Assembly: GCA_963806485.1 (NCBI GenBank)
Contig: CAWDXY010000001.1
Span: 270,212-334,211, forward strand
Reading direction: 5' to 3'
DNA from: an uncultured delta proteobacterium
Lineage (GTDB): Bacteria; Desulfobacterota; Binatia; Binatales; Binataceae
DNA: 64,000 nt
In this document: in pieces, positions 1-64,000 of the stretch
Layout: each line of letters opens with the position of its first letter
How positions within the stretch are numbered: position 1 is the stretch's first letter
Notes under the pieces: generated by a model
Told to the model about the DNA's origin: nothing
What the model saw: only the letters and a program-made list of their open reading frames with translations
Databases searched by the model: none
Made by a program: the position numbers and the translations under genes

Positions 1-19
1 AGCCGGGCTGGCCTATCGC

Positions 20-1351
20 CTAATAGTAGTCGACCGGATCGATCTGGCGCTTGGCGCCCCAGTAGAAGAGCATGTTCTCGGTCAGGCCCTGCCAGGTGAA
101 CTTGCCGGGCGGCATCAGCAGCCGCTTGAACATCGACTTGAGCGAGTAGAACTCCTTGGTGCAGCGCCACACGCCTTCCTCGACTTCCTGCGGCGACATG
201 TTCTTGGGCACGAACATGCAGCGGAAGTTGTTGGTATAGAGGTCAGCGTCGGGGATTATCACGCGGCCTTCGTTCTCGAGCTGCGTGCGCATCGGCGTGC
301 CGACGCGCGGCGTCACCGTGTTGAAGAACGCCTCGGGCGCCTTGACCTCGTGCAGGAACTTCAGCGTGTCGTCGAAAATTCCCGGATGGTCCTCTTCCAG
401 CCCGAACAGGAAGTTGAGCGAATAGTAAATCCCGTGTTTTTCGAGCTTCTTGAGCAGCTTCTTATACTGCCCCGCGTGATTCTGAATCTTGTTCATCGAC
501 AGCAGGCTTTCCTGGCTGATCGATTCGACGCCGATGTTGACGTGGAAGATTCCCGCCTTGGCCGCCAGCTCGAGCAAATCATCGTCGTGATTCGAGTTGA
601 TCGTCCACAGGCATGAGAAGCGGATGTTGAGCGGCTCGAGCGCCTTGAACAGCTCGCGCGCGAACTTGTGCTTGCCGGTGATTTGATCGTCGATAAACTG
701 AAAGCGCTTGAAGCCGGTGATTTTGACGACCTGCTTGATCTCCTCGACGATGTCCTCAATCGGCCGCGTGCGATACGCGCCGTCGTAGAACACCGGAATC
801 TCGCAGAACGAGCATCGATACGGGCATCCGCGGCTCGCCTGCACCGGCACCGCCTTGAACAGGTAGCGATTGAGCTTGAGCAGCTCGTGGCGCGGGCGCG
901 GCAGGTTCTTCAGGTCGTGGACCTTGTCGGCCTTGTAAATTTGCTTGAGCTTGCCGTCGCGCCAGTCCTGCAGCAGTTCGGGCCAGACCAAATCCGCCTC
1001 GCCCTTCACGACCGCGTCGCAATGATGCAGCGCCTCTTCGGTCTGCAGCGTCGCATGGAATCCGCCGAAGACTACCGGGATGCCGCGTTTGCGGAACTCG
1101 TCGCCGAGCTGGTACGCGCGCAGCGACGCGCCGATAGTGGTCGTCATGCCGACCAGGTCCCATCCGCCGTCGAAGTTGATGTCCTCGAGACGTTCGTCAC
1201 ACAGCGTTACGTCGTATTCGTCAGGCGTCAGTCCCGCCATCAGCGGAATCATCAGCCCCATGATCAACCGCCATCGCGTCTTATGCGGCGTGCCGTCGAG
1301 ATGGACGGTCGTGGGTTGCACCAACAGGATTTTAGGCTTCTTACCGATCAT
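20..1351 (-). CDS. hpnJ: B12-binding radical SAM protein, hopanoid biosynthesis-associated (HpnJ-like)
   Basis: 443 aa. N-terminal B12-binding-like region, then CxxxCxxC (RGCPYRCSFC) radical SAM motif. Sits beside the hopanoid locus and the hpnK-like gene. Confidence 0.7.
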   Translation of the reverse strand: MIGKKPKILLVQPTTVHLDGTPHKTRWRLIMGLMIPLMAGLTPDEYDVTLCDERLEDINFDGGWDLVGMTTTIGASLRAYQLGDEFRKRGIPVVFGGFHATLQTEEALHHCDAVVKGEADLVWPELLQDWRDGKLKQIYKADKVHDLKNLPRPRHELLKLNRYLFKAVPVQASRGCPYRCSFCEIPVFYDGAYRTRPIEDIVEEIKQVVKITGFKRFQFIDDQITGKHKFARELFKALEPLNIRFSCLWTINSNHDDDLLELAAKAGIFHVNIGVESISQESLLSMNKIQNHAGQYKKLLKKLEKHGIYYSLNFLFGLEEDHPGIFDDTLKFLHEVKAPEAFFNTVTPRVGTPMRTQLENEGRVIIPDADLYTNNFRCMFVPKNMSPQEVEEGVWRCTKEFYSLKSMFKRLLMPPGKFTWQGLTENMLFYWGAKRQIDPVDYY

Positions 1352-1384
1352 ACTTCCTCCGCCTGTAAGATCTCGATTCCTCTC

Positions 1385-2569
1385 TTACAGGCTTTCAGCG
1401 GTTATCGAAGATGAGGTGCGGCCGGTAATCCATATCAAGACCGCGGCAAACACATAAGTGCCGAAGGCCGTTCCCCAAGCGAAGTACTCTAGCCGATTAA
1501 TCAAGGCCAATACCACGAGCATGTACGCGAAATCGCGCCCGCTCCATCGATCGACTTTGTCCAGCCACGCCGCCGCCTGCTCGCCTTTCACCTTGAAGGC
1601 GCGCATCGTGGCATACGCGCACATCGCGAATCCGCCAAGTTGAATCGGAATCAGATATAAATAAGCGGAGCTGTGCGCGACCCGGTAGCATCCGACCATC
1701 AGGCCGACGAACACCGCGACGTGCACGACATTGTCGGTGACGACGTCGAGCTTGCCGCCGAAATCGCTCTCGATCATTTTAAGGCGCGCCAGTTCGCCGT
1801 CGACGCCGTCGATAGTGATCGAAATTAAAAAGAAAATTGCCGCGAACAGGCGCATCCAGTAGTTCGGCACCGAGAACATCCATGCGCAAGCCAGCCCGAA
1901 CATCGTGTTTGCCACCGTGATCATGTTCGGCGTGACGCGCGTATACGACGCGAGCCAGTAGCTGATTCGCCACGACACGCGCCGGTCCACCCATCGCGCC
2001 ATCGGTGCGTCCTTGTGGGCCGATTCCTCGCGAATCGATTTCGCCAGCCGCAGTTCCGCTTCGTCGCGATCCTCGGGACGCCCATTCAGCGCGAACGGCA
2101 GCAGACTTGCCGCTGAGCCCGCGACTGTCGTCGAAATTCCCCCGCGCTTGAGAATCTCGCCGATCGGACCCGTCGCGATCTCGCCGCCGCGGTCGCGGTC
2201 GGTGCTGAATTCGCGATGAACGACTCGAGGATCGGAGTCGTGCGCGTCGAGAATCCGCGCCAGATGCGATTTGGCAAAAACCAGGTTCCCCGAAAACGAT
2301 ACGCACGGCGACGACGGTTCGATGCCCAATTCCTGTGCATTAGAATCGTTCAAAATTTCACCGAACGATTCGACCATCGAGACTGTGTCGTAATTTTTGA
2401 ACCGACCCATCGCGCGCGCCACGTCCGCGTACCGCTCGCGCGGCGCCGCCACGACGAACCGTTTAATCCCGGCACGCTCGCAATTAATCATCAGCCGCTC
2501 CAAAAGCGGGCGACCGAAGACCGCGTTGGTGGCACGATCGGGTGCAGCGATTAGAGCAGTTTCAATCAA
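1385..2569 (-). CDS. Bifunctional nucleotidyltransferase / CDP-alcohol phosphatidyltransferase (IPCT/DIPPS-like architecture)
   Basis: N-terminal MobA-like NTP-transferase fold (LIAAPD...GRPLLERL). C-terminal polytopic membrane domain has a perfect CDP-OH phosphotransferase motif: DGVDGELARLKMIESDFGGKLDVVTD = D-G-x2-A-R-x8-G-x3-D-x3-D. Confidence 0.6.
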   Translation of the reverse strand: MIETALIAAPDRATNAVFGRPLLERLMINCERAGIKRFVVAAPRERYADVARAMGRFKNYDTVSMVESFGEILNDSNAQELGIEPSSPCVSFSGNLVFAKSHLARILDAHDSDPRVVHREFSTDRDRGGEIATGPIGEILKRGGISTTVAGSAASLLPFALNGRPEDRDEAELRLAKSIREESAHKDAPMARWVDRRVSWRISYWLASYTRVTPNMITVANTMFGLACAWMFSVPNYWMRLFAAIFFLISITIDGVDGELARLKMIESDFGGKLDVVTDNVVHVAVFVGLMVGCYRVAHSSAYLYLIPIQLGGFAMCAYATMRAFKVKGEQAAAWLDKVDRWSGRDFAYMLVVLALINRLEYFAWGTAFGTYVFAAVLIWITGRTSSSITAESL

Positions 2570-2844
2570 CGTCGTCCTGTTAAAATCCGGTTTCCCCCGT
2601 CTTCCGCAATCGCGTCACCGTAACACAGCGGTAACGCTGGCGGAAGTAGCCCTACTACTAGCATCCACAGTTAATTATGAGTTCAACTTTCAATTGAAGC
2701 GAGAGTTTTTTCGGCTGGTCGGACCCGCCTTCGATGGGTTCTCTGAGGCACATAGTCGGTCGAGACCGCGGATTTTTCCTGGCTTGTTTTAGTTGATTAA
2801 CGAAGCTAGAGGCTGACCATCGCGGCTGTTAAACTGGCCGTTTC

Positions 2845-3573
2845 ATGGGCACGATCACCGCTCTGCTATTTGATTTCGGCGGCACGCTCGACGGGCCCGC
2901 GCATTGGCTCGACCGCTTTCTGGCCAGCTACCGGGCGGCGGGAATCGAAATTTCGCGCGCCGAGCTCGACCCGGCCTTCGAGCATGCGACCCGAATCGGC
3001 TACGGGGCGACCCGGGTGGTGGCGCGCTTCGGGCTGACGGACCTCGTGCGGTTCCTCGTCGGCCATCAATTCGAATACCTGCGGAAAAGCGGGCCGGAGC
3101 CGCTGCGGGCGACACTCGAGGCGTCGGGCGCCGCAGGACGTCATCGATTCGTCGAGGCCGTCACCAACTCTTTCGTCCGCGAGACGTCGGCCGGGCTGGC
3201 GCATAGCCGCGAGGTCATCGGCACGCTCAAACCCCGCTTCAAGATGGGCATCGTGTCGAACTTCTACGGAAACCTCGACCGCATCCTGGCCGAGGCGAAG
3301 CTCGATCGATTCTTCGCGGCGGTCGCCGATTCGTCGCGCGTTCAAATTTTCAAACCCGACCCGGCCATCTTCGAAGTCGCTTTGAAAAAAATACAATGTG
3401 CGCCCGAGTCCACTGCGATGATTGGCGATTCGCCCGCCAAGGATTGCGCGCCCGCGCACCGACTCGGGATGCGCACCGTCTGGCTGCGCACCGGCGCGCA
3501 AATGGGCGACGACGATGCTTCCGCCGACATCACGATTCGATCGATCGACGAAGTCGCGCAAATCCAGTGGTGA
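2845..3573 (+). CDS. HAD-superfamily hydrolase
   Basis: N-terminal motif I LLFDFGGTL and a later DxxxD-type motif (MIGDSPAKD). Its stop overlaps the GTG start of the next gene. Confidence 0.6.
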   Translation: MGTITALLFDFGGTLDGPAHWLDRFLASYRAAGIEISRAELDPAFEHATRIGYGATRVVARFGLTDLVRFLVGHQFEYLRKSGPEPLRATLEASGAAGRHRFVEAVTNSFVRETSAGLAHSREVIGTLKPRFKMGIVSNFYGNLDRILAEAKLDRFFAAVADSSRVQIFKPDPAIFEVALKKIQCAPESTAMIGDSPAKDCAPAHRLGMRTVWLRTGAQMGDDDASADITIRSIDEVAQIQW

Positions 3574-4298
3574 AGGAGTTACAAGGAGCGATTATCGCCG
3601 CCGGCCGCGGCGAGCGCCTGCGCGTCTCGACGCGCGACGATATGCCCAAGCCGCTGGTCAAGCTTGGCGGCGAGGCGATGCTCTCGCGGCAGGCGCGCGC
3701 GCTGCTCGACGCGGGCGCGTCGTCGGTGGTCGCGGTGATCAACTCAGAGACATCGCGGGTTGCGGGCGAGACAGCGCTCGAGATTCCGCCGTCGGTGCGG
3801 CTCGTCGTGCGCGACACCGCCAACTCGATGGAGACGATGCTCGCGCTGGGCGAGGTGCTCGAGCCGGGATGGTTTATCGCCGCGACGGTGGACGCTGTAA
3901 TTCCGCAGGCGGAATTGGCGCGTTTTGTTAATGAGTCGCGACGGAAAATCGAGGACTGTGCGGACAAAAATCTGACTGGCGTTCTGGCCGTCACGCGATG
4001 GCGCGGCGAGGCCAGGTCGCTTTTCGCAGATGTAACAGAAAACGGCTTGATCCAGGGGCTGGGTAGCAGTCAGACTTCTCTGGTAACGGCAGGACTATAT
4101 TTTCTGTCGACCCACATTTTCAACTTCGCCGCCGCCGATGCGCGTCGCACGGGCCTCGACGCACTCCGCCGCTTCCTCGCGCTGATCATCGAACGCGGGA
4201 TGCGGCTGGATGCGATCGAGATCGAAGGATCGATCGACGTCGATGAAGCGTCGGACCTCGACGCCGCGCGCCTCGCAATACGGGGGAAGATGCCATGA
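3570..4298 (+). CDS. Nucleotidyltransferase (sugar/alcohol-phosphate NTP-transferase family)
   Basis: GAIIAAGRGERL is a G-x-G-x-R-L nucleotide-binding motif. GTG start overlaps the upstream stop (GTGA). The long N-terminal extension in the ORF track was rejected because it overlaps the HAD gene. Confidence 0.55.
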   Translation: MKELQGAIIAAGRGERLRVSTRDDMPKPLVKLGGEAMLSRQARALLDAGASSVVAVINSETSRVAGETALEIPPSVRLVVRDTANSMETMLALGEVLEPGWFIAATVDAVIPQAELARFVNESRRKIEDCADKNLTGVLAVTRWRGEARSLFADVTENGLIQGLGSSQTSLVTAGLYFLSTHIFNFAAADARRTGLDALRRFLALIIERGMRLDAIEIEGSIDVDEASDLDAARLAIRGKMP

Positions 4299-5116
4299 GC
4301 TATCGAGCCTTGGGAATTTATCGGGAACCCGAGTTTTCACCGGGCAAGGTCGAGGCCGACGCCGCGATTCTCGACGCGACCCTGGCGGAACTGAAGCGCG
4401 AAGGCGTCGAGATCCAGGCGGTCGATGCGGTCAGCTTCGCGGCAGGCGCCGCGCCACGCGTCGATCTGGTGCTGCCGATGTGCCAGGGGCCGCGCGCGCT
4501 GAAGCGGCTGGCCGCAGTCGAGCAGGCGGGCGCGGTCGCGATCAACTCCGCGCTCTCGATTCGCAACTGTTACCGCGACTTGCTCGCGCCCGGCCTCGAG
4601 CGCGCCGGTGTTCCGACGCCGCCGGGCGCGCTCGTCGCGGCGGACGAGCCGCTCGACGCGCGCAAGCTGGCCGGCCTTGATTTGTCGGCGGGCGTGTTCG
4701 TCAAGCGCGGCGACTTGCATGCGCTCGCGCCCGAAGACGTGCATCACGCGACCGGTCGCGCCGAGATCGAGTCGATTTTGGCCAACTTCGCGCGGCGCGG
4801 AATCCGCTTCGCATACGTGCAGCAGGAGGTCGTCGGCCGCGTCGTCAAATTCTACGGCGTCGGCGGCAGTGCGCATTTCAGCGTGCATCCGGAGGGCGAG
4901 GAAGTCGCCGAAGCCGCTGTGCGCGCGCTGTCGGAAGCGGCTTCGGCTGCTGCCGGCGCGCTCGGACTCGAAGCGTGGGGCGGAGACGCGGTCTTGAGTG
5001 GCGATCGTTTTGCGATTATCGATTTTAACGACTGGCCCAGCTACAGTCGCGTGCGCGGACCGGCCGCTCGCGCGATTGCGCGCCGTGCGATAAGTCTGCT
5101 GGGTCGCCCGCGCTAG
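4295..5116 (+). CDS. ATP-grasp fold protein (RimK/Ddl-like)
   Basis: ATGA start overlaps the upstream stop. A central region (GVPTPPG...FVKRGD) and C-terminal IIDFNDWPS resemble the ATP-grasp Mg/ATP site (E-x-N..PG). Confidence 0.4.
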   Translation: MSYRALGIYREPEFSPGKVEADAAILDATLAELKREGVEIQAVDAVSFAAGAAPRVDLVLPMCQGPRALKRLAAVEQAGAVAINSALSIRNCYRDLLAPGLERAGVPTPPGALVAADEPLDARKLAGLDLSAGVFVKRGDLHALAPEDVHHATGRAEIESILANFARRGIRFAYVQQEVVGRVVKFYGVGGSAHFSVHPEGEEVAEAAVRALSEAASAAAGALGLEAWGGDAVLSGDRFAIIDFNDWPSYSRVRGPAARAIARRAISLLGRPR

Positions 5117-5162
5117 AAATCGCGCGCCGGTAATTCAAACGAGGAATCGAATCGCACAGCAT

Positions 5163-6527
5163 TTGATGACAACCACCAACGGAAAGCTTCCTTCAATCAA
5201 AACCGCAGTTCCGGGACCCAAGTCGAAGGAGATCTTCGACCTCGAACAAAAATATATCGCGCCGGGCCGCCAGCGAATCTCGCTGCTGGCCGGTCTCGCG
5301 TTCGATCATGGCGAGGGCGCGACGCTCACCGACGCCGACGGCAACACCTACGTCGATTTCTTCGCGGGAGTGGCGGTCGCAAGCCTTGGCCATGCGCATC
5401 CGGGGCTCGCGCAGGCGCTGTCGAAGCAGGCGTCGCGCCTAATAGTCGGCACCTTTGCGACCAAGGAGCGCGCCGCCGCGTTCAAAGCGTTGGCCGAAAT
5501 CGCGCCCGCGGGACTTACTCGCGCACATCTATATAGCGGCGGCGCCGAGGCGGTCGAAGCAGCGCTCAGGCTGGCGCGTTCCGCGACCGGCAAGCATGAG
5601 GCGGTGAGTTTCTGGGGCGGCTTCCATGGCAAGAGCGGCGGCGTTTTGGGACTTATCGGCGACGAATCGAAGCAAGGCTACGGGCCGTTGCAGGGTGGCC
5701 AGTACACCGTTCCGTATGCGGACTGCTATCGATGCCCGTTCAAGTTGAAGTATCCCGACTGCGGGCTCTACTGCGTCGATTTCGCGCGCCAGCAGATCAA
5801 GATGAGTTCCAGCGGCGCGCTCGCCGCGATCGTCGCCGAGCCGATGCAGGGCACGGCGGGCAACGTGATTCCGCCCGACGACTGGCTGCCCGCGGTCAAG
5901 TCGGTCGCCAAGGATTTCGGCGCGCTGCTGATTGCCGACGAAATGATCACCGGCTTCGGACGCACCGGAAAATGGTGGGGCGTCGAGCATAGCGGCACTC
6001 GTCCGGATATCGTCACGGTCGGCAAGGGGATGGGTTCGGGATTTCCGGTTTCGGGCGTGCTGCTGAGCGACGAGCTGGGCAAGGCGGAGCCGTTCGGCAA
6101 GCCGAGCGCGTCGTCGTCGAGCTACGGCGGAAATCCGCTGGCGGCGGTCGCCGTGTCGGAAACGATCGGCGCAATTCAGCGGCAGCATCTGGTCGAGAAC
6201 TCGCGCAACGTCGGCGCGATGATGCTGTCGCGGCTGGTGCAGCTCAAGGAAAAATACGAATTTATCGGCGACGTGCGCGGCAAGGGGCTGCTGATCGGCG
6301 TCGAACTGGTGCGCGACCTCGAAAGCAAGGAACTGCTCGGCAAAAAAGTCACCGAGCTGATCTTCTCCGAGTGCCTGAAGCGCGGGCTGGTGATGATGGC
6401 CTACTTTCCCAAGATTCGAATCAATCCCTCGCTGGTGATCACCGAAGCGCAGGCCGAGGCGGGCGTCGAGATTCTGGACGAAGTGTTCGCGCACGTTCGC
6501 GACCACGTTGACTGGCGCAACGCGTAA
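5163..6527 (+). CDS. Class III (acetylornithine/ornithine/GABA-type) PLP aminotransferase, possible HpnO analog
   Basis: 454 aa with typical class III aminotransferase N-terminus and PLP-lysine region (TVGKGMGSGFP). HpnO of hopanoid clusters belongs to the same class. Confidence 0.65.
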   Translation: MMTTTNGKLPSIKTAVPGPKSKEIFDLEQKYIAPGRQRISLLAGLAFDHGEGATLTDADGNTYVDFFAGVAVASLGHAHPGLAQALSKQASRLIVGTFATKERAAAFKALAEIAPAGLTRAHLYSGGAEAVEAALRLARSATGKHEAVSFWGGFHGKSGGVLGLIGDESKQGYGPLQGGQYTVPYADCYRCPFKLKYPDCGLYCVDFARQQIKMSSSGALAAIVAEPMQGTAGNVIPPDDWLPAVKSVAKDFGALLIADEMITGFGRTGKWWGVEHSGTRPDIVTVGKGMGSGFPVSGVLLSDELGKAEPFGKPSASSSSYGGNPLAAVAVSETIGAIQRQHLVENSRNVGAMMLSRLVQLKEKYEFIGDVRGKGLLIGVELVRDLESKELLGKKVTELIFSECLKRGLVMMAYFPKIRINPSLVITEAQAEAGVEILDEVFAHVRDHVDWRNA

Positions 6528-6543
6528 GCGAAATCTTTTTCTG

Positions 6544-7017
6544 ATGGCCAATCCGAATGGCAACGCGGCGCTGTTTTTCGATCTCGGCGGCACTCTCGTC
6601 AAGCTGAACGAGTCGCGCGAGATTCCGCTCGACGCCGACGGCAATATCGTAATCGAACTGCTACCCGGCGTGGCCGACAAGCTTCGGCCCTTGCATAACC
6701 ATCTGATGTTCGTCGTGACCAACCAGGCGGGAATCCGGCGCGGCCGTCTGACAGCTGAGAAAGTCGAAGCCGCGCTCGAGGAGCTCGACAATCGGCTCGG
6801 CGATATCCTGACCGGATGGCAGGTCTGCCCGCATACCGACGACGACAATTGCGAATGCCGCAAGCCGAAGGGCGGCATGATTACGGAGCTCGCGGATTTG
6901 TACGGCGTCGATTTGGCGTCGTCGACAATGGTCGGCGATCAGGAAGTCGACCGGCTGGCAGGCGAAGCAGCGGGCGTCGCGAAGTTCGTCGCGGCGGCGG
7001 AATTTTTTCGATGGTAG
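6544..7017 (+). CDS. HAD-IIIA phosphatase (GmhB / histidinol-phosphatase-like)
   Basis: FFDLGGTLV motif I and the Cys cluster CPH..C.CRKPK typical of GmhB-like phosphatases. Start chosen at the ATG at 6544 to avoid a 20-nt overlap with the aminotransferase. Confidence 0.6.
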   Translation: MANPNGNAALFFDLGGTLVKLNESREIPLDADGNIVIELLPGVADKLRPLHNHLMFVVTNQAGIRRGRLTAEKVEAALEELDNRLGDILTGWQVCPHTDDDNCECRKPKGGMITELADLYGVDLASSTMVGDQEVDRLAGEAAGVAKFVAAAEFFRW

Positions 7018-7165
7018 TAGGGAAGGGGAAATCACTTTATTTAACGTGAAACCCACGGTGGGTTTCACACTTCCTTCGGCAGGGGTGACCCCTGCACCCG
7101 GTACTAAGATAAAAAAGATGCGGGACTTCGTCCCTGTTAGAAGTTTGTTAGGGGGACGTTCTTCC
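7018..7165. repeat. Three-hairpin REP/MITE-like intergenic repeat, copy A
   Basis: Starts right after the TAG stop. Palindrome GTGAAACCC-N-GGGTTTCAC, invariant core GGCAGGGGTGACCCCTGCACCC (7078-7099), third hairpin GGGACTTCGTCCC. Also at 8315-8445, 34395-34530, 50965-51035, 59221-59310 and inverted at 59420-59480. Confidence 0.8.
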
Positions 7166-7372
7166 CCTCTCCCTGCAAGGGAGAGGATTAAGGTGAGGGT
7201 CCTAATTCAGCGCGCGATTTTTCCGCGCGCGATTCAAGATTCTGTTTCCTTCTGAAGGGGGTCCCTCGCGTACTTCCGAAACAGAGGCAGAATCTTAAAT
7301 CGCGCGCCAGAAAAAGGCGCGCTGAATAAGGACCCTCACCTTCAATCCTCTCCCATTCTGGGAGAGGGGAAG
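7161..7372. repeat. Long imperfect inverted-repeat element (about 56-bp arms, about 100-bp spacer), MITE-like
   Basis: Left arm 7161-7216 and right arm 7316-7372 are near reverse complements (CCCCTCTCCC..GGAGAGGATTAAGGTGAGGGTCC..ATTCAGCGCGCG). Each arm has its own small hairpins; the spacer has further palindromes (AAGATTCTG/CAGAATCTT). Confidence 0.7.
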
Positions 7373-7462
7373 ATGCTTCGGCCGGTGATGCAAGGGCTCC
7401 CTGGCGCGAGGGGAGATATTCGGGACAGCATTTGTTAGAAAGACTCATTCGAGGAGACCATC

Positions 7463-8314
7463 ATGAAAATTGGATTGCTGACGCCGTTCACGGGTAAAAA
7501 TGCTCATCCGGCGGAATTTGCGCGCGTTGCCGAGTCGCTTGGGTTCGAGTCGATTTGGGTGCCGGAGCATCCCGCGATGCCCGCTAATCCCATCCAGCAG
7601 TTTCCGACCGGAGGGCCGATTCCGCCGCAGTACTTCACTATGGCCGATCAGATGGTCGCGCTTAGCATGGCGGCTGCCGTTACCAAAAATCTGAAACTTG
7701 CCACCGGGATCTGTCTCGTGCCGGAGCATGAGCCGCTTGCGCTGGCCAAGCAGATCGCGACTCTGGATACATTCTCGGGCGGCCGCGTGCTGTTCGGAAT
7801 TGGCGCGGGATGGCTGCGCGAGGAGAGCGATTTGTTCGGCGTCGATTTCCCCCATCGCTGGAGCGAAACCGCTGAGATTGTCGCCGCGATGCGCAAGCTG
7901 TGGACCGAAGATCAATCGTCGTTCGACGGCAAGTACGTCAAGTTTCCGGCGGTGAAGTCGCTGCCGAAGCCGGCGCAGAAATCGGGGCCTCCCGTGCTGA
8001 TCGGCAGCCTGGACAAGAACGCGCTCAAGCGCGTGGCGAAGTGGGCCGACGGATGGTGCCCGATCGCGTTGAACGCGGCGCAATTAAAAACGCGCGTCGA
8101 TGAACTCAAGCGCGAGTGCACGGCGGCCGGCAGGAATTTCGCGGAGTTGGATATCACGATCATGGGCGGGATCCGCGGCGATCGCGCGCAGGTGCAGGAC
8201 GGGCTGAAGGAGTTTGCCGCGGCGGGCGCGGGCCGGTTTGTCGCGGGGTTGGGAGAACTTACTTTCGAGAGTGCGGAAGGGACATTGAAGAAGATCGCTG
8301 GGTTATACGTTTAG
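7463..8314 (+). CDS. LLM-class flavin(F420/FMN)-dependent oxidoreductase (luciferase-like)
   Basis: 283 aa with a TIM-barrel luciferase-like monooxygenase pattern (GFESIWVPEH, GICLVPEH, GIGAGW). Confidence 0.7.
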   Translation: MKIGLLTPFTGKNAHPAEFARVAESLGFESIWVPEHPAMPANPIQQFPTGGPIPPQYFTMADQMVALSMAAAVTKNLKLATGICLVPEHEPLALAKQIATLDTFSGGRVLFGIGAGWLREESDLFGVDFPHRWSETAEIVAAMRKLWTEDQSSFDGKYVKFPAVKSLPKPAQKSGPPVLIGSLDKNALKRVAKWADGWCPIALNAAQLKTRVDELKRECTAAGRNFAELDITIMGGIRGDRAQVQDGLKEFAAAGAGRFVAGLGELTFESAEGTLKKIAGLYV

Positions 8315-8445
8315 GGAAGGGCAAATCACTTTATTGAAAGCGGAACCCACCATGGGTTCCGCGCCTCCTTGGGCAGGGGTGACCCCTGCACCCGGTGCCA
8401 AGAAAAGATGCGGGACTTCGTCACTGTTAGAACTTGGGGGTAAAT
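8315..8445. repeat. REP/MITE-like repeat, copy B
   Basis: Same leader GGGAAGGGCAAATCACTTTATT as copy A, first hairpin diverged (GGAACCCACCATGGGTTCC), core 8372-8393, third hairpin GGGACTTCGTC. Begins at the TAG stop of the LLM gene. Confidence 0.8.
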
Positions 8446-8450
8446 TCCGC

Positions 8451-8690
8451 TCAGATTTCGTCGCGGAGTATCCTGGTCGCTATCACTAGTGCGGTGGCGC
8501 CTGCCGTGGACATCAGGATGGCGCCTATGAAGTTGTGCGCTTGCACGCCCAGCACTTCGAAGATCATTCCCCCGACTACTCCGCCGAGCAGGCCCAGCCC
8601 GATGTCGCACATCATTCCGTAGCCGTTGCCGTTGAGGATTTTGCCGGCCAGCCATCCTGAGATCAGTCCGATTAGAATCCATGCGAACAT
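8451..8690 (-). CDS. GlsB/YeaQ/YmgE-family stress-response membrane protein
   Basis: MFAWILIGLISGWLAGKIL... is typical of the transglycosylase-associated small membrane protein family. Start placed at the internal Met. Confidence 0.65.
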   Translation of the reverse strand: MFAWILIGLISGWLAGKILNGNGYGMMCDIGLGLLGGVVGGMIFEVLGVQAHNFIGAILMSTAGATALVIATRILRDEI

Positions 8691-8883
8691 TATCGACTGT
8701 CCTCCCGCTTGCACGTTCGTTTAGGTAGAGAGCAAGAGCGCTGCCATTGTGGGGGAGTGAGGGATTGGTTGGTGAATTTCGAGGAATGCGGCGGCGCGGA
8801 TGCCGTGTTTCTGCTGCGGTGCAGAGTTCGTGCTGCGGGCTAACTTGCTCAGGCGATCGCTTTAGTCGAGACTTAGCGGCGCG

Positions 8884-9915
8884 GTGGCTAGCAAATCAAA
8901 ACTGCGGGGGGCTTTTTCCGGGTTTGGGGAGGTCGCCGCGCGGGCTCATCTGCCGGCGTGGCGCTTGCGTGAGAATGTTTCCATCGGCGTGGTTCACGAA
9001 CCTGTTTCCGAGCGGCGGCATGAGGCTATTCGGCTTATCAAGAGCGTTCGCGTGTATGACGACCTCGAGCTGATGCTTGATGGCGAGGCGCCTGATTTTG
9101 TGGATGTTGCGAGCCCGCCGGGGATGCATCATCAGGCTGCTCTCGCTGCGTTGGCCGCGGGGGCGCATGTGATTGTCGAAAAGCCGCTTGCGCTTTCGCT
9201 TGGCGAGTTCGATGAGTTGGCTGCGCTCGCGGCGGAGAAGGGGCGCGTTCTGATGTGCGTCCACAATTGGAAATACGCGCCGTCGTATGCGGCTGCGCGC
9301 CGCGCGATCGAGGCGGGCAGGCTGGGCAATATTCGATTTGTGTCGATCGATCGGCTCAGGACCGAGCCCGCCGGCGCTGGCGGCAGCGGCGGGAAGTGGC
9401 GGGCGTCGGCGGCGTCGGGGGGCGGGATTCTGATCGATCACGGATGGCACGTCTTCTACCTTATGTATTGGCTTCTGAGCGGCGAAAAACCGGTGTCGGT
9501 TTCGGCGCGGCTCGAATCGCCGGCGGGTGTGGACGTCGACGATGTTGCGGACGTGCGAATCCGTTTCGCGAGCGGAGCGTTCTCTCGAGCACATCTTTCG
9601 TGGCGCGCGCCTGTGCGGAGGACGTCGGCGCTCATCTATGGCGAGCGCGCGTGTATCGAGATTGAGGGGGATCGGGTGACGCTTACCGATCGGTCGGGAA
9701 AGATCGAAGACCTGTCGGAGACGGATATGGCCGACGACTCGTACCATTCGGCATGGTTCGGCGGAGTGGCAGAGGAGTTCGAGCGAGCGGTCACCGAAGG
9801 AACCAATTCCGTGGTCGCGAAGCGTAACTTGGCGGAGGCGCGTGTTGCACTGGTGCTAATCGACGGGGTGCGGAAGTCATCTATTAGCAGCGGCGTCGAG
9901 ATAAATCTCTCGTAA
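8884..9915 (+). CDS. Gfo/Idh/MocA-family NAD(P)-dependent oxidoreductase
   Basis: N-terminal Rossmann GFGEVA motif and a conserved EKP-loop (VIVEKPLA). Confidence 0.7.
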   Translation: MASKSKLRGAFSGFGEVAARAHLPAWRLRENVSIGVVHEPVSERRHEAIRLIKSVRVYDDLELMLDGEAPDFVDVASPPGMHHQAALAALAAGAHVIVEKPLALSLGEFDELAALAAEKGRVLMCVHNWKYAPSYAAARRAIEAGRLGNIRFVSIDRLRTEPAGAGGSGGKWRASAASGGGILIDHGWHVFYLMYWLLSGEKPVSVSARLESPAGVDVDDVADVRIRFASGAFSRAHLSWRAPVRRTSALIYGERACIEIEGDRVTLTDRSGKIEDLSETDMADDSYHSAWFGGVAEEFERAVTEGTNSVVAKRNLAEARVALVLIDGVRKSSISSGVEINLS

Positions 9916-10104
9916 AATCAAATAGTTAGAGCTGAATGGTTTCGCGCGGAACATTTTGCCTGCGCTGACCGACTGACCGCTCGGACTGTCGCTCTTGACT
10001 TTCGAGAGTGTGACGGGCAAGTTTCCATTGACCGAATGGTTAGCCGATATTTCGAGACCGCAGGATGACGGCGGCTCGGTTTAGCGCGCATCGGGCGAAT
10101 TTTT

Positions 10105-10815
10105 GTGGCCACGGGCGACGACAGGAGTAGAGCGGGGGTCGGAAGCCGGGATATGGGCGTTTCGCAGATCAAAGTGGGCATCGCGGAGCCGCGGACGATG
10201 TCGCAGGACTCGCGCGACGAGATCCTGAAGGCGGCGATGCGGCTGTTTGCGAGTCGCGGGTTTCATGAGACGTCGATGTCGGAAGTGGCGCGCGAGGCGC
10301 ACGTCAGCAAGGCGCTGATTTTCTGGCATTTCAAGACCAAGGAAGAGCTGTTCGTGGCGGTGTTGAACCGTTTGCTGGAGCCGTACTTTATCGATTTTGC
10401 GGAAGAAGCGGCGGTGATGGACGAGCGCGCGCAGATCGAGAAGCTGGTCGAATCGTACCTGTCGTTCGTGCGCGACAACGCGAGCTCGGTGCGATTTTTC
10501 CTGGCGCAGATGCTCCACGATCAGAAGCTCTCGGAGAGCCTGAACGAGCAGGTGCTCAAGCTTTACAGCGGGTATCGCGCGATGCTGATCGAGCTTATCG
10601 GGAGCGCGCAGCAGAAGGGACTCTGCACGCGGCGGACGGCGCCTGAGTCGGCGGCGGCGTTCCTGCTGTCGGCGCTGAACGGATTGCTGATCGAATATTT
10701 GTTTTTGGGCGCAAATGCGATCGACCCCGAAGGCGCGGTCGCCATGGTGGGCGAGTGGCTGTTCGGTCCGTCGGCGACATCTACATCGGAGGGCGGCGGC
10801 ACGCCGTCCTTCTAA
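10105..10815 (+). CDS. TetR/AcrR-family transcriptional regulator
   Basis: N-terminal HTH (ILKAAMRLFASRGFHETSMSEVAREAHVSKALIFWHFKTKEEL). Start uncertain; an internal Met is possible. Confidence 0.7.
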   Translation: MATGDDRSRAGVGSRDMGVSQIKVGIAEPRTMSQDSRDEILKAAMRLFASRGFHETSMSEVAREAHVSKALIFWHFKTKEELFVAVLNRLLEPYFIDFAEEAAVMDERAQIEKLVESYLSFVRDNASSVRFFLAQMLHDQKLSESLNEQVLKLYSGYRAMLIELIGSAQQKGLCTRRTAPESAAAFLLSALNGLLIEYLFLGANAIDPEGAVAMVGEWLFGPSATSTSEGGGTPSF

Positions 10816-10846
10816 ACTTTTTTCTTCAACCTGATCCAGGAGAGCT

Positions 10847-11851
10847 ATGCGCATTCCGCTGAGACAGATGATCGACTTGGGACGCTACATCCGCGCGAAG
10901 AAGCGGGCGGGCGAAAAATATTTTCCACTGGTACTGATGCTCGAACCGCTGCATGCGTGCAACCTGGCGTGTATCGGATGCGGGCGAATCGTCGAATACA
11001 AGGACACCATCCGCGACATGATGCCGCTGGACGAGGCGCTGCATTCGGCGGAGGAGGCGGGCGCGCCGATCGTGTCGATCTGCGGCGGCGAGCCGCTGAT
11101 GTACAAGCATATCGCGGCGCTGACGCGCGGGCTGATCGAGGATCAGAAGCGTCACGTGATGATCTGCACGAACGCAATTCTGCTCGAGCGATTCGTCAAG
11201 CAGGTGCCGCCCAGTCCGTACCTGAGCTTCAACCTGCACCTGGACGGGATGCGCGAGACCAACGATCGCGTGACCGACCGGCAGGGGCATTTCGACATCG
11301 TGGTGAAGATGATCAAGATGCTGAAGGAGAAGGGCTACCGGGTGCAGACCAACACGACGGTGTTCCGCGAGACCAGCGGCCAGGAGCTCGAGGACATGGT
11401 CAAGTACCTGACCAGCCTGGGTGTCGACGGGATGCTGCTCAGTCCCGGCTATCACTACCAGGTGCTGCAGAACGACGACGAGTATCTGAAGAAGGAAGAG
11501 ATGCCGGCGAAGTTCTTCAAGGTTCGCGACATGGCGAACGACTACAAGATAATCAACACGCCGATCTACCTGGACTACCTGGTCGGCAAACGCGACATGC
11601 AGTGCAGTCCGTGGACGACGGTGACGCGCAATCCGCAAGGATGGAAAGGGCCTTGCTACCTGATCACGAACGGGCACTATAAGACGCTCGACGAGATGCA
11701 CGCGGCGACGGATTGGGAGTACTATCGCACCAAGCAGGACTTTCGCTGCCGCGACTGCAAACTGCATTCGGGATTCGAAGGCACCGTGGCGCTCGAGTTC
11801 GGGAAGAATCTGAAGGACTCGTGGCGGATGGTGCGGCATTACGTGGCGTGA
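10847..11851 (+). CDS. hpnH: Adenosyl-hopene transferase HpnH (radical SAM)
   Basis: CNLACIGC radical SAM motif near the N-terminus, about 334 aa, sits just upstream of the shc cluster. Confidence 0.8.
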   Translation: MRIPLRQMIDLGRYIRAKKRAGEKYFPLVLMLEPLHACNLACIGCGRIVEYKDTIRDMMPLDEALHSAEEAGAPIVSICGGEPLMYKHIAALTRGLIEDQKRHVMICTNAILLERFVKQVPPSPYLSFNLHLDGMRETNDRVTDRQGHFDIVVKMIKMLKEKGYRVQTNTTVFRETSGQELEDMVKYLTSLGVDGMLLSPGYHYQVLQNDDEYLKKEEMPAKFFKVRDMANDYKIINTPIYLDYLVGKRDMQCSPWTTVTRNPQGWKGPCYLITNGHYKTLDEMHAATDWEYYRTKQDFRCRDCKLHSGFEGTVALEFGKNLKDSWRMVRHYVA

Positions 11852-11955
11852 GAAATCGAGCGAACAGGCCGTGAGCGCTCGCGATGCGCGGGGAGTTTCG
11901 CGTGCGGAAAAATCCCGCATTAAGGAAGCGTCCCGCATCCAATAAGAGACGAAAC

Positions 11956-12846
11956 GTGTTCGACTTGCACAGCTATTTGAAGGAGCGCGCTCGCACGATC
12001 GAGCTGGCGCTCAAACATAGCGTGGAGGAACCTACCGGCGCGGCGGCTCGCCTGCATGAAGCGATGCGCTACTCGCTGATGGCGGGCGGCAAGCGCCTGC
12101 GGCCGGTGCTCGCGCTGGCGGCGTGCGAAGCGGTCGGCGGCAAGATCGAAGCGGCGATGGGCCTCGCGTGCGCAGTCGAGATGATTCACACCTACTCGCT
12201 GATCCACGACGACCTGCCGTGCATGGACGACGACGACATGCGGCGCGGACGCCCGACCAACCACAAAGTCTATGGCGAAGCGATCGCGACGCTCGCCGGC
12301 GACGCGCTGCTGACGGACGCATTCAAGGTGCTCGCGCTGTCGGTGGACCGGAGCGCGTCGGCGGCGCTCGTGCTCGAGACAGTCGCGGAACTCGCGGCGG
12401 CGGCGGGATCGAGCGGGATGGTCGCGGGGCAGGTGATCGATCTGCTCGGCGAGGGCAAGTCGAAGACCGTCGAGGAGCTCCAAGAACTGCACGGTAAGAA
12501 GACCGGGGCGCTGTTCCTCGCGTCGGTGCGCGGCGGTGCGCGGCTGGGTGGCGGGAGTGCGTCGCAAATCGAATCGCTCGACGCGTACGCGCGCGCGCTG
12601 GGATTGGCTTTCCAGGTCGTCGACGATTTGCTTGACGTTCAAGGCACGCCCGAGCAAATGGGCAAGCGCACGCAAAAGGACTTCGAGCGCGGCAAGGCGA
12701 CGTACCCGGCGATACTGGGAGTCGAGCGCTCGATGGACCTGGCGCACGAGCTCGAGACGCGCGCGCATCGCGCGATTGCGGACTTTGGCGCTCGCGCCGA
12801 CGCGTTGCGGCATATCGCGACGTTCGTCGTGGAGCGCAAGCTGTGA
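11956..12846 (+). CDS. ispA: Polyprenyl diphosphate synthase (FPP/GGPP synthase family, IspA-like)
   Basis: First Asp-rich motif LIHDDLPCMDDDDMRRG and second motif FQVVDDLLD. GTG start at 11956 chosen, with AAGAGA 8 nt upstream; the ORF-track Met at 11884 would add an Arg-rich leader. Confidence 0.7.
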   Translation: MFDLHSYLKERARTIELALKHSVEEPTGAAARLHEAMRYSLMAGGKRLRPVLALAACEAVGGKIEAAMGLACAVEMIHTYSLIHDDLPCMDDDDMRRGRPTNHKVYGEAIATLAGDALLTDAFKVLALSVDRSASAALVLETVAELAAAAGSSGMVAGQVIDLLGEGKSKTVEELQELHGKKTGALFLASVRGGARLGGGSASQIESLDAYARALGLAFQVVDDLLDVQGTPEQMGKRTQKDFERGKATYPAILGVERSMDLAHELETRAHRAIADFGARADALRHIATFVVERKL

Positions 12847-13910
12847 GCGCGTTCGAAGCGACTGCGGAAATTGTTGGCACCCATTCGCGCCAGGCCATGC
12901 TGGTCGAGCCGGGACGGCTTGAGTTGCGTGATTACGTCGCGCCGCATCCGGGGCCCGGCGAATTGCTGATTCAAATTCGCTGCACACTGAGCTGCGGCAC
13001 CGATCTGAAAACATTTCGGCGCGGACATCCGATGTGGAAACTTCCGATGCCGTTCGGGCATGAGTTTTCCGGCGTCGTGGTGGAAGCGGGCGAAGGCGTG
13101 GCGGCGTTCAAGGCCGGCGATGAAATCATGGCGGCGCCGACTGCGCCGTGCGGAATCTGTTTTTATTGCCAGCATGGCCAGGAAAATCTTTGCGACGACG
13201 CGGTCGGGCGAATGGTGCATGGCGGGTACGCGGACATGCTGCTGTTGCCGGCGCACGTCGTCGCGCGCAACGCGTTTATCAAACCCGGGGATCTGCCGTT
13301 CGAGGAAGCGGCGCTCCTCGAGCCGCTCTCGTGCGTGGTGTACGCGCAGGAGATGGCGCGTCCCGAGAAAAATGAGACGGTGGCGATAATCGGCGGCGGC
13401 GCGTTCGGCCTGTTGCACATGCTGGTGCTGAAGGCGGCCGGCGTGCGCGAGGTGACGGTCGTGGGGCGCGGGGCAGAGCGCCTGAAGTGGGCGCAGGATT
13501 TGGGCGCGGACCGCGTCGTCGACGCGCGGAGCGTCGATGCGGCCGCGGAAATTGCGCGGCTCAACGGCGGCTTCGGCCCCGACCTGGTGATTGAGTGCAC
13601 AGGGCAAGTCGAGGGATGGCAGGATGCGCTGGCGCGAGTGCGTCGCGGAGGGCGGGTGGTATTTTTCGGAGGATGCGCGGAGGGCACGGCGCTCAGCGTC
13701 GATACGCGCCGGATGCATTACGACAATCTGACGTTGATGGCGCCGTTTCATTTTCGGCCGCGCGATGTGCGGCGCGCTTACGAGTTGCTGGCGGGGCGCG
13801 CGCTGAATGCCGGCGCGATCGTCAACGCGCGAATGCGACTTGACGATCTGACCGAAGTGTTTGAGATGCTCGAACGCGGCGTAGTTCTGAAATGCGCCGT
13901 GATTCCGTAA
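12843..13910 (+). CDS. Zinc-dependent medium-chain alcohol dehydrogenase (MDR family)
   Basis: Catalytic zinc ligands (CGTD, GHEFSGVV), structural zinc Cys cluster (CGICFYCQHGQENLC) and Rossmann GGGAFG. GTG start overlaps the ispA stop. Confidence 0.7.
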   Translation: MSAFEATAEIVGTHSRQAMLVEPGRLELRDYVAPHPGPGELLIQIRCTLSCGTDLKTFRRGHPMWKLPMPFGHEFSGVVVEAGEGVAAFKAGDEIMAAPTAPCGICFYCQHGQENLCDDAVGRMVHGGYADMLLLPAHVVARNAFIKPGDLPFEEAALLEPLSCVVYAQEMARPEKNETVAIIGGGAFGLLHMLVLKAAGVREVTVVGRGAERLKWAQDLGADRVVDARSVDAAAEIARLNGGFGPDLVIECTGQVEGWQDALARVRRGGRVVFFGGCAEGTALSVDTRRMHYDNLTLMAPFHFRPRDVRRAYELLAGRALNAGAIVNARMRLDDLTEVFEMLERGVVLKCAVIP

Positions 13911-13968
13911 GCGGGTCGCGGCGAACGCCCACGGTGGGGGTCTTAGTCAGTTGAAGCAAGGGTGAAAA

Positions 13969-15927
13969 ATGAGCCAGGCAATTGAAATCGGAAACACGGC
14001 GATTGCGATGTCGCCGCATGACGAGTTCGTCGCGAAGATTGATTATACCGTCGATCGAGCCCAGCGCGCGCTGCTCGCGCTGCAGAAGCCCGAGGGCTAC
14101 TGGCACGCGCCGCTCGAGGCGAACGCGGAGATGAACGCGGAGTTCATCATCTTCAACCATTTCATGGACACGGTTGACGTCGAGCTCGAAGCGCGGCTCA
14201 AGAAGTATCTGCTGGACACGCAGAGTCCGGACGGGAGCTGGGCGCTCTACCAGGGCGGCGAAGGGTATCTGTCGACGACGATCGAAAGTTATTTTGCGCT
14301 GAAGCTCACCGGGATGCGCGCGGGCGATGAGCCGCTGGCGGCGGCGCGCCGCTGGATCCTGTCGAAGGGCGGAATCGTCAACTGCGGAACGCTCGCGCGC
14401 TTTTACCTCGCGTCGATGGGGCAGATCACGTGGGATGCGACGGCGGCGCTGCCGGTAGAGCTGGCGCTCTTCCCGAACTGGTTCCCATTTAATATTTACG
14501 AGCTTGGATCGTGGGCGCGCGGGACGATGATGGGCCTGATGATGCTGCAAGCGGCGCGTCCCGAGAAAAAAATCGACTACCAGCGCGGAGTGCTCGAGCT
14601 GTACATCGAGCCGCCGCATTTCACGAAGTTCAAACAGCCGCGCGGAAAACAACTGCTGTCGTTGCGCAACGCGCTCAATTTCGCCGACAAGGCGCTGCGT
14701 CTTTACGATCGGCACCAAATCAAATCCTTGCGCGCACGCGCGCTGCGACGCACGGAAAACTGGCTCCTCGAGCATCAGGAGGCCAACGGCTCCTGGGGTG
14801 GAATCGAGCCGTGCTACCTGCTGAGCGCGATGGCTCTGAAAGCCAATGGGTACCGCAACGACCATCCGGTGCTTAAGAAGGCGATCGAAGCATCGCACGA
14901 ACTGATTTGGCATTTCAGTGACTACGACATGTACATGCCGTGCGTGTCGGTCAATTGGGACACAGCGCTGGCGGGCCGGGCGTTGCTGGACTCGGGATTG
15001 CCTGGTGACCACCGGGCGCTCAAGCAGACGTCGCAATGGCTGATCGATCATCAGATTTTCAAGAAGGGAGATTGGTCGGTGAAACGACCCGCGCTCGAAC
15101 CGGGCGGATGGGCGTTCGAGTTTTACAACGATTGCTATCCTGACGTGGACGATTCGGCGGTGATCTTGTCGGTGATGGCGGACTCGAAAGCCGATGATGC
15201 CGCGGCGAGGGAGCGCGCGATCCGGGCCGGCGCGAACTGGGTGATGGGAATGCAGTCGAAGGACGGCGGCTTTGCGGCGTTCGACGCCGACAACAATTCA
15301 ACCTGGCTGAATCATCTGCCGCTGGCGGACGTGGAAGCGGTGACCGATCCGTCATGTCCCGATCTCACCGGGCATGTGCTCGAGATGATGGCGTCGGTCG
15401 GCTATCGCAGCAACCATCCGGTGGCGAAGCACGCGATCGAATGGCTCAAGAAAAATCAATCGCCGGCGGGTGGATGGTGGGGACGCTGGGGCATCAACTA
15501 TATTTACGGTACGTACTCGGCGCTGGCGGGGCTGCGCGCGATTGGCGTCGATATCGACGAGCCGTGGATCAAGCGGGCGGTCGCGTGGCTCAAGTCGAAG
15601 CAGAATCCCGACGGCGGCTGGGGCGAGAGCCCGCTGTCGGACAAGGATCCGGCATGGCACGGGCGCGGGAGCAGCACGGCGTCGCAGACGGCGTGGGCGC
15701 TGATCGGATTGATCGCGGGCGAGTCGGAAATCAGCGAACATGCAATGCGCGGCGCGCAGTGGCTCTCCGAGGGGCAGAACGAAGAGGGCGCGTGGGACGA
15801 AAGAGAATCAACCGGCAACGGATTTCCGAATCATTTTTATCTTCGCTATTACATGTACCCTCACTACTTTCCGCTGATGGCGCTCGGGCGGTTCCGTCGT
15901 AGGCTGGCGGAGACGGCGGCACATTGA
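13969..15927 (+). CDS. shc: Squalene-hopene cyclase
   Basis: 652 aa, multiple QW motifs (QNPDGGWGE, QTAWALIGL), catalytic DxDD-type region (DVDDSAV). Confidence 0.9.
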   Translation: MSQAIEIGNTAIAMSPHDEFVAKIDYTVDRAQRALLALQKPEGYWHAPLEANAEMNAEFIIFNHFMDTVDVELEARLKKYLLDTQSPDGSWALYQGGEGYLSTTIESYFALKLTGMRAGDEPLAAARRWILSKGGIVNCGTLARFYLASMGQITWDATAALPVELALFPNWFPFNIYELGSWARGTMMGLMMLQAARPEKKIDYQRGVLELYIEPPHFTKFKQPRGKQLLSLRNALNFADKALRLYDRHQIKSLRARALRRTENWLLEHQEANGSWGGIEPCYLLSAMALKANGYRNDHPVLKKAIEASHELIWHFSDYDMYMPCVSVNWDTALAGRALLDSGLPGDHRALKQTSQWLIDHQIFKKGDWSVKRPALEPGGWAFEFYNDCYPDVDDSAVILSVMADSKADDAAARERAIRAGANWVMGMQSKDGGFAAFDADNNSTWLNHLPLADVEAVTDPSCPDLTGHVLEMMASVGYRSNHPVAKHAIEWLKKNQSPAGGWWGRWGINYIYGTYSALAGLRAIGVDIDEPWIKRAVAWLKSKQNPDGGWGESPLSDKDPAWHGRGSSTASQTAWALIGLIAGESEISEHAMRGAQWLSEGQNEEGAWDERESTGNGFPNHFYLRYYMYPHYFPLMALGRFRRRLAETAAH

Positions 15928-15937
15928 GCGAGTCGCG

Positions 15938-17107
15938 ATGAAAGCGATTTCAATTCTCGGCTCGACCGGATCGGTCGGCGTCACGACGCTGGACGTGGCC
16001 GGGCGATTCAGCGATCGATTTCGCGTGGTCGCGATGGCGGCGGGACGCAACCTTGATCTGCTGACGGAGCAAGTGAAGCGCTTTCATCCTGAACTCGTTT
16101 CGGTCGCGACGCCCGAACTCGCGCGCGAACTCGCGACGCGTCTCGGTGCGCAGCGCGTGACGATCGTGCACGGACTCGAAGGCGCGGTTGCGGTGGCGAC
16201 GCATCCCGACGCGAAGCTGGTGATGTCGGCGCTGGTCGGTGCGATGGGCTTGCAGCCGACGCTCGCCGCTATCAAGGCCGGCAAGGACATTGCGTTTGCC
16301 AACAAGGAAGTGCTGGTCATTGCGGGCGAGCTGATCACGGCGGCGGTGCGCGAGAATCGCGTGCGGCTGCTGCCGGTGGACAGCGAGCACAACGCGGTTT
16401 TTCAATGCCTGGAAGGGCGCGGGCGCGAGTCGTTAAAGCGGATCATTCTGACCGCGTCGGGCGGACCGTTTCGCGAGCTCGCCGCCGATAGCTTCGAGGC
16501 GATCACGGTCGAACAGGCGCTGAAGCATCCGACCTGGGTGATGGGCAGCAAGATTACGATCGATTCCGCGACGCTGATGAACAAAGGGCTCGAGGTGATC
16601 GAGGCGCGCTGGCTGTTCGATCTCAAAGCGGGCGAAGTCTCGGTCGTGATCCATCCGCAGAGCGTGATCCACTCGATGGTGGAAATGATCGACGGCTCGG
16701 TGATCGCGGAGATGGCGATTCCTGACATGGCGATTCCGGTGGCGTACGCGCTGGCGTACCCGGAGCGGCTGTCGATGACGCATCTGAAGCCGCTGTCGCT
16801 CGCGGAAAATTCGCGGCTGACGTTCGAGGAGCCCGACCTGCGGCGCTTCCCGTGTCTGCGGCTCGCGTACGAGGCGCTGGCGGCGGGGAACACGATGAGC
16901 GCATGCCTCAACGCCGCCAACGAGGAACTGGTGGCAGGCTTTCTGGCCGGGCGCGTGCGATTCGTGGACATCCCGCGTCATATCGAGACCGTGATGAATC
17001 GGCATCACAATCCCGCGGCGCGAACAATCGAGGACTTGCTCGAAACCGACGGATGGGCGCGAGCCACCGCGCGCGAACTTATCGGAGCGCGACCGGTCGC
17101 AGCCTGA
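15938..17107 (+). CDS. dxr: 1-deoxy-D-xylulose 5-phosphate reductoisomerase
   Basis: ILGSTGSVG N-terminus, conserved ANKE and DSEH motifs, 389 aa. Confidence 0.9.
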   Translation: MKAISILGSTGSVGVTTLDVAGRFSDRFRVVAMAAGRNLDLLTEQVKRFHPELVSVATPELARELATRLGAQRVTIVHGLEGAVAVATHPDAKLVMSALVGAMGLQPTLAAIKAGKDIAFANKEVLVIAGELITAAVRENRVRLLPVDSEHNAVFQCLEGRGRESLKRIILTASGGPFRELAADSFEAITVEQALKHPTWVMGSKITIDSATLMNKGLEVIEARWLFDLKAGEVSVVIHPQSVIHSMVEMIDGSVIAEMAIPDMAIPVAYALAYPERLSMTHLKPLSLAENSRLTFEEPDLRRFPCLRLAYEALAAGNTMSACLNAANEELVAGFLAGRVRFVDIPRHIETVMNRHHNPAARTIEDLLETDGWARATARELIGARPVAA

Positions 17108-17111
17108 GACC

Positions 17112-18038
17112 ATGGCAACCGCGCGGGCCAACGTGCAAGGCGGAGCAGCGTCGTACGCATCGAGCGCGGTGCGTGACGCGTCGATCCCGCCGGGAACCTT
17201 CGACGTTGCGAGCGCGTACGAATTCTGCGCGCGGCTGGCGAAGTCGCACTACGAAAATTTCACCGTCGCGTCGTGGCTGATGCCGAGCGAGATGCGCCCG
17301 CACATGTATGCGATTTATGCGTACGCGCGGATGGCCGATGACTTTGCCGACGAGCATCATGACCGCGAGATGCTCGACCAATGGGAGCGCGAGCTCGATT
17401 TCGCGTACGCCGGCACGCCGCGCCATCCGGTGTTTATCGCGCTGGCGGATACGGTGCGCCGCTTTGATATTCCTCGTGAGCCGTTCAAGGATCTGCTGAC
17501 GGCGTTTCGATCTGACGTGGATTTCAAAGGCTTCGACACGCTCGACGATCTGCTCGGCTATTCGCGCTACTCGGCGAACCCGGTCGGACGGCTGGTTCTT
17601 TATCTGTTCGGATATCGCGACGCCGAACGGCAGCATCTATCGGACCTGGTCTGCAGCGGCTTGCAACTCGCCAATTTCTGGCAGGACGTCGCGGTCGATC
17701 TCGACAAGGGGAGAATCTATTTTCCGCGGCGCGACCTGGAACGATTCGGTGTGACGACGGCGGACCTGGCGGCGCATACGTCGTCGCGCGAATTCGTGGA
17801 GCTGATGCGTCATGAAGCGGGCGTCGCGCGCGCGATGCTGGTCGAGGGCGGAGAATTGCACAAGCGCGTGGACAAGCGGCTGCGGCGCGACATCGTGATG
17901 TTCGCGGGCGGCGGGCTGGCGATATTGCGCGCGATCGATCGCGTCAACTACGACGTGTTCCGGAGGCGTCCGGAATTGGCGAAACTCGACTACCTGAAAC
18001 TCGGATGGAGCGCGATCCGTGGACGACTTGAAGTCTGA
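17112..18038 (+). CDS. hpnC: Squalene synthase-like HpnC (hydroxysqualene synthase)
   Basis: Squalene/phytoene synthase fold with Asp-rich motifs (YAYARMADDFADE). First of two tandem paralogs followed by the hpnE-like oxidase. Confidence 0.65.
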   Translation: MATARANVQGGAASYASSAVRDASIPPGTFDVASAYEFCARLAKSHYENFTVASWLMPSEMRPHMYAIYAYARMADDFADEHHDREMLDQWERELDFAYAGTPRHPVFIALADTVRRFDIPREPFKDLLTAFRSDVDFKGFDTLDDLLGYSRYSANPVGRLVLYLFGYRDAERQHLSDLVCSGLQLANFWQDVAVDLDKGRIYFPRRDLERFGVTTADLAAHTSSREFVELMRHEAGVARAMLVEGGELHKRVDKRLRRDIVMFAGGGLAILRAIDRVNYDVFRRRPELAKLDYLKLGWSAIRGRLEV

Positions 18039-18942
18039 CGGCGGCGCCGCCGGCGTCGAGCAAGGGGCCGGGCGCGACGGCACGTCACTCGAAGCAGACT
18101 ACGAACGCTGCGCGGAAATCACGCGGCGCTCGCGGTCGAGCTTTTACTACGCATTCATCCTGCTGCCGCCCGAACGGCGCCGCGCGCTGCACGCCGTTTA
18201 TGCATTCTGCCGCTTCATCGACGATATCGCCGACGACGAATCGATTCGTGAGCCGGCGCTGCTGCTGAAGCGGTGGCGCGAGGAACTCGATCGGGTGTAT
18301 GCGGGCTCGCCGACACGTGCGCTCTCACGCGCGCTCGCCGATAGCGCGCGACGATTCAACATTCCGCGCGAGCTGTTCGAGGAAATCATCAGCGGCGTGG
18401 AGATGGATCTCTCGCGCAACCGCTACCAAAGCTGGGAAGAGCTCCGGCCGTACTGCTATCGCGTTGCGTCGGCGCTCGGCCTCATTTGCATCGAGATTTT
18501 CGGCTACCGCAATCCGTCGGCGAAGTCCTACGCGGAGAACCTGGGGCTGGCGCTGCAGTTGACGAATATTCTGCGCGACGTGCGCGAGGATGCGGCGCGC
18601 GGGCGGATTTATCTTCCGCTCGAAGACCTCGCGCGATTTAATGTGAGCGAGGAAGAAATTATCGGCGGCGTGTATACGCCGAACTTCGTCAGTCTGATGG
18701 ACTTCGAGGCGCGACGCGCGCAGGAACTCTACGCGGCGGCGCAGCGCGCACTCGCGCCGGAAGATCGCGCGACGCTGCTGACCGCGGAGGCGATGCGGCT
18801 GATCTACGCGGCGTTGCTCGGACGAATCGTCAAGTCGAATTATCGCGTGCTCGACCGCCGCCACAGCCTCTCCGCGCCGCACAAGCTCTATCTGGTTGGC
18901 CGCGCGTGGGCGGTCGGCCGCTTCGGCTCGCTGCGCGGATAA
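18019..18942 (+). CDS. hpnD: Squalene synthase-like HpnD (presqualene diphosphate synthase)
   Basis: Second squalene/phytoene synthase paralog (YAFCRFIDDIADDE). Assigning C versus D by gene order is an inference. Confidence 0.6.
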   Translation: MDDLKSDGGAAGVEQGAGRDGTSLEADYERCAEITRRSRSSFYYAFILLPPERRRALHAVYAFCRFIDDIADDESIREPALLLKRWREELDRVYAGSPTRALSRALADSARRFNIPRELFEEIISGVEMDLSRNRYQSWEELRPYCYRVASALGLICIEIFGYRNPSAKSYAENLGLALQLTNILRDVREDAARGRIYLPLEDLARFNVSEEEIIGGVYTPNFVSLMDFEARRAQELYAAAQRALAPEDRATLLTAEAMRLIYAALLGRIVKSNYRVLDRRHSLSAPHKLYLVGRAWAVGRFGSLRG

Positions 18943-20307
18943 ATGGCGCCCGTGATCAAAGACGCAATCGTGATCGGCGCCGGGTTCGCCGGACTCAGCG
19001 CCGCGGTAGCGCTGGCGGAGCGCGGCGTGCGGGTCACGGTGCTCGAGGGAAAACCGGCGCTCGGCGGGCGCGCGTATTCGTTCGCCGATGCGGACACCGG
19101 CGATTTCGTCGACAACGGACAGCACGTCCTGATGGGTTGTTACGGCGAGACGCTCGACTTCCTCAAGCGGATCGGTGCCTACGACCAGTTGGTGTTTCAC
19201 GAGGATTTGGAGATCGAAATGCTCGCGGGTCCCGGACGGAGCGCGACTCTGAAAACAGCGCGGCTGCCCGGACCGCTGCACATGACGGCGGCGTTGCTCG
19301 GTTACCGGCATCTAAGTATCGCGGAGCGGATCAGCGTGATGCGCGGCGGCCTTCGCATGCTCGCGATGAGACGGTTTGGCGGCGGCGAATTACGCACTAT
19401 CACCGTTGCGCAACTGATGGATCGCCTCGGGCAGTCGGAACACGCGCGCCGGTGCTTCTGGTACCCGATGTCGATCACGACTCTGAACGACGAGCCGGAA
19501 TCGTCGTCGGCGCAACTATTGGCCGAGGTCCTGAAGCGCGCATTCTTTTCGCGCCGCCGCGACTCGGCGTTCGTTTACTCCCGAGTCGGCCTGACCGATT
19601 TGTACTGCACAGGCGCGAAGCGGTTGGTCGAGCGCGCCGGCGGGACGGTGGCGACGCATTCGATCGTCGAGATGCTCGAAGTTGGCGAGCGCGGCCATGT
19701 CGAAAGCGTGCGGCTGCGCGACGGGCGGCGAATCGAGGCGTCGAATTTCATCAGCGCGGTTCCGGCGCCTCAATTGCTGCGGTTTCTGCCTGAGAATGCG
19801 GTTGCCGATCCTTTTTTCTCGCGCTTGGTGGGTCTTTCGAGCTCGCCGATCATCTGCGTCCACGTGTGGCTGGATCGCGAAGTGACTAATTCGCCGTTCA
19901 TCGGTTTTATCGGCACCACTACTCAGTGGCTATTCAATAAACGTCAGATATTTGCGCAGCGCGGCGAGGCGCATCCGGGCTACTTGAGCTTCGTGATCAG
20001 CGGCGCGCGGAAGCTGGTCGATCGCAGCAACCAGGAGATCCTCGATATCGTCATCAACGATCTTCACGCTATGATCCCCGCGTCGCGCGCGGCGAAGGTC
20101 GTCAAGTCGCTGGTGCTGAAGGAGAAAAACGCGACGATGGCGCCCGACCTTCGATCGCATGAGTTGCGTCCAACGGCGAAAACGCCGATTGCGAACTTCT
20201 TCCTGGCCGGCGACTGGATACAAACCGGGTTGCCGGCGACTATCGAGAGCGCCGTGATTTCGGGACGGGCCGCGGCCGCTGCGGTCATAGCGCGGACCGC
20301 CGAATAG
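18943..20307 (+). CDS. hpnE: FAD-dependent amine-oxidase-family protein HpnE (hydroxysqualene dehydroxylase)
   Basis: N-terminal FAD motif VIGAGFAGLSAAVAL, about 450 aa, directly downstream of hpnC/hpnD. Confidence 0.75.
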   Translation: MAPVIKDAIVIGAGFAGLSAAVALAERGVRVTVLEGKPALGGRAYSFADADTGDFVDNGQHVLMGCYGETLDFLKRIGAYDQLVFHEDLEIEMLAGPGRSATLKTARLPGPLHMTAALLGYRHLSIAERISVMRGGLRMLAMRRFGGGELRTITVAQLMDRLGQSEHARRCFWYPMSITTLNDEPESSSAQLLAEVLKRAFFSRRRDSAFVYSRVGLTDLYCTGAKRLVERAGGTVATHSIVEMLEVGERGHVESVRLRDGRRIEASNFISAVPAPQLLRFLPENAVADPFFSRLVGLSSSPIICVHVWLDREVTNSPFIGFIGTTTQWLFNKRQIFAQRGEAHPGYLSFVISGARKLVDRSNQEILDIVINDLHAMIPASRAAKVVKSLVLKEKNATMAPDLRSHELRPTAKTPIANFFLAGDWIQTGLPATIESAVISGRAAAAAVIARTAE

Positions 20308-20322
20308 CTACTGTCTAATCGA

Positions 20323-21327
20323 ATGAGTACCAAGTTGGCATTGGTGACCGGCGGCAACGGATTCGTTGGTTGCCACGTAGTGCGCGCACTGCTTGCCCGC
20401 GGCGACCGGGTGCGAGTGCTGGTGCGCGAGAACGCGGATTTGAGTGCGCTGGCGGGTCTGCCGATCGAAGTAGTGCGCGGCGATCTCCGCTACTTCGATT
20501 CCGTCGAGCGCGCCGTGAAGGGATGCGACGAAGTTTATCACGTCGCCGCGGATTACCGGCTCTGGCTTACAGATTCGGCGCCGATGTACGCGACCAATGT
20601 CACCGGTACGCAGTATGTTATCCGGGCCGCGGTCAGCGCGGGAGTTTCGCGAATCGTTCACACCAGCACGGTGGGGGCGCTCGGGATTCCGCACGGCGGA
20701 GCGGGACGCGAGGACACGCCGTCGTCGCTGGCCGACATGCCCGGTCACTACAAGCGATCGAAGTACCTGGCCGAGCAGGCGGCGCTGGAAGCCGCGCGCG
20801 CCGGCGCGCCGGTGGTGATCGTGAATCCGTCGACGCCGATTGGCGCGCTCGACTTCAAGCCGACGCCGACCGGCCGAATCATCGTGGATTTTTTGAGCCG
20901 GCGCATGCCGGCGTATGTGGAAACGGGGTTGAACATTGTCGATGTCGAGGATGTCGCGCGCGGCCATCTGCTCGCGGCGGAGCGCGGTCGAATCGGCGAG
21001 AAATATATTCTGGGCGGCGACAATCTCACGCTCAAGGAATTTCTTGGACGGCTCGCAGCAATTTCCGGGCTGCCTGCGCCGAAGATCAGAATTCCCTACG
21101 CGGTGGCGTTTGGCTACGCGCTCGGGGCTGAAGCATTCGCGCGCACCGTCACGCGCCGAGCGCCGCGGGCCAGCCTGACCGAGGTGCGGATGGCGCGCAA
21201 GCGGATGTTCTTCGACTCGTCGAAGGCGCGCGCGGAGCTGGGCTATTCGCCGGGGCCGATCGACGCGGCGATAGCGTCGGCGATAGAATTTTTCAGATCC
21301 AGAGGGACGGCCAGGAGCGCCGCGTAG
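20323..21327 (+). CDS. hpnA: NAD-dependent epimerase/dehydratase, hopanoid-associated sugar epimerase HpnA-like
   Basis: N-terminal GGNGFVG Rossmann motif and YxxxK (YKRSK). Position matches hpn clusters. Confidence 0.7.
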   Translation: MSTKLALVTGGNGFVGCHVVRALLARGDRVRVLVRENADLSALAGLPIEVVRGDLRYFDSVERAVKGCDEVYHVAADYRLWLTDSAPMYATNVTGTQYVIRAAVSAGVSRIVHTSTVGALGIPHGGAGREDTPSSLADMPGHYKRSKYLAEQAALEAARAGAPVVIVNPSTPIGALDFKPTPTGRIIVDFLSRRMPAYVETGLNIVDVEDVARGHLLAAERGRIGEKYILGGDNLTLKEFLGRLAAISGLPAPKIRIPYAVAFGYALGAEAFARTVTRRAPRASLTEVRMARKRMFFDSSKARAELGYSPGPIDAAIASAIEFFRSRGTARSAA

Positions 21328-21335
21328 GCCCCGCG

Positions 21336-22235
21336 ATGCATCTGCTGCTGTCCACGATCGCGCTGCGCCCGTATGTGTTCATCTTCCTGGCGAGTTTTCT
21401 GTTTATTGCAGTTGTGAACTTCGGTCTGCGCACGACGTTGCTGTTTACGGTGCTGACCTACGCCGTGTCGCTCGCGTGCGAGTGGTCTTCGGTCCACAAC
21501 GGATTCCCATTCGGGCTGTATCACTATATAGACGCGACCCGCGCGCGCGAGATTTGGGTGTTCGGCGTGCCGTTCATGGATTCGCTGTCGTTCACGTTCC
21601 TCGCGTTCGCCAGCTACACGGTCGCGCTGTTGCTCAGTTCGCCGCTTTATCGGCGCGGTGCTGATATTCGGATTCTTGACACGTGGGAGATTCGCCGCGC
21701 GCCGCGCGTATGGCTGATGGCGGCGCTGTTCATGGTGATGGTGGATATGGTCGTCGATCCGCTGAGCGTGCTCGGCGAAAGATGGTTCCTAGGCAAAATT
21801 TTCTGGTACGACCCGCCAGGCCCGCACTTTGGCGTGCCGATCAGCAACTATCTCGGATGGTATTTCGTCGCCACGATCACGATTGCGATTTTCCAGTGGC
21901 TCGACGCTGCGTTCAATCGCGGTGCGACCAAGCCGGCGGGCTCGCTTCCCGTCATGCCCTCGCGTGCGCTGCTGGGTCCGGCGCTCTACGCGGGGATCGT
22001 GATCTTCGGAATCGAGATGCTGTTCCGAGTCGACGCGCCGAATATCGGGTGGGCCGCGGTCTTTATCTACCTGCCGTTCACGGTGCTCGCGATTCATATC
22101 CTCACCCGCCGCGAATCCTGGGGCGACGCCGCCGCCATCGAACGCCATCTCGCGGATTTTCCCTACGAGCGCGATCTTCCCGTCTGGAAGCCAACGAGCG
22201 ATCGCAAGCACGAGTTGCGCCGCGCCACCGCGTAG
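21336..22235 (+). CDS. Polytopic membrane protein, carotenoid/hopanoid-cluster-associated (DUF422-like)
   Basis: 299 aa with about 7 predicted TM helices, embedded between hpnA and an SDR. Family assignment is tentative. Confidence 0.5.
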   Translation: MHLLLSTIALRPYVFIFLASFLFIAVVNFGLRTTLLFTVLTYAVSLACEWSSVHNGFPFGLYHYIDATRAREIWVFGVPFMDSLSFTFLAFASYTVALLLSSPLYRRGADIRILDTWEIRRAPRVWLMAALFMVMVDMVVDPLSVLGERWFLGKIFWYDPPGPHFGVPISNYLGWYFVATITIAIFQWLDAAFNRGATKPAGSLPVMPSRALLGPALYAGIVIFGIEMLFRVDAPNIGWAAVFIYLPFTVLAIHILTRRESWGDAAAIERHLADFPYERDLPVWKPTSDRKHELRRATA

Positions 22236-22312
22236 CGCCGCCCTTCCAAATTTTCACCAAGTGTGACAAGCGTCGATCGTCGACCAGGATTAGGCAGGCG
22301 AGGTGACTCAGC

Positions 22313-23107
22313 ATGCTGCTCAAGGACAAAGTTGCGTTGATAACGGGCGCGGGTTCGGGAATCGGCCGCGCCAGCGCGATTCGGTTCGCGCAAGAGGGCG
22401 CGAAGCTGATGGTCGCCGATGTGCGCGCGGAAACGGCGAGCAATACCGCGGCTGAAATCGAAAAGGCGGGCGGCGTCGCGAAATCGATATCGGTGGACGT
22501 GCGCATCGGCGCCGAAGTCGAGCGCATGGTCAACGAAACCATCGCCGCGTTCGGCCGTCTCGACATCCTGTTCAACAACGCCGGCGTCTTCGTGCCGAAA
22601 AGCGTGGTGGACACGAGCGAGGAAGAATGGGACTGGGTCGTGGACGTGTGCCTGAAAGGCGTATTTTTCGGGTGCAAGTATGCGATCCCGCAAATGATCA
22701 AGCAGGGCGGCGGTGTGATCATCAACACCGCCAGCGGCGCGGGCATCGAAGGCGTGCCGAATCTCGGCGCCTACCAGGCGGCGAAGGGCGGCGTCGTTAT
22801 TATGTCGAAGGGGATCGCGCTCGACTTCGCGCGTCACAAGATTCGATGCGTGTCGATTTGTCCGGGCGTGATCGAAACGCCGATCGCCGAGAATTGCAAC
22901 ACCGTTCCAGCCGGCGCGTCGCAGTTGGTTTGGGAGCGCACCGGCAACATGCATCCGCTCGGGCGCAACGGCAAGCCCGAAGAGGTCGGTGCGCTGGCGG
23001 CGTTCCTCGCGTCGGACGAGGCGGGCTTCATCACGGGCGTCGCGGTGCCGATTGACGGCGGTTTCAGCGCGGGCGCTTTCGCGCCGCCGGCGCGAGAGCA
23101 CGCCTAG
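22313..23107 (+). CDS. Short-chain dehydrogenase/reductase (SDR)
   Basis: TGAGSGIGRA cofactor motif, NNAG, catalytic YxxxK (YQAAKGG). Confidence 0.8.
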   Translation: MLLKDKVALITGAGSGIGRASAIRFAQEGAKLMVADVRAETASNTAAEIEKAGGVAKSISVDVRIGAEVERMVNETIAAFGRLDILFNNAGVFVPKSVVDTSEEEWDWVVDVCLKGVFFGCKYAIPQMIKQGGGVIINTASGAGIEGVPNLGAYQAAKGGVVIMSKGIALDFARHKIRCVSICPGVIETPIAENCNTVPAGASQLVWERTGNMHPLGRNGKPEEVGALAAFLASDEAGFITGVAVPIDGGFSAGAFAPPAREHA

Positions 23108-23867
23108 CCGCCGCGGGAACCTTGCCGTCGTGCGCGATGGCCGTGAGCGCGTCGGCGATTGCGGCAGTCGCGCGCGAGAGGTTGCGAATCATCCGCGGCA
23201 GCTTGAGCATCGCGCCCGGATTACGCAGCAGGTAGGACGTCGCGGCCAGCGGCCGCACGTTGCCGTTTTCGTCGGCCATCTCCGCGCCAACTATCTCCTC
23301 GTCAACTTCGTCGAGCACCGCGCGAATCGCCACGAACGGGAGTCCGCGCACGGCGGCTTCCGCGCCTATCGCGGCGGTTTCCATGTCCACGGCGATCGCA
23401 CCGGTGCTTTCCTTGGCGCGGCGTTTCTCGGCACCCGTCGCGAGCACGCGATGCGATGTCAAAATCGCGCCGGTCGAGTATGCGATGCCTGCGGACGCAA
23501 GCGCGCGGCCGGTTGCGCGCAAATGCGCGTCACTCGCGACTGTCACTTGTTCTGCAACTCCTCCGCCGGCATCAATTGTCAAAACGCGGTCGCATAGGAC
23601 GAGGTCGCCCGGCTTGAGTCCACTCGAAAGCGCGCCGACGACGCCGGTCCCGATTACCAACTCCGCCCCGGGCATCAGATCGAACGCGCGGCGCGCGGTT
23701 TCGGCCGCGCGGCGGTGACCGATCCCGTGCCCGACAACGGCAAACTGTTTGCCGTCAATCTCCGCGCGAAAGCCATGTAAACCGTCGAGAGCGAGCGGAG
23801 CGCGATTTCGCAGCCGGCGCTTGAAGGGCGCGATCTCGCGCGCGAAGGCGTAGAACAGAAGAATCAA
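23064..23867 (-). CDS. hpnG: Hopanoid-associated phosphorylase/nucleosidase HpnG (PNP/MTAN superfamily)
   Basis: MTA/SAH-nucleosidase-like fold (GTGVVGAL, AIAVDMETAAIG), 267 aa, inside the hpn locus. Confidence 0.75.
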   Translation of the reverse strand: MILLFYAFAREIAPFKRRLRNRAPLALDGLHGFRAEIDGKQFAVVGHGIGHRRAAETARRAFDLMPGAELVIGTGVVGALSSGLKPGDLVLCDRVLTIDAGGGVAEQVTVASDAHLRATGRALASAGIAYSTGAILTSHRVLATGAEKRRAKESTGAIAVDMETAAIGAEAAVRGLPFVAIRAVLDEVDEEIVGAEMADENGNVRPLAATSYLLRNPGAMLKLPRMIRNLSRATAAIADALTAIAHDGKVPAAARRALAPAARKRPR

Positions 23868-23972
23868 TTTCGTGATCTCATTCTGGCGTTCCGGGACGAC
23901 GCTTGAGCGAGCCGTCCGATACTAGCAAAATCGAACGGTGCTTTTGACCTGGACTGACCGCGGTGGCGCGGT

Positions 23973-24833
23973 TTGAAGCGCCTGATCGTTAACGCCGACG
24001 ATTTCGGCTTGTCGCCCGAGGTCAACGCCGGCATCATGCGCGCGCGTCGCGACGGAATTTTGCGCAGTGCGAGCCTGATGGTCGCCGAGCCTGCCGCGCG
24101 TGCCGCCGCCGAGTTGGCGCGTGACGATCCCGCGCTCGACGTGGGGCTGCATGCCGTTGTCTGCCGGGGACGCAGTGTGCTCGACGCCTCGAGGCTTGGC
24201 GCCGCGGTCAGCGCCTCGGGCGAGTTCATCGACAGTCCCGTGACTGCGGGGATGCGATATTTTTTCGACCGCTCGATGCGCGCCGCGATGACCGACGAGC
24301 TGCGCGCGCAGGTCGAGCGGCATCTCGAGCTGGTCGGCTATCTCAACCATATCGACGGCCATCTGAACTTCCACGTCCATCCGCTGTTCGCCGATATTCT
24401 GGTTGACCTCGCCGTGGAATACAAAGTGCCGTGCATCAGGCTGCCGCGCGAGCGGGTGATGACGACGATCCGCCTGCGCCGCGACAATGCGCCCCGCAAG
24501 CTCGTCGAGTCGATCATTTTCCGCACGCTGTCGCGCCGCACCCGCCGCATGATGGCGGAACGAGGCCTCACCTCGACCGACGCGCTGTTTGGACTTCATC
24601 AGAGCGGTCATCTCAGCGAGGACTATGTCGTAGGCGTGATCGATCGCATCCGCGACGGCGTGACAGAGCTTTATTTTCATCCGGCCGCCGATATCGGCGG
24701 AGTCCCGCCCGCGCCCGAGGCGCAGCTCGAGGTCGAGATTCTCACCGGCGCGCGTGTGCGCGACGCGATCGCTCGAAATGGAATCGAGCTGATCACGTTT
24801 GCCGAGCTTGCGAAGAGCAAAATCGCGGCTTGA
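23973..24833 (+). CDS. hpnK: YdjC-family polysaccharide-deacetylase-like protein HpnK
   Basis: LIVNADDFGLS N-terminus is typical of YdjC/HpnK. TTG start. Confidence 0.75.
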   Translation: MKRLIVNADDFGLSPEVNAGIMRARRDGILRSASLMVAEPAARAAAELARDDPALDVGLHAVVCRGRSVLDASRLGAAVSASGEFIDSPVTAGMRYFFDRSMRAAMTDELRAQVERHLELVGYLNHIDGHLNFHVHPLFADILVDLAVEYKVPCIRLPRERVMTTIRLRRDNAPRKLVESIIFRTLSRRTRRMMAERGLTSTDALFGLHQSGHLSEDYVVGVIDRIRDGVTELYFHPAADIGGVPPAPEAQLEVEILTGARVRDAIARNGIELITFAELAKSKIAA

Positions 24834-24896
24834 TTCAACTGTGCATCTGACGTTGCCTGTCAATCGACGAAAACTTCCCGCGCAGGAGACAACTTC

Positions 24897-25412
24897 ATGG
24901 CGGACGTGAAAATTCGGCCCGCGGTGCGCGACGACCTGCCGCGCCTTACCGAGATTTACAACTACTACGTCGTCAACACGCCGATCACCTTCGACCTGGA
25001 GCCCGTGACGGTCGAGCAGCGCGCGCGATGGTTCGATGAGCACGCCGGCACCAGGCGGCATCGGTTGTTCGTCGCGGAAGACGCCGGCCTGGTCGTCGGC
25101 TGGGCGGGCACCGGGCCGTTTCGCGACCGTGCGGCCTACGACACGAGCGCTGAGACGTCGATCTACTGCGCGCACGATGTGACGCGGCGCGGAATCGGTG
25201 CGATGCTGTATCGCGTACTGTTCGACGCGCTCAGGAACGAGGACGTCAATCGACTGCTGGCTGGAATCACCCTTCCCAACGAGGCGTCGATCAAGCTGCA
25301 TCGCAAGTTCGGCTTCACCGAGGTCGGCGTCTTCACCGAATGCGGACGCAAGTTCGACCGCTACTGGGACGTTGTGTGGATGGAGCGTCCGCTGCGGCTC
25401 GCCGGCGAATGA
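24897..25412 (+). CDS. GNAT-family N-acetyltransferase (phosphinothricin-acetyltransferase-like)
   Basis: 171 aa with an acetyl-CoA binding motif region (RRGIGAMLYRVL). Confidence 0.7.
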   Translation: MADVKIRPAVRDDLPRLTEIYNYYVVNTPITFDLEPVTVEQRARWFDEHAGTRRHRLFVAEDAGLVVGWAGTGPFRDRAAYDTSAETSIYCAHDVTRRGIGAMLYRVLFDALRNEDVNRLLAGITLPNEASIKLHRKFGFTEVGVFTECGRKFDRYWDVVWMERPLRLAGE

Positions 25413-25527
25413 ATTGCTCGCGCGCCGACACGGTTTGAACTAGGCTAAATAGTGCGGGGCGCGCGCTCCGCAATTTTTCATTTTCACGTTTCAAACTCGA
25501 TCTGCATATATAAGGAAGAGAGACCAG

Positions 25528-28095
25528 ATGCTCGATCAGGATGGAGCTCCCCTCGCCGATACGTCGCAGGACTATCGCCTGCCGAAAAACGTCACGCCCA
25601 AGCGCTACGACATTCGCCTGACGCCCGATCTCAAGGCGTTCACGTTTGACGGTGAAGTGAATATCGCCGTCGTCGTCAACGAGGCGACCGACGACGTCGT
25701 ACTGAACGCGCTCGAACTCGAAATCGACCAGGTGACCGCAGAACGCGGCGGGAAATCGCTTGCCGCAAAGGCCGAGCTGGAAGCGGCCAAGGAACGCGCG
25801 CATCTGCGATTCACCGGGAAACTTTCGCCGGGCGAATGGACGCTGAAGATCGCATTTCGCGGAATCCTGAACGACAAGCTGCACGGCTTTTATCGCAGTC
25901 AGTACCAGGATGCGTCCGGCAAGACGCATGTCGCCGCGACGACGCAGTTCGAATCCACCGACGCGCGCCGCGCGTTTCCGTGTTGGGACGAGCCCGAGCT
26001 CAAGGCGAGTTACAAAGTCACGCTGGTCGTCGATGAGGGCCTGACCGCGATTTCGAACGGCGGAGAGGAGAGCGAGCGCAAGCTGGCCGGCGGCAAGAAG
26101 GAGGTCGTCTTCAAGGAGACGATCGCGATGTCCACCTACCTCGTCGCGTTCATCGTCGGCGAGTTCGATGCGACCGCGCCGGTCGACGCGGGCACGCCGC
26201 TGCGCATCGTTCACGTTCCCGGCAAGGAGTCGCTGACCAGTTGGGCGAAGCAGATCGGCGCGTTCTCGCTCAAATATTTCGCCGGCTACTACGGCCTCAA
26301 GTATCCCGGCGATAAGCTCGATCTGATCGCGATTCCCGACTTCGCGTCTGGCGCGATGGAAAACCTCGGCGCGATCACGTTCCGCGAGACCGCGCTGCTC
26401 GCCGACGAAAAATCCGCGTCGCGCGCCGAGCTCGAGCGCGTCGCAGACGTCGTCTCGCACGAGAACGCGCACATGTGGTTCGGCGATCTCGTCACGATGC
26501 GATGGTGGAACGGAATCTGGCTCAACGAGGCGTTCGCCACCTTCATGGAAATGCTGGCGGTCGACGCGTGGAAGCCCGAGTGGAAGCGATGGGAGAGTTT
26601 CAGCGTCTCGCGCGCGGCCGCGATGGCGATCGACGGGCTGCGGAGCACGCGCCCGATCGAGTACGAGGTGCGCAGTCCCGAGGATTGCCGCGCGATGTTC
26701 GACATCCTGACCTATGAGAAGGGCGCGGCCGTGCTGCGGATGCTCGAGCAGTTCCTCGGCGCCGACGTTTTTCGCGACGGCATTCGCCTCTACCTGAAGA
26801 AGCATCAGTTCAGCAACACCGAGACCGGCGACTTGTGGGACGCGCTCGAGGCGGCGTCGCGCGAGCCCGTGCGTAAGATGATGGACTCGTGGATTTTCCA
26901 GCCCGGCTTCCCGATCATCGACGCGTCGCCAGCCGCCGACGGCCGCGGACTGAAACTTTCGCAGCGCCGCTTCTTCTATCTCGTCGAGGACAACGATCAG
27001 CTTTGGCATGTGCCCGTGATGGTTCGCGCGAAGACCGACAAGGGCGTCGCGACCCACAAGGTGCTGCTCACCACGAAAGAGACGACCGTCGATATCCCGG
27101 GCAAGCTCGAATGGGCGCTGCTCAACGAGGGCGGCCACGGCTTCTATCGCGTGCACTACGCGCCGCCGTTGCTCGCGGCGATTACGAAGAACCTCAGTGC
27201 GTTGCAACCGATCGAGCGCTTCGGGCTGGTGAGCGATACGTGGTCGGCGACCGTCGCGGGCCTTGGCCCGCTCAGCGAGTTCCTCAAGATGGCGCGGCTG
27301 TTCACCAACGAGACCGACATCAACGTGTGGCGCGCGTTGATTGGTGCGTTCGCGTACCTCGACATGATCGCGTCCGATGCCGACCGGCCCGCGCTCGCGG
27401 CAACCGTGCGCGAGAGCGTCAGTCCCGCCGCCGCTCGTCTCGGCTGGGAGCCAAAGCCCGGCGAGAGCGAGCTCGTCCGCCAGTTGCGCGGCACCCTCAT
27501 CGGCGCGCTCGGCACGCTCGGCGACGATCCCGAGGTGCAGAAGCGCGCGCGCGATCTCTATGCGCGTTTCGAGGACAATCCCGAGTCCGCGGATCGCGAC
27601 CTGGTGCCGCCGCTGGTGAATATCCTCGCGCACTCGGGCGACTCCGCGCGCTACGAGGAGTTCAAGCGAAAGTTCAAAGCGCCGCGCACGCCGCAGGAAG
27701 AGCAGCGCTACCTGTTTGCGCTGGCGAATTTCCGCGATCGCGGCCTGCTGAAAAAAACCATGGAGATGACGCTCGACGGGCAGGTGCGGACGCAAAACGC
27801 GCCGTACCTGATGCATTCGCTGCTGCTCAATCCCGCCAGCCGCTACGAAGCCTGGGATTTTGCGCGCGCGCATTGGGACGAGATGATTCAGAAGTATCCC
27901 GACAACGCGCTGCCGCGGATGTGCGAAGCCGTCGTCGCGCTGCTCGACCGCGAGGACGAGGTCAAGAAGTTCTTCGTCGAGCATCGCGTGCGCCTCGGCG
28001 GCAAGATAATCGATCAGCACCTCGAGCGGCTGAGCGTCGCGGTCGGATTCCGGAAACGCGAAGGCAAAAATCTGCGGGCCACGCTCAAGGGATGA
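25528..28095 (+). CDS. pepN: Aminopeptidase N (M1 family zinc metallopeptidase)
   Basis: GAMEN motif and HEXXH-(18)-E zinc site (HENAHMWFGDLVTMRWWNGIWLNEAFA), 855 aa. Confidence 0.9.
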   Translation: MLDQDGAPLADTSQDYRLPKNVTPKRYDIRLTPDLKAFTFDGEVNIAVVVNEATDDVVLNALELEIDQVTAERGGKSLAAKAELEAAKERAHLRFTGKLSPGEWTLKIAFRGILNDKLHGFYRSQYQDASGKTHVAATTQFESTDARRAFPCWDEPELKASYKVTLVVDEGLTAISNGGEESERKLAGGKKEVVFKETIAMSTYLVAFIVGEFDATAPVDAGTPLRIVHVPGKESLTSWAKQIGAFSLKYFAGYYGLKYPGDKLDLIAIPDFASGAMENLGAITFRETALLADEKSASRAELERVADVVSHENAHMWFGDLVTMRWWNGIWLNEAFATFMEMLAVDAWKPEWKRWESFSVSRAAAMAIDGLRSTRPIEYEVRSPEDCRAMFDILTYEKGAAVLRMLEQFLGADVFRDGIRLYLKKHQFSNTETGDLWDALEAASREPVRKMMDSWIFQPGFPIIDASPAADGRGLKLSQRRFFYLVEDNDQLWHVPVMVRAKTDKGVATHKVLLTTKETTVDIPGKLEWALLNEGGHGFYRVHYAPPLLAAITKNLSALQPIERFGLVSDTWSATVAGLGPLSEFLKMARLFTNETDINVWRALIGAFAYLDMIASDADRPALAATVRESVSPAAARLGWEPKPGESELVRQLRGTLIGALGTLGDDPEVQKRARDLYARFEDNPESADRDLVPPLVNILAHSGDSARYEEFKRKFKAPRTPQEEQRYLFALANFRDRGLLKKTMEMTLDGQVRTQNAPYLMHSLLLNPASRYEAWDFARAHWDEMIQKYPDNALPRMCEAVVALLDREDEVKKFFVEHRVRLGGKIIDQHLERLSVAVGFRKREGKNLRATLKG

Positions 28096-28112
28096 ACGGG
28101 GAGGGAGATTCG

Positions 28113-29285
28113 ATGACAACTGAATCAACGCCGGCCGCCGCTACGATCATTCACGACGACCAGCCGATCCGCTTCGAACGCGCGATCGCGGACTCGAAAG
28201 CGTTGTGGCTCGGCGCCGCGGAACTGAAAAAGCTCGCGGGATGGGAACTCAAGCCGGAAGGAATCTGCCGCGGCGATTTGTGCGTGCCGGTTCCACCGGG
28301 ACGCGAGACCGAATTCGCCTCGAAGCATGACGGCGCGTCCTGGATCAACTTCACTGCGCTCGCCGATCAGATGGGCAAGCCGTGGGCCGGCGACCAGAAG
28401 AATCGCGTATGGTACTTCGGCACCGACGCCGCCGAGCGCGACAACGCACTGAGCTCGCTCGAAGCTCCTGATTTTCAATTGCCCGACCTCGAAGGCAAAC
28501 TGCATCGCCTTTCGGACTACCGCGGTAAGAAGGTCCTTTTACTGGCATGGGCGTCCTGGTGAGGATGCTCCCTTGACCTGCCCGGGTGGCAGGCGCTTTA
28601 CGAAGAACTCAAGGACCTCAACTTCACGATCGTCACGGTCGCGCTCGACACCGGCGGCGCTGCAGCGGCAGGCGCGTTCATCAAGGCCGGCAAGCCGGCG
28701 CATCCCTCGTTGATCGACACCCGGCACGTCGTCGCCGAACTTTACAACATGGTCAACGTGCCGACCGCCGTGTGGATCGATGAATCGGGAACGATCGTGC
28801 GGCCCAACGAAGTCGCGTACGCGCTCGACACCTTCCGCGCGATCACCGGTCTCGATTCGGCGCGGTATCTCGACGCGCTTCGGGATTGGGCGAAGCTCGG
28901 CGCGAACAGCCGCTTCGTCATGAAGCCCGGCGAGGTCAAACACAAGCTCAAACTGCCGACACGCGAGCATGCGCAAGCGGCCGCGTACTTCAGGCTGGCG
29001 GAGTATCTGTGCGAGACCGGTCACGCGCCCGACGCGGTGCCGTACTTCAAGCAAGCGCGACAACTGCGGCCCGAGAGCTGGACGATAACGCGGCAAGCGT
29101 TCGCGATGGGCGATCCGGAGCGCGACTACGGCACGACCTTTGTCAACGAAGTCGCCAAGCTGCAGGGTCGGCTGTATTATGATTTGCTCGATCTCGACGG
29201 CTCTGGGAGCAATCCGGAGCAGGAGCGAGTCGCGAAGGAAGGCGCCGAGCGCCTGCGCAAACTGGTCGAGGGACGCAGCCAATAA
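28113..29285 (+). CDS. Candidate selenoprotein: three-part thioredoxin-fold (TlpA/ResA-like redoxin) protein with in-frame UGA (Sec) at 28560-28562
   Basis: ATG at 28113 with GGAGGGA upstream. Reading through the TGA at 28560 is open to 29285. TGA falls where the first active-site Cys of WASW-C-GPC sits (APDFQLPDLEGKLHRLSDYRGKKVLLLAWASW-U-GC). Redoxin motifs follow (NFTIVTVALD, VPTAVWIDESGTIVRP). Hairpin CCUGCC-CGGGU-GGCAGG at 28577-28593. Confidence 0.55.
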
Positions 29286-29330
29286 AACGCCGGCGCTCGA
29301 CTGAACTTCGGCATAGACCAGGATGGCACG

Positions 29331-30107
29331 ATGGCGAACTCGAAAATCCTGATCGGCACGTCGGGCTTTTCGTACAAGGAATGGCTCGGCGGCTTTTATC
29401 CGGAGAAACTTCCCGGCGCCAAGATGCTCGAGTACTACGCCGAGCGGATGCCGACGGTCGAAATCAACTACACGTTCCGCGCAATGCCGAAGAGCGCGAT
29501 GCTGGAAGGATGGGCCGCGCGCACGCCGCCAACTTTTCGCTTTGCGCTCAAGGCCCCGCAGCGCATCACGCACTTCGCCAAGCTGCGCGACGTCAAGGAG
29601 ACCACCGACACGTTCATCGAGCGCGCGTCGGTCATGGGCGAGCGGCTTGCGCCGGCGCTGTTCCAGCTTCCTCCCGATTTGAAGATTGACCTCCCGCTGC
29701 TGAAGGACTTCCTCAAGATCATTGCTGGAAAAATTCGTGCCGCATTCGAATTCAGAAATCGAAGCTGGTTCGACGACTCCGTCATGACCGCGCTCGCCGA
29801 CAATGGCGTCGCGCTGTGCATCGCGGAAACGGAAAAGCTCGTGTCGCCGCTCGAGCGTACCGCGCCATACGTCTATGTCCGACTGCGCAAAGAAACCTAC
29901 GACGACGCCGGCCTCGACGAGTGGGTGAAAAATCTAAATCGCCTCGCCTCGGACGCCAAAGAAATCTTCGTCTACTTCAAACACGAGACCTCCGCCCCCG
30001 ACCTAGCATCGCGCCTGCGCGCCAAGCTCGACTCGAATAACCGCGTTCGCGACGTTACGCACCTGCACGAGGGACAAGCCTTTCAGATCATCGGAGCGAA
30101 GAAGTAA
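29331..30107 (+). CDS. DUF72 (YecE-like) family protein
   Basis: N-terminal ILIGTSGFSYKEW and overall DUF72 pattern. Confidence 0.75.
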   Translation: MANSKILIGTSGFSYKEWLGGFYPEKLPGAKMLEYYAERMPTVEINYTFRAMPKSAMLEGWAARTPPTFRFALKAPQRITHFAKLRDVKETTDTFIERASVMGERLAPALFQLPPDLKIDLPLLKDFLKIIAGKIRAAFEFRNRSWFDDSVMTALADNGVALCIAETEKLVSPLERTAPYVYVRLRKETYDDAGLDEWVKNLNRLASDAKEIFVYFKHETSAPDLASRLRAKLDSNNRVRDVTHLHEGQAFQIIGAKK

Positions 30108-30109
30108 CC

Positions 30110-30553
30110 TCACGCCAGTAGACCTTTGCCCGGAACGTGGTTGACCTCGAGGCGGATGCCGTCGGGATCTTCGAACAGCACCGAGTAGTATCCCGGCGCC
30201 CACGGGCCGTTCTCTGGCGGATGCACAATCTTTGCGCCGATCGTTTTGAGGAAGCCGTACATCTCGTCGACGTCGCCACGCTCGCGCGCGCGGAGGCACA
30301 CGTGATGTAGCCCGACGCGGCGCTGCTGAAATTTCTCAGCCCGATACGAATCGTCGCCGCGCATGATTCCCACCGCCGTCCTTCCGCCCACGCAGTACAG
30401 CATCTCTTCGCTGCGCATGACGGGCTTGAGGCCGAGATACATGAGCAGCTTTTCGTAGAATGGAAAGCACGCCTCGAAGTTGCTGACCGTGAGCATTACA
30501 TGCGCGACGCCGTTGATTTCCATTTCATTTTCTCCAGTTTCGTTACAGGGCAT
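30110..30553 (-). CDS. VOC/glyoxalase-family protein
   Basis: 147 aa with a beta-alpha-beta-beta-beta glyoxalase-like pattern (HVMLTVSNFEACFPFYEKLL; HHVCLRARERGD). Confidence 0.6.
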   Translation of the reverse strand: MPCNETGENEMEINGVAHVMLTVSNFEACFPFYEKLLMYLGLKPVMRSEEMLYCVGGRTAVGIMRGDDSYRAEKFQQRRVGLHHVCLRARERGDVDEMYGFLKTIGAKIVHPPENGPWAPGYYSVLFEDPDGIRLEVNHVPGKGLLA

Positions 30554-31094
30554 TCAGCCATTCGTGACCCGGATGCGTTTCTTCCAGCGCGTCACGGAGC
30601 CATCGCCGCGCGTCCACGCTGAGCGCTGGGAGAGTGTTGCGGAAATCGATTCGATCGCGCGCCTCGAGATGCTTCGCCTTGAACAGCAACTCGATTTCCG
30701 GAGCAAGATACGGCAGCCCCGACGTCGCATTAAATCCCATTCGCGCAATCGGCATCCGAATTTCCGGATTACGGCGAAAGATCCATTCGCTGTCCAACGA
30801 TTCCTCGAGCATCACCTGGAACGCCGGCTCCGACTCGCCGGCGCGATACGCATTAATCTGATGAACCGGCAGCTCAAGCCGCTCGCCGGGCGGCCATTCG
30901 GCAACCGTTCCGCTATTCATCAAGCCTTCGGGATGCGGAATGATTTTTTTCAGTGAGAATTGCTCCAGACATTTGTGCAGCAAAAGGTGATCGCGCCGTA
31001 TGACCGCCACGTCCACGTCGTGATGCTCGCGAGTGACGCGCCCGAGATGCAGATCGATCGCCCATCCGCCGGCGAAAAAGTACGGCGCGCGCAA
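30543..31094 (-). CDS. Nucleotidyltransferase (aminoglycoside/lincosamide adenylyltransferase-like, Pol-beta fold)
   Basis: GGWAIDL...HHDVDVAV minimal nucleotidyltransferase signature. Overlaps the downstream VOC gene by 11 nt. Confidence 0.55.
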   Translation of the reverse strand: MRAPYFFAGGWAIDLHLGRVTREHHDVDVAVIRRDHLLLHKCLEQFSLKKIIPHPEGLMNSGTVAEWPPGERLELPVHQINAYRAGESEPAFQVMLEESLDSEWIFRRNPEIRMPIARMGFNATSGLPYLAPEIELLFKAKHLEARDRIDFRNTLPALSVDARRWLRDALEETHPGHEWLNAL

Positions 31095-31176
31095 TCCAGC
31101 CAGTGCCTCCGCAACTTCAAGTAATACTTTAAAGTCTTGGTTTGGCGTGTTCGTGTTCCTTTCTCCTGAACTCCTG

Positions 31177-31258
31177 ACGTTTCACGTGAAACGTTTTGCC
31201 ACAAAACTCGTTGATCGCCTTGTGTTATCCGCGATCGGCGCAACGTTTCACGTGAAAC
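31177..31258. promoter_or_regulatory. Two copies of a CACGTG-centred palindrome (ACGTTTCACGTGAAACGT) upstream of the nucleotidyltransferase-VOC operon
   Basis: 18-bp perfect palindrome at 31177-31194 and 14-bp copy GTTTCACGTGAAAC at 31245-31258, about 68 bp apart, 80-160 bp upstream of the minus-strand start at 31094. Confidence 0.45.
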
Positions 31259-31278
31259 AGTGAAAAAACGTTGCGCGC

Positions 31279-32292
31279 TCAGCGGGCCTGGACCATGCGC
31301 GACGGCTTCGGCTGTTCGTGGCCGAGAATCGGATGCGGCCGGTACGGCTTTTCGAGCGCGGCGACTTCGTCCGCGGTGAGTTTCACGTCGACGGCCGCGA
31401 TTGCCTCCTTGAGATGGGCGAGCTTGGTCGCGCCTATTATCGGCGCGGTGACTCCCGGCGCCTGCAGGATCCACGCGCACGCGATCTGCGACGGCGTGAC
31501 GCTGCGCTCCTTGGCGATCTGCTCGACGACGCTCAGCACTTCGAAGTCATACTCGCGGAAGTACATGTTTTTGGCGAAGTCGTCGGTCTTGGCGCGCGCG
31601 GTCGGACCGCTGCCGCCCTTTTCGCGATTGCCCGCCAGGAATCCGCGCGCGAGCGGACTCCACGGAATCAAGCCGACGCCGTTGTCGATGCAGAGCGGAT
31701 TCATCTCGCGCTCCTCCTCGCGATAGACGAGGTTGTAATGGTTTTGCATCGAGATGAACCGGTGCCATCCGTTTTCTTTTTGAAGCGCGAGCGCTTTGGC
31801 GAACTGCCACGCCGCCATCGAGCTCGCGCCGAGGTAGCGGACCTTGCCAGCGCGCACCAACGAGTCGAGCGCCTCGAGGGTTTCCTCGATCGGCGTCGTG
31901 TAATCCCATCGATGGATTTGGTAGAGGTCGACGAAATCCATCTTGAGGCGGCGCAGCGACGCGTCGCACGCTTCGAGAATATTTTTGCGACTGAGGCCGG
32001 CGCGATTGAGTCCTGACGCCATCGGGCCGTGCACCTTTGTCGCGACGACGATCTCGTCGCGCTTGGCCATCTCGCCGAGCCATCGCCCGGTGACCTCTTC
32101 GCTCGCGCCGACCGAGTAGACGTTGGCCGTGTCGAAGAAATTGATTCCCGACTCGACGGCGGCGGCGAAATGTTCGCGCGCCTCGTCCATCGTCAGCACC
32201 CAGTCGCGCCATTTCTTGTCGCCATAGCTCATGCATCCGAGGCAGATGCGAGAGACGGTGATTCCGGTTTTGCCTAATTTCGAGTAGTGCAT
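31279..32292 (-). CDS. Aldo/keto reductase
   Basis: MHYSKLGKTGITVSRICLGCMSYG N-terminus. Start at internal ATG 32292 with GGAG RBS. Confidence 0.85.
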   Translation of the reverse strand: MHYSKLGKTGITVSRICLGCMSYGDKKWRDWVLTMDEAREHFAAAVESGINFFDTANVYSVGASEEVTGRWLGEMAKRDEIVVATKVHGPMASGLNRAGLSRKNILEACDASLRRLKMDFVDLYQIHRWDYTTPIEETLEALDSLVRAGKVRYLGASSMAAWQFAKALALQKENGWHRFISMQNHYNLVYREEEREMNPLCIDNGVGLIPWSPLARGFLAGNREKGGSGPTARAKTDDFAKNMYFREYDFEVLSVVEQIAKERSVTPSQIACAWILQAPGVTAPIIGATKLAHLKEAIAAVDVKLTADEVAALEKPYRPHPILGHEQPKPSRMVQAR

Positions 32293-32857
32293 GATTGCTC
32301 CAATTTTTTTAGATTTTTTAGAATAGTCAGCCTTGAGCCACAATTCCGGTGCTCACGCTCGCGTGTCAAGGCCGAAGTGAAATCCGATACCGCTTCAATT
32401 TTGGTAAGAGGACTCTCTTTCCGCATCCGGTTCCCCTTTCCCGCGCGGGCCCGAAAAAAGGGGTTAGGGGTTAGGTTCCTGGACCGGATTCAGCGGTCAG
32501 GGTGGTACGAGCCTGGCGACGGCGGGATGTCGGGGGAAGCCGTCGTAGCCGTGGTCGTGAAGAAAGTTTGCGTGCACCTGCGCCAGCAGGAAGGCGTCGA
32601 TCAGTATCGCGACAAATATAGCGGCGATGAATCGGTACCCGCCCGGCTGGGGAGCATCGCGCGTGGCCATAAGAACTATTAATAGCACGAAGCCGGTTTT
32701 GGCGCAGTGGCGCTATTTCATTGCCTCGGCCAGAATATTAGGATGCTCGCAATCCCCACTGGCCGATTGGTCAGGCGGGGATAATCGAGACCGAAGATTA
32801 GCGAATTGCGCGCGAATGCGTCGCGGGTCTGAAAAACGCGGCGCTGGAGGGAATCTA

Positions 32858-34369
32858 ATGCGGGTCCTATTCGTACATCCAAGTCCGCTTATGTACAGCG
32901 AGATTTATTTGCGGCTCGAACCGCTGGGAATGGAGCGGGTGGCGGCGGCCACGCGCGCGGCCGGCCACGACGTGAGAATCATTGACCTGCAGATTTTCAA
33001 GCATCGCGACCTGTTTGCCGAGCTCGAGAGCTTCCGGCCCAACGCGGTCGGCTTCTCGCTCAACTATCTGGCCAACGTGCCCGAGGTGATCGATCTCGCC
33101 AAGGATGTGAAGCGACTGATGAAGGACTGCTTCGTCTTCACCGGCGGGCACAGCGGTTCGTTCGTGGCGGACGAAATCCTGGAGCATGCGGACGGCGCGA
33201 TCGACGCGGTCATCCGCGGCGAGGGCGAGACGGCGACCCCGATGCTGCTCGACGCTATCGGCACCGGCTCGATTGGCAAAGTTCCCGGCGTGCTGACGAC
33301 GCAGGGCTCGGGGCCGACGCCGGTGATGCTCGACGATCTCGACAAGTTTTTTCCCGCGCGCGACCTGGGGCGGCGGCGCAACAAGTATTTTATCGGCGTG
33401 CTCGATCCGTGCGCGTCTATCGAGTTCACCCGCGGATGCCCGTGGGATTGCTCGTTCTGCAGCGCGTGGACGTTTTACGGCCGCAGCTACCGCAAATCGA
33501 CGCCGGAAGCCGCCGCAGAAGACATGCTGTCGATCAAGGAGCCCAACGTTTTCATCGTCGACGACGTCGCCTTCATCCATCCCGAGCATGGGTTTGCGAT
33601 TGGGCAGGAAATAGAAAAGCGCAAGATCAAAAAGCAGTACTACCTCGAGACTCGCGCCGACGTGCTGTGCCGCAATCCGGAAGTGTTCCGCTACTGGCGC
33701 AAGCTCGGCATGGAGTACATGTTCCTGGGGCTCGAAGCGATCGACGAAGAGGGACTCAAGCTGCATCGCAAGCGCTCGTCGATGGGCGTGAATTTCAAGG
33801 CGCTCGAAGTGGCGCGCGAGATCGGCTTGACCGTCGCGGTCAACCTCATCGCGGACCCGTCATGGGACGTGAAGCGCTTCGAGGTGATTCGCGAATGGGC
33901 GATCAGCATCCCGGAGATCGTTCATCTGACAGTGGCGACGCCGTATCCCGGCACTGAGTTGTGGTTTACGGAATCGCGCAAGCTGACGACGCTCGACTAC
34001 CGGCTGTACGACATCCAGCACGCGGTGCTGCCGACCAAGCTGCCGTTGCTGCAGTTCTACCAGGAGCTGGTGAAGACGCAGGACGTGCTCAACCGCAAGC
34101 ATCTTGGGTTCGCGGCGCTGAAGTCGGTAGCGTCGATCGCGGGCAAGCTCGCGCTGAAGGGGCAGACCAACTTCATCAAGATGCTGTGGAAGTTCAACAG
34201 CGTGTACAATCCGGACCGGCAGTTCGCCGAGCACGCGCGCGAAGTGAAGTACGCGATGCGCCCGCCGTCGATGCATACCGACGGCCGTCCGGCAGCCGAC
34301 AAGCTCTATATCCACATGCCAAAGCCGTCGCGCCCGGCGGCGACGGTGCCGGCCGCAGGCGGCAGGTGA
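32858..34369 (+). CDS. B12-binding-domain radical SAM protein (class B), possible lipid-modifying methylase/cyclase
   Basis: ATG 32858 with GGAGG RBS. N-terminal B12-binding Rossmann region, then TRGCPWDCSFCSAW (CxxxCxxC), about 503 aa. Relation to HpnP/HpnR-type hopanoid methylases is possible but not established. Confidence 0.6.
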   Translation: MRVLFVHPSPLMYSEIYLRLEPLGMERVAAATRAAGHDVRIIDLQIFKHRDLFAELESFRPNAVGFSLNYLANVPEVIDLAKDVKRLMKDCFVFTGGHSGSFVADEILEHADGAIDAVIRGEGETATPMLLDAIGTGSIGKVPGVLTTQGSGPTPVMLDDLDKFFPARDLGRRRNKYFIGVLDPCASIEFTRGCPWDCSFCSAWTFYGRSYRKSTPEAAAEDMLSIKEPNVFIVDDVAFIHPEHGFAIGQEIEKRKIKKQYYLETRADVLCRNPEVFRYWRKLGMEYMFLGLEAIDEEGLKLHRKRSSMGVNFKALEVAREIGLTVAVNLIADPSWDVKRFEVIREWAISIPEIVHLTVATPYPGTELWFTESRKLTTLDYRLYDIQHAVLPTKLPLLQFYQELVKTQDVLNRKHLGFAALKSVASIAGKLALKGQTNFIKMLWKFNSVYNPDRQFAEHAREVKYAMRPPSMHTDGRPAADKLYIHMPKPSRPAATVPAAGGR

Positions 34370-34394
34370 GACAGGAGAGGGCGGAGGAACTTAA

Positions 34395-34530
34395 TTGAAT
34401 GTGAAACCCGCGGTGGGTTTCACGCTTCCTTCGGCAGGGGTGACCCCTGCACCCATTACTAAGAAAATCGGCACCGCCGCGGGATGCGGGACTTCGTCCC
34501 TGTTCGAACTTGTTAAGGGGGAAAGGAGGG
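34395..34530. repeat. REP/MITE-like repeat, copy C
   Basis: GTGAAACCCGCGGTGGGTTTCAC, core 34433-34454, third hairpin GGGACTTCGTCCC. Confidence 0.8.
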
Positions 34531-34550
34531 CGCTGTGACATGGGCCGAGG

Positions 34551-34763
34551 ATGGCTAAGATAGCAGGGCGGATTGTGCTAAAGTCGAAAACCGTTATGAA
34601 GTTGAAGGTGGAGTTCGATCGGGAAACAGACGGTCGCTGGATCGCCGAAGTGCCCGAGTTGCCGGGCGTGCTGGCCTACGGCAAGACGCGCGCAGAGGCG
34701 CTCGCGGCAGTTGAGGCGCTGGCGCTACGCGTCATTGCCGATCGGATCGAAGCCTCGGGTTAA
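34551..34763 (+). CDS. HicB-family (UPF0150) antitoxin-like protein, orphan
   Basis: KVEFDRETDGRWIAEVPELPGVLAYGKTRAEALAAVEALALRVIAD matches the HicB/UPF0150 pattern. No hicA-like ORF next to it. Confidence 0.45.
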   Translation: MAKIAGRIVLKSKTVMKLKVEFDRETDGRWIAEVPELPGVLAYGKTRAEALAAVEALALRVIADRIEASG

Positions 34764-34766
34764 TTC

Positions 34767-35651
34767 TCAGCTTGCGACTGGTTCGGGGGCGTTGCGCAGT
34801 GCGTTGAAGACGACTGGCGGCACCCGCAGGCGATCGTCGTTATAGATTGTTCGGACTTCGGGGAACGCGTCATCATTTGCGAGCGTCAGGGTTGCAACTC
34901 GATCGAGCAACTGTTTTTTTTCGTCGGTAAGGGCATCGTCGTTCATGCTCATCAATCCCCAGACGTCCCACGGCAGCAGTTCCATTTTATTTAGCGACGC
35001 GAGATCGCGAACCACGTTGCCGGCGATGAACCACATTCCCTGCAGGTGAGCATGCGTGAGGCCGAAGTTGGCGGGGTCGGCGCCGCCGGTGCGGCACATC
35101 TGCCACGCGTTGCCCGCGATTATGAAGCACTCGCGCGGCACATCGAGCGGGTTGAAATTGATGTGGAGCGCGTTGCGCTGAATCGCGTCGAGCTGCGCGT
35201 CCACCAATATCCAGCGCTTCTCGCCGACGTTCCAATACTCGCACACCCAATGGTCTTCGAATTTGCCAGGAGTGAAGTAGGCGCCGAAGCCGCATCGCGG
35301 GCGCGCCGGTATGCCTTGATACTGGAGCATGGCGCTGAGCATCAGCGAGAAATGACGGCATACGCTGGGGAGCCGGTGGCTTACGTCGCGCGCGGTCGTG
35401 AGCGGGCGCGAATCGAGCGCGTGAATGCGCGTCAGCATTTGCGCGATCGGGCGGATATTGCCGTCGTCGCGCTGCGCCTCGGTCAGCGTGAGGCCGTACA
35501 GCCATGGCGCGATGTCGCGATGAATCAGCACGCCTTGTACGACCTCGCATAGCGCCGCAATTTCCCTGGGCAATTTGCTGAATTCATCCGCGTGGGCTCC
35601 CAGAGCCGTCATCGGACCATCGCTCTTGTAGTAGTCCTGCGGGTTTTGCAT
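34767..35651 (-). CDS. Transglutaminase-like (Cys-His-Asp) domain protein
   Basis: CRHFSLML (catalytic Cys), HWVCEYW (His) and downstream Asp. Start at the Met of MQNPQDYY avoids overlap with the upstream small ORF. Confidence 0.55.
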   Translation of the reverse strand: MQNPQDYYKSDGPMTALGAHADEFSKLPREIAALCEVVQGVLIHRDIAPWLYGLTLTEAQRDDGNIRPIAQMLTRIHALDSRPLTTARDVSHRLPSVCRHFSLMLSAMLQYQGIPARPRCGFGAYFTPGKFEDHWVCEYWNVGEKRWILVDAQLDAIQRNALHINFNPLDVPRECFIIAGNAWQMCRTGGADPANFGLTHAHLQGMWFIAGNVVRDLASLNKMELLPWDVWGLMSMNDDALTDEKKQLLDRVATLTLANDDAFPEVRTIYNDDRLRVPPVVFNALRNAPEPVAS

Positions 35652-35671
35652 TTTCGACTGCCTTCGGGCCG

Positions 35672-35920
35672 TTATGCGGTCGCGTCGCAGACGGTCGCGA
35701 GATACTTCGCGAGCTTGCCGAGCGAACATTCCCAGCCGGGCCGCATATTTGAATTGGCGATCTCTTCGATCGACGCATGCGCCTCGCGCACCGCATCCGA
35801 TTCGGTGGCGGCTGCGCCAATCATGCCGTTGCGATTAGTATTGTCAACGAACCAGAACCAGCTCTGTTGAGAGTTCCATACCTCGAAGCCGATACCCAAG
35901 TGATGTTTGCTGATCCGCAT
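35672..35920 (-). CDS. Hypothetical small protein (82 aa)
   Basis: ORF with balanced, non-repetitive composition just upstream of the transglutaminase-like gene. No family recognised. Confidence 0.3.
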   Translation of the reverse strand: MRISKHHLGIGFEVWNSQQSWFWFVDNTNRNGMIGAAATESDAVREAHASIEEIANSNMRPGWECSLGKLAKYLATVCDATA

Positions 35921-36001
35921 TAGTCTGTCCTCGCTATTTCATCGAAGGAATTTCTTCATCTTCTGATATGTAGTCGTTCGACGGATCCCGAAATCGACAA
36001 A

Positions 36002-36286
36002 TCATCCACCTGAAAGCGCCGGGTAAATCCACACTTCGGAACTATTCGAAACCTGGGTCGAGCTGCCTTGTGCGAAGCGCACGTTCTCGCCGTTGACGAA
36101 TACGTTGACGTGGCGGCGGATATTGTTCTGGTCGTCGAGCACGCGCTGGCGGATTCCGGGATAGTCGCGGCCGAGCATCACGAAGGCCTCGCCAATCGTC
36201 AGGCGCGCGTCGAGCGGAAGCCGCACTTCGACGACCTCGTTGTCGCCGGCAAATCGACGGAGCGCAGATGGCAGATGAAAGAGCAT
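36002..36286 (-). CDS. MoaD/ThiS-family ubiquitin-like sulfur-carrier protein ending in Gly-Gly
   Basis: 94 aa: MLFHLPSALRRFAGDNEVVEVRLPLDARLTIGE...NVFVNGENV...IYPALSGG-stop. Classic MoaD/ThiS beta-grasp pattern with terminal GG. The 223-aa ORF in the track is an Arg-rich artefact N-extension. Confidence 0.65.
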   Translation of the reverse strand: MLFHLPSALRRFAGDNEVVEVRLPLDARLTIGEAFVMLGRDYPGIRQRVLDDQNNIRRHVNVFVNGENVRFAQGSSTQVSNSSEVWIYPALSGG

Positions 36287-36294
36287 CACGGGTC

Positions 36295-37425
36295 TCACGC
36301 GGCCTCGACGGCTTTCACGCACAGCACCGCGGGCAGCCAATCCGCGATCGAATTCCAGCTTTCTCCTTCGTCGCGCGACGCGAACAGTTGGCCGCCGCGC
36401 GTGCCGAAATAGAGACCCGCGGGATCGAGGGTGTCGGACGCGAAGGCGTCGCGGAGCACGGAGAAGTAGCAGTCGCGCTGTGGGAGGCCAACCCCGAGCG
36501 GCTCCCATGACGCGCCGGCGTCGCGCGTTCGCCAGACTTTGACGGCGCCTTGGAGCGGCACGCGAAAGGTGTCGGACTCGAGCGGTATGAGATACGCCGT
36601 ATCGCCGCGGCTGGGATGGGCGACCAGGGGAAAGCCGAACACCGACGGCAGTCCCGCGGCGATATCGATCCACGAATCACCGCCGTCGTCGCTGCGATAG
36701 ACGCCGGGGTGATTCTGGAGGTAGATGCGCGCGGGATTTTTCGCGTCGTAGCGCATCTTGTGCGCGCATTGCGGACCGAAATGCGGAGCGTGCGGCGGAC
36801 CGCCTTCCATCTTCACGCCTTTGTTGCGGCGCGTCCACGACTCGCCGCCGTCGTCGCTGCGATACATGCCGGCCGACGAGATGCCGACGAGGATACGCTT
36901 CGGATCGCGCGGATCGGGCAGGATGGTATGCAGGCAGAGCCCGCCGGCGCCGGGCATCCAGTACGGACGCTCGGGATGATTGAGCAGCGACTCGACGGGC
37001 TGAAACGTCTGCCCGCGATCGTCGGAGCGATAGAGCGCGGCGGGATCGGCGCCCGCGAAGACCACGTCGGCGCCGATGAGCGGGGCGGGCTCGAGCGCCC
37101 ACACCGCATTCAACGTGAGACCGCTGCCAGCCGGGAACTTGACGTTGCCGTCTTCGGGCTCGTGCCAGTTCGCGCCGAGATCGTCCGACCAGCTCACCAG
37201 CGCACCCCAATGCATACTCATGTGGCCGACGAGGATGCGCGGCGCTCGCGTATCCGGAAGATACGCCGTCGAATAAACCGCCTGACCCTTGAAGTAGGGC
37301 CCGGCGATGCGGAACTGGCGGCGATTGCGATCGCTGCTGAAAATGAACAGGCCCTTGACGGTCCCGACAATCACGATCAGGTCGCCGCTTTGTGGCGTGA
37401 TTGATTCGGCGTGCTCCATAATCAC
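36295..37425 (-). CDS. BNR/Asp-box repeat beta-propeller protein
   Basis: Four S-x-D-x-G-x-S/T-W Asp-box repeats (RSDDGGESW, RSDDGGDSW, RTRDAGASW, SRDEGESW). Stop is 8 nt upstream of the MoaD-like start. Confidence 0.65.
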   Translation of the reverse strand: MIMEHAESITPQSGDLIVIVGTVKGLFIFSSDRNRRQFRIAGPYFKGQAVYSTAYLPDTRAPRILVGHMSMHWGALVSWSDDLGANWHEPEDGNVKFPAGSGLTLNAVWALEPAPLIGADVVFAGADPAALYRSDDRGQTFQPVESLLNHPERPYWMPGAGGLCLHTILPDPRDPKRILVGISSAGMYRSDDGGESWTRRNKGVKMEGGPPHAPHFGPQCAHKMRYDAKNPARIYLQNHPGVYRSDDGGDSWIDIAAGLPSVFGFPLVAHPSRGDTAYLIPLESDTFRVPLQGAVKVWRTRDAGASWEPLGVGLPQRDCYFSVLRDAFASDTLDPAGLYFGTRGGQLFASRDEGESWNSIADWLPAVLCVKAVEAA

Positions 37426-37449
37426 CTCGAGGACAAACGTCAGCGTAGT

Positions 37450-37920
37450 TCAGGCAGTTGCCAGGTATTCGGCGAGACAATCCAGCGCGCTGGTCCATCC
37501 GCCCTGGTGCAAATCGCGCGCCGTGACCGACTCGAAGACCGCGTTATGCAGAGTGAGCCGGGTCTTGCCGCCGAGATCCTCGAACAGCAGCGTCAGCGTC
37601 GTTTCGGGGCGCGTTGGATTGCCCTGCGCATCGGCCCAGCTCCCGACCATGACCAGCCGCTCGGGAGGGACAACTTCGCGATAGATGCCTTGCGTCCAGT
37701 GATCGCCGTCGGGTCCGAGCATGTGGATTCGGTAGGCGCCGCCCGGCCGCAGCTCGTTTTTGAGGACCTTGGCGGTGAAGCCTCGCGGACCCCACCAGTG
37801 CGCCATGTGCTCGCTCTCGGTCCAGGCTTTGAAGACAAGACTGCGCGGCGCGTCAAAGACGCGCTCGATCTTGAGCACGCGATCCGCAGGCTCGCTTACC
37901 AAGTTAACTGCTGCTCCCAT
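37450..37920 (-). CDS. SRPBCC-superfamily AHSA1 (activator of Hsp90 ATPase homolog)-domain protein, paralog 4
   Basis: RVFDAPRSLVFKAWTESEHMAHWWGPRGFT is a conserved AHSA1 N-terminal pattern. Confidence 0.75.
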   Translation of the reverse strand: MGAAVNLVSEPADRVLKIERVFDAPRSLVFKAWTESEHMAHWWGPRGFTAKVLKNELRPGGAYRIHMLGPDGDHWTQGIYREVVPPERLVMVGSWADAQGNPTRPETTLTLLFEDLGGKTRLTLHNAVFESVTARDLHQGGWTSALDCLAEYLATA

Positions 37921-37945
37921 AATAATTCTCCTTCAGTCGATTTCG

Positions 37946-38395
37946 TCAGGCGTCCGCCAGTAATTCGGCGAGATGATCGAGGGTTTCGGTCCATCCCTGT
38001 GGTGCACCGCGGGTCGAATCAGTTTCGATCGAGTAGGTCTGATGCACGGTAAGCTTGGTCTTGCCGCCTATAACGGTGAACGTCACCGTGGTGACCACTT
38101 CGTTCGTGTCGTTGTCCAACAAACTGCTCCAGACGATTCGCTCCGGCTTGACGATTTCGCGAAAGACGCCGTTCATCCAATGGTCCTTGCCGAAGCCGCG
38201 CATGCACAGCCGGAACTTTCCGCCGTCGCGGAAGTCCATCTCGCACTCCGGCACGGTGAAGTTGTTGGGCGCGAACCAACGCATCAGATGTTTGGGTGTA
38301 GACCACGCGAAGAAAACCAGCGGGCGGGGCGCGTCGAAGATGCGCGTGATGGTGAGCTCGCGATCGCCAACCGTAACTTCAGTGTTGGAAGTCAT
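37946..38395 (-). CDS. SRPBCC/AHSA1-domain protein, paralog 3
   Basis: RIFDAPRPLVFFAWSTPKHLMRWFAP. Overlaps paralog 2 by 4 nt. Confidence 0.75.
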   Translation of the reverse strand: MTSNTEVTVGDRELTITRIFDAPRPLVFFAWSTPKHLMRWFAPNNFTVPECEMDFRDGGKFRLCMRGFGKDHWMNGVFREIVKPERIVWSSLLDNDTNEVVTTVTFTVIGGKTKLTVHQTYSIETDSTRGAPQGWTETLDHLAELLADA

Positions 38396-38886
38396 CGGAT
38401 GCTCTCCTTAGTATGGGTCACATAATCGCCGAGGCGTCCGAGAGTCTGCTTAAGGCCCTCGACGGCGCCGAATTCTTCGATGACCGTGTCGCGCATGGCG
38501 GCTGACTCAAACAGCATCCGCGCCGTAAGCCTCGTCTTGTCGCCGGCGTCGGCGAAGGTCACCGTCATTTGAAATTGCGGGCCGGAGACATGCTTGTAAA
38601 CCAGTCGCTCGGGCTCGGCGATTTCGACATATACGACCTTGTTCTGATAATCGCGGCCGTCGGGGCCGTGCATGACGAAGCGCCAGACGCCGCCCGGTCG
38701 CACGTCCATCTCGTAAGTCGTGATGCTAAAGCCGTTCGGCCCCCACCATCGCGCGACATGTTGCGGGTCCGTCCACAACTTGAACACCAGCTCACGCGGC
38801 GCGTCGAAAACGCGGGTGACGACGATCTCGCGATCCGACGTATCGGCCGGCACGGAATCAGACGCCGTCGGCCTTGCGGAGGTCAT
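38392..38886 (-). CDS. SRPBCC/AHSA1-domain protein, paralog 2
   Basis: RVFDAPRELVFKLWTDPQHVARWWGPNGFS. Confidence 0.75.
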   Translation of the reverse strand: MTSARPTASDSVPADTSDREIVVTRVFDAPRELVFKLWTDPQHVARWWGPNGFSITTYEMDVRPGGVWRFVMHGPDGRDYQNKVVYVEIAEPERLVYKHVSGPQFQMTVTFADAGDKTRLTARMLFESAAMRDTVIEEFGAVEGLKQTLGRLGDYVTHTKESIR

Positions 38887-38964
38887 CGCGCTACTCCCTC
38901 GTTGGAGTTCACATACGGATTCAGTTGCATAGCTGTTCTCCTTCAGCCTGTTGGTGATGATGCA

Positions 38965-39486
38965 TCAAAGCGACGCCAGGTATTTGTCGAGCTTTTCGAG
39001 AGTCCCGTCGAAACCCTCTTCCATCCAATTGAGGTGATCCTCGAAAGTCTTGCGCTCCGACTCGGTCGCGTTTACCGGGACCATCCGCACGACCATCGTG
39101 GTCTTGCCCTGACGCTCGGTGAACGTCGACGTGCCCAGAATTTCGAGCGGCCAATTCGGGATCAAAGGATGCGGGATCGAATTGCCCTTCTCATCGGTGA
39201 ATGAAGAGACGCTCACCAGCCGCTCGGGCGCCACGATTTCGCGATAGACCCATTTGCCCCACATCTCGCGCCCGTCAGGCGTGCGCTGGCTGTAAAGAAA
39301 TATACCGCCGGGGCGCAGCTCGAGCTTGTGGACCTTTGAAGTGAAGCCTTTTGGCCCCCACCAGCGCTCCAGGCGGTCGGGCTCGGTGAGCGCTTTCCAT
39401 ACCAGCTCGCGCGGCGCGTCGAGGACGCGGGTGACGACGAGCTCGCGATCGGCGGGCTCGGAGGCGGCGCTACTTTTTGCGGCCAT
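38965..39486 (-). CDS. SRPBCC/AHSA1-domain protein, paralog 1
   Basis: Start at the Met of MAAKSSAAS with GGAGA RBS. RVLDAPRELVWKALTEPDRLERWWGPKGFT. Overlaps the arsR-like stop by 17 nt. Confidence 0.75.
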   Translation of the reverse strand: MAAKSSAASEPADRELVVTRVLDAPRELVWKALTEPDRLERWWGPKGFTSKVHKLELRPGGIFLYSQRTPDGREMWGKWVYREIVAPERLVSVSSFTDEKGNSIPHPLIPNWPLEILGTSTFTERQGKTTMVVRMVPVNATESERKTFEDHLNWMEEGFDGTLEKLDKYLASL

Positions 39487-39850
39487 TTTTTGTCTCCTTC
39501 TTTTGTGATTCGCGCTTCTGTAGCTCGCGCAGATAGTCCTCGAGGCGATCGAAGCTCTCCTCCCAGAAACGGCGATAGCGATCGAGCCAGTCCGAGGCGT
39601 CCTTGAGCGGACCGGCCGCGAGCCGGCACGGACGCCATTGCGCCTCGCGGCCGCGTTCAATCAGGCCCGCGCGCTGCAGCACTTTGAGGTGCTTGGAGAT
39701 GGCGGGCATGCTCATCTCGAAGGGCTCGGCCAGCTCGGATACGGAAGTCTCGCCCGACGCGAGGCGAGCGAGGATCGCGCGACGAGTGGGATCGGCTAGA
39801 GCCGAGAAAGTCGCGTTGAGGTGCTCGGACAACGTGTGCTGCTGAACCAT
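39470..39850 (-). CDS. ArsR/SmtB-family metalloregulatory transcriptional repressor
   Basis: winged-HTH LADPTRRAILARLASGETSVSELAEPFEMSMPAISKHLKVLQRAGLI. Confidence 0.8.
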   Translation of the reverse strand: MVQQHTLSEHLNATFSALADPTRRAILARLASGETSVSELAEPFEMSMPAISKHLKVLQRAGLIERGREAQWRPCRLAAGPLKDASDWLDRYRRFWEESFDRLEDYLRELQKRESQKKETKNGRKK

Positions 39851-39854
39851 TCAG

Positions 39855-39877
39855 TTAAATAACCTATGGGTTAAATA
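39855..39877. promoter_or_regulatory. Candidate ArsR operator (imperfect inverted repeat TTAAATAACC-TATG-GGTTAAATA)
   Basis: Inverted repeat with TAACC/GGTTA core arms, 5-27 nt upstream of the arsR-like start codon. Confidence 0.35.
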
Positions 39878-39940
39878 CATCCGGTCACGGCGTATGTCAA
39901 GTGGTGCCCCGCGGCTATTTTTTTCAGAATCCGAAGCTGC

Positions 39941-40828
39941 TCAGATCGATTTGTACCAATCGGCGAGCGCGCTTCCGATCTCGTGCGGCGAATCTTCCTG
40001 GATGAAGTGGATGCCCTTGACCGTCACCTCGCGCTGATTCGGCCATTTGCGGCAGTATTCGCGCTGGGCGCCGGTCAGGATGGCGCCGGGGTCGGCGTTG
40101 ACGAACAACTTCGGTGTCGCGCTTTTTTCGAGCCATCGCGAATAGCGGTCGGCGATCGCGACGACGTCGGCGGGCTCGCCTTCGAGCGGAATTTCGCGCG
40201 GCCAGGTGAGCGTTGGGCGCCGCGACTCGCCGGGCTGCAGGAATGGCTTTCGGTACACGTTCATTTCCTCGTCGCTGAGCTTGCGGATGACGCTGCGGGG
40301 CAGGATGACTTCGACGAAAAAATTATTTTTCAAAATCATGTCGTCGCCCGCCGGGGTGCGAAGCGCCTTGAAGACATTGACGGCCGCATTCGACCATTCC
40401 GACCATAGCAACGGCCTGACTAGCGCCTCCATGTACGCGATTCCCTTGACGGACTCGGGATGCCGCGCGGCCCAGTGAAAGCCCAGCGCCGATCCCCAGT
40501 CGTGCACGACCAGCGTGACGTTGCGCTTGAGATTGAGGCCCTCGAAGAACGCGTCGAGATGGCGCGAGTGATCCTCGAAGCGATACGCGCCGGTCGCAGA
40601 CGGCCCCGACGCGCCCATCCCGATGAGGTCGGGCGCGAGGCATCGCGCATGCGGCGCGAGGTGCGGGATTATGTTGCGCCACAAGTATGACGAGGTCGGA
40701 TTGCCGTGGAGAAACACGATCGGAACGCCGGCGCCGGTGTCCGCGTATGAGATCCAGGTGTTGACGAGCTCGAGCTTTTTGCGCGGATGCAGATCCGCCG
40801 CGGAAATTGTCGTGTCGATGTCGCTCAT
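39941..40828 (-). CDS. Haloalkane dehalogenase (alpha/beta-hydrolase, HLD-II-like)
   Basis: VPIVFLHGNPTSSYLWRNIIPHL, nucleophile elbow VVHDWGSALGF, C-terminal HFIQEDSP. Start at the Met of MSDIDTT with GGAGG RBS; the 80-aa upstream extension was rejected. Confidence 0.8.
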   Translation of the reverse strand: MSDIDTTISAADLHPRKKLELVNTWISYADTGAGVPIVFLHGNPTSSYLWRNIIPHLAPHARCLAPDLIGMGASGPSATGAYRFEDHSRHLDAFFEGLNLKRNVTLVVHDWGSALGFHWAARHPESVKGIAYMEALVRPLLWSEWSNAAVNVFKALRTPAGDDMILKNNFFVEVILPRSVIRKLSDEEMNVYRKPFLQPGESRRPTLTWPREIPLEGEPADVVAIADRYSRWLEKSATPKLFVNADPGAILTGAQREYCRKWPNQREVTVKGIHFIQEDSPHEIGSALADWYKSI

Positions 40829-40910
40829 AATCGAAGCCTCCTTACCTTGATTTTGTCTATCAAAGGAGCGTTCTTGACCCAATGTTGGCCGTTTGGCTAA
40901 TTTATAGGTC

Positions 40911-41543
40911 ATGCGATCAGAAATTATCTCAGACGGCCAAGGAGGCCGTTCCTTCATTGAAACTGCTCGCCGGGCGCAACTGGTCGAATGCGCAATCGAT
41001 GCGATCGCCGAGCTCGGATATGCGAACGCTTCCCTGGCCGAGATTGCGAGGCGGGCGGGCGTCAGCAAGGGCGTGATCTCCTATCACTTCGCCGACAAAC
41101 GCGAACTTATCCAGCAAGTCATCAGCACGGTGTTGGAGAAAGCCGGCGCCGTGATGCTGCCACGGATCTTCGCTGAGCGCACGGCGGCTGGCATGCTGCG
41201 AGCATATATCGAGAGCAATGTCGAGTTTCTCGATTCTCACCGCAACGACATCATGGCGGTGATGAACATCGCAGGGGGCGCCCGCGGAGACGATGGCAAG
41301 CCCATGATCGATCTCACGCTGACCTTCGAGCCGGCGGTGCGCGAGCTGCAAAACCTGCTGCGCTCCGGACAGGAGCAGGGCGAGTTTCGGGAATTCTCGA
41401 CCCGGGTGATGGCGGTGACGATCCGGAATGCGATCGACGCGCTGTCGCCGCAGCTGGCCGCATACCCGGACCTCGATCTCAAGATCTATGCGAACGAATT
41501 GGCAACGCTGTTCAACGTCGCGACTCGTAAGTCGCCGGTGTAG
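40911..41543 (+). CDS. TetR-family transcriptional regulator
   Basis: HTH LAEIARRAGVSKGVISYHFADKRELI. Confidence 0.75.
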   Translation: MRSEIISDGQGGRSFIETARRAQLVECAIDAIAELGYANASLAEIARRAGVSKGVISYHFADKRELIQQVISTVLEKAGAVMLPRIFAERTAAGMLRAYIESNVEFLDSHRNDIMAVMNIAGGARGDDGKPMIDLTLTFEPAVRELQNLLRSGQEQGEFREFSTRVMAVTIRNAIDALSPQLAAYPDLDLKIYANELATLFNVATRKSPV

Positions 41544-41555
41544 GAGGGAACTCCG

Positions 41556-42812
41556 ATGGCATCTTCAGCAGCGGTATTGCAGCTCAAGTCGGAATCGATC
41601 GAGCAGGCGGGGAGGCAGCCCGGCGACGCCGCGCGGCCGGGATACAACGTCGCGCTCGGGTATCTTCGCGGATTTCTCGTCGTGATGGTGCTGGCGCATC
41701 ATTCGGTGCTCGCGTACATCGACGTGCCGCTGACCCAAGCCAAATCGCTGCTGACGCAGCCGCAATATTGGCGCGCCTTCATGGTGATAGATCATCAGCA
41801 CTGGACGGGATTCGGTCTTTTCACCGGCTTCAACGACGATTTCTTCATGTCGCTGATGTTTTTCGTCTCCGGGTTGTTCGTATGGTCGAGCCTTCAACGC
41901 AAAGGCAACGCGAGCTTCGTCCGCGATCGACTGCTGCGCCTCGGTATCCCATTTCTGTTCGCGGCAGCGATCATCGCTCCCGCCGCATACTATCCGACCT
42001 ATCTGCTCACGACCGGCGCACACAGTGTGGCCGATTACATTCACGATTGGATGTCGTTTGGTGATTGGCCAACGGGCCCGGCGTGGTTCATCTGGCTATT
42101 GCTCGCGTTCGATCTCGCCGCAGCGGCGTTGTTTGCCATCGCGCCGAACTTTGGTGGAACGCTAGGGCGTCTTGCGTCGAAAGCGCACGAGCATCCGGTG
42201 CGCTTCTTTCTGCTGTTGGTCGCCGCTTCCGCTGCAGTCTTCATTCCGATGAGCGTCATCGTCGGCCCGGAGGGTTGGACCAGCATCGGACCGTTTCAGT
42301 TCCAGACCGCCCGGTTGTTTCACTACGCGGTCTATTTTTTGTCCGGAATCGGCGTTGGCGCCTACGGGATCGAGCGCGGCCTGCTCGCGCCTGACGGGAA
42401 GCTCGCTCGGCATTGGGCGCGATGGACCGCCTGGATGGTCTTCGCGTTCGTCTCGAGCGTGGTTTTCTTCCTGATAGTGATATCGCAGAAAGGCGGGATA
42501 TCGGTAAACACCGCGAACCTGATCGGCGGCGCATTTTACGCACTCGCCTGCGGCTCGATCTCGTTCGCTTTCCTCGCGCTGTTCGTGCGCTTCGCCACAC
42601 GGCGCCGTTGGATCTACGACAGCCTCAGCGACAACGAATACGGGATGTACCTAATCCACTACATGTTCGTCTCGTGGCTGCAGCTCGCGATGCTACGGTC
42701 ATCACTCCTGGCGATCGAAAAAGGAATCCTGGTGTTCGCCGGAGTACTCCTGCTGAGCTGGGGCGCTAGCGCGGCTGTGCGCAGCATTCCGGGCGTATCG
42801 CGGATAGTTTAG
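41556..42812 (+). CDS. Acyltransferase family 3 (OpgC/OafA-like) integral membrane O-acyltransferase
   Basis: About 10 TM helices, N-terminal LRGFLVVMVLAHHS motif typical of acyltransferase_3. Confidence 0.7.
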   Translation: MASSAAVLQLKSESIEQAGRQPGDAARPGYNVALGYLRGFLVVMVLAHHSVLAYIDVPLTQAKSLLTQPQYWRAFMVIDHQHWTGFGLFTGFNDDFFMSLMFFVSGLFVWSSLQRKGNASFVRDRLLRLGIPFLFAAAIIAPAAYYPTYLLTTGAHSVADYIHDWMSFGDWPTGPAWFIWLLLAFDLAAAALFAIAPNFGGTLGRLASKAHEHPVRFFLLLVAASAAVFIPMSVIVGPEGWTSIGPFQFQTARLFHYAVYFLSGIGVGAYGIERGLLAPDGKLARHWARWTAWMVFAFVSSVVFFLIVISQKGGISVNTANLIGGAFYALACGSISFAFLALFVRFATRRRWIYDSLSDNEYGMYLIHYMFVSWLQLAMLRSSLLAIEKGILVFAGVLLLSWGASAAVRSIPGVSRIV

Positions 42813-42911
42813 CGACTCGCGCGCAATCGCCGTTTCGCGTTTGCCCTCGCGGGCGCGGCGGGCGCACAATCGCGGCTGTCAGCAACGCCGACTATCGCGA
42901 GGACGAATCCG

Positions 42912-44525
42912 ATGGCCGAGAATCGCAAGCGAAAGTTCTGGGGATGGGGCTACGAGGACCAGGGGCCGACTCCCGAACAGCAAAAGCACATGGCCGAGCG
43001 GATGGCCAAGCGATTCGGGCTCGGACCGCTAGAGCTAACGCCGCCGCCGAAGGAAAGCGAGCTGAATCTGCGCGCGCCGCGCGTGAAACCGCCGTCGGCG
43101 CTGGAGGCGATTTGCTCGACAGCGACGCATGAGCGCGCGGGACATACGTACGGCAAGGGGTCGCGCGATATCAGGCGGGCGTTCCGGCGCGACTATCCGA
43201 ATCCGATCGACATCGTCGCATTTCCGCACGATGAGAAAGAACTTATCGGCGTGCTCGAATGGTGCGACGGCGCGAATATCGCGGCGGTGCCGTATGGCGG
43301 CGGCTCGAGCGTCGTTGGCGGAGTCGAGCCGCCGGAAGGCGACCGTTATCGCGGCGCGGTATCGATCGATCTGATGCATCTGGACAAAGTCGTGGAAGTC
43401 GACAAGGTCTCGCGCGCGGCGCGAATCCAGGCTGGTGTGTATGGGCCAGCGCTCGACGCGCAGTTGAAGCCGCATGGCCTGACGATTCGGCATTTCCCGC
43501 AGTCGTTCGAATTCTCGACGCTGGGCGGATGGATCGCGACGCGGTCCGGCGGGCATTTCGCGACGCTCTTTACGCATATCGACGACTTCGTCGAATCGCT
43601 GCGGGTCGTGACGCCGACTGGAATCGTCGAGTCGCGCCGCTTGCCCGGCTCAGGCGCGGGTCCGAGCCCGGACCGGATGTTCATCGGCTCGGAGGGAATT
43701 CTCGGCATCATCACCGAGGCGTGGATGCGGCTCCAGGACCGGCCGACGTTTCGCGCGGGCGCGTCGGTGCCGTTTCCAAGTATTTTCAAGGCGGCGGATG
43801 CAGTACGTCAGATTTCGCAGGCGGGAATCTATCCCGCGAATTGCCGCGTGCTCGACGAAGGCGAGGCGTTCAATTCCGGCGCGGGCAACGGCGACGAGGC
43901 CGTGCTGGTGCTGGCGTTCGAGTCCGCCGATCATCCGCTGGAACCGTGGATGAAGCGGGCGCTCGAGTGCTGCGCCGATCACGGCGGGAAAATTCCGACG
44001 GACGCGGAGAAGACTCGCACCGACGCCGAGGCGACGCATGAAGGATCGGCGGGCGCGTGGCGCAACGCGTTTCTGAACGCGCCGTACCTGATGGACACGG
44101 TGGCCGCGATGGGAATGGTGAGCGACACGTTCGAGACGTCGATCACGTGGGAGCGATTTCCGGAATTTCATCGCCAGATGATGGAGTGCGCGCGCGAGGC
44201 GATCGCGCGAGTGTGTGGCAAGGGCACGGTGACGTGCCGATTCACGCACGTTTATCCTGACGGGCCGGCGCCGTACTACACGATCCTTGCACCGGGCAAG
44301 CGCGGCTCGGAGATCAAGCAGTGGGACGAAATAAAGGCGGCGGTGTCGGACAAGCTAATCGCGATTGGCGGCACGATCACGCATCATCACGCGGTCGGCC
44401 GGTATCATCGGCCGTGGTACGACCGGCAGCGACCGGATGGATTTGCGCTCGCGCTGAAGGCGGCGAAACGCGCGCTCGATCCGCGCGGGATTCTCAATCC
44501 GGGCGTGCTAATCGATCCCGATTGA
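42912..44525 (+). CDS. FAD-linked oxidase (PCMH-type FAD-binding domain), alkyl-DHAP synthase / D-lactate dehydrogenase-like
   Basis: KRKFWGWGYED N-terminus and FAD-binding region (VPYGGGSSVVGG), 537 aa, FAD-oxidase C-terminal domain. Confidence 0.65.
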   Translation: MAENRKRKFWGWGYEDQGPTPEQQKHMAERMAKRFGLGPLELTPPPKESELNLRAPRVKPPSALEAICSTATHERAGHTYGKGSRDIRRAFRRDYPNPIDIVAFPHDEKELIGVLEWCDGANIAAVPYGGGSSVVGGVEPPEGDRYRGAVSIDLMHLDKVVEVDKVSRAARIQAGVYGPALDAQLKPHGLTIRHFPQSFEFSTLGGWIATRSGGHFATLFTHIDDFVESLRVVTPTGIVESRRLPGSGAGPSPDRMFIGSEGILGIITEAWMRLQDRPTFRAGASVPFPSIFKAADAVRQISQAGIYPANCRVLDEGEAFNSGAGNGDEAVLVLAFESADHPLEPWMKRALECCADHGGKIPTDAEKTRTDAEATHEGSAGAWRNAFLNAPYLMDTVAAMGMVSDTFETSITWERFPEFHRQMMECAREAIARVCGKGTVTCRFTHVYPDGPAPYYTILAPGKRGSEIKQWDEIKAAVSDKLIAIGGTITHHHAVGRYHRPWYDRQRPDGFALALKAAKRALDPRGILNPGVLIDPD

Positions 44526-44549
44526 GCTGATCGCCGGATTGAGCGGCGT

Positions 44550-44741
44550 CTAGTGGCCTGTGCGGCGGCGATAACGCTCGATTACAAACACGGCCGAGCC
44601 AGCCAGCAACGCCAACCCAGCGATGCTCAGGCTCGGATCGAGCTCGGGCGCAGTGCCGACGATACCCGCTAACGCGGCTTCAGGTACGAGAACGAATACA
44701 ATCGATGCCACGACCACCGCGACTCGCAATGCATCCTTCAT
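44550..44741 (-). CDS. Mini-protein: signal peptide plus VPEID-like (APELD) C-terminal sorting domain, copy 1
   Basis: MKDALRVAVVVASIVFVLVPEAALAG-IVGT-APELDPSLSIAGLALLAGSAVFVIERYRRRTGH: signal peptide, about 5 residues, then xPE[IL]D motif + TM helix + Arg-rich tail. Confidence 0.5.
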   Translation of the reverse strand: MKDALRVAVVVASIVFVLVPEAALAGIVGTAPELDPSLSIAGLALLAGSAVFVIERYRRRTGH

Positions 44742-44779
44742 CGAATCTGATCCTCCCAACGATGCGCGCGATCCATGTC

Positions 44780-44968
44780 CTACTTCGTGCGGTGGCGATA
44801 ACGCTCGATTACAAAGACGGCCGCACCACCCAGCAACGCCAACCCTGCGACACTCAGGCTGGGGTCGAGCTCAGGCGCCGACGGGCCAAGACCCGCCAGC
44901 GCCGCTCCAGGTGCGAGAACGAATACGATTAATGTAACGACCTCCGCGAGTCGCGATGCACCCTTCAT
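44780..44968 (-). CDS. Mini-protein: signal peptide plus VPEID-like (APELD) C-terminal sorting domain, copy 2
   Basis: MKGASRLAEVVTLIVFVLAPGAALAG-LGPS-APELDPSLSVAGLALLGGAAVFVIERYRHRTK; tandem paralog of copy 1. Confidence 0.5.
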   Translation of the reverse strand: MKGASRLAEVVTLIVFVLAPGAALAGLGPSAPELDPSLSVAGLALLGGAAVFVIERYRHRTK

Positions 44969-45000
44969 CGAAGCTTCCCCTCCCCAATGATACGACACGT

Positions 45001-46062
45001 CTACCGGACGGACTTCGTTATTTCAAACGCTTTGTTGCGCACTATTTCCGGTGCCGGCGCGGATGTCTTCACGCGCAGAAGCCTCGCCAGAGGATAGACC
45101 AGCTGCGCCGCATATACCGCTGCAAATTCGCCTACGGAAGCATCCTGTTCGACCGGAAACGTGGAGTCCTGAAGGCCGAGCTGCGTTTCATACCGATCGT
45201 AGGAGCGATGCTGCGTGCCGAAAATATGATCCCACACGCTGAAGAAAATTCCGAAGTTAGTATTCTGCAGGCGCGGATCGCTGGCGTGATGAATGCGATG
45301 GGACTGCGGGGTCACCAGGATGTAACGCAACGGTCCGTAGTTCGATCGGATCGGGCAATGGTAAAGCCGGAAATGGATCAGCGCCACGGCGTTGTAAACG
45401 CCGATCACGACCAGGCCCGGCGTCAGAAGCATCAGGGGCAGAGTCCTGATCGCCAGGTCGGCGAAGGTATCAAGGTCGTGAAAGCGATGCTGCGTGAATA
45501 AGTTCAGTTCCTTTTGCGAGTGATGAACGGCGTGAAAATTCCACAAAAAATCGAATCGATGCCGCGCGATGTGACTTCCATAGGCAAGAAAATCCCCGGC
45601 CAGTATGCCCACGACCAGCAGCATCGCGCGCGGCATCGCTCCCGGCGCAATCAGCTCGAAGTCACCCAGTACGTGGCGCTTTATCCAGACGAGAAAGACG
45701 AAATACAGCGGCATCCAGGTCAACTGGCGTGCCAGTTCTCCACCGTACCACAACGAGTCGAACCAGAGCCCGCGCGACACCGTGCGGTCGGACGCATCGA
45801 TTGGAAATAGTCGCTGGAGCACGAAGCTCCAGATCAGTACTGCGGCTGCCCAAGTCGTCGCGCCCAGCAGAAAACGCCACGGATCCAGGTTGATCGCCGC
45901 GGCGAGCGGTGGGGCTTCCGCAAGTGCGCCCGGATGAGCAGTGGCGACGTGGACGACGAGGATGGAGCCGATAACGAAACCGGCCGCCAAAATCAAGAGG
46001 ACTACTGCCGTCCCCGCGGTCGTGAGACGGAACGCTCGAGGCGCTAATTCCATAGTGCCCAA
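45001..46062 (-). CDS. Fatty-acid hydroxylase / sterol desaturase-family membrane protein
   Basis: Histidine boxes HIARHR, HAVHHSQ, HRIHH on a polytopic membrane protein. Overlaps the upstream exosortase-like gene by about 19 nt. Confidence 0.65.
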   Translation of the reverse strand: MGTMELAPRAFRLTTAGTAVVLLILAAGFVIGSILVVHVATAHPGALAEAPPLAAAINLDPWRFLLGATTWAAAVLIWSFVLQRLFPIDASDRTVSRGLWFDSLWYGGELARQLTWMPLYFVFLVWIKRHVLGDFELIAPGAMPRAMLLVVGILAGDFLAYGSHIARHRFDFLWNFHAVHHSQKELNLFTQHRFHDLDTFADLAIRTLPLMLLTPGLVVIGVYNAVALIHFRLYHCPIRSNYGPLRYILVTPQSHRIHHASDPRLQNTNFGIFFSVWDHIFGTQHRSYDRYETQLGLQDSTFPVEQDASVGEFAAVYAAQLVYPLARLLRVKTSAPAPEIVRNKAFEITKSVR

Positions 46063-47759
46063 CTTCCTGTCGCCATCACGTATGCCGCCAGGAGCGCGTT
46101 GCAGGCAGAATGCGCGACGATGGCGTCCGTCAACCGTCCGCGCCTGTATAGCACAATTGCGAAGGCCATCCCGGCAAGAATCCCGGCGATCCAGTTGCGA
46201 TGCAGCAGACCGAACAGGATCGACGAGAGCAGAAAAGACAGCCAGGTGAAGCGCCGAGGATCAACAGACTCGAAATCCGCCAAGACCAGCTTTCTCACCA
46301 GGTAACCGCGAAAAAAGAGCTCTTCCGCGATCGGAACGGTCACAACCGCACCCGCCACTCGGAAGACGAGCCAGCAGTATCGCTCCCATTCAGGAAGGCC
46401 TCGCAGCGAAGCCGCCATCGCCGAATCGTACAGTGGCCCGGACCATCCCGCGATCGCAATCCAGATCGCAAAAACCACGGCGCCCGCTCCAAGGGGTGTC
46501 CAGTCAGGATTCCATCCCAGGCGAGCGATCTCACGGCGATAGACGAACAACACCGCGGCCGTAGCTAATACGGTTATGGGGTAAAGAAAATTGAATGACG
46601 CCGCGAACGGCGTGGTAAGGATCCCGGCAGCGAGTGTCACCAGCATCGGCAGTAGGTACATGTCCGCGGGCGAGGTTCGTTCGCTCGCGTGCGGCGCGGC
46701 GTCGAGCGGATCGGCGCGGAAGGTGGATATAGTGCGGCTCGAGACAACTAACCCAACCCCCAGGACATTGAGGAAGAGCCACCCGGCTGTCGAATGAAAA
46801 AATCCGACCGCCATCCTCGGATTGTGTTGGCCGATCATTACCAACGCCGTTAGCCGGACATCGTTCAAAAGCCAACTCAGAATCACGCCAGCGGGGAAGA
46901 GGAGCAGAGCAAACGGGAAACGCAGACTCTTTCGACAAAACCAGAGATATGCGGCAAGGAAGAGCGTGATAAGAACGATGCCCTCGATTCCGGAGCATTC
47001 CGGTGCGACTAGAACCCTGAAACCCGGGACGGCGATGGAGTGGCGCTGCCAGTTGAGTACAGGATGCTGCCCGAGCGCGCTCAGCGTCGCGGCCGCGGCC
47101 CAAATGGAGAAGTCGTACATCGCGGCCGGCAGTGTGTGAATGAAGTTTCGCAGTACAGGCGCAGCGAGTCCGACTCCGATGCCGCCTCGGAATGCGCCTG
47201 GCCTCGCGCGGTACCACTGGCCCCAGAGTTCGACTGGGATCAGTGCGAGCGCGACGGTTGCCATCGCGCCGATGCCGAGCGCCATCCGCACGATCGCCCA
47301 GGCCGCGACGGATTGCGGCGAAGCGAAAAACCGGGGACTGAGGCCGCTCCACGCCACGAGCGCGCCAGCCAGCATCAGGTGAATCGCCAGAATTCTCTTG
47401 CGCTCGGAAACCGGAACCGGCGTGACCAATACACGCATCGCTAGCGCGGCAAATTCCGTCCGGCTCAGCAGAATCGTCGTCGTTGCGGCCACCAGAATGA
47501 AGTCTTCGAGCCGTTCCGTGAGCGTGCCCAGCAAGCGGCGCACGTCGAGTCCGCCATGCATGAGAATCGGCGTCGAATTGGAGAATCGGTAGTAGGCTGA
47601 AATTTCGGCGCAAAGAAGTACGACAAGAAACGCGCAGTATGCAGGCGAAGAGAGTTGGTAGGCGATCTCAGGCGTGCGAGTAGAGATCGCAATCGTATCC
47701 GGCGCGATCGATGGCTCCACTGTGCTGTCGTGTGCCACCACCTGCGCACCTTTCGTCAT
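46044..47759 (-). CDS. Exosortase fused to CPBP/CAAX-type intramembrane protease (XrtE-like exosortase/protease)
   Basis: Exosortase signatures: catalytic Cys in APECSGIEGIV and LLNDVRLTALV (N..R). C-terminal CPBP motifs EELFFRGYL, FGLLHRN, HSACN. Start at the Met of MTKGAQ; the 130-aa Arg-rich N-extension in the track was rejected. Confidence 0.6.
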   Translation of the reverse strand: MTKGAQVVAHDSTVEPSIAPDTIAISTRTPEIAYQLSSPAYCAFLVVLLCAEISAYYRFSNSTPILMHGGLDVRRLLGTLTERLEDFILVAATTTILLSRTEFAALAMRVLVTPVPVSERKRILAIHLMLAGALVAWSGLSPRFFASPQSVAAWAIVRMALGIGAMATVALALIPVELWGQWYRARPGAFRGGIGVGLAAPVLRNFIHTLPAAMYDFSIWAAAATLSALGQHPVLNWQRHSIAVPGFRVLVAPECSGIEGIVLITLFLAAYLWFCRKSLRFPFALLLFPAGVILSWLLNDVRLTALVMIGQHNPRMAVGFFHSTAGWLFLNVLGVGLVVSSRTISTFRADPLDAAPHASERTSPADMYLLPMLVTLAAGILTTPFAASFNFLYPITVLATAAVLFVYRREIARLGWNPDWTPLGAGAVVFAIWIAIAGWSGPLYDSAMAASLRGLPEWERYCWLVFRVAGAVVTVPIAEELFFRGYLVRKLVLADFESVDPRRFTWLSFLLSSILFGLLHRNWIAGILAGMAFAIVLYRRGRLTDAIVAHSACNALLAAYVMATGSWALWN

Positions 47760-47881
47760 TGTTGTTTCTGTTGACGCTGGTTTAGCAAACAGCCGCGTGA
47801 CTCTAGAACGGCCGATGAAAAGTGTCAACTGAAGTTGCTGAACTCCCAGGCGCAGAGCCTGATGAGCCGCTGCGCGTTCAC

Positions 47882-48199
47882 TTAGTCGTCGATCTTCAGT
47901 TGTTTTTTTGCCGCGTCGCTCATCATGTGCGGCGTCCATGGCGGATCCCAGACGATCTCGACGCATGCGTCGTCGCAGCCGGGGATGCCGAGCAGCTTGT
48001 CCTGGATGTCCTGCGTGATCGACATACCCATCTGGCAGCCGGGCGCGGTGAGCGTCATCGTGACGTTGACGACGCGGTTGTCGATGGCGACGCCGTAGAT
48101 GAGTCCGAGGTCGACCAGATTGACGGGAATCTCGGGGTCGTAGCACTCGCGCAGCACTTCGTAAACGTCGGCTTCGGTCGGTGCGGGCGAATTCTCCAT
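47882..48199 (-). CDS. DUF59/MIP18-family Fe-S cluster assembly protein (SufT-like)
   Basis: VYEVLRECYDPEIPVNLVDLGLIY and conserved Cys (TAPGCQMG), 105 aa. Confidence 0.7.
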   Translation of the reverse strand: MENSPAPTEADVYEVLRECYDPEIPVNLVDLGLIYGVAIDNRVVNVTMTLTAPGCQMGMSITQDIQDKLLGIPGCDDACVEIVWDPPWTPHMMSDAAKKQLKIDD

Positions 48200-48277
48200 A
48201 GTACAGAGTCTAGTATATAAGAAGGTGGGTGTGCGCGATATGCACGGTGCGGCGCGCGCATCCAGCGGAGGTCCGAG

Positions 48278-48616
48278 ATGCCCGACAAAGAAGAACTGTA
48301 CGACGAAGCTATCGACGCATACGCCGACGACAAGTTCGACGAAGCGATCGAGCTATACAAGAAGGCGCTCGAGATCGATCCGAAGTACGTCGATGCGATC
48401 CACGGAATGACGATGTGCTACCAGGCGAAGGGCGATCTCGACGCGGCGATCGAGTTGACGAAAAAATATATCGCGCAGGAGCCGGAAGACATCCTGGCGT
48501 ACACCAACCTCAGCATGTTCTATCAGAAGAAGGGCATGGTGCCGGAAGCGGAGGCGGCTGGCGCCGAGGCGCGGCGGCTGGACTGGAAGCGGCAACTCAA
48601 GGAAGGCAAGAAGTAG
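48278..48616 (+). CDS. Tetratricopeptide-repeat protein
   Basis: Three TPR-like units (AIELYKKALEIDPKYVDAIHGM...). Confidence 0.6.
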   Translation: MPDKEELYDEAIDAYADDKFDEAIELYKKALEIDPKYVDAIHGMTMCYQAKGDLDAAIELTKKYIAQEPEDILAYTNLSMFYQKKGMVPEAEAAGAEARRLDWKRQLKEGKK

Positions 48617-48622
48617 GGTGGG

Positions 48623-49381
48623 ATGAAGCTCAAGGATAAAGTTGTACTGATTACCGGCGGCGGCTCGGGACTCGGGCGCGAGATGGGACTGACGTTCGCG
48701 CGCGAGGGCGCGAAAATCGGCGTCAACGACATCAGGCCCGAGTCGGCGCAAAATGTCGTGACAGAAATCGAGCGCGCGGGTGGGACGGCGCGGCCGTTCG
48801 TCGCGGACGTGTCGAGCAGCGCGGCGGTCGGCAGGTTGTTCGCGGAGTTCATCAAGGCGTTCGGTACAATCGACATACTGATCAACAACGCCGGCATCGC
48901 ACGCAGCCGCGAGACGAGCGTGGCGACTCCCACTCACGAAAAGACCGACGAGGACTGGCGCAAGATGCTCGCGACGCATCTCGACTCGACGTTCTACTGC
49001 ACGCGCGAAGCGCTCAAGGTCATGGTCCTGAAGCAGTCCGGACGCATCATCAATCTTGGATCGATCGCGGGCACGACAGGACTGGCGTTCGCGTCGGATT
49101 ACTGCGCGGCGAAGGGCGGGATTATCGCGTTCACCAAGTCGGTCGCGCGCGAAGTGGTGCCGCTGGGGATCCTGGTCAACTGCATCGCGCCGGGATTCAT
49201 CGACACGCCGATGACGTCGATCATCGACGGCGAGATGCGGAAACAGATAGAAGCGATCACGCCGATTGGGCGTTTCGGCGAGCCCGGCGATATCGCGGCT
49301 GCGGCGCTTTTCCTGGCTTGCGAGGATTCGAAGTTCATGGTCGGCCAGGTGCTCAGTCCCAACGGCGGCTACGTGATTTGA
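48623..49381 (+). CDS. SDR, 3-oxoacyl-ACP reductase (FabG)-like
   Basis: TGGGSGLGRE, NNAG, YCAAKGG catalytic motif, 252 aa. Confidence 0.8.
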   Translation: MKLKDKVVLITGGGSGLGREMGLTFAREGAKIGVNDIRPESAQNVVTEIERAGGTARPFVADVSSSAAVGRLFAEFIKAFGTIDILINNAGIARSRETSVATPTHEKTDEDWRKMLATHLDSTFYCTREALKVMVLKQSGRIINLGSIAGTTGLAFASDYCAAKGGIIAFTKSVAREVVPLGILVNCIAPGFIDTPMTSIIDGEMRKQIEAITPIGRFGEPGDIAAAALFLACEDSKFMVGQVLSPNGGYVI

Positions 49382-49415
49382 ACTGCGGGCAATTCGGACC
49401 GCATAAGTTGCCACG

Positions 49416-50957
49416 ATGCTGACGCGGTCCGCCGGAATCCTGATTCCACTGTTCTCCATTCGCACGCGCGACGATCTTGGACGCGGCGAAATCCTCGGTC
49501 TCGCGCCGATGATCGACTTCGCGCTGTCGATGGGTCATCGCGTGATCCAGCTGCTGCCGTTGGATGAGACGGGGCCTGACGATCTCAGCCCCTACAGCGC
49601 AATGAGCGTGATGGCGATCGATCCGATGTACATATCGATTAGCGGGCTGCCGGGAGTCGGGCGGGTCGTGCAGGCGCGTGCGCGCCAGGCGGTCGGGAAG
49701 GCGCGCTTTGTGCCGCGCGCGATCACACGGCGGGAGAAGTTTGTGTTGCTCGAGCGCGCGTACCGGGCGACTCGCGCGCGAGGCGGACGCGACGAGGGTG
49801 CGCAGCTCGACGCCTTCATCGAGGCCAACTCGTACTGGCTTCACGACTATGCGCTGTTTCGCGCGCTCAAGGAGCGCTTCAACTGGACCAGTTGGGAAAC
49901 ATGGCCAGCCGAAATTGCAAAGCGCGATTCCGCCGCGCTCGCGCTCGCGCGCCGCGAACTGGCCGACGCGATCGAGATGTACGGCTACTGGCAGTTCATC
50001 GCGCATCGGCAGTGGTCGGAGATGCGAGTCTATGCGGCCTTGAACGGCGCGCTGATCGGCGGCGACCTCGCGTTCTCGCCGTGCCGCGACAGCGCCGAGG
50101 TGTGGGCGAACCAGGGCGAGTTCGATCTGTCGCGCACCGTGGGCGCGCCCCCCGACGGCTTCAATCCCAAGGGACAGCGATGGGGCCTGCCGCTGCCGAA
50201 CTGGACTCAGATGCGCGCGGAGGGATTCAAGGTGCTGCGCGCGCGTGCGCGTCATGCCAGCGCGCTCTACGATTTGCTTCGGATCGATCACGTCGTTGGG
50301 CTTTATCGAACTTTCAATTTCGGCTCCGACCCGGATGCGCCGGGAATTTTCACGCCGGTGGATGAAGTCGATCAACTGCGCCAGGGCGAAGAAGTGATTC
50401 GCACTATCAAGCAGGAGGTCGGCGCGATCGAGCTGATCGCGGAAGACCTGGGCACCGTGCCGCCGTGGGTGCGCCAATCGCTCACGCGCCTGGGCGTGCC
50501 GGGATACAAGGTGATGCAGTGGGAGCGCAACTGGGGCCACGGTGACGAACCGTTCCTGAATCCGTCGATCTATCCCGAACTTTCGCTCGCGACTACTGGC
50601 ACGCATGACACTGAGCCGCTGACCGTGTGGTGGCATTCGCAGCCGATCGCCGAGCGCGAGAAATTTGTGCGCGAGCTTGGGCTCGAGGGCAAAGTGAATC
50701 CGCGCCGGATGCTCGAGGAGTCGGCGCGCGATGCGATCCTGGCCCTGCTGTATGCGGCGCCGTCGCGGCTGGTGATTATTCCGATCCAGGATTTGTTTGG
50801 ATGGAGTGCGCGAATCAATCGGCCCGGCACGATCAGCGATTCCAACTGGACCTATCGAATCCCGCTGACGCTGGAGCGGATGCGCCGGAGCCGCGCGATA
50901 CAATCGCGCGTCGCGAAGCTGCGCGAAATTGGAATCAAGAGCGGACGATTCACGTAA
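49416..50957 (+). CDS. malQ: 4-alpha-glucanotransferase (amylomaltase, GH77)
   Basis: N-terminal GILIPLFSIRT...G.G and the overall GH77 pattern (DHVVGLYRTF; EDLGTVP). Confidence 0.85.
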   Translation: MLTRSAGILIPLFSIRTRDDLGRGEILGLAPMIDFALSMGHRVIQLLPLDETGPDDLSPYSAMSVMAIDPMYISISGLPGVGRVVQARARQAVGKARFVPRAITRREKFVLLERAYRATRARGGRDEGAQLDAFIEANSYWLHDYALFRALKERFNWTSWETWPAEIAKRDSAALALARRELADAIEMYGYWQFIAHRQWSEMRVYAALNGALIGGDLAFSPCRDSAEVWANQGEFDLSRTVGAPPDGFNPKGQRWGLPLPNWTQMRAEGFKVLRARARHASALYDLLRIDHVVGLYRTFNFGSDPDAPGIFTPVDEVDQLRQGEEVIRTIKQEVGAIELIAEDLGTVPPWVRQSLTRLGVPGYKVMQWERNWGHGDEPFLNPSIYPELSLATTGTHDTEPLTVWWHSQPIAEREKFVRELGLEGKVNPRRMLEESARDAILALLYAAPSRLVIIPIQDLFGWSARINRPGTISDSNWTYRIPLTLERMRRSRAIQSRVAKLREIGIKSGRFT

Positions 50958-50964
50958 TTAGATG

Positions 50965-51035
50965 TGAAACCCCTCCGTGGGTTTCACGCTTCCTTGGGCA
51001 GGGGTGACCCCTGCACCCAGTACTAAGGGGATCAG
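50965..51035. repeat. REP/MITE-like repeat, copy D (truncated: lacks third hairpin)
   Basis: GTGAAACCCCTCCGTGGGTTTCAC plus core 50997-51018. Confidence 0.8.
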
Positions 51036-51131
51036 AGCCTCAAGTTGTGGGGTGCGGGCGGCTTGAACTATAAGCAACACTGGCTGCGCCGTTTGATTGG
51101 CAGTGCTCGGGGAATTTTGTCGGAGGCATCG

Positions 51132-52289
51132 ATGGGACCGCTGGAAGGAATCCGCGTACTTGATTTGAGCATGGTGGTGTCGGGACCGTTCTGCACCATG
51201 ATGCTAGGTGACCTCGGCGCCGACGTCATAAAAATCGAGCCGCCCGATGGCGACGTGTCGCGCACCCTGACCGGCCGGGAGCGCGGCGGGGTGACGGTGA
51301 GCATCCTCAACTGGAATCGCAACAAGCGCGCGATGATGCTCGACCTCAAGCAGCCGGGCGCCGCCGAGGTCTTTCTCAAGATGGCTGAGCGGGCCGACGT
51401 CGTCGTGCAGAACGTACGGCCCGGCGTCGTGGACAGGCTGGGTGTCGGCTACGAGGCGGTCGCGGCGCGAAATCCGAAAATCGTTTACTGCTCGATCGCC
51501 GGTTATGGTTTCTCGGGGCCGTCGGTCAACAAGCCCGCTTACGATCCGATTATCCAGGGGATGGCGGGAGTGATGACTTCGCAGCGCACGCAGGGCCGGC
51601 CGCGCGCCGTCAAGAACATTCTCGGCGACAAGGTCACGGCGATGACGGCGGCCATTTCGATACTTGCGGCGCTGTCCGAGTCGCAGCGGAGCGGGAAGGG
51701 ACAGCATCTCAAGATCGCGATGATCGATGCCGTCGCCTACTACCTGATGCCCGACACGGCGTCGCGCCACACTTATCTTCCGCACGACGCCGGCGTGCCA
51801 CCCTCGATGAACACGCTCGAGCCGTTTCTGACCGCCGACGGCTACATTACGATTGCGCCGCTGACCGACAAGCATTGGACGGCGATTCTCAAGGCGGTTG
51901 GGCATCCGGAATGGTTCGAAGGCGACGAGCCGCGGCCGGACCGAGTGAGGCGATCGATCAAGAGCCTGATTACGTTGTTCCCGACTCAGCCGTCCGCGTA
52001 TTGGCTCGAGCGGATCGAGGCCGCCGACGTTCCATGCGGGCCGGTCAACGACTACGACTCGATCTGGAACGATCCGCAGTTCATCGCGAATGAAACATTT
52101 TTCGAATACGAGCATCCACGGGCGGGACGCGTTCGCGCCGTGCGATCGCCCGCGCGATTTTCGCGCACCGAGCCCGAGCTATGGCGTCACGCGCCCGACC
52201 TGGGACAGCATACCGACGAAATTCTCGGCGAGTTCGGCTTTGGCGCGGGCGAGATTTCAGAGTTGAGAGCCAATCGGATCGTCAATTGA
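51132..52289 (+). CDS. CoA-transferase family III (CaiB/BaiF)
   Basis: GPLEGIRVLDLSMVVSGPFCTMMLGDLGADVIKIEPP signature. Start at 51132 with GGAGG RBS. Confidence 0.8.
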   Translation: MGPLEGIRVLDLSMVVSGPFCTMMLGDLGADVIKIEPPDGDVSRTLTGRERGGVTVSILNWNRNKRAMMLDLKQPGAAEVFLKMAERADVVVQNVRPGVVDRLGVGYEAVAARNPKIVYCSIAGYGFSGPSVNKPAYDPIIQGMAGVMTSQRTQGRPRAVKNILGDKVTAMTAAISILAALSESQRSGKGQHLKIAMIDAVAYYLMPDTASRHTYLPHDAGVPPSMNTLEPFLTADGYITIAPLTDKHWTAILKAVGHPEWFEGDEPRPDRVRRSIKSLITLFPTQPSAYWLERIEAADVPCGPVNDYDSIWNDPQFIANETFFEYEHPRAGRVRAVRSPARFSRTEPELWRHAPDLGQHTDEILGEFGFGAGEISELRANRIVN

Positions 52290-53338
52290 GCAATCCCTCG
52301 ATCAGCCGCGCACTGGCGGTCGCGATTTTTGCCGCCGCGCTCGCGATCGTAGCGGGATGCGCCGCGAAGCGACCGTTGCCCTCGGGGAACGTCACCGCCG
52401 CGGCCGTTCCGAGCGCGCAGCCGACGCCTACCGGAGCGCCCGTCGGTACGCATGCGCCGTATGCAATCACCACCGGCCTTGACGGCAACCTGTGGTTCAC
52501 CGAGTACCAGGGCGACGCGATAGGACAGATGACCCCGTACGGCGCCACCAAACGTTTTCGGATCGATCCCGACGGATTCGCCGAACGGATCACCGCCGGC
52601 CCCGACGGCGCAGTGTGGTTCACCGATACGCTCGGCAATCGCATCGGCCGCGTCGCGCCCGACGGGAAAATCGCGTACGTCAAATTGCCTCATTCGGACA
52701 GCGGACCGGCGGGAATCACTTCGGGTCGCGACGGCAATTTGTGGTTCACCGAGCATTCTGGCAATCGCATCGGACGCCTCAGCACCACCGGCACTCTGAC
52801 CGAGATCGAGCTGCTCAAGGGGACGGGTCCCGCCGAAATCGTCGGCGGCAGCGACGGCAATCTGTGGTTCGCCGAGGACAAAGTGAATCGCATCGCGCGC
52901 GTCACCATCTCGGGGAACGTCAAGGAATTCGCAATCCTGCTGCCCGACAGCCGCCCCGCGATGATGGCGCTCGGTGCCGACGGTAACGTGTGGTTCACCC
53001 AGCCGCAGGCCAGCAAAATTGGCAGGATCACGCCCGATGGTTTCATCACGGAGTTCGCGCTGCCCACGACAGGCGTGCCTCTCGGAATCGCGGCGGGCGC
53101 CGACAAAAATCTCTGGATCACTGTGATTCGCGCGCAGCTGATCTATCGCCTGACTCCCGGCGGCGACTTTACGGCGTTCCCGATGCCCGCAAAGTCGATG
53201 GCAACTTTCATCACGGCCGGCCCCGACGGCAGGCTGTGGTTTACCGAGCCCAACGGCAAGGTGGGGCGAATCACGACTGCGGGCGACGTCACTGAATTCG
53301 TCTTTTCCAGTCCTTACATGGAGCACGTGGACAGGTGA
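52286..53338 (+). CDS. Vgb (virginiamycin B lyase)-family seven-bladed beta-propeller protein, predicted lipoprotein
   Basis: Seven repeats of ITxGPDGNLWFTE...NRIGRITxDG...TEF. N-terminal signal with lipobox LAIVAG-C. Start uncertain (TTG 52286 proposed, overlapping the CaiB stop). Confidence 0.6.
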   Translation: MSNPSISRALAVAIFAAALAIVAGCAAKRPLPSGNVTAAAVPSAQPTPTGAPVGTHAPYAITTGLDGNLWFTEYQGDAIGQMTPYGATKRFRIDPDGFAERITAGPDGAVWFTDTLGNRIGRVAPDGKIAYVKLPHSDSGPAGITSGRDGNLWFTEHSGNRIGRLSTTGTLTEIELLKGTGPAEIVGGSDGNLWFAEDKVNRIARVTISGNVKEFAILLPDSRPAMMALGADGNVWFTQPQASKIGRITPDGFITEFALPTTGVPLGIAAGADKNLWITVIRAQLIYRLTPGGDFTAFPMPAKSMATFITAGPDGRLWFTEPNGKVGRITTAGDVTEFVFSSPYMEHVDR

Positions 53339-53479
53339 GCGCGCCGGGAAGCGGCGTCACAGGAATGGTGGCGCGTCTGTTCCGTTCGCCAAGTTTTGCG
53401 GTATAAGCGCTTTAACACACGAACCAAAACGCTGTGCGCGTTTGGATTCCGGCATTATGCCGCAAGGGAGAATTGACCG

Positions 53480-54373
53480 ATGGGCAAGCTCGACGGAAAA
53501 GTAGCCGCTATCACCGGCGGCGGTCGCGGCATCGGCCGCGGCATCGCGAGGGCATTCGCCGCGCAGGGATGCGCCGTGGTCGTCAACGATCTTGGCGTCA
53601 CGGTCGCGGGCCAGAAGGAAACTCAATCGCCCGCCGACGAGGTCGTCAAAGAAATAAAGGCCGCGCGCGGCAACGCCGTCTCCAATCACATGGATATCGC
53701 CACCGTCGAAGGTGGCGAGGGTCTCGTCAACCAGGCGATCAAGGAATTCGGCAAGCTCGATATCCTGGTTAACGTCGCCGGCATCCTGCGCGACCGCATG
53801 ATCTTCAACATGTCCGAACAGGAATGGGACGACGTGATCCGCGTGCACCTGAAGGGGCACTACTGCACGATCAAACCCGCGTCGGCGCACATGCGCGAGC
53901 GCAAGTACGGCAGGATTATCAACTTCTCGTCGAACTCGGCGCTGGGCAGTCCCGGCCAACCCAACTACGCCGCGGCCAAGGCGGGAATCCTGGGACTGAC
54001 GTACTCGAGCGCGAACTCGCTGCACAAATACGGAATAACGGTCAACGCGATCATGCCGGGCGCGTCGACGCGCATGACCGACACGATTCCCGCGGGCAGG
54101 ATGCCGGGCGCAACTGGAATCCCGCAGTCGGACAAGGTCGAGGGCACGCCGCGCGATCCGGCCAACGTCGCGCCGATCGTGGTTTTCCTCGCCAGCGACG
54201 ACGCCGCGAACGTCACCGGCCAATGTTTCGGTGCGTCGGGCTTTCGCATCATGCGCTATCGGCACATCGCGCCCGACAAGGTGCTCTACAACAACGGCCC
54301 CTGGAACGTCGACGAACTGTTCGATCGGCTCAAGAACACGCTGCTGGTAGATCTAAGCCAGCCTCGCATGTAG
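53480..54373 (+). CDS. SDR-family oxidoreductase (extended, 297 aa)
   Basis: TGGGRGIGRG, NVAG, YAAAKAG. Confidence 0.8.
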   Translation: MGKLDGKVAAITGGGRGIGRGIARAFAAQGCAVVVNDLGVTVAGQKETQSPADEVVKEIKAARGNAVSNHMDIATVEGGEGLVNQAIKEFGKLDILVNVAGILRDRMIFNMSEQEWDDVIRVHLKGHYCTIKPASAHMRERKYGRIINFSSNSALGSPGQPNYAAAKAGILGLTYSSANSLHKYGITVNAIMPGASTRMTDTIPAGRMPGATGIPQSDKVEGTPRDPANVAPIVVFLASDDAANVTGQCFGASGFRIMRYRHIAPDKVLYNNGPWNVDELFDRLKNTLLVDLSQPRM

Positions 54374-54392
54374 CCGCTTTTTGAGCCCGCCG

Positions 54393-55391
54393 TTAACGCC
54401 CTTGCGGCATTGCGGCGGGCTTTTCAAAACTTGCGTCGAGGAATTTGACAACTCGCGCGGCGTAACCGGTCGGATCCTCGTAGATCGCGTCGCCGTGGCC
54501 GCTCGACGGCACTGTCCACATCTGCGCGCGGGAGCCACCCGCGGCGAGCAGCTTCTGGCCGTCGGCAAGAGGAGTGACCTGGTCATCGCGATTCTGAATG
54601 ATCAGCAACGGGCAATCGCTAAGATTCGCCGCGTCCGTCGCCGGCGAGATTTTATATGGCGGGCGGCCGAACCATAGCTCAGCTTCCCACATCACGGTGC
54701 CGCCGAACGCGGGATTCAGCCCCGACATTGACGGGCTGCGGATGAACAGCTGCTCGAGATTCGCATACGAGCTGTCGGCGACGATTGCGGTGAAGACGGG
54801 CTGCTCGGCCTGCGCCATGATCGCGCCGGCAGCGCCATCGGAAATTCCGAGCGCCGCGATTTTATCGAAGCCGTCGTGCATCAACTTGTGCGCGGTCGCC
54901 AGCGCGAGTTTGCGTTTGAGGATTCCCCAGTCGGTTCCGTCGCTCCGACCATCGGCGATGTAGGTCGCGACCACGGTATAGCCGGCGCCCAGCAGAAACT
55001 TCACGTACGGAATCATGCCCGCTTCCGGCGATCCCTCCGCCGGCACGATCAACACGACCTGGCGCCGCTTACCCGGAAAATACCATCCGATCACACTTAC
55101 CTGACGATGGCGAAAACCGTCTTCCTCGACCACACCGCAGTCCAATCGCGTTGGCTCAACGCCGAGTGCGGCCGCGATGTCTTTCATCGAGCCGCGCTGG
55201 AACGACGCAACATGCTCGCCGAAGACGTCTTGGCCCCCGCGCCGGATAAAGTCGGGGTACCGGAGCGATCGAGCGACGAAGAAAGCCGCGCCCATCCAGA
55301 GCAGGATCGGGACGCCCAGCAGGATCGCGCCGACGCCAAATATTCGCCGGGGCTTGCGCTTTGCGGTCGGAGATTCCGCGCGATCGTGCAT
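54393..55391 (-). CDS. Alpha/beta-hydrolase (S9/dienelactone-hydrolase-like) with N-terminal membrane anchor
   Basis: N-terminal TM helix, nucleophile elbow GISDGAAGA, catalytic region D...GHGD. Confidence 0.65.
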   Translation of the reverse strand: MHDRAESPTAKRKPRRIFGVGAILLGVPILLWMGAAFFVARSLRYPDFIRRGGQDVFGEHVASFQRGSMKDIAAALGVEPTRLDCGVVEEDGFRHRQVSVIGWYFPGKRRQVVLIVPAEGSPEAGMIPYVKFLLGAGYTVVATYIADGRSDGTDWGILKRKLALATAHKLMHDGFDKIAALGISDGAAGAIMAQAEQPVFTAIVADSSYANLEQLFIRSPSMSGLNPAFGGTVMWEAELWFGRPPYKISPATDAANLSDCPLLIIQNRDDQVTPLADGQKLLAAGGSRAQMWTVPSSGHGDAIYEDPTGYAARVVKFLDASFEKPAAMPQGR

Positions 55392-55443
55392 CCGCTATGC
55401 TTGTGCACGAGTGCGCGAGCAGCCGCAAGCGTGCTTGTGAGCT

Positions 55444-56283
55444 TTGCACTCGCCACTTATGCTGCCTCACAGGAAGGCGACGCTCGTGTCAGATTGGGAT
55501 CCCGAACTCTACAACCGCTTTCGCCGCTACCGCGCGGAGCCTGTCGCGCACATCCTGTCGCGCCTGCAGCTCAATGACGACGAGAAAATCATCGACCTCG
55601 GATGCGGCTCCGGCGAGAACACGCTCGAACTCGCGCGCCGCAGCCTGCGCGGCTCGGCGCTTGGCGTCGACGGCTCGCCCGCGATGATCGAGGCGGCTCG
55701 CAAGCTGCTCGAGGCCGAGCCGGCCGAACTTAAGTGTCGCGTCTCGTTTGAGTTGCTCAATGTTCCCGAGTTTCGCGCCGATCGCGCTTACTCGTTGATC
55801 TTCTCGAACGCTACTTTTCAGTGGATTCCTGACCATCGCGCGTTGTTCGCGGCGTGTTTTGACGCGCTCCGGCCGGGCGGAACGATCGTCGTGCAGATGC
55901 CCGCCAACGAAACCGAGACCGCGAAAATGGAAATCGGCCGGCTCGCGCGCGAGGCGCCGTGGAACACGATGCTCGGCGGACGCGAACGCGCGTTTCACGA
56001 AGAGCCGCCGGAGTTTTACGCCGCGATGCTGGCGAAGCTCGGCTACGATCGAATCGACTGCTATCACCTGACGTTTCATCATCCGATGGATCGTCCCGCC
56101 GACGTCGTTCAATGGTACCGCTCGACCGGCCTGCGGCCCTTTCTCGACGCGCTCCCTAACGATCGCCACGAGGAATTTCTCGACCGGTTGACGGCGCGGC
56201 TTAACGTGGCATACGGCACTTCCGGTCCTATGACATTTGACTTCAAGCGGCTGTTTATCTGGGGCCGCCGGCCCGGGCCTTAA
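55444..56283 (+). CDS. tam: Trans-aconitate 2-methyltransferase-like SAM-dependent methyltransferase
   Basis: WDPELYNRFRRYRAEP... and LGCGSGENT SAM-binding motif, about 270 aa. Confidence 0.7.
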   Translation: MHSPLMLPHRKATLVSDWDPELYNRFRRYRAEPVAHILSRLQLNDDEKIIDLGCGSGENTLELARRSLRGSALGVDGSPAMIEAARKLLEAEPAELKCRVSFELLNVPEFRADRAYSLIFSNATFQWIPDHRALFAACFDALRPGGTIVVQMPANETETAKMEIGRLAREAPWNTMLGGRERAFHEEPPEFYAAMLAKLGYDRIDCYHLTFHHPMDRPADVVQWYRSTGLRPFLDALPNDRHEEFLDRLTARLNVAYGTSGPMTFDFKRLFIWGRRPGP

Positions 56284-56284
56284 G

Positions 56285-57298
56285 ATGGCGCGCGCGCCCA
56301 ATCGTCCCGCACTCGTGGCGCATGGCGGCGCCGGCACCGTCGGTCCTGGCAAGGAGCGTCCCGAGCGCCGCCGCGCGATGATGGCCGCGATACGCCTCGG
56401 CGCGAGCATTCTTCGCCACAACGGCAGCGCGCTCGAGGCGGTCGTCGCGACCGTCGTGGCGCTCGAGGACCATCCGCTCTTCAATGCCGGCTACGGCTCG
56501 CTGCTCAACTCCGAGGGCAACGTCGAAATGGACGCGTCCGTAATGTTCGCCGAGCTTGTTTTAGACTCTACACATCGCGGCAAACGCTCTGATCGAACTC
56601 ACTCCAACGGCGCCGACTACACCGTCTCGGCCGGCGCGGTGGCTGTCGTCAGCCGCGTGCGAAATCCGATCATGCTCGCGCGCGCCGTGATGGAACATTC
56701 GCCGCACATCATGATGGCGGGCGCTGGCGCGGAAAATTTCGCGCGCAAGGTCGGTATCCGGCTGGTGCGGCCCGAGGAAATGGTTACCGAGCGCGCTCGC
56801 GAACGATGGCGCACGCGAAAACAGCAGACCGGCATGCTCGAGGCCGAGGCCGCCGCGCGCGCCGCAATCGGACATGGCACGGTGGGCGCGGTTGCGGTCG
56901 ATGTGCGCGGCGGAATCGCGGCGGCGACCTCGACCGGCGGCGTGCCCGGCAAGCTCTTCGGCCGCGTGGGAGACTCGGCGCTGATAGGAGCCGGCACTTT
57001 CGCGCACGCATTCGGCGCAGCCTCTGCGACGGGGCAGGGCGAGGCGATTATCCTGACTGCGCTGTGCCGCGAGGCGGTCCTGGCGCTGGAGGACGCGTCG
57101 CCCCAGGCGGTCGCGCGCGAAGCGATCGCCGAAATGATCGACGCGACCGGCGCGGAGGCGGGAATGATTCTCGTCGATCGCCGCGGCAGAATCGGTTACG
57201 CGCACAACGCCGCCTCGATGCAGGTGGCGAGATACGATCCCGCCGGCGGCCTGCAGCATCTGTGGCTCGAGCCGGTCGCGACGGCCCGCCGTCCGTGA
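56285..57298 (+). CDS. Isoaspartyl peptidase / L-asparaginase (Ntn-hydrolase, plant-type asparaginase family)
   Basis: ALVAHGGAG N-terminus and autoproteolytic GTVGAVAVD threonine site. ATG overlaps the tam stop. Confidence 0.8.
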   Translation: MARAPNRPALVAHGGAGTVGPGKERPERRRAMMAAIRLGASILRHNGSALEAVVATVVALEDHPLFNAGYGSLLNSEGNVEMDASVMFAELVLDSTHRGKRSDRTHSNGADYTVSAGAVAVVSRVRNPIMLARAVMEHSPHIMMAGAGAENFARKVGIRLVRPEEMVTERARERWRTRKQQTGMLEAEAAARAAIGHGTVGAVAVDVRGGIAAATSTGGVPGKLFGRVGDSALIGAGTFAHAFGAASATGQGEAIILTALCREAVLALEDASPQAVAREAIAEMIDATGAEAGMILVDRRGRIGYAHNAASMQVARYDPAGGLQHLWLEPVATARRP

Positions 57299-58977
57299 CT
57301 CTCGAGCATCCCGAAACTCCCGCGCCCTCGAGTCGCGTCGCAGTCCTGCATCCGGCGCTGCTTGCGATCGCCGGCTTGTTTGCCTTCGTCGTTCTCGTGC
57401 AGGGAATCAGCGCGCCGTTTCAGAAGGACGCGGAGCCGCAATCGGCCGAGTGGATTCAAAGCATCGTGCGCGACGGGCACTGGCTGATACCGAGCGACGC
57501 GTACGGCTTCACCGATCGCAAACCGCCGCTTTTCTATTGGCTGTCGGCGCTCGTCGCGAAATCCACCGGCGGCACCGTCGACGAGGTCCGCGCGCGGGCG
57601 GTGTCCGTAGTGGCGGGCACAGCGCTCGCAGTTGCGGTACTCGCGTGGACGGTTGCCAACGTCGGCGCGTCCGAAGGATGGCTCGCGTTTCTGTTGATGC
57701 TCGGCACCTATGGATTCGCGTCGCGAGCGACCGAAGCGCTCACCGACATGCTGCTCACGTTTCTGCTTTTCGCCGCATACTCGGCGATTTATCCGTTTCT
57801 CGATGAGCCGGCGGCGTCCCGCGGCTCTTCGCGCGGGACAATGTTTGTGGGCGTGATACTCGGGCTTGGCGTTTTGGCCAAGGGACCGGTCGCAATCGTG
57901 CTGTGCGCGCTCGCTGTGATGATCTATCTGTTGATCGAGCGCCGCAATCCAATCGCGTTGCTGCGCCAGGGATGGCCGTGGCAGGTCGTCGCGATTGCAG
58001 TCGCAATTGGTGCGGTCTGGTACGTTCCGGCGGCGATAGTCGGCGGGCAGAAGATCGTGAGGATCATCTTCGCGGAGAATTTCGGGCATTTCATGCCCGT
58101 CAGGCTCGGCGGTACGGGAGAGAGTTATCGTCCCTTCTATTTTATCGCCGCGCGCTTGCTCGGCGGCGCTTTTCCGATGACGCTCCTGATCCTGCCGGCC
58201 GCTCTCGCCTTCTACACCGGCGAGATCGCGACGGAGAAACGGCGCCCTGTAATTTACCAGGTAAGCATGTCGCTTGCGGTGCTGCTGTTTTTCTCGATCG
58301 CAAGCGTCAAGCGCGACGACTACATCCTGCCCGCGCTACCGGGAATCGCGATTCTGTGCGCGTCGGTGTTCACGCTAGACGCACGCGTCGCGGCGTCGAA
58401 GCTACGCGACTTGCTCGTCGTGCTGTTCGCGATCGGTCCGCTTTTGGCTGCGCCGTTTGTTCGCTACGCGACTCCCGTGTTTATCAAGTCGTCGAGCGAT
58501 GCGGCCTACCTCGTGGTCCTCCACAGCATGGGCGGCTCTCTTGCCGCATTCTTTGCGGCCTCGATAGTGGCAGACGCCGTCGCGATCTATGCCGTGGTGC
58601 GGCGGCGCGCGATCCTGGTCGGCGTTGCATTCGGACTGCTCGGCCTTTTCTCGAGTCTGCTCTGGACGATCGGCCTGCGACCGTGGCTTGCCAATATTCG
58701 CAGCGTGAAGAATTTTGTGCCAATGGTCGCGCAGCATGTCAAAGGCGACCAGTTGTGCATTCCGGGCGGCGTCAACTACGAGCTGTCGTACTACTACGGG
58801 GCTGCGGTCCCCGATCTCAAAAATCCCAAATGCGTCTACCTGCTTGCGACACCGCGCGAGGTGGACGCGATGACTTCCGAATATCGAGCGCGCCTCAAAC
58901 TCATCGAGAAATCCAATTTGATCGGTGGCGGCGGACCGCCGGCGCTATATGAAATCGCGCCCGGAGCCGCTAAATAG
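57295..58977 (+). CDS. ArnT/PMT-like glycosyltransferase (GT83/GT39 family) membrane protein
   Basis: GTG start overlaps the upstream stop (GTGA). First loop DAYGFTDRKPPLFYWLSAL typical of ArnT-like aminoarabinose/mannosyl transferases. About 12 TM helices. Confidence 0.7.
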   Translation: MTLEHPETPAPSSRVAVLHPALLAIAGLFAFVVLVQGISAPFQKDAEPQSAEWIQSIVRDGHWLIPSDAYGFTDRKPPLFYWLSALVAKSTGGTVDEVRARAVSVVAGTALAVAVLAWTVANVGASEGWLAFLLMLGTYGFASRATEALTDMLLTFLLFAAYSAIYPFLDEPAASRGSSRGTMFVGVILGLGVLAKGPVAIVLCALAVMIYLLIERRNPIALLRQGWPWQVVAIAVAIGAVWYVPAAIVGGQKIVRIIFAENFGHFMPVRLGGTGESYRPFYFIAARLLGGAFPMTLLILPAALAFYTGEIATEKRRPVIYQVSMSLAVLLFFSIASVKRDDYILPALPGIAILCASVFTLDARVAASKLRDLLVVLFAIGPLLAAPFVRYATPVFIKSSSDAAYLVVLHSMGGSLAAFFAASIVADAVAIYAVVRRRAILVGVAFGLLGLFSSLLWTIGLRPWLANIRSVKNFVPMVAQHVKGDQLCIPGGVNYELSYYYGAAVPDLKNPKCVYLLATPREVDAMTSEYRARLKLIEKSNLIGGGGPPALYEIAPGAAK

Positions 58978-58985
58978 AAGAAACG

Positions 58986-59219
58986 ATGGCTGACCGCGCT
59001 GAACAGGCTGAGTATGCGATCAGCGCGCTTATGCGCTTCGTCGTCTCGCTAATCATTCCGCTGTGGGCGCTCGCGATGCTCGCGCTCGGCGTCAAATACC
59101 GCTCGCTCTGGTGGCTTGGATGCGGGCTGGCGGTGGGTGCGGTCGGACTTCTGCTACTGGTCGGCAACCCGCTGGCGGGCCCAGTCCTGGATGTCCGCGA
59201 GCGCTGGCGTAAGAACTGA
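58986..59219 (+). CDS. Small two-TM membrane protein (77 aa)
   Basis: Two hydrophobic helices, 8 nt downstream of the GT83 gene. Confidence 0.4.
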   Translation: MADRAEQAEYAISALMRFVVSLIIPLWALAMLALGVKYRSLWWLGCGLAVGAVGLLLLVGNPLAGPVLDVRERWRKN

Positions 59220-59220
59220 A

Positions 59221-59480
59221 AGCGGGGCTCCTCGCCCCGCGCCCTCGGCAGGGGTGACCCCTGCACCCGGTATTAAGAAAGAGAAAGATGCGGGCTGACG
59301 CCCTGTTCGGAAGTTTTGGCGCGAGGACGCGAAGCGGGCTCGTGTCCAGCGGCGCAGATACACCTAGACCGTTCTTCCCGAAAATAGTTCTGACAGGCCG
59401 CAAGGCCGCATCTCCTCTTTTCCTCCACTGGGTGCAGGGGTCACCCCTGCCGGGGGGTGCGGGGCGCGCAGCCCCGCTTT
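59221..59480. repeat. Inverted pair of REP/MITE-like repeat copies (E forward, F inverted) bracketing about 110 bp
   Basis: Copy E: hairpin GCGGGGC-TCCTC-GCCCCGC plus core 59247-59268. Copy F: reverse-complement core GGGTGCAGGGGTCACCCCTGCC 59430-59451 plus hairpin GCGGGGCGCGCAGCCCCGC. Confidence 0.75.
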
Positions 59481-59531
59481 CGATTCCGCCTGAATTGCGG
59501 GCGTTGTGCGGGCAGGATATTGTTTCCTTAG

Positions 59532-59870
59532 ATGCCGATTTTTGAGTACGAATGCGGGCGATGCGGGCTGGTCAGCTCGCACGTCGTGATGGGTTCGTCG
59601 GGGCGCCGCGAGCGTCGCGAATGTCCCGAGTGCGGGTCGGCGCGCATGCGGCGCGTGATGTCGTCGTTCGCGGTGGTCGAGAGCGAGGCGTCGCGGCTCG
59701 CGAGTTTCGACGCGTCGAAGCCACGCGACGATTCTTACTATCGCGACTCGCGCAACGTTGGATTGTGGGCAAAGAAGCGGGCCAAGGAGATGGGCGTCGA
59801 TCTTGGATCGAAATTCGAGGCGACCGTCGAGAAAGCTCGCAGCGGCAAGCTGATCAAGGAGATGACCTGA
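59532..59870 (+). CDS. FmdB-family zinc-ribbon regulatory protein
   Basis: MPIFEYECGRCG...CPECG (CxxC...CxxC) at N-terminus. Confidence 0.7.
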   Translation: MPIFEYECGRCGLVSSHVVMGSSGRRERRECPECGSARMRRVMSSFAVVESEASRLASFDASKPRDDSYYRDSRNVGLWAKKRAKEMGVDLGSKFEATVEKARSGKLIKEMT

Positions 59871-59879
59871 GGCGGGACT

Positions 59880-60146
59880 ATGGCAGAAGATCACAAGGAC
59901 CGGCTGGGTAACAAGCTGCACGACGTCGAGAAGGCGCGCGAAGATCAGTGGGCGCGTCAGCGCGATGAAGAGCTGCTCAAGAAGATGCGCGAGCGCTTGC
60001 ACCATCACGTGTGCCCGAAATGCAAGGAGGTTCTGGTCGCGAAGATCGAGAACGGAGTTCACGTACACGCCTGCCCGGAAGGACATGGCGCGTGGCTGGA
60101 CGAGACGGCGCTGAATTCGCTGCTGAAGGAGCACAAAGAAAGTTAG
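59880..60146 (+). CDS. Zinc-ribbon domain protein (88 aa)
   Basis: CPKC...17 residues...H-x-CPEGHGAWLD; Cys4/His zinc-ribbon-like arrangement. Confidence 0.45.
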   Translation: MAEDHKDRLGNKLHDVEKAREDQWARQRDEELLKKMRERLHHHVCPKCKEVLVAKIENGVHVHACPEGHGAWLDETALNSLLKEHKES

Positions 60147-60168
60147 CCGCGAGCCTATTTAAATTAAG

Positions 60169-60238
60169 CGTTGCTTAAGCAAAACTCGTTACAGGTGAAG
60201 CGATTCTTCTTGACAGCTTAGTCCAGTCCAACTAATGA
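60169..60238. promoter_or_regulatory. Candidate sigma70-type promoter and 12-bp palindrome upstream of nuoA
   Basis: Perfect palindrome TTGCTTAAGCAA (60169-60180). TTGACA (60209-60214), 18-nt spacer, TAATGA (60233-60238), 18 nt before the nuoA ATG. Confidence 0.35.
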
Positions 60239-60255
60239 GGACTCGGTAACATCAC

Positions 60256-60648
60256 ATGTATCTAAATTTTGGCGTGCCGCTGGCCCTGACGATCATCGGG
60301 ATCGGCTTCGTGGCGCTGATGTTCGGCTTGCAGAAGCTGCTGGCGCCGCAGAATCCGTACGATCGAAAGCTGATTCCCTACGAATGCGGCGAGCCGCCGA
60401 CGGGGCGCGCGTGGATTAATTTCAACGTTCGCTTTTACCTGATCGCGCTGATTTTCGTGGTGTTCGAGGTCGAAGTGGCGTTCGTTTATCCGATCGCGGC
60501 CGTTTACCTGGACTGGGTGCGCTCGGGACGCCGTCTTTACGCGCTCAGCGAGATTTTAATCTTTTTACTCATACTGTTCGTTGGCCTGGTTTACGTTTGG
60601 GTCAAGCACGATCTCGAATGGATTAAGAAGGTACCGGTCGAAGACTGA
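60256..60648 (+). CDS. nuoA: NADH-quinone oxidoreductase subunit A
   Basis: 130 aa, three TM helices, conserved PYECG motif. Confidence 0.9.
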
Positions 60649-60659
60649 GGTTTGTCTTT

Positions 60660-61172
60660 ATGCCCCTGTTGAACACGCTTCCCGATTACGTTTTGACCAC
60701 CAAGACCGACGAGCTGCTGAACTGGATGCGCAAATCGAGCATCTGGTACATGCTGTTCGGCCTGGCTTGCTGCGCGATCGAGCTGATGCATACGGGCGGC
60801 CCGCGCGCTGACATCGATCGTTTCGGTGCGACGCCGCGCGCGTCGGCGCGCCAGTCGGACCTGATGATCGTGGCGGGCACGCTGACTTTGAAAATGGCGC
60901 TGCGTACGCGGCTGCTTTACGATCAGATGCCCGACCCGAAGTACGTCATCTCGATGGGTTCGTGCGCGAGCTGCGGCGGACTCTTTCAGCTTGCCTACTC
61001 GGTATGCGACGGCGTCGACAAGATCCTGCCGGTCGATGTGTACGTTCCCGGCTGCCCACCGCGTCCCGAGGCGCTGACTGAAGGCCTGCTCAAGCTGCAG
61101 GAAAAGATGATGACCGAGCGCTGGCTGGTGCGCTCGCCCAACGGCAACGGCAAGCAGGTGGCCGCAGCCTGA
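60660..61172 (+). CDS. nuoB: NADH-quinone oxidoreductase subunit B
   Basis: CCAIE...GSCASCGG...PGCPP motifs ligating Fe-S cluster N2. Confidence 0.9.
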
Positions 61173-61176
61173 GCAG

Positions 61177-61686
61177 ATGGAGTCGCTTCAAATACTCGAA
61201 CGGGTCAAGAGCAAGTTCGGCGATCGCGTGCTGGAAATTTCAGAGAAGAAGCCCGATCCGTTCGCGGTGATCGATCCGAAGTCGGTGGTCGAGGTCGGGC
61301 GCTTCATGAAGGAAGACGCCGAGCTCGCGATGGACTGCCTCTCCAACGAGACCGGCGTCGATTACAAGGACCGCATCGAGGTGGTCTATCACCTGTTCTC
61401 ATACTCGAAGCGGCACACTGCGGTGTTGAAAGTGAAGCTGCCCCGCGAAAATCCGAGCGTGGCGACGCTCGAGGGCGTGTGGAAGTCGGCGAATTGGATG
61501 GAGCGCGAAATCTTTGATCTGATCGGCGTGAATTTCGAAGGGCACAGCGACATGCGGCGAATCCTGATGCCGGAGGACTGGATCGGTCATCCGCAACGCA
61601 AGGATTTCGTCGAGCCGGCCGAATACCACGGAATCTCAACAGTGAGAGAGAGCCCGATAATCAGGCTCGACACCAAAAAGAAATGA
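61177..61686 (+). CDS. nuoC: NADH-quinone oxidoreductase subunit C
   Basis: 169 aa, 30-kDa subunit pattern (ERE.FD..G..F.GH). Confidence 0.85.
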
Positions 61687-62801
61687 GCACGCTGCACACC
61701 GAAGAAATGACGCTCAACATGGGCCCGCAGCATCCGTCGACGCACGGGGTGCTGCGCTTCGTGGTGCGCGCCGACGGCGAGGTGATGCGCGAGGCGATTC
61801 CGGACGTCGGCTACCTGCATCGGTCGATCGAAAAGATTGCGGAGAAGGTCGGCTATCACGGCTTCATGCCGTACACCGATCGCGTCGACTACGTGTGCGC
61901 GATGTTCACCAACCAGGGTTGGGGCATGGCGTGCGAGAAACTCGCGGGAATCGAAGTGCCTCATCGCGGCGAGTACTGCCGCGTGATCGCAGCAGAGTTC
62001 AATCGAATCGCGTCGCATCTGCTGTCGGTCGGCGCGATGGCGATGGATATCGGCGCGGTGACGCCGTTTACGCATGCGATTCGCGAGCGCGAGATGATCA
62101 ACGACTTGATCGAGGAGCTGTGCGGCGCGCGGCTCACGTTCAACTACATGCGAATCGGCGGTGTGGCGTGGGATTTGCCGCCTGGATGGCGCGAGAAAGC
62201 GCTCGCGTACTTGGATCATTTCGATCCGATCCTCGAAGAATACAACGCGCTGATCTCGTGGAACAAAATTTATGTCGAGCGGCTGGCGAACGTCGGCGTG
62301 ATCACGCCGGAGGAAGCCGTCAACTACAACCTGGTCGGGCCGAATCTGCGCGCGTGCGGAATCAAGTGGGACATCCGCAAGGACATTCCGTATTCGGTGT
62401 ATCCCGAGCTCGAGTTCGACGTGCCGATCGGCGATGGGCATTGGGGCAAGCTCGGCGACTCGATGGATCGCTACGTCGTGCGGATTCGCGAGATGGCGGA
62501 GTCGTCGAAGATACTGCGGCAGGCGCTGCAGAAGATTCCCGGCGGGCCGGTGCTTGCGAAAGTCGCCCGCAATTTCAAGCCGCCGGCCGGCGAATGCCAG
62601 ATCAGGCTCGAGAGCGGGCGCGGCGACATGGGATGGTATCTCGTGAGCGACGGGACCGGGTATCCGTGGCGCGTGCACGTCCGCACGGGATCGTTTGCGG
62701 CGATGGGAATCATCCAGAAGCTGAGCGCGGGCCTGATGATAGCGGACCTGGTCACGCTGATCGCGAGCCTGGACGTGATCGCGCCGGAGATCGATCGCTA
62801 A
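61683..62801 (+). CDS. nuoD: NADH-quinone oxidoreductase subunit D
   Basis: 49-kDa subunit N-terminus [17 protein letters not shown]; ATGA overlap with nuoC. Confidence 0.9.
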
Positions 62802-62807
62802 TCCTCG

Positions 62808-63998
62808 ATGGAGACACTGGTACAAAATCTGATCGCGTCGGGCGCGTTCGGCAAGAACGCGTCGCCGCACCTGGTCGCCGCGATCGTCGTGTTCGTGATG
62901 AGCGCGGTGGTCTTCCTGGGCGTGGCGTTTCCGTTCGCGGGAATCGTGAGCTGGGCGGAGCGGCGGGTGTGGGCGCGAATCCAGTCGCGGGTCGGACCAA
63001 ACCGCGTCGGGCCGCAGGGTTTCCTGCAGTGGCTGGCCGACGGCGTGAAACACGTCTGCAAGGAAGACATAATCCCCGACGAATCCGACGCTCCGCTGTT
63101 CAAGATGGCGCCGTACCTGGTGATGCTGGCGTTCACGCTGCCGTGGGCGGTGATGCCGTTCTCGTCGTCGCTGATACTGGCGGACCTCAACGTGGGCATC
63201 CTCTATATGACGTCTGTGACAGCGCTTACGGTGGTCGGCGTGCTGATGGCGGGATGGGCGTCGAACGACAAGTGGTCGCTGATCGGCGGAATCCGGTCGG
63301 CGGCGCAGATAGTCAGCTACGAGATACCGGCGGGGCTTTCGATTTTCCCGGTCGTGTTGATGACGGGCACGCTCTCGATGCAGGGAATCATCCGCGCGCA
63401 GGGCTGGGCGCCCCAGCATTGGTTTTTGTTCGCGAATCCGTTCACGTTCGTCGCGGCCAACATCTTATATATATCGGCGCTGGCCGAAGGTAACCGCACG
63501 CCGTTCGATTTGCCGGAAGCGGAGTCGGAACTGGTGGCGGGTTTCGCGACTGAGTACAGCGGAATGCGCTACCTGTTCTTCTTCATGGCGGAATGGGGAA
63601 ACCTGTTCATCATAGGCGCGATCATCGCGACCTTGTTCCTCGGCGGCTGGCAGTTCCCGCACATCACGAAAAATGTAGTCGCGATGAATATACTTCAGGC
63701 GATCACATTCAACGTCAAAGTACTAGTTCTGGTTTTCGTTTCGATGTGGATACGCGCGACGCTGCCGCGAGTGCGTATCGATCAGCTGATGACACTTTGC
63801 TGGAAATACTTCGTGCCGATCTCGTTTGTGGATATGATCGGAACCGCGGTGTGGGTAGCTATTTGGCCCGACGGCAACGCGGCGATGGGGTATATCATGT
63901 TGGCGGCTGCGATTGCGCTGGCGGCGGTGTTTACTCAGCGGGTTATATACTATCTCCGGCGTTCGCGGATGGAAGTATACTTCAATCCGACTATATAG
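62808..63998 (+). CDS. nuoH: NADH-quinone oxidoreductase subunit H
   Basis: WAERRVWARIQSRVGPNRVGPQGFLQ and EYSGMRY motifs, 8 TM helices. Follows nuoD directly with no nuoE/F/G between. Confidence 0.9.
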   Translation: METLVQNLIASGAFGKNASPHLVAAIVVFVMSAVVFLGVAFPFAGIVSWAERRVWARIQSRVGPNRVGPQGFLQWLADGVKHVCKEDIIPDESDAPLFKMAPYLVMLAFTLPWAVMPFSSSLILADLNVGILYMTSVTALTVVGVLMAGWASNDKWSLIGGIRSAAQIVSYEIPAGLSIFPVVLMTGTLSMQGIIRAQGWAPQHWFLFANPFTFVAANILYISALAEGNRTPFDLPEAESELVAGFATEYSGMRYLFFFMAEWGNLFIIGAIIATLFLGGWQFPHITKNVVAMNILQAITFNVKVLVLVFVSMWIRATLPRVRIDQLMTLCWKYFVPISFVDMIGTAVWVAIWPDGNAAMGYIMLAAAIALAAVFTQRVIYYLRRSRMEVYFNPTI

Positions 63999-64000
63999 AG

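Follow-up and report, generated by a model that had tools for sequence, protein, structure and literature searches.

The locus examined here, from Candidatus Binatus (Binatia), encodes a membrane CDP-alcohol phosphotransferase and a set of nucleotidyl-, amino- and phosphate-handling enzymes, and raises the question of which molecule they build and whether it is a hopanoid. A first-pass annotation of the window (the whole stretch of 64,000 nucleotides) had placed this gene set next to hpnJ and proposed chiefly a modified bacteriohopanepolyol (BHP) headgroup, or an inositol-phosphate-type solute.

Organization of the locus

The seven open reading frames on which that proposal was built were all recovered at the coordinates it had assigned. 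The two translational overlaps were read directly in the sequence: GTGA at 3570-3573, where the stop of the HAD gene overlaps the GTG start of the NTP-transferase gene, and ATGA at 4295-4298. The features are as follows:

20-1351, minus strand: B12-binding radical SAM protein, not HpnJ (Pfam Radical_SAM, 68.8 bits)
1385-2569, minus strand: membrane CDP-alcohol phosphotransferase with an N-terminal cytidylyltransferase-like domain (PF01066, 52.9 bits)
2570-2844, no strand: divergent intergenic region between the transferase/radical SAM pair and the HAD-to-HAD-IIIA operon (read directly)
2845-3573, plus strand: HAD-IA hydrolase, REG-2/CTE7-like (Pfam Hydrolase and HAD_2)
3570-4298, plus strand: stand-alone NTP-transferase (Pfam NTP_transf_3, 38.4 bits)
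4295-5116, plus strand: ATP-grasp-fold protein (AlphaFold model, pLDDT 85)
5163-6527, plus strand: class-III (omega-type) aminotransferase (Pfam Aminotran_3, PF00202, 308 bits)
6508-7017, plus strand: HAD-IIIA phosphatase-like protein (TIGR01656, 84.8 vs cut-off 84.15)
7463-8314, plus strand: F420-dependent LLM-class oxidoreductase (TIGR03619, 246.5 vs 166.9)
8884-9915, plus strand: Gfo/Idh/MocA NAD-dependent dehydrogenase (Pfam GFO_IDH_MocA and C-terminal domains)
10105-11851, plus strand: TetR regulator and true HpnH (NCBIfam, 379 vs 225 bits)

Profile searches against Pfam and NCBIfam, a check suggested with the initial annotation, recovered CDP-OH_P_transf, HAD-IA, NTP_transf_3, Aminotran_3 and HAD-IIIA. 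No cassette enzyme of the window scored above any curated equivalog cut-off of NCBIfam, and the substrates discussed below are therefore only putative.

The radical SAM gene and the hopanoid genes of the window

The gene at 20-1351 had been taken as hpnJ, and this identity was rejected: its product scored 79.2 bits against a TIGR03471 cut-off of 577.6 and is 25% identical to true HpnJ, the proteins used for comparison being those found in related loci. The best NCBIfam match was BchE (107.8 vs cut-off 481), and Pfam B12-binding (28.4 bits) and DUF4070 tail (19.7 bits, E 9e-4) domains were detected below cut-off. This gene lies directly downstream of the transferase gene, an arrangement found in 21 of the 24 Binataceae loci compared (84-98% identity) and also in Syntrophaceae (L037, 41%) and Zetaproteobacteria (L049 and L054, 38-39%).

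Of the other hopanoid genes, HpnH and HpnK (247 vs 232.6 bits) are true NCBIfam matches, and HpnG is the best match, below cut-off, of the gene at 23064-23867 (101 vs 187). HpnH opens a co-directional array with FPP synthase, Zn-ADH, SHC (706 vs 431), Dxr, HpnC, HpnD, HpnE and HpnA, the four latter Hpn proteins each exceeding their NCBIfam cut-offs. This array is the genomic context of the cassette, and a shared pathway is a possibility.

The CDP-alcohol transferase

The complete CDP-alcohol phosphotransferase motif reported previously is present (D254xxD257G258xxA261R262x8G271xxxD275xxxD279) and invariant among relatives of 28-50% identity. The three best NCBIfam families are all inositol-phosphate enzymes, namely IPCT/DIPPS (79.3 vs 580), archaetidylinositol-phosphate synthase and PIP synthase. 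By sequence, the best PDB match is AF2299 (59 bits, E 2.8e-15), and the AlphaFold model (pLDDT 85.9) retrieved 4mnd (E 4.6e-11) and AF2299 as best folds. IPCT-DIPPS and AF2299 use soluble CDP-alcohol donors (PMC4634129). In the window protein, TM helices number only about 6, which is 3-4 fewer than is usual for CDP-alcohol transferases acting on lipid acceptors (PMC4634129).

The IPCT/DIPPS-like domain order proposed earlier thus holds at the level of the fold, but the bifunctional activity attributed to the protein does not. Taken by itself, the modelled N-domain matches KdsB, IspD and GlmU and is predicted to adopt a cytidylyltransferase fold. It matched no nucleotidyltransferase profile in Pfam or NCBIfam, and GxGxR was found in none of the 76 family members examined, which argues that this domain is probably not a working cytidylyltransferase and the protein probably not bifunctional. 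The stand-alone NTP-transferase, in contrast, has an intact G-R-G-E-R-L ... K-P-L signature (GxGxR-L and K-P-L) and is likely the cytidylyltransferase of the pathway. It reached no NCBIfam equivalog model at cut-off, and its best matches are sugar-1-phosphate nucleotidyltransferases (AglF, archaeal GlmU, MurU), not IPCT. The NDP/CDP activation and phospho-alcohol transfer suggested for the block are plausible.

Other enzymes of the cassette

Neither HAD protein has the general acid that phosphatases typically carry at Asp+2. Motif I of the protein at 2845-3573 is non-canonical (FDFGGTLD, with Gly at the Asp+2 position), and this DxGGT is kept in Prevotella and in orthologues from every phylum examined; its best NCBIfam matches, TIGR02253 and TIGR02252, were both below cut-off. 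DxGGT also occurs in the protein at 6508-7017 (FFDLGGTLV), which had been described as GmhB-like. That assignment is sound for the superfamily, the TIGR01656 match being to the histidinol-phosphatase domain of HAD-IIIA, but the GmhB equivalog cut-offs were not reached. The gene has an alternative ATG start at 6544 and, among the loci compared, was found in Binataceae only.

The protein at 4295-5116 matched no Pfam family at E <= 0.01. Its ATP-grasp assignment stands because the AlphaFold model matches D-Ala-D-Ala ligase (Ddl), DcsG, ArgX/LysX and RimK, with E down to 2e-13 and TM about 0.65. A broad profile matches PsnB (7.6e-7), ITPK4 (5e-4) and ITPK1 (9e-3), and K137, R138, G229-G230-D231, D243 and N245 are invariant. 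It belongs to an undescribed ATP-grasp-fold family that is either ligase or inositol-phosphate-kinase-like. Ligation onto the new amine is probably not its role, since the core is also present in clusters without the aminotransferase.

No other cassette protein is as well conserved across phyla as the aminotransferase (48-60% identity), whose gene is, within the cassette, invariably flanked by those for the ATP-grasp-like protein and the Gfo enzyme. The aminotransferase reached no equivalog (best PRK05769, 355 vs 552), and its best PDB match is 7vno (248 bits); the earlier "HpnO-class" label is right as to class but not as a closer assignment. In 10 Binataceae loci, the F420-dependent oxidoreductase gene lies between the aminotransferase and dehydrogenase genes; it was not found in the cassette outside Binataceae among the loci compared. 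The dehydrogenase at 8884-9915, which lies outside the coordinates first annotated and had been omitted there, is the partner of the aminotransferase in the conserved cassette, the two genes being directly adjacent in about 28 loci from many phyla. Its best NCBIfam family is inositol 2-dehydrogenase IolG, far under cut-off (71.7 bits vs 355), and its best PDB match is 6nor (93 bits).

Conservation and genomic neighbourhood

Comparison of 80 species-representative genomes revealed a recurring order in many phyla: HAD(DxGGT), NTP-transferase, ATP-grasp-like protein, class-III aminotransferase, Gfo/Idh/MocA dehydrogenase and CDP-alcohol transferase. This synteny extends over Binatia, Syntrophobacterales, Elusimicrobia, Nitrospira, Acidobacteriota, Verrucomicrobiae, Thermoanaerobaculia, Methylomirabilota, Alphaproteobacteria and Chloroflexia, and at least three cassette genes were present in 33 of the 56 non-Binataceae loci. 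The cassette is widespread but uncharacterised, and no publication describing it was found.

Outside Binataceae, the most frequent neighbour is an HpnL-like PF03706 membrane protein (105-151 vs cut-off 195.65), which adjoins the transferase in 36 of the 56 loci and is fused to it in five clusters drawn at 50% identity. Genes for lipid transport of the MMPL and MlaC types also recur. The inositol connection gained support from 19 of these loci, in which a myo-inositol-1-phosphate synthase (MIPS) gene lies no more than 10 kb from the cassette. Neither MIPS nor an HpnL-like gene was found in the 64-kb window, nor in the Binataceae loci that were examined, so that the link to inositol here rests on orthology with other lineages.

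The physical association with hopanoid genes recurs as well: genuine HpnJ, HpnI, HpnK, SHC or HpnH genes lie within 10 kb of the transferase in 14 of the 56 loci, from at least seven lineages, and hopanoid genes are also found near the cassette in several Binataceae. HpnJ (728-762 bits) and HpnI (317 bits) were identified by profile score, and SHC, HpnH, HpnK and HpnA near related transferases by sequence similarity (37-62% identity). Conservation of the block in genomes without hopanoid genes, beside unrelated pathways, had been named at the outset as an argument against a hopanoid role and was observed in part: no hopanoid gene was found within 10 kb in the other 42 loci, nor in most Binataceae loci, and a homologous core lies beside inositol-3-phosphate synthase in Prevotella and Parabacteroides.

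Comparison with known systems

Among the closest parallels is the "putative alternative inositol lipid cluster" of Bacteroides (Phocaeicola) vulgatus and Prevotella, composed of MIPS, an NTP-transferase, a CDP-alcohol phosphatidyltransferase and a HAD hydrolase, which was tied to inositol lipids in species without the BT_1522/23/25 genes and whose function is itself putative (Heaver et al. 2022; PMC9246714). In Prevotella nigrescens and Parabacteroides distasonis, genes for an NTP-transferase, an ATP-grasp-like protein, a CDP-alcohol transferase, a HAD and inositol-3-phosphate synthase were found. Compared with the Prevotella cluster, the NTP-transferase ("NDP-sugar synthase" there) is 25% identical (E 2e-20), the HAD 29% (E 8e-34, with DxGGT in both) and the ATP-grasp-like protein ("hypothetical protein" there) 33% (E 1e-32). 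The CDP-alcohol transferase gene belongs to the same operon in Bacteroidetes, where its 318-aa product lacks the cytidylyltransferase-like N-domain and aligns weakly (E 2e-6). The cassette thereby shares four homologous core genes with the alternative cluster; three are clear homologues, and the transferase aligns weakly. MIPS is adjacent in many relatives of the cassette, and a PF03706 protein is encoded nearby in both settings. In contrast, the Bacteroidetes cluster has no Gfo dehydrogenase, class-III aminotransferase, hopanoid or B12 radical SAM gene.

For the transferase, AF2299 of Archaeoglobus fulgidus (4o6m/4o6n/4q7c) has the same architecture, a cytidylyltransferase-like cytosolic domain plus a 6-TM CDP-alcohol transferase (E 2e-9, TM 0.56-0.67), with just 18% identity over the fold alignment; this archaeal protein uses a soluble CDP-glycerol-type donor, has no physiological product stated (PMC4634129) and no associated cassette. 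IPCT/DIPPS (4mnd; NF041135) is the best match by fold (TM 0.60) and by NCBIfam family, with the same domain order, and the relatives of the window transferase share its inositol-phosphate context. However, the NCBIfam alignment is confined to the C-terminal domain, GxGxR is missing from the N-domain of the window transferase, and its gene context is that of a lipid rather than a solute. As for hopanoid side-chain genes, hpnI, hpnK, hpnJ and the uncharacterised hpnL recur directly beside members of the transferase family, but no cassette gene falls within any described hpn family. A Gfo enzyme beside a PLP aminotransferase, with a HAD in the operon, also recalls the IolG-type and NtdC/NtdA/NtdB systems; the aminotransferase here is class III and not DegT-type, scores are far below cut-offs, and the likeness is one of logic only.

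Proposed product and alternative explanations

The most likely product of the cassette is a membrane-lipid headgroup that derives from inositol and bears both a phosphate and an amine. With moderate confidence, we regard the block as the Binataceae version of a conserved CDP-alcohol (Kennedy-like) polar-lipid headgroup cassette with an oxidation and transamination branch. The pathway would start from inositol phosphate or from free inositol that the HAD enzyme sets free; a ring hydroxyl would be oxidised by the Gfo-type dehydrogenase and the ketone converted by the class-III aminotransferase to the amine of an inosamine-type cyclitol. The cyclitol phosphate would then be activated with CTP by the stand-alone NTP-transferase, and the membrane transferase, its N-domain probably structural or regulatory, would move the phospho-cyclitol onto a membrane alcohol with release of CMP. 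What the radical SAM enzyme, the two DxGGT HADs and the ATP-grasp-like protein do is a guess: the last might, speculatively, form with HAD(DxGGT) a kinase/phosphatase pair choosing the phosphate-bearing hydroxyl, and the Binataceae extras (HAD-IIIA, F420-dependent oxidoreductase, B12 radical SAM) presumably tailor the headgroup or lipid further. As acceptor, diacylglycerol, a ceramide-type lipid and a bacteriohopanepolyol are all conceivable. The families of the transferase and the dehydrogenase favour inositol; the sugar-1-phosphate likeness of the NTP-transferase, the few TM helices of the transferase and the putative status of the Bacteroidetes cluster count against this explanation.

Departures from an inositol lipid seem improbable in either direction. 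If the product were a soluble phosphodiester of the di-myo-inositol phosphate or diglycerol phosphate type, the transferase would couple CDP-cyclitol with another alcohol phosphate, the surplus phosphate being stripped by a HAD phosphatase. The architecture and best structures, with their hydrophilic pockets and soluble donors and acceptors (PMC4634129), agree with such a scheme, as do the low TM count, the two HAD-type enzymes of the operon and the MIPS of relatives. A lipid is nevertheless preferred because the transferase adjoins, or is fused to, the HpnL-like membrane protein and MMPL/MlaC-type genes are recurrent neighbours, in addition to hopanoid genes; moreover, the presence of the homologous cluster in Bacteroidetes is correlated with inositol lipids, both HADs lack the phosphatase-typical acid, and the hosts are mesophilic soil/sediment MAGs, not hyperthermophiles. 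Equally doubtful is a sugar substrate. Here oxidation and transamination would act on an NDP-hexose or a hexose phosphate, by the logic of kanosamine or gentamicin 3''-amination, and the amino-sugar phosphate would then pass to an envelope glycoconjugate or lipid. The matches of the NTP-transferase fit this scheme, and so does 6nor, which we take to be the gentamicin 3''-dehydrogenase GenD2. Together, the Gfo dehydrogenase, the aminotransferase and the HAD resemble the NtdC/NtdA/NtdB set of kanosamine synthesis, and in gentamicin biosynthesis a B12 radical SAM methyltransferase follows the same kind of amination. However, the known sugar aminotransferases of such pathways are of the DegT class, not class III; the recurrent biosynthetic neighbour is MIPS, no sugar mutase or kinase was found among conserved neighbours in related loci, and the best families of the transferase are inositol-phosphate enzymes.

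The main idea of the first-pass annotation, a hopanoid acceptor, is a special case of the amine-bearing inositol headgroup. A phospho-(amino)cyclitol would be placed on bacteriohopanetetrol, or a BHT-glucosamine/cyclitol ether, with the HpnL-like protein as partner, a possibility we consider rather unlikely. Recurrent hopanoid neighbours speak for it: in the window the cassette is contiguous and co-directional with the array running from TetR-HpnH to HpnA, with HpnK, HpnR and the HpnG-like gene within 30 kb, and the 14 hopanoid-linked loci outside Binataceae usually show the order transferase, HpnL-like, then HpnK, HpnI or HpnJ. HpnL itself has no known function in the hopanoid literature (PMC12324291, PMC12583986). 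On the other hand, three quarters of the related loci and most Binataceae loci have no hopanoid gene within 10 kb, the HpnL-, HpnM- and HpnN-like neighbours fall under curated hopanoid cut-offs, and no phosphate-containing BHP was found in the literature searched. In Prevotella, Parabacteroides and Bacteroides, genera that are not known hopanoid producers, the core has homologues, and there the cluster is tied to inositol glycerolipids and sphingolipids. In favour of the hopanoid idea, the cassette and MIPS of one locus (L072) lie on one strand between SHC/HpnH and an HpnN-like transporter. A hopanoid acceptor, if true, would define a new class of composite BHP.

Gene organization of a putative headgroup cassette

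Combining an ORF map with profile scans (first seven entries below), profile scans (next four) and profile scores (last three), the following genes were identified.

Candidate headgroup genes and hopanoid genes in the window
20-1351, minus strand, B12-binding radical-SAM protein
1385-2569, minus strand, 394-aa CDP-alcohol phosphotransferase (hereafter the transferase); residues 212-369 match CDP-OH_P_transf
2845-3573, plus strand, HAD-IA protein, divergent from the radical-SAM/transferase pair
3570-4298, plus strand, stand-alone NTP-transferase (NTP_transf_3)
4295-5116, plus strand, ATP-grasp-like protein without a Pfam family
5163-6527, plus strand, class-III aminotransferase (Aminotran_3)
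6508-7017, plus strand, HAD-IIIA protein
7463-8314, plus strand, F420-dependent LLM oxidoreductase (TIGR03619), between the aminotransferase and Gfo genes
8884-9915, plus strand, Gfo/Idh/MocA dehydrogenase
10105-10815, plus strand, TetR
After TetR, plus strand, genuine hopanoid array: HpnH, FPP synthase, Zn-ADH, SHC, Dxr, HpnC, HpnD, HpnE, HpnA
23064-23867, minus strand, HpnG-like, sub-threshold (101 versus a cut-off of 187)
23973-24833, plus strand, true HpnK (247 versus 232.6)
32627-34369, plus strand, true HpnR, hopanoid C-3 methylase (855 bits versus 650)

The GTGA and ATGA stop/start overlaps described for the plus-strand operon by the first-pass annotation are present in the sequence. 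In an NCBIfam profile search, no cassette enzyme reached an equivalog cut-off. The names borne by near-identical proteins assign the organism to Candidatus Binatus, class Binatia.

The radical-SAM partner

The gene set had initially been placed beside hpnJ, an identification that has to be abandoned. With the HpnJ model (TIGR03471), the product of 20-1351 scored 79.2 bits against a curated equivalog cut-off of 577.6 and shared 25% identity with the HpnJ of L038, a related locus from the genome scan described below. True HpnJ (762 bits in L038, 728 bits in L032) and HpnI (317 bits) exceed their curated cut-offs in related loci, and neither was found anywhere in the 64-kb window.

Besides Binataceae, this radical-SAM gene also follows the transferase in Syntrophaceae and Zetaproteobacteria. 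The Binataceae enzyme presumably carries out a methylation or rearrangement of the headgroup or lipid. Across Binataceae (L002-L023) this protein is 84-98% identical, compared with 45-96% for the adjoining cassette proteins in the same loci, an unusually strong constraint. A 104-aa membrane protein encoded 3' of the radical-SAM gene (5692-6006 in locus L001, just beyond the window) is kept in nine Binataceae loci and resembles YnfA/UPF0060 weakly (E 0.001). The transferase relative P0305, a radical-SAM fusion of 718 aa, was considered as support for the partnership in the window and set aside, its radical-SAM part being dissimilar to both the window protein and HpnH; P0305 shows only that some radical-SAM enzyme can be fused to the transferase family.

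Distribution across genomes

A search of 50%-identity representatives (E <= 1e-30) returned 114 clusters, among which were full-length relatives at 30-52% identity. Scanning one genome per GTDB species, we retained 80 loci (+/-10 kb each), which were searched with the window proteins and revealed a conserved order of HAD-IA, NTP-transferase, ATP-grasp-like protein, class-III aminotransferase, Gfo/Idh/MocA dehydrogenase and transferase, the latter often followed by an HpnL-like PF03706 membrane protein. The dehydrogenase at 8884-9915, omitted from the first-pass annotation, therefore belongs to the unit. This cassette is spread over Binatia, Syntrophobacterales, Elusimicrobia, Nitrospira, Acidobacteriota, Verrucomicrobiae, Thermoanaerobaculia, Methylomirabilota, Alphaproteobacteria and Chloroflexia, and Binataceae add to it the HAD-IIIA protein, the F420 oxidoreductase and the radical-SAM gene, which is tightly linked. 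One carrier available in culture is Desulfoferrobacter suflitae DRH4 (L029). Inositol lipids are considered rare among bacteria; the distribution suggests that a Kennedy-like CDP-cyclitol route combined with amination is spread over many uncultured soil and sediment phyla.

Outside Binataceae, at least three cassette genes lie within 10 kb in 33 of 56 loci, an HpnL-like protein in 36, myo-inositol-1-phosphate synthase (MIPS) in 19 and robust hopanoid genes in 14. No MIPS was found in any Binataceae locus or in the 64-kb window. Five representative clusters have the transferase fused to a PF03706 domain. One locus, L072, carries on a single strand SHC, an ABC protein, an HpnM-like protein, a second NTP-transferase, an HpnL-like protein, MIPS, the transferase, HAD, NTP-transferase, ATP-grasp-like protein, aminotransferase, Gfo, a CopD-like protein and an HpnN-like protein; its second NTP_transf_3 gene (6518-7264) adjoins the HpnL-like and MIPS genes. 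Second, divergent CDP-alcohol transferase paralogues occur in loci L017 (8851-9957) and L031 (14145-15512). A tblastn search of plasmids with the transferase as query gave no match.

The transferase and its N-terminal domain

The assignment to the CDP-alcohol phosphotransferases holds, with 52.9 bits for PF01066 against a gathering score of 22 and a complete motif. This motif, D254xxD257GxxARx8GxxxDxxxD, starts at residue 254 and is invariant in aligned relatives; of 76 family ORFs, 73 carry it as DxxDGxxAR...GxxxDxxxD. The closest NCBIfam families are IPCT/DIPPS, archaetidylinositol-phosphate synthase and PIP synthase; these families and the closest structures have inositol phosphate or soluble CDP-alcohols as substrates (PMC4634129).

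The N-terminal nucleotidyltransferase domain proposed from the sequence proved correct as to its fold, and not as to the signature expected of such enzymes. In the AlphaFold model (pLDDT 85.9) both domains match IPCT-DIPPS 4mnd and AF2299; taken by itself, the N-domain resembles KdsB, IspD and GlmU (E about 1e-4). Yet this domain has no sequence-profile match, and the IPCT/DIPPS model NF041135 scored 79.3 bits against a cut-off of 580, with an alignment confined to residues 184-380 (model positions 224-414). The glycine-rich GxGxR signature was found in none of the 76 family ORFs and in none of 24 diverse relatives aligned; ALIAAPDRATN stands in its place. Since GxGxR is replaced here, while the stand-alone NTP-transferase keeps G-R-G-E-R-L and K-P-L intact, the fused domain is best described as cytidylyltransferase-like and probably non-catalytic, from which we infer that the stand-alone protein is the working cytidylyltransferase. 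A 454-aa fusion of NTP-transferase and ATP-grasp-like protein (P0232) was also encountered and may be a gene-call artefact.

Relationship to a putative Bacteroidetes inositol lipid cluster

With the ATP-grasp-like protein as query, homologues were detected in Prevotella nigrescens, Parabacteroides distasonis, Phocaeicola massiliensis and Bacteroides finegoldii. The annotated P. nigrescens operon comprises an NDP-sugar synthase, a hypothetical protein, which is the ATP-grasp-like homologue, a CDP-alcohol phosphatidyltransferase, a HAD hydrolase, an inositol-3-phosphate synthase and a DUF5686 protein. In P. distasonis, the first four of these genes recur in identical order, and the inositol-3-phosphate synthase is absent from the stretch examined. 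BLASTP analyses of the window proteins against P. nigrescens gave 2e-20 for the NTP-transferase, 8e-34 for the HAD and 1e-32 for the ATP-grasp-like protein, and 2e-6 for the transferase, in its catalytic region only. An unusual motif I, DxGGT, is common to the HAD of the window and that of the Bacteroidetes cluster. Heaver et al. 2022 (PMC9246714) designated this type of operon the "putative alternative inositol lipid cluster", proposed that CDP-inositol and diacylglycerol yield PI and reported inositol sphingolipids in species having only the alternative cluster, the enzymes being unconfirmed. Two unrecognised core components of that pathway are thus indicated, the ATP-grasp-like protein and the DxGGT-type HAD.

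In contrast to the P. nigrescens cluster with its inositol-phosphate synthase, the window has no MIPS; conversely, its cassette has an aminotransferase and a Gfo gene, both lacking from the Bacteroidetes cluster. It follows that the ATP-grasp-like protein is a core member and that acylation of a newly formed amine, a role we rejected, is probably not its function.

The ATP-grasp call made from the sequence is borne out by a structure model (pLDDT 85, pTM 0.81) matching Ddl, DcsG, ArgX/LysX and RimK at E values down to 2e-13 (Ddl 3r5x, TM 0.67). No Pfam family was found at E <= 0.01; weak matches were to Ins134_P3_kin (E 0.012-0.28), RimK (0.008) and LysX (0.0085), and further PDB matches to PsnB (E 7.6e-7), ITPK4 (5e-4) and ITPK1 (9e-3). 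Judged by these similarities, the family lies roughly equidistant from peptide-type ligases and inositol-phosphate kinases. The residues K137, R138, D231, D243 and N245 do not vary between phyla and, by analogy (Lys; acidic-x-Asn), are putative Mg/ATP-site residues. In one speculative reading, this protein and the DxGGT HAD would form a kinase/phosphatase pair repositioning a phosphate ahead of CDP activation.

The DxGGT motif is found in both HADs of the window, as FDFGGTLD (2845-3573) and FFDLGGTLV (6508-7017), and neither protein has the general acid found at Asp+2 in classical HAD phosphatases; in HAD-IA the DxGGT form is kept across phyla, Prevotella included. The HAD-IIIA protein, reading DLGGT instead of DxDGT, narrowly reached TIGR01656 (84.8 versus 84.15) and fell below the GmhB models (84.2 versus 178 and 66.2 versus 149.6).

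Proposed pathway

From gene content and order, the intact transferase motif, the folds and the recurrent neighbours, all directly observed, we infer the substrates as follows. The Gfo enzyme, whose best family match is IolG, far under the cut-off, would oxidise inositol or inositol phosphate, and the resulting ketone would be transaminated by the class-III aminotransferase. The stand-alone NTP-transferase would then make a CDP-cyclitol, from which the AF2299-like transferase would pass the phospho-cyclitol to a membrane alcohol. The class of the aminotransferase was correctly recognized from the sequence (PF00202, 308 bits), and its NCBIfam matches included no HpnO model. The enzyme is always paired with the Gfo dehydrogenase in the cassette, an arrangement undescribed for hpnO (PMC12583986). 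Insertion of the LLM oxidoreductase between these two genes is restricted to Binataceae and implies F420 use and, perhaps, an additional redox step.

On this reading, the block would be a CDP-alcohol-type route to inositol-lipid headgroups, a known kind of pathway, to which an amination module, a cytidylyltransferase-like N-domain and recurrent hopanoid linkage are added. A full-text literature search found no description of the cassette, nor did it bring up reports of a CDP-alcohol transferase in hopanoid loci or of aminoinositol lipids.

Hopanoids and other candidate acceptors

Within the window, the cassette and the hopanoid operon adjoin each other and run in the same direction. The 14 loci outside Binataceae with nearby hopanoid genes come from at least seven lineages, and the corresponding co-localisation of 25% is far above the few per cent at most expected by chance on a rough estimate. 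SHC, HpnH, HpnK and HpnA in related loci were assigned by sequence similarity (37-62% identity). These associations speak for bacteriohopanepolyols (BHPs) as acceptor lipid. However, most related loci have no hopanoid genes within 10 kb, the HpnL-, HpnM- and HpnN-like neighbours fall under curated hopanoid cut-offs, and the core also occurs in Bacteroidota, a group not known for hopanoid production. For these reasons, we regard BHPs as a rather unlikely candidate acceptor. A soluble DIP-like product is quite improbable, and a sugar as substrate seems just as doubtful.

The most elaborate proposal, itself rather unlikely, is that the AF2299-like transferase puts a phospho-inosamine (aminocyclitol phosphate) headgroup on BHPs with the HpnL-like protein, and that in Binataceae the B12 radical-SAM enzyme remodels this headgroup further. 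If true, it would define a new class of P- and N-containing hopanoids in soil and sediment bacteria and a first function for HpnL. According to two 2025 surveys (PMC12324291, PMC12583986), HpnL function is unknown; in one of them, the surroundings of hpn clusters in Alphaproteobacteria yielded no additional candidate genes. The recurrence of the cassette in hopanoid loci, by hpnL, hpnK, hpnI and hpnJ, offers a testable lead on this function and suggests new N- and P-bearing lipid biomarkers for geobiology.

Several features of the hopanoid genes themselves were also recorded. HpnI, HpnJ and HpnK are reported to occur either together or not at all in Alphaproteobacteria (PMC12583986); the 64-kb window has HpnK without the other two. 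In L028 and L038, from other Binatia, HpnK directly follows the transferase and HpnL-like gene. A CruF/Caroten_synth-like membrane protein lies inside or beside the hopanoid cluster both in the window (21336-22235, plus strand) and in L072 (944-1789, minus strand), which is of an unrelated lineage. Finally, the HpnR match suggests that this Binatus can make 3-methylhopanoids, compounds mostly discussed in connection with methanotrophs and acetic acid bacteria.

Follow-up and report, generated by a model that had tools for sequence, protein, structure and literature searches.

The 64-kb stretch of DNA analysed here (the window) carries on its minus strand genes for an exosortase fused to a membrane protease, a fatty-acid-hydroxylase-type enzyme, and two proteins of about 60 residues that consist almost entirely of a predicted signal peptide and a sorting tag. 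Exosortases were predicted in 2006, and we know of no family member for which the acceptor or the transpeptidase status has been established. The four minus-strand open reading frames of the original prediction were all found where it had placed them, in the order XrtE (the exosortase), hydroxylase, mini1, and mini2 (Table 1).

Table 1. Coordinates of the cassette features in the window
Feature	Position	Strand	Description
XrtE	46044..47759	-	571 aa, exosortase E / CPBP-protease fusion, polytopic membrane protein
Exosortase domain, XrtE residues ~117-339	46743..47411	-	PF09721 + Cys255 (PECSG), Arg302 (LLNDVR), His322 (FFHST)
CPBP/Rce1-like intramembrane protease domain, XrtE residues 463-556	46092..46373	-	PF02517; EExxxR, FxxxH, HxxxN
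FA_hydroxylase-superfamily membrane di-iron hydroxylase	45001..46053	-	350 aa from ATG 46053; PF04116
Mini-precursor 1	44780..44968	-	62 aa: MKGASR + h-region + AALA / GLGPS / APELD + TM helix + ERYRHRTK
Mini-precursor 2	44550..44741	-	63 aa: MKDALR + h-region + AALA / GIVGT / APELD + TM helix + ERYRRRTGH
Promoter-like site TTGACA-17-TAGAGT	47800..47828	-	inside 122-nt gap upstream of XrtE start

Against TIGR04162, XrtE scored 225.4 bits (E 1.6e-66, cut-off 150), which passed the curated threshold, and the match spanned residues 118–569 of the protein and positions 73–515 of 516 in the profile. In Pfam, PF09721 (Exosortase_EpsH) matched residues 117–336 with 46.6 bits (cut-off 25.7) and PF02517 (Rce1-like) gave 59 bits, while TIGR03008 matched residues 386–570 with 158 bits. 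Because the TIGR04162 score came together with both Pfam domains, XrtE was taken as a bona fide exosortase E/protease fusion, as the original prediction had it, and not merely a CPBP protein; an unrelated membrane protein with a CPBP domain only was ruled out by the 225.4 bits. The catalytic motifs that had been claimed for the 571-aa protein were all found: PECSG (Cys255), LLNDVR (Arg302), EELFFRG (Glu479/480 and Arg484), FGLLHRN (His520), and HSACN (His550/Asn554). In an alignment of 18 XrtE homologues, with identity down to 28%, Cys255, Arg302, and His322 of the exosortase core and E479, E480, R484, H520, H550, and N554 of the CPBP domain were invariant. Homologues numbered 120 among the matches listed, and the source records call many of these ‘exosortase E/protease (VPEID-CTERM system)’. 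The AlphaFold model was all-helical with a mean pLDDT of 77, and no informative relative emerged when structures were searched by fold. XrtE is thus very likely one protein with two proteolytic centres, a Cys/Arg/His centre of exosortase type and a CPBP/Rce1-type glutamate centre. The literature yielded no experimental data on any XrtE and nothing relevant on VPEID-CTERM.

The mini-gene starts of the original prediction, GTG 44998 and TTG 44759, were mechanical first starts, and the real ones are ATG 44968 (mini1) and ATG 44741 (mini2). A Shine-Dalgarno sequence precedes both genes within 15 nt upstream, GGGGAGGGG for mini1 and GGGAGGA for mini2, and the recorded gene calls are exactly the 62-aa and 63-aa products. 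Both lie 1.1–1.3 kb downstream of XrtE and belong to its operon. The two are paralogues of 73% identity, separated by 17 synonymous and 19 non-synonymous differences (pS 0.33, pN 0.15). A word-indexed database search found 100 homologues of the mini-proteins, every one of 57–72 aa, and 12 clade members showed purifying selection with pN/pS of 0.35. The proposed conservation check came out clearly for the mini-genes: homologues, selection, and constant adjacency to XrtE ruled out non-conserved or untranslated frames. By these measures the mini-genes are real.

Each mini-precursor, as read from the alignment, has a basic n-region, a hydrophobic h-region, an AxA motif, a 5-residue spacer, and a tripartite tag at the extreme C-terminus made of APELD, ~19 mostly hydrophobic residues, and ERYRRR (ERYRHR in mini1). 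The xPE[LI]D, hydrophobic helix, and basic tail described earlier were therefore present, and so were the approximately five residues between signal-peptide site and sorting motif (GLGPS in mini1, GIVGT in mini2). In 37 clade members the AxA pair, P-E-L-D, and E55, R56, R58, and R60 of the tag were invariant. The spacers were very small, variable in length, and mostly G/A/V/P/S/T. Neither mini-protein contains Cys. The curated score was less favorable to the assignment of a VPEID-type signal: the tripartite architecture stood, whereas TIGR04161 (VPEID-CTERM) gave mini2 only 13.4 bits (E 0.06) against a cut-off of 33 and showed no match to mini1 at E ≤ 1. Among XrtE-adjacent mini-proteins in general, ~11 of 90 scored roughly at the TIGR04161 cut-off level. 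For some close homologues a ‘weak’ match to PF27847 is precomputed; a local Pfam profile search showed no match of that family to the mini-proteins. A classic PEP-CTERM identity was rejected, as the motif is PELD and not PEP and no PEP-CTERM family appeared among the NCBIfam matches at E ≤ 1. The JGI name of some homologues, an NfeD-like ‘membrane protein implicated in regulation of membrane protease activity’, was likewise rejected, with no Pfam or NCBIfam match at E ≤ 1 or E ≤ 10, and this naming is probably driven by composition. By its layout, the mini tag is a divergent PELD/ERYRRR flavour of the VPEID-CTERM signal.

Selection was uneven along the mini-genes, with pN/pS of 0.22 in the tag, 0.44 in the signal peptide, and 0.59 in the spacer. 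The whole length of about 60 aa was conserved, both helices included (58% mean column identity), and the signal peptide was better conserved than ordinary signal peptides. This unusual conservation could reflect recognition by the CPBP domain, or an uncleaved hairpin could be the functional form. A rival reading is that the mini-proteins are not cargo at all but small two-helix membrane subunits, regulators, or pseudo-substrates of XrtE and/or the hydroxylase, the tag being a docking element only. The conservation of both helices suits such a role, as do a hairpin stable by the positive-inside rule (K/R at the N-terminal side, RYRRR at the C-terminal side) and the fact that the proteins hold practically nothing to deliver. 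However, the strongest constraint falls on the PELD–TM–basic tag, which other sorting systems cleave off, and the AxA cleavage motif is invariant. A copy number of 1–8 would be odd for a stoichiometric subunit, and the low-complexity spacers of 20–60 residues found at the same position in other lineages look like cargo. We regard a non-cargo role as quite improbable.

Small size is not peculiar to this locus. A C-terminal xPE[ILV]D–TM–basic frame was detected in 75 of the 92 XrtE-containing loci examined. A motif-based census gave 98 same-strand candidates within 3 kb of XrtE, spread over 66 of 88 loci, with a median length of 60.5 aa and 83 of the 98 at or below 80 aa. Such tiny neighbours of XrtE were seen in Acidobacteriota, Planctomycetota, Binataceae, and methanotroph MAGs (taxa per record title). 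In the 64-kb window, PE[ILV]D with a TM helix and basic tail occurred in mini1 and mini2 only. The search for full-length tagged substrates, proposed at the outset, found no full-size cargo with a PELD tag, whether by word index or with an HMM run exhaustively over 1.84 billion representative proteins. Nearly all HMM matches were of 39–121 aa; 147 of the best 150 did not exceed 121 aa, and the other three were large repeat proteins matched in 5–69 stretches. The near-absent mature domain had been called unlike usual exosortase substrates; for XrtE the census reversed this, and tiny substrates appear as the norm across phyla.

The hydroxylase passed the superfamily threshold of PF04116 (FA_hydroxylase) with 90.1 bits (cut-off 31). 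It shares with OlsE and other PF04116 enzymes multiple TM helices and three His boxes, here HIARH (H164xxxH168), HAVHH (H177xxHH181), and HRIHH (H255xxHH259). OlsE (NF052566) was its best NCBIfam match, at 99.1 bits and over residues 137–298 only; as this is far under the cut-off of 475, an identity as the ornithine lipid hydroxylase OlsE was rejected. The gene as recorded encodes 350 aa. Its ATG at 46053 lies inside the end of XrtE, so that the two frames share 10 nt (an alternative TTG start lies at 46062), which places the gene in one operon with XrtE. The promoter-like site upstream of XrtE matched the consensus at 10 of 12 positions and was the sole such site in 44300–48300, against a mean of 1.3 in shuffled sequence. 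As the count is no better than in shuffles, only its position hints at a promoter.

Comparison of loci showed the gene order of XrtE, hydroxylase, and mini-genes to be kept in L001, L081/82, L084, L086, and L088–L091, and the same order with the 10-nt overlap in L084, L088, and L090, which answered the proposed comparative check positively. Flanking genes of the relatives’ cassettes differ from those of the window. The mini-gene arrays of relatives held 1–8 copies with spacers differing between copies, and larger arrays were observed at hydroxylase-linked loci. The hydroxylase was the commonest recurring neighbour family of XrtE (protein clustering placed it at 14 of 88 loci, tblastn at 19 of 92), and a second, distant acidobacterial XrtE lineage also has it, in different gene orders and orientations. 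Its presence between sortase and substrates was correctly noted in the original prediction, but it is no mere unusual insertion, being conserved and recurring in two lineages. On this comparative evidence, the cassette is a unit and the hydroxylase a conserved overlapping partner in the clade, not a chance insertion. It is missing from ~80% of XrtE loci and so is not essential to the core reaction. Homologues at 34–40% identity did not adjoin XrtE, and in the sequences sampled the subfamily was tied to XrtE only down to ~50% identity.

The exosortase E / VPEID-CTERM system (TIGR04162 + TIGR04161; PF27847) shares with the cassette an exosortase N-terminal and CPBP C-terminal part above the curated TIGR04162 cut-off, and adjacent, typically tiny substrates with xPE[IL]D, a TM helix, and a basic tail. 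The cassette differs from it in the PELD...ERYRRR tag under the TIGR04161 cut-off (13 against 33 bits), in substrates that form a downstream array and not a single upstream gene, and in the conserved hydroxylase between enzyme and substrates, overlapping the XrtE stop. Judged from its genes, the cassette is of a recognisable kind (exosortase E), and the PELD/ERYRRR tag and hydroxylase partner are specific here. The exosortase Cys/Arg/His core and a CPBP partner (158 bits) also recall XrtA / PEP-CTERM systems, which have a separate TIGR03008 protein. PEP-CTERM systems lie in EPS loci and serve numerous large proteins in each genome, often glycosylated ones; the cassette has no EPS genes at its flanks, and its only tagged products are precursors of 60 aa. 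Myxosortases and related CPBP sorting proteases (MrtC/MrtX/MrtJ/MrtS) are likewise Rce1-like glutamic intramembrane proteases for C-terminal tripartite tags. Their models matched weakly here (32–35 bits against cut-offs of 75–250), their tags have an invariant Cys that the mini-proteins lack, and their enzymes have no exosortase domain. Fusions of exosortase and CAAX protease were noted already in 2006 (PMC1569441).

From these data, the cassette is most probably a self-contained, dedicated exosortase-E system whose cognate substrates are encoded by the two mini-genes. The precursor would insert as a helical hairpin with both basic ends cytoplasmic and the AxA–spacer–PELD loop at the outer face. 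Signal peptidase I or the CPBP domain would remove the N-terminal helix after AxA, and the exosortase Cys would attack at PELD, the C-terminal helix being discarded. The remaining peptide of 5–9 residues (e.g., GLGPSAPE or GIVGTAPE) would be held as an acyl-enzyme and resolved by transfer to an acceptor. The transfer to lipid is suggested by archaeosortase ArtA, for which the Haft preprint 10.1101/2023.06.07.544157 describes lipid attachment coupled with the ArtA-dependent loss of the C-terminal helix; the same preprint has rhombosortase substrates ending up with an attached anchoring moiety. ArtA / PGF-CTERM belongs to a homologous enzyme family, but it handles large glycoproteins, those of the S-layer among them, and ArtA has neither a CPBP fusion nor a hydroxylase partner. 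We give this explanation as a whole a probability of roughly 0.55. By analogy, the acceptor may be a membrane lipid modified or created by the hydroxylase, and the product a gene-encoded, very short lipid-linked envelope peptide, with tandem gene copies supplying both amount and spacer variety; this part is a tentative guess, somewhat less likely than not. A bolder form, in which ribosomally encoded peptidolipids arise by joining the 5–9-residue peptide to a hydroxylase-prepared lipid (e.g., at a new accepting hydroxyl) to give an array-diversified surface decoration, is speculative and rather unlikely.

The same precursors might instead mature into a secreted oligopeptide, with the two protease domains trimming both ends to free a diffusible peptide of 5–9 residues, possibly modified or acting as a signal. 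Conserved flanks around a short core variable in sequence and length would fit this, as would tandem arrays of 1–8 copies with different cores and an unusually conserved N-terminal helix open to recognition by a dedicated protease. A parallel exists in staphylococci, where AgrD, a precursor of ~46 aa, loses its C-terminal part to AgrB, a membrane Cys-peptidase, and its N-terminal leader to MroQ, a CPBP/Abi protease (PMC9388083). The likeness, a short variable-core precursor trimmed by a membrane Cys-peptidase and a CPBP/Abi protease, is by analogy only: AgrB and exosortases are not homologous, the mini-proteins have no Cys for a thiolactone, no two-component sensor lies nearby, and the host contigs of the cassette are soil-type Gram-negative MAGs. 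In the loci compared, no conserved receptor kinase, response regulator, or exporter was found beside the cassette. The invariant AxA suits ordinary signal peptidase I, tiny G/A/V/P/S/T cores are poor material for specific recognition, and the hydroxylase partner is left unexplained. A freely secreted oligopeptide is an unlikely product.

Many CPBP/Abi proteins (PF02517) act in bacteriocin immunity or processing, and the peptide genes here are tandem and variable, so the mini-proteins could be imagined as membrane-active peptides with the CPBP domain as producer immunity. However, neither the window nor the compared loci showed a double-glycine leader, C39 peptidase, or ABC exporter, and the mini-proteins have a putative Sec signal together with a tripartite tag of exosortase type. 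The CPBP domain is moreover part of one protein with an intact exosortase, and among stand-alone families TIGR03008, associated with PEP-CTERM, comes nearest to it (158 bits). A bacteriocin-like role is highly improbable.

The survey of XrtE loci also bears on annotation. Most XrtE-adjacent substrates, both mini-proteins included, fall under the curated VPEID-CTERM threshold, so that annotation leaves them hypothetical, gives them wrong names, or overlooks them. A predicted cargo of only 5–9 residues, encoded beside its enzyme and, in this lineage, a lipid-type hydroxylase, is a near-simplest handle on the exosortase acceptor question. The predicted product should be small enough to be detected directly by mass spectrometry, and reconstitution should need no more than three genes. 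If the peptidolipid reading were true, the cassette would represent a new lipopeptide route and the first acceptor chemistry for an exosortase.

The four minus-strand reading frames predicted between positions 44550 and 47759 were all present in the window sequence. They are listed below with the two genes that converge on them.

Features of the cassette and of the converging genes (window positions; minus-strand features are read from the higher number)
Feature	Start	End	Strand	Description
XrtE (exosortase E/CPBP-protease fusion)	47759 (ATG)	46044 (stop)	minus	571-aa reading, NCBIfam and Pfam matches
FA_hydroxylase-family gene	46053 (ATG)		minus	350 aa, recorded gene call
Mini-gene 1	44968 (ATG)		minus	62 aa, recorded gene call
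Mini-gene 2	44741 (ATG)		minus	63 aa, recorded gene call
FAD_binding_4/FAD-oxidase_C protein	42912	44525	plus	537 aa, converges on cassette
Acyl_transf_3 membrane acyltransferase	41556	42812	plus	converges on cassette

XrtE matched the curated model anticipated in the original prediction, NCBIfam TIGR04162 ('exosortase E/protease, VPEID-CTERM system'), with 225.4 bits (cut-off 150). TIGR03008 (PEP-CTERM-associated CAAX-protease-related family) matched residues 386–570 with 158 bits, and Pfam placed Exosortase_EpsH at residues 117–336 and Rce1-like at residues 463–556. In the alignment of the window protein with 17 homologues (identity down to 28%), the exosortase triad of Cys255 (PECSG), Arg302 (LLNDVR), and His322 was invariant, and so were the CPBP residues Glu479, Glu480, Arg484, His520, His550, and Asn554. 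Because these residues are invariant, both catalytic centres look intact. An AlphaFold model built from the 18-sequence alignment was all-helical with a mean pLDDT of 77; a PDB sequence search with XrtE gave no match. By every sequence criterion tested, the enzyme belongs with XrtE. Fusions of an exosortase with a CAAX protease were already noted in 2006 (PMC1569441).

The deposited XrtE gene call (P0001) has 505 aa and begins at Met67 of the 571-aa reading (window 47561–47759, minus strand), omitting the first predicted TM helix (residues 39–60). XrtE relatives have 571–582 aa and can be aligned from residue 1, and the recorded start seems to be placed about 66 codons too far downstream. The gap preceding XrtE contains one TTGACA-17-TAGAGT site, which is as many as chance would supply.

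Shine-Dalgarno-like sequences were found in the 15 nt 5' of the ATG of both mini-genes (GGGGAGGGG for mini-gene 1 and GGGAGGA for mini-gene 2). The mini-proteins share one layout, in which a basic n-region is followed by a hydrophobic h-region and AALA. Five spacer residues (GLGPS or GIVGT) then separate AALA from APELD, which precedes a helix of about 19 residues and ERYR(H/R)R. PE[ILV]D followed by a helix and a basic tail was found in no other ORF of the 64-kb window. For twelve mini-genes of the clade of close relatives, pN/pS was 0.35 overall, and 0.22, 0.44, and 0.59 for the sorting tag, signal peptide, and spacer, respectively. Across 37 mini-proteins of this clade the AxA pair of the putative leader-cleavage motif, P-E-L-D, Glu55, and the arginines were invariant, and the spacer varied in sequence and length (usually one to five residues). 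Selection, conservation, and the Shine-Dalgarno-like sequences together ruled out that the mini-ORFs are spurious. Some mini homologues (P0125, P0150, P0154, P0202, and P0214) bear the JGI name 'membrane protein implicated in regulation of membrane protease activity'; this name was rejected, as no NfeD-type or other domain match supported it.

The assignment of the tag to the VPEID type did not hold against the curated model TIGR04161, which gave 13.4 bits for mini-protein 2 (cut-off 33) and no match for mini-protein 1. The curated model is narrow. About 11 of 90 XrtE-adjacent mini-proteins reached roughly its cut-off, and 57 matched at E ≤ 0.1. The PELD form occurred mainly in loci labelled Binataceae or 'delta proteobacterium', and among the profile-search matches the ERYRRR tail accompanied PELD as well as PEID. 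We treat the combination of PELD and ERYRRR as a lineage flavour of the tag. The putative mini substrates would be VPEID-CTERM-like in their working, yet they fail the curated model. VPEID-CTERM/XrtE-type systems were reportedly named in a 2012 archaeosortase/exosortase paper. The searchable literature returned no relevant paper for VPEID-CTERM and only unrelated papers for XrtE, and we found in it no description of the hydroxylase-coupled, arrayed PELD variant.

Larger cargo with the same tag was not encountered. In 5.8 billion proteins searched with a word index, 100 mini homologues were found, all of 57–72 aa. When 1.84 billion cluster representatives were searched exhaustively with a profile, 171 matches reached E ≤ 0.001; 147 of the best 150 had 39–121 aa, and the median of all 150 was 66 aa. 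Nearly all the small proteins among these 150 ended in xPE[LIV]D, a helix, and a basic tail, and the three large ones were repeat proteins matched in 5–69 internal stretches. With no full-size protein carrying the window-type tag in the word-indexed search or among the best 150 profile matches, the proposal that the mini-ORFs are the true substrates stands.

The wider sample consisted of 80 genome loci around XrtE homologues and added loci of close relatives, with taxa labelled Bryobacteraceae and other Acidobacteriota, Gemmataceae, Isosphaeraceae, Binataceae, methanotrophs, and Myxococcales. With a motif-based scan, 66 of 88 loci yielded candidates on the XrtE strand no more than 3 kb from the enzyme gene; the 98 candidates had a median length of 60.5 aa, and 83 of them had at most 80 aa. 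The tag HMM found at least one tagged ORF in 75 of 92 XrtE loci, several of the rest being truncated contigs. Longer spacers were low-complexity, often His/Gly-, Pro- or Asn/Gly-rich, and a recognisable domain was never seen in them in the locus scan or the profile-search matches. A putative signal peptide plus tag is the rule for XrtE, and the window clade is its extreme. The mature domain is near-absent, as first described, but this is not unusual within the XrtE family.

In other lineages the short spacer between AxA and xPE[IL]D was often His/Gly-rich or an Asn/Gly repeat (HGHGHGHGWGH, GHHLGHHPH, and NDDGRGNDDGRG; loci L014, L035, L037, and L002, proteins P0350, P0356, P0359, and P0366), and such spacers could, from their composition, bind metal. 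The methanotroph loci L014, L016, L018, and L035 share three neighbour families about 1–3.5 kb downstream of XrtE, whose representatives match Poly_export/SLBB (Wza-like exporter), a BBP2_2 beta-barrel porin, and a DAO-type FAD oxidoreductase. These neighbours make up an EPS-locus context, which the window lacks.

The order of XrtE, hydroxylase, and mini-genes noticed in the window was kept in close relatives (XrtE identity 67–86%), and even locus L001, with an XrtE just 43% identical, showed the same order with one mini-gene. L091 has a single mini-gene, the window and L084 have two each, L088 has three, L081, L082, and L086 have four each, and L090 has eight. Most relatives have a 2-hydroxyacid dehydrogenase upstream and a Mur ligase downstream, whereas the window has a SufT-like gene and the FAD oxidase. 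As the order is kept but the flanking genes differ, the three-part cassette travels as a unit. A copy number of 1 to 8 and invariant cleavage motifs fit poorly with an uncleaved mini hairpin acting as a subunit or regulator, which we regard as quite improbable.

In L090, on a 509-kb metagenome contig, the eight tandem precursor genes (58–62 aa, positions 5370–7007) follow XrtE and hydroxylase; conserved flanks enclose spacers that differ, with SA, GITP, FP, GG, GRI, and DG among the sequences after AxA. Two XrtE-hydroxylase-mini cassettes (L001 and L089) lie about 2 Mb from each other on one MAG contig, CAVOUW010000003.1 (3.27 Mb). One combines an APEFD tag with a single mini-gene; the second has an A/VPELD tag and three tag-HMM matches, two of them called genes. 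The N-terminal 'KFWGWGYED' of the window FAD oxidase presumably resembles alkyl-DHAP synthase of ether-lipid synthesis. A functional tie of the cassette to the FAD-oxidase and Acyl_transf_3 genes was set aside; their adjacency is probably coincidence, because relatives lack these neighbours.

The hydroxylase matched PF04116 (FA_hydroxylase) with 90 bits and has the three histidine boxes of membrane di-iron enzymes (HIARH, HAVHH, and HRIHH). OlsE, its best curated family, was ruled out at 99 bits against a cut-off of 475, and a PDB sequence search gave no match. The gene shares its first 10 nt with the end of XrtE in the window, L084, L088, and L090, which points to translational coupling with XrtE. 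When all ORFs within 4.5 kb of XrtE in 88 loci were clustered, FA_hydroxylase was the most recurrent single neighbour family (14 of 88 loci; 19 of 92 by tblastn). The runner-up, far behind, was a family of Wza-like polysaccharide exporters with members from eight loci, of which four are methanotroph loci. Starting from the hydroxylase, we found a 55% identical homologue in L091, again adjoining XrtE and a mini-gene. Arrays of at least three mini-genes occurred in 8 of 19 hydroxylase-linked loci vs. 2 of 73 unlinked ones, in a set of related loci with partly biased sampling.

The linkage was observed in two groups, the window clade and a separate acidobacterial group (L030, L039, L044, L046, L049, L052, and L077) with differing gene orders and sometimes opposite orientation. 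The hydroxylases of L092 (40% identity) and L093 (34%) showed no XrtE linkage, and a rough neighbour-joining tree placed them between the window clade and the acidobacterial group. Their position suggests either that the hydroxylase was recruited twice or that an ancient link was later lost in places; the tree is too weak to choose. Several long-read MAG contigs show the hydroxylase or XrtE broken into two gene calls (L081 6791–7793, L082 6957–7789, and L089 2989–4725); these are probably frameshift errors and not true pseudogenes, because sister contigs carry intact genes.

The identity, conservation, and linkage of the cassette parts are demonstrated at the sequence level. In the proposed mechanism the precursor would insert as a hairpin whose two basic ends stay inside, and the N-terminal helix would be removed after AxA. 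The exosortase cysteine would cut at PELD, carrying a 5–9-residue peptide, which would then be released or transferred. Agr-like trimming at both ends with release of a free peptide is the main rival; a precedent is MroQ, a CPBP protease whose substrate is a short precursor (PMC9388083), but no conserved sensor or exporter lies near the cassette, and we consider this route unlikely. We tentatively favour transfer to a lipid acceptor connected with the hydroxylase (probability about 0.35), because the sole recurrent partner is a membrane lipid-type oxygenase and because lipid attachment of substrates has been linked to the related sorting enzymes archaeosortase and rhombosortase (summarised in 10.1101/2023.06.07.544157). 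The cassette belongs to a known but uncharacterised kind, and its unusual simplicity makes it a handle for experiments on exosortase chemistry.
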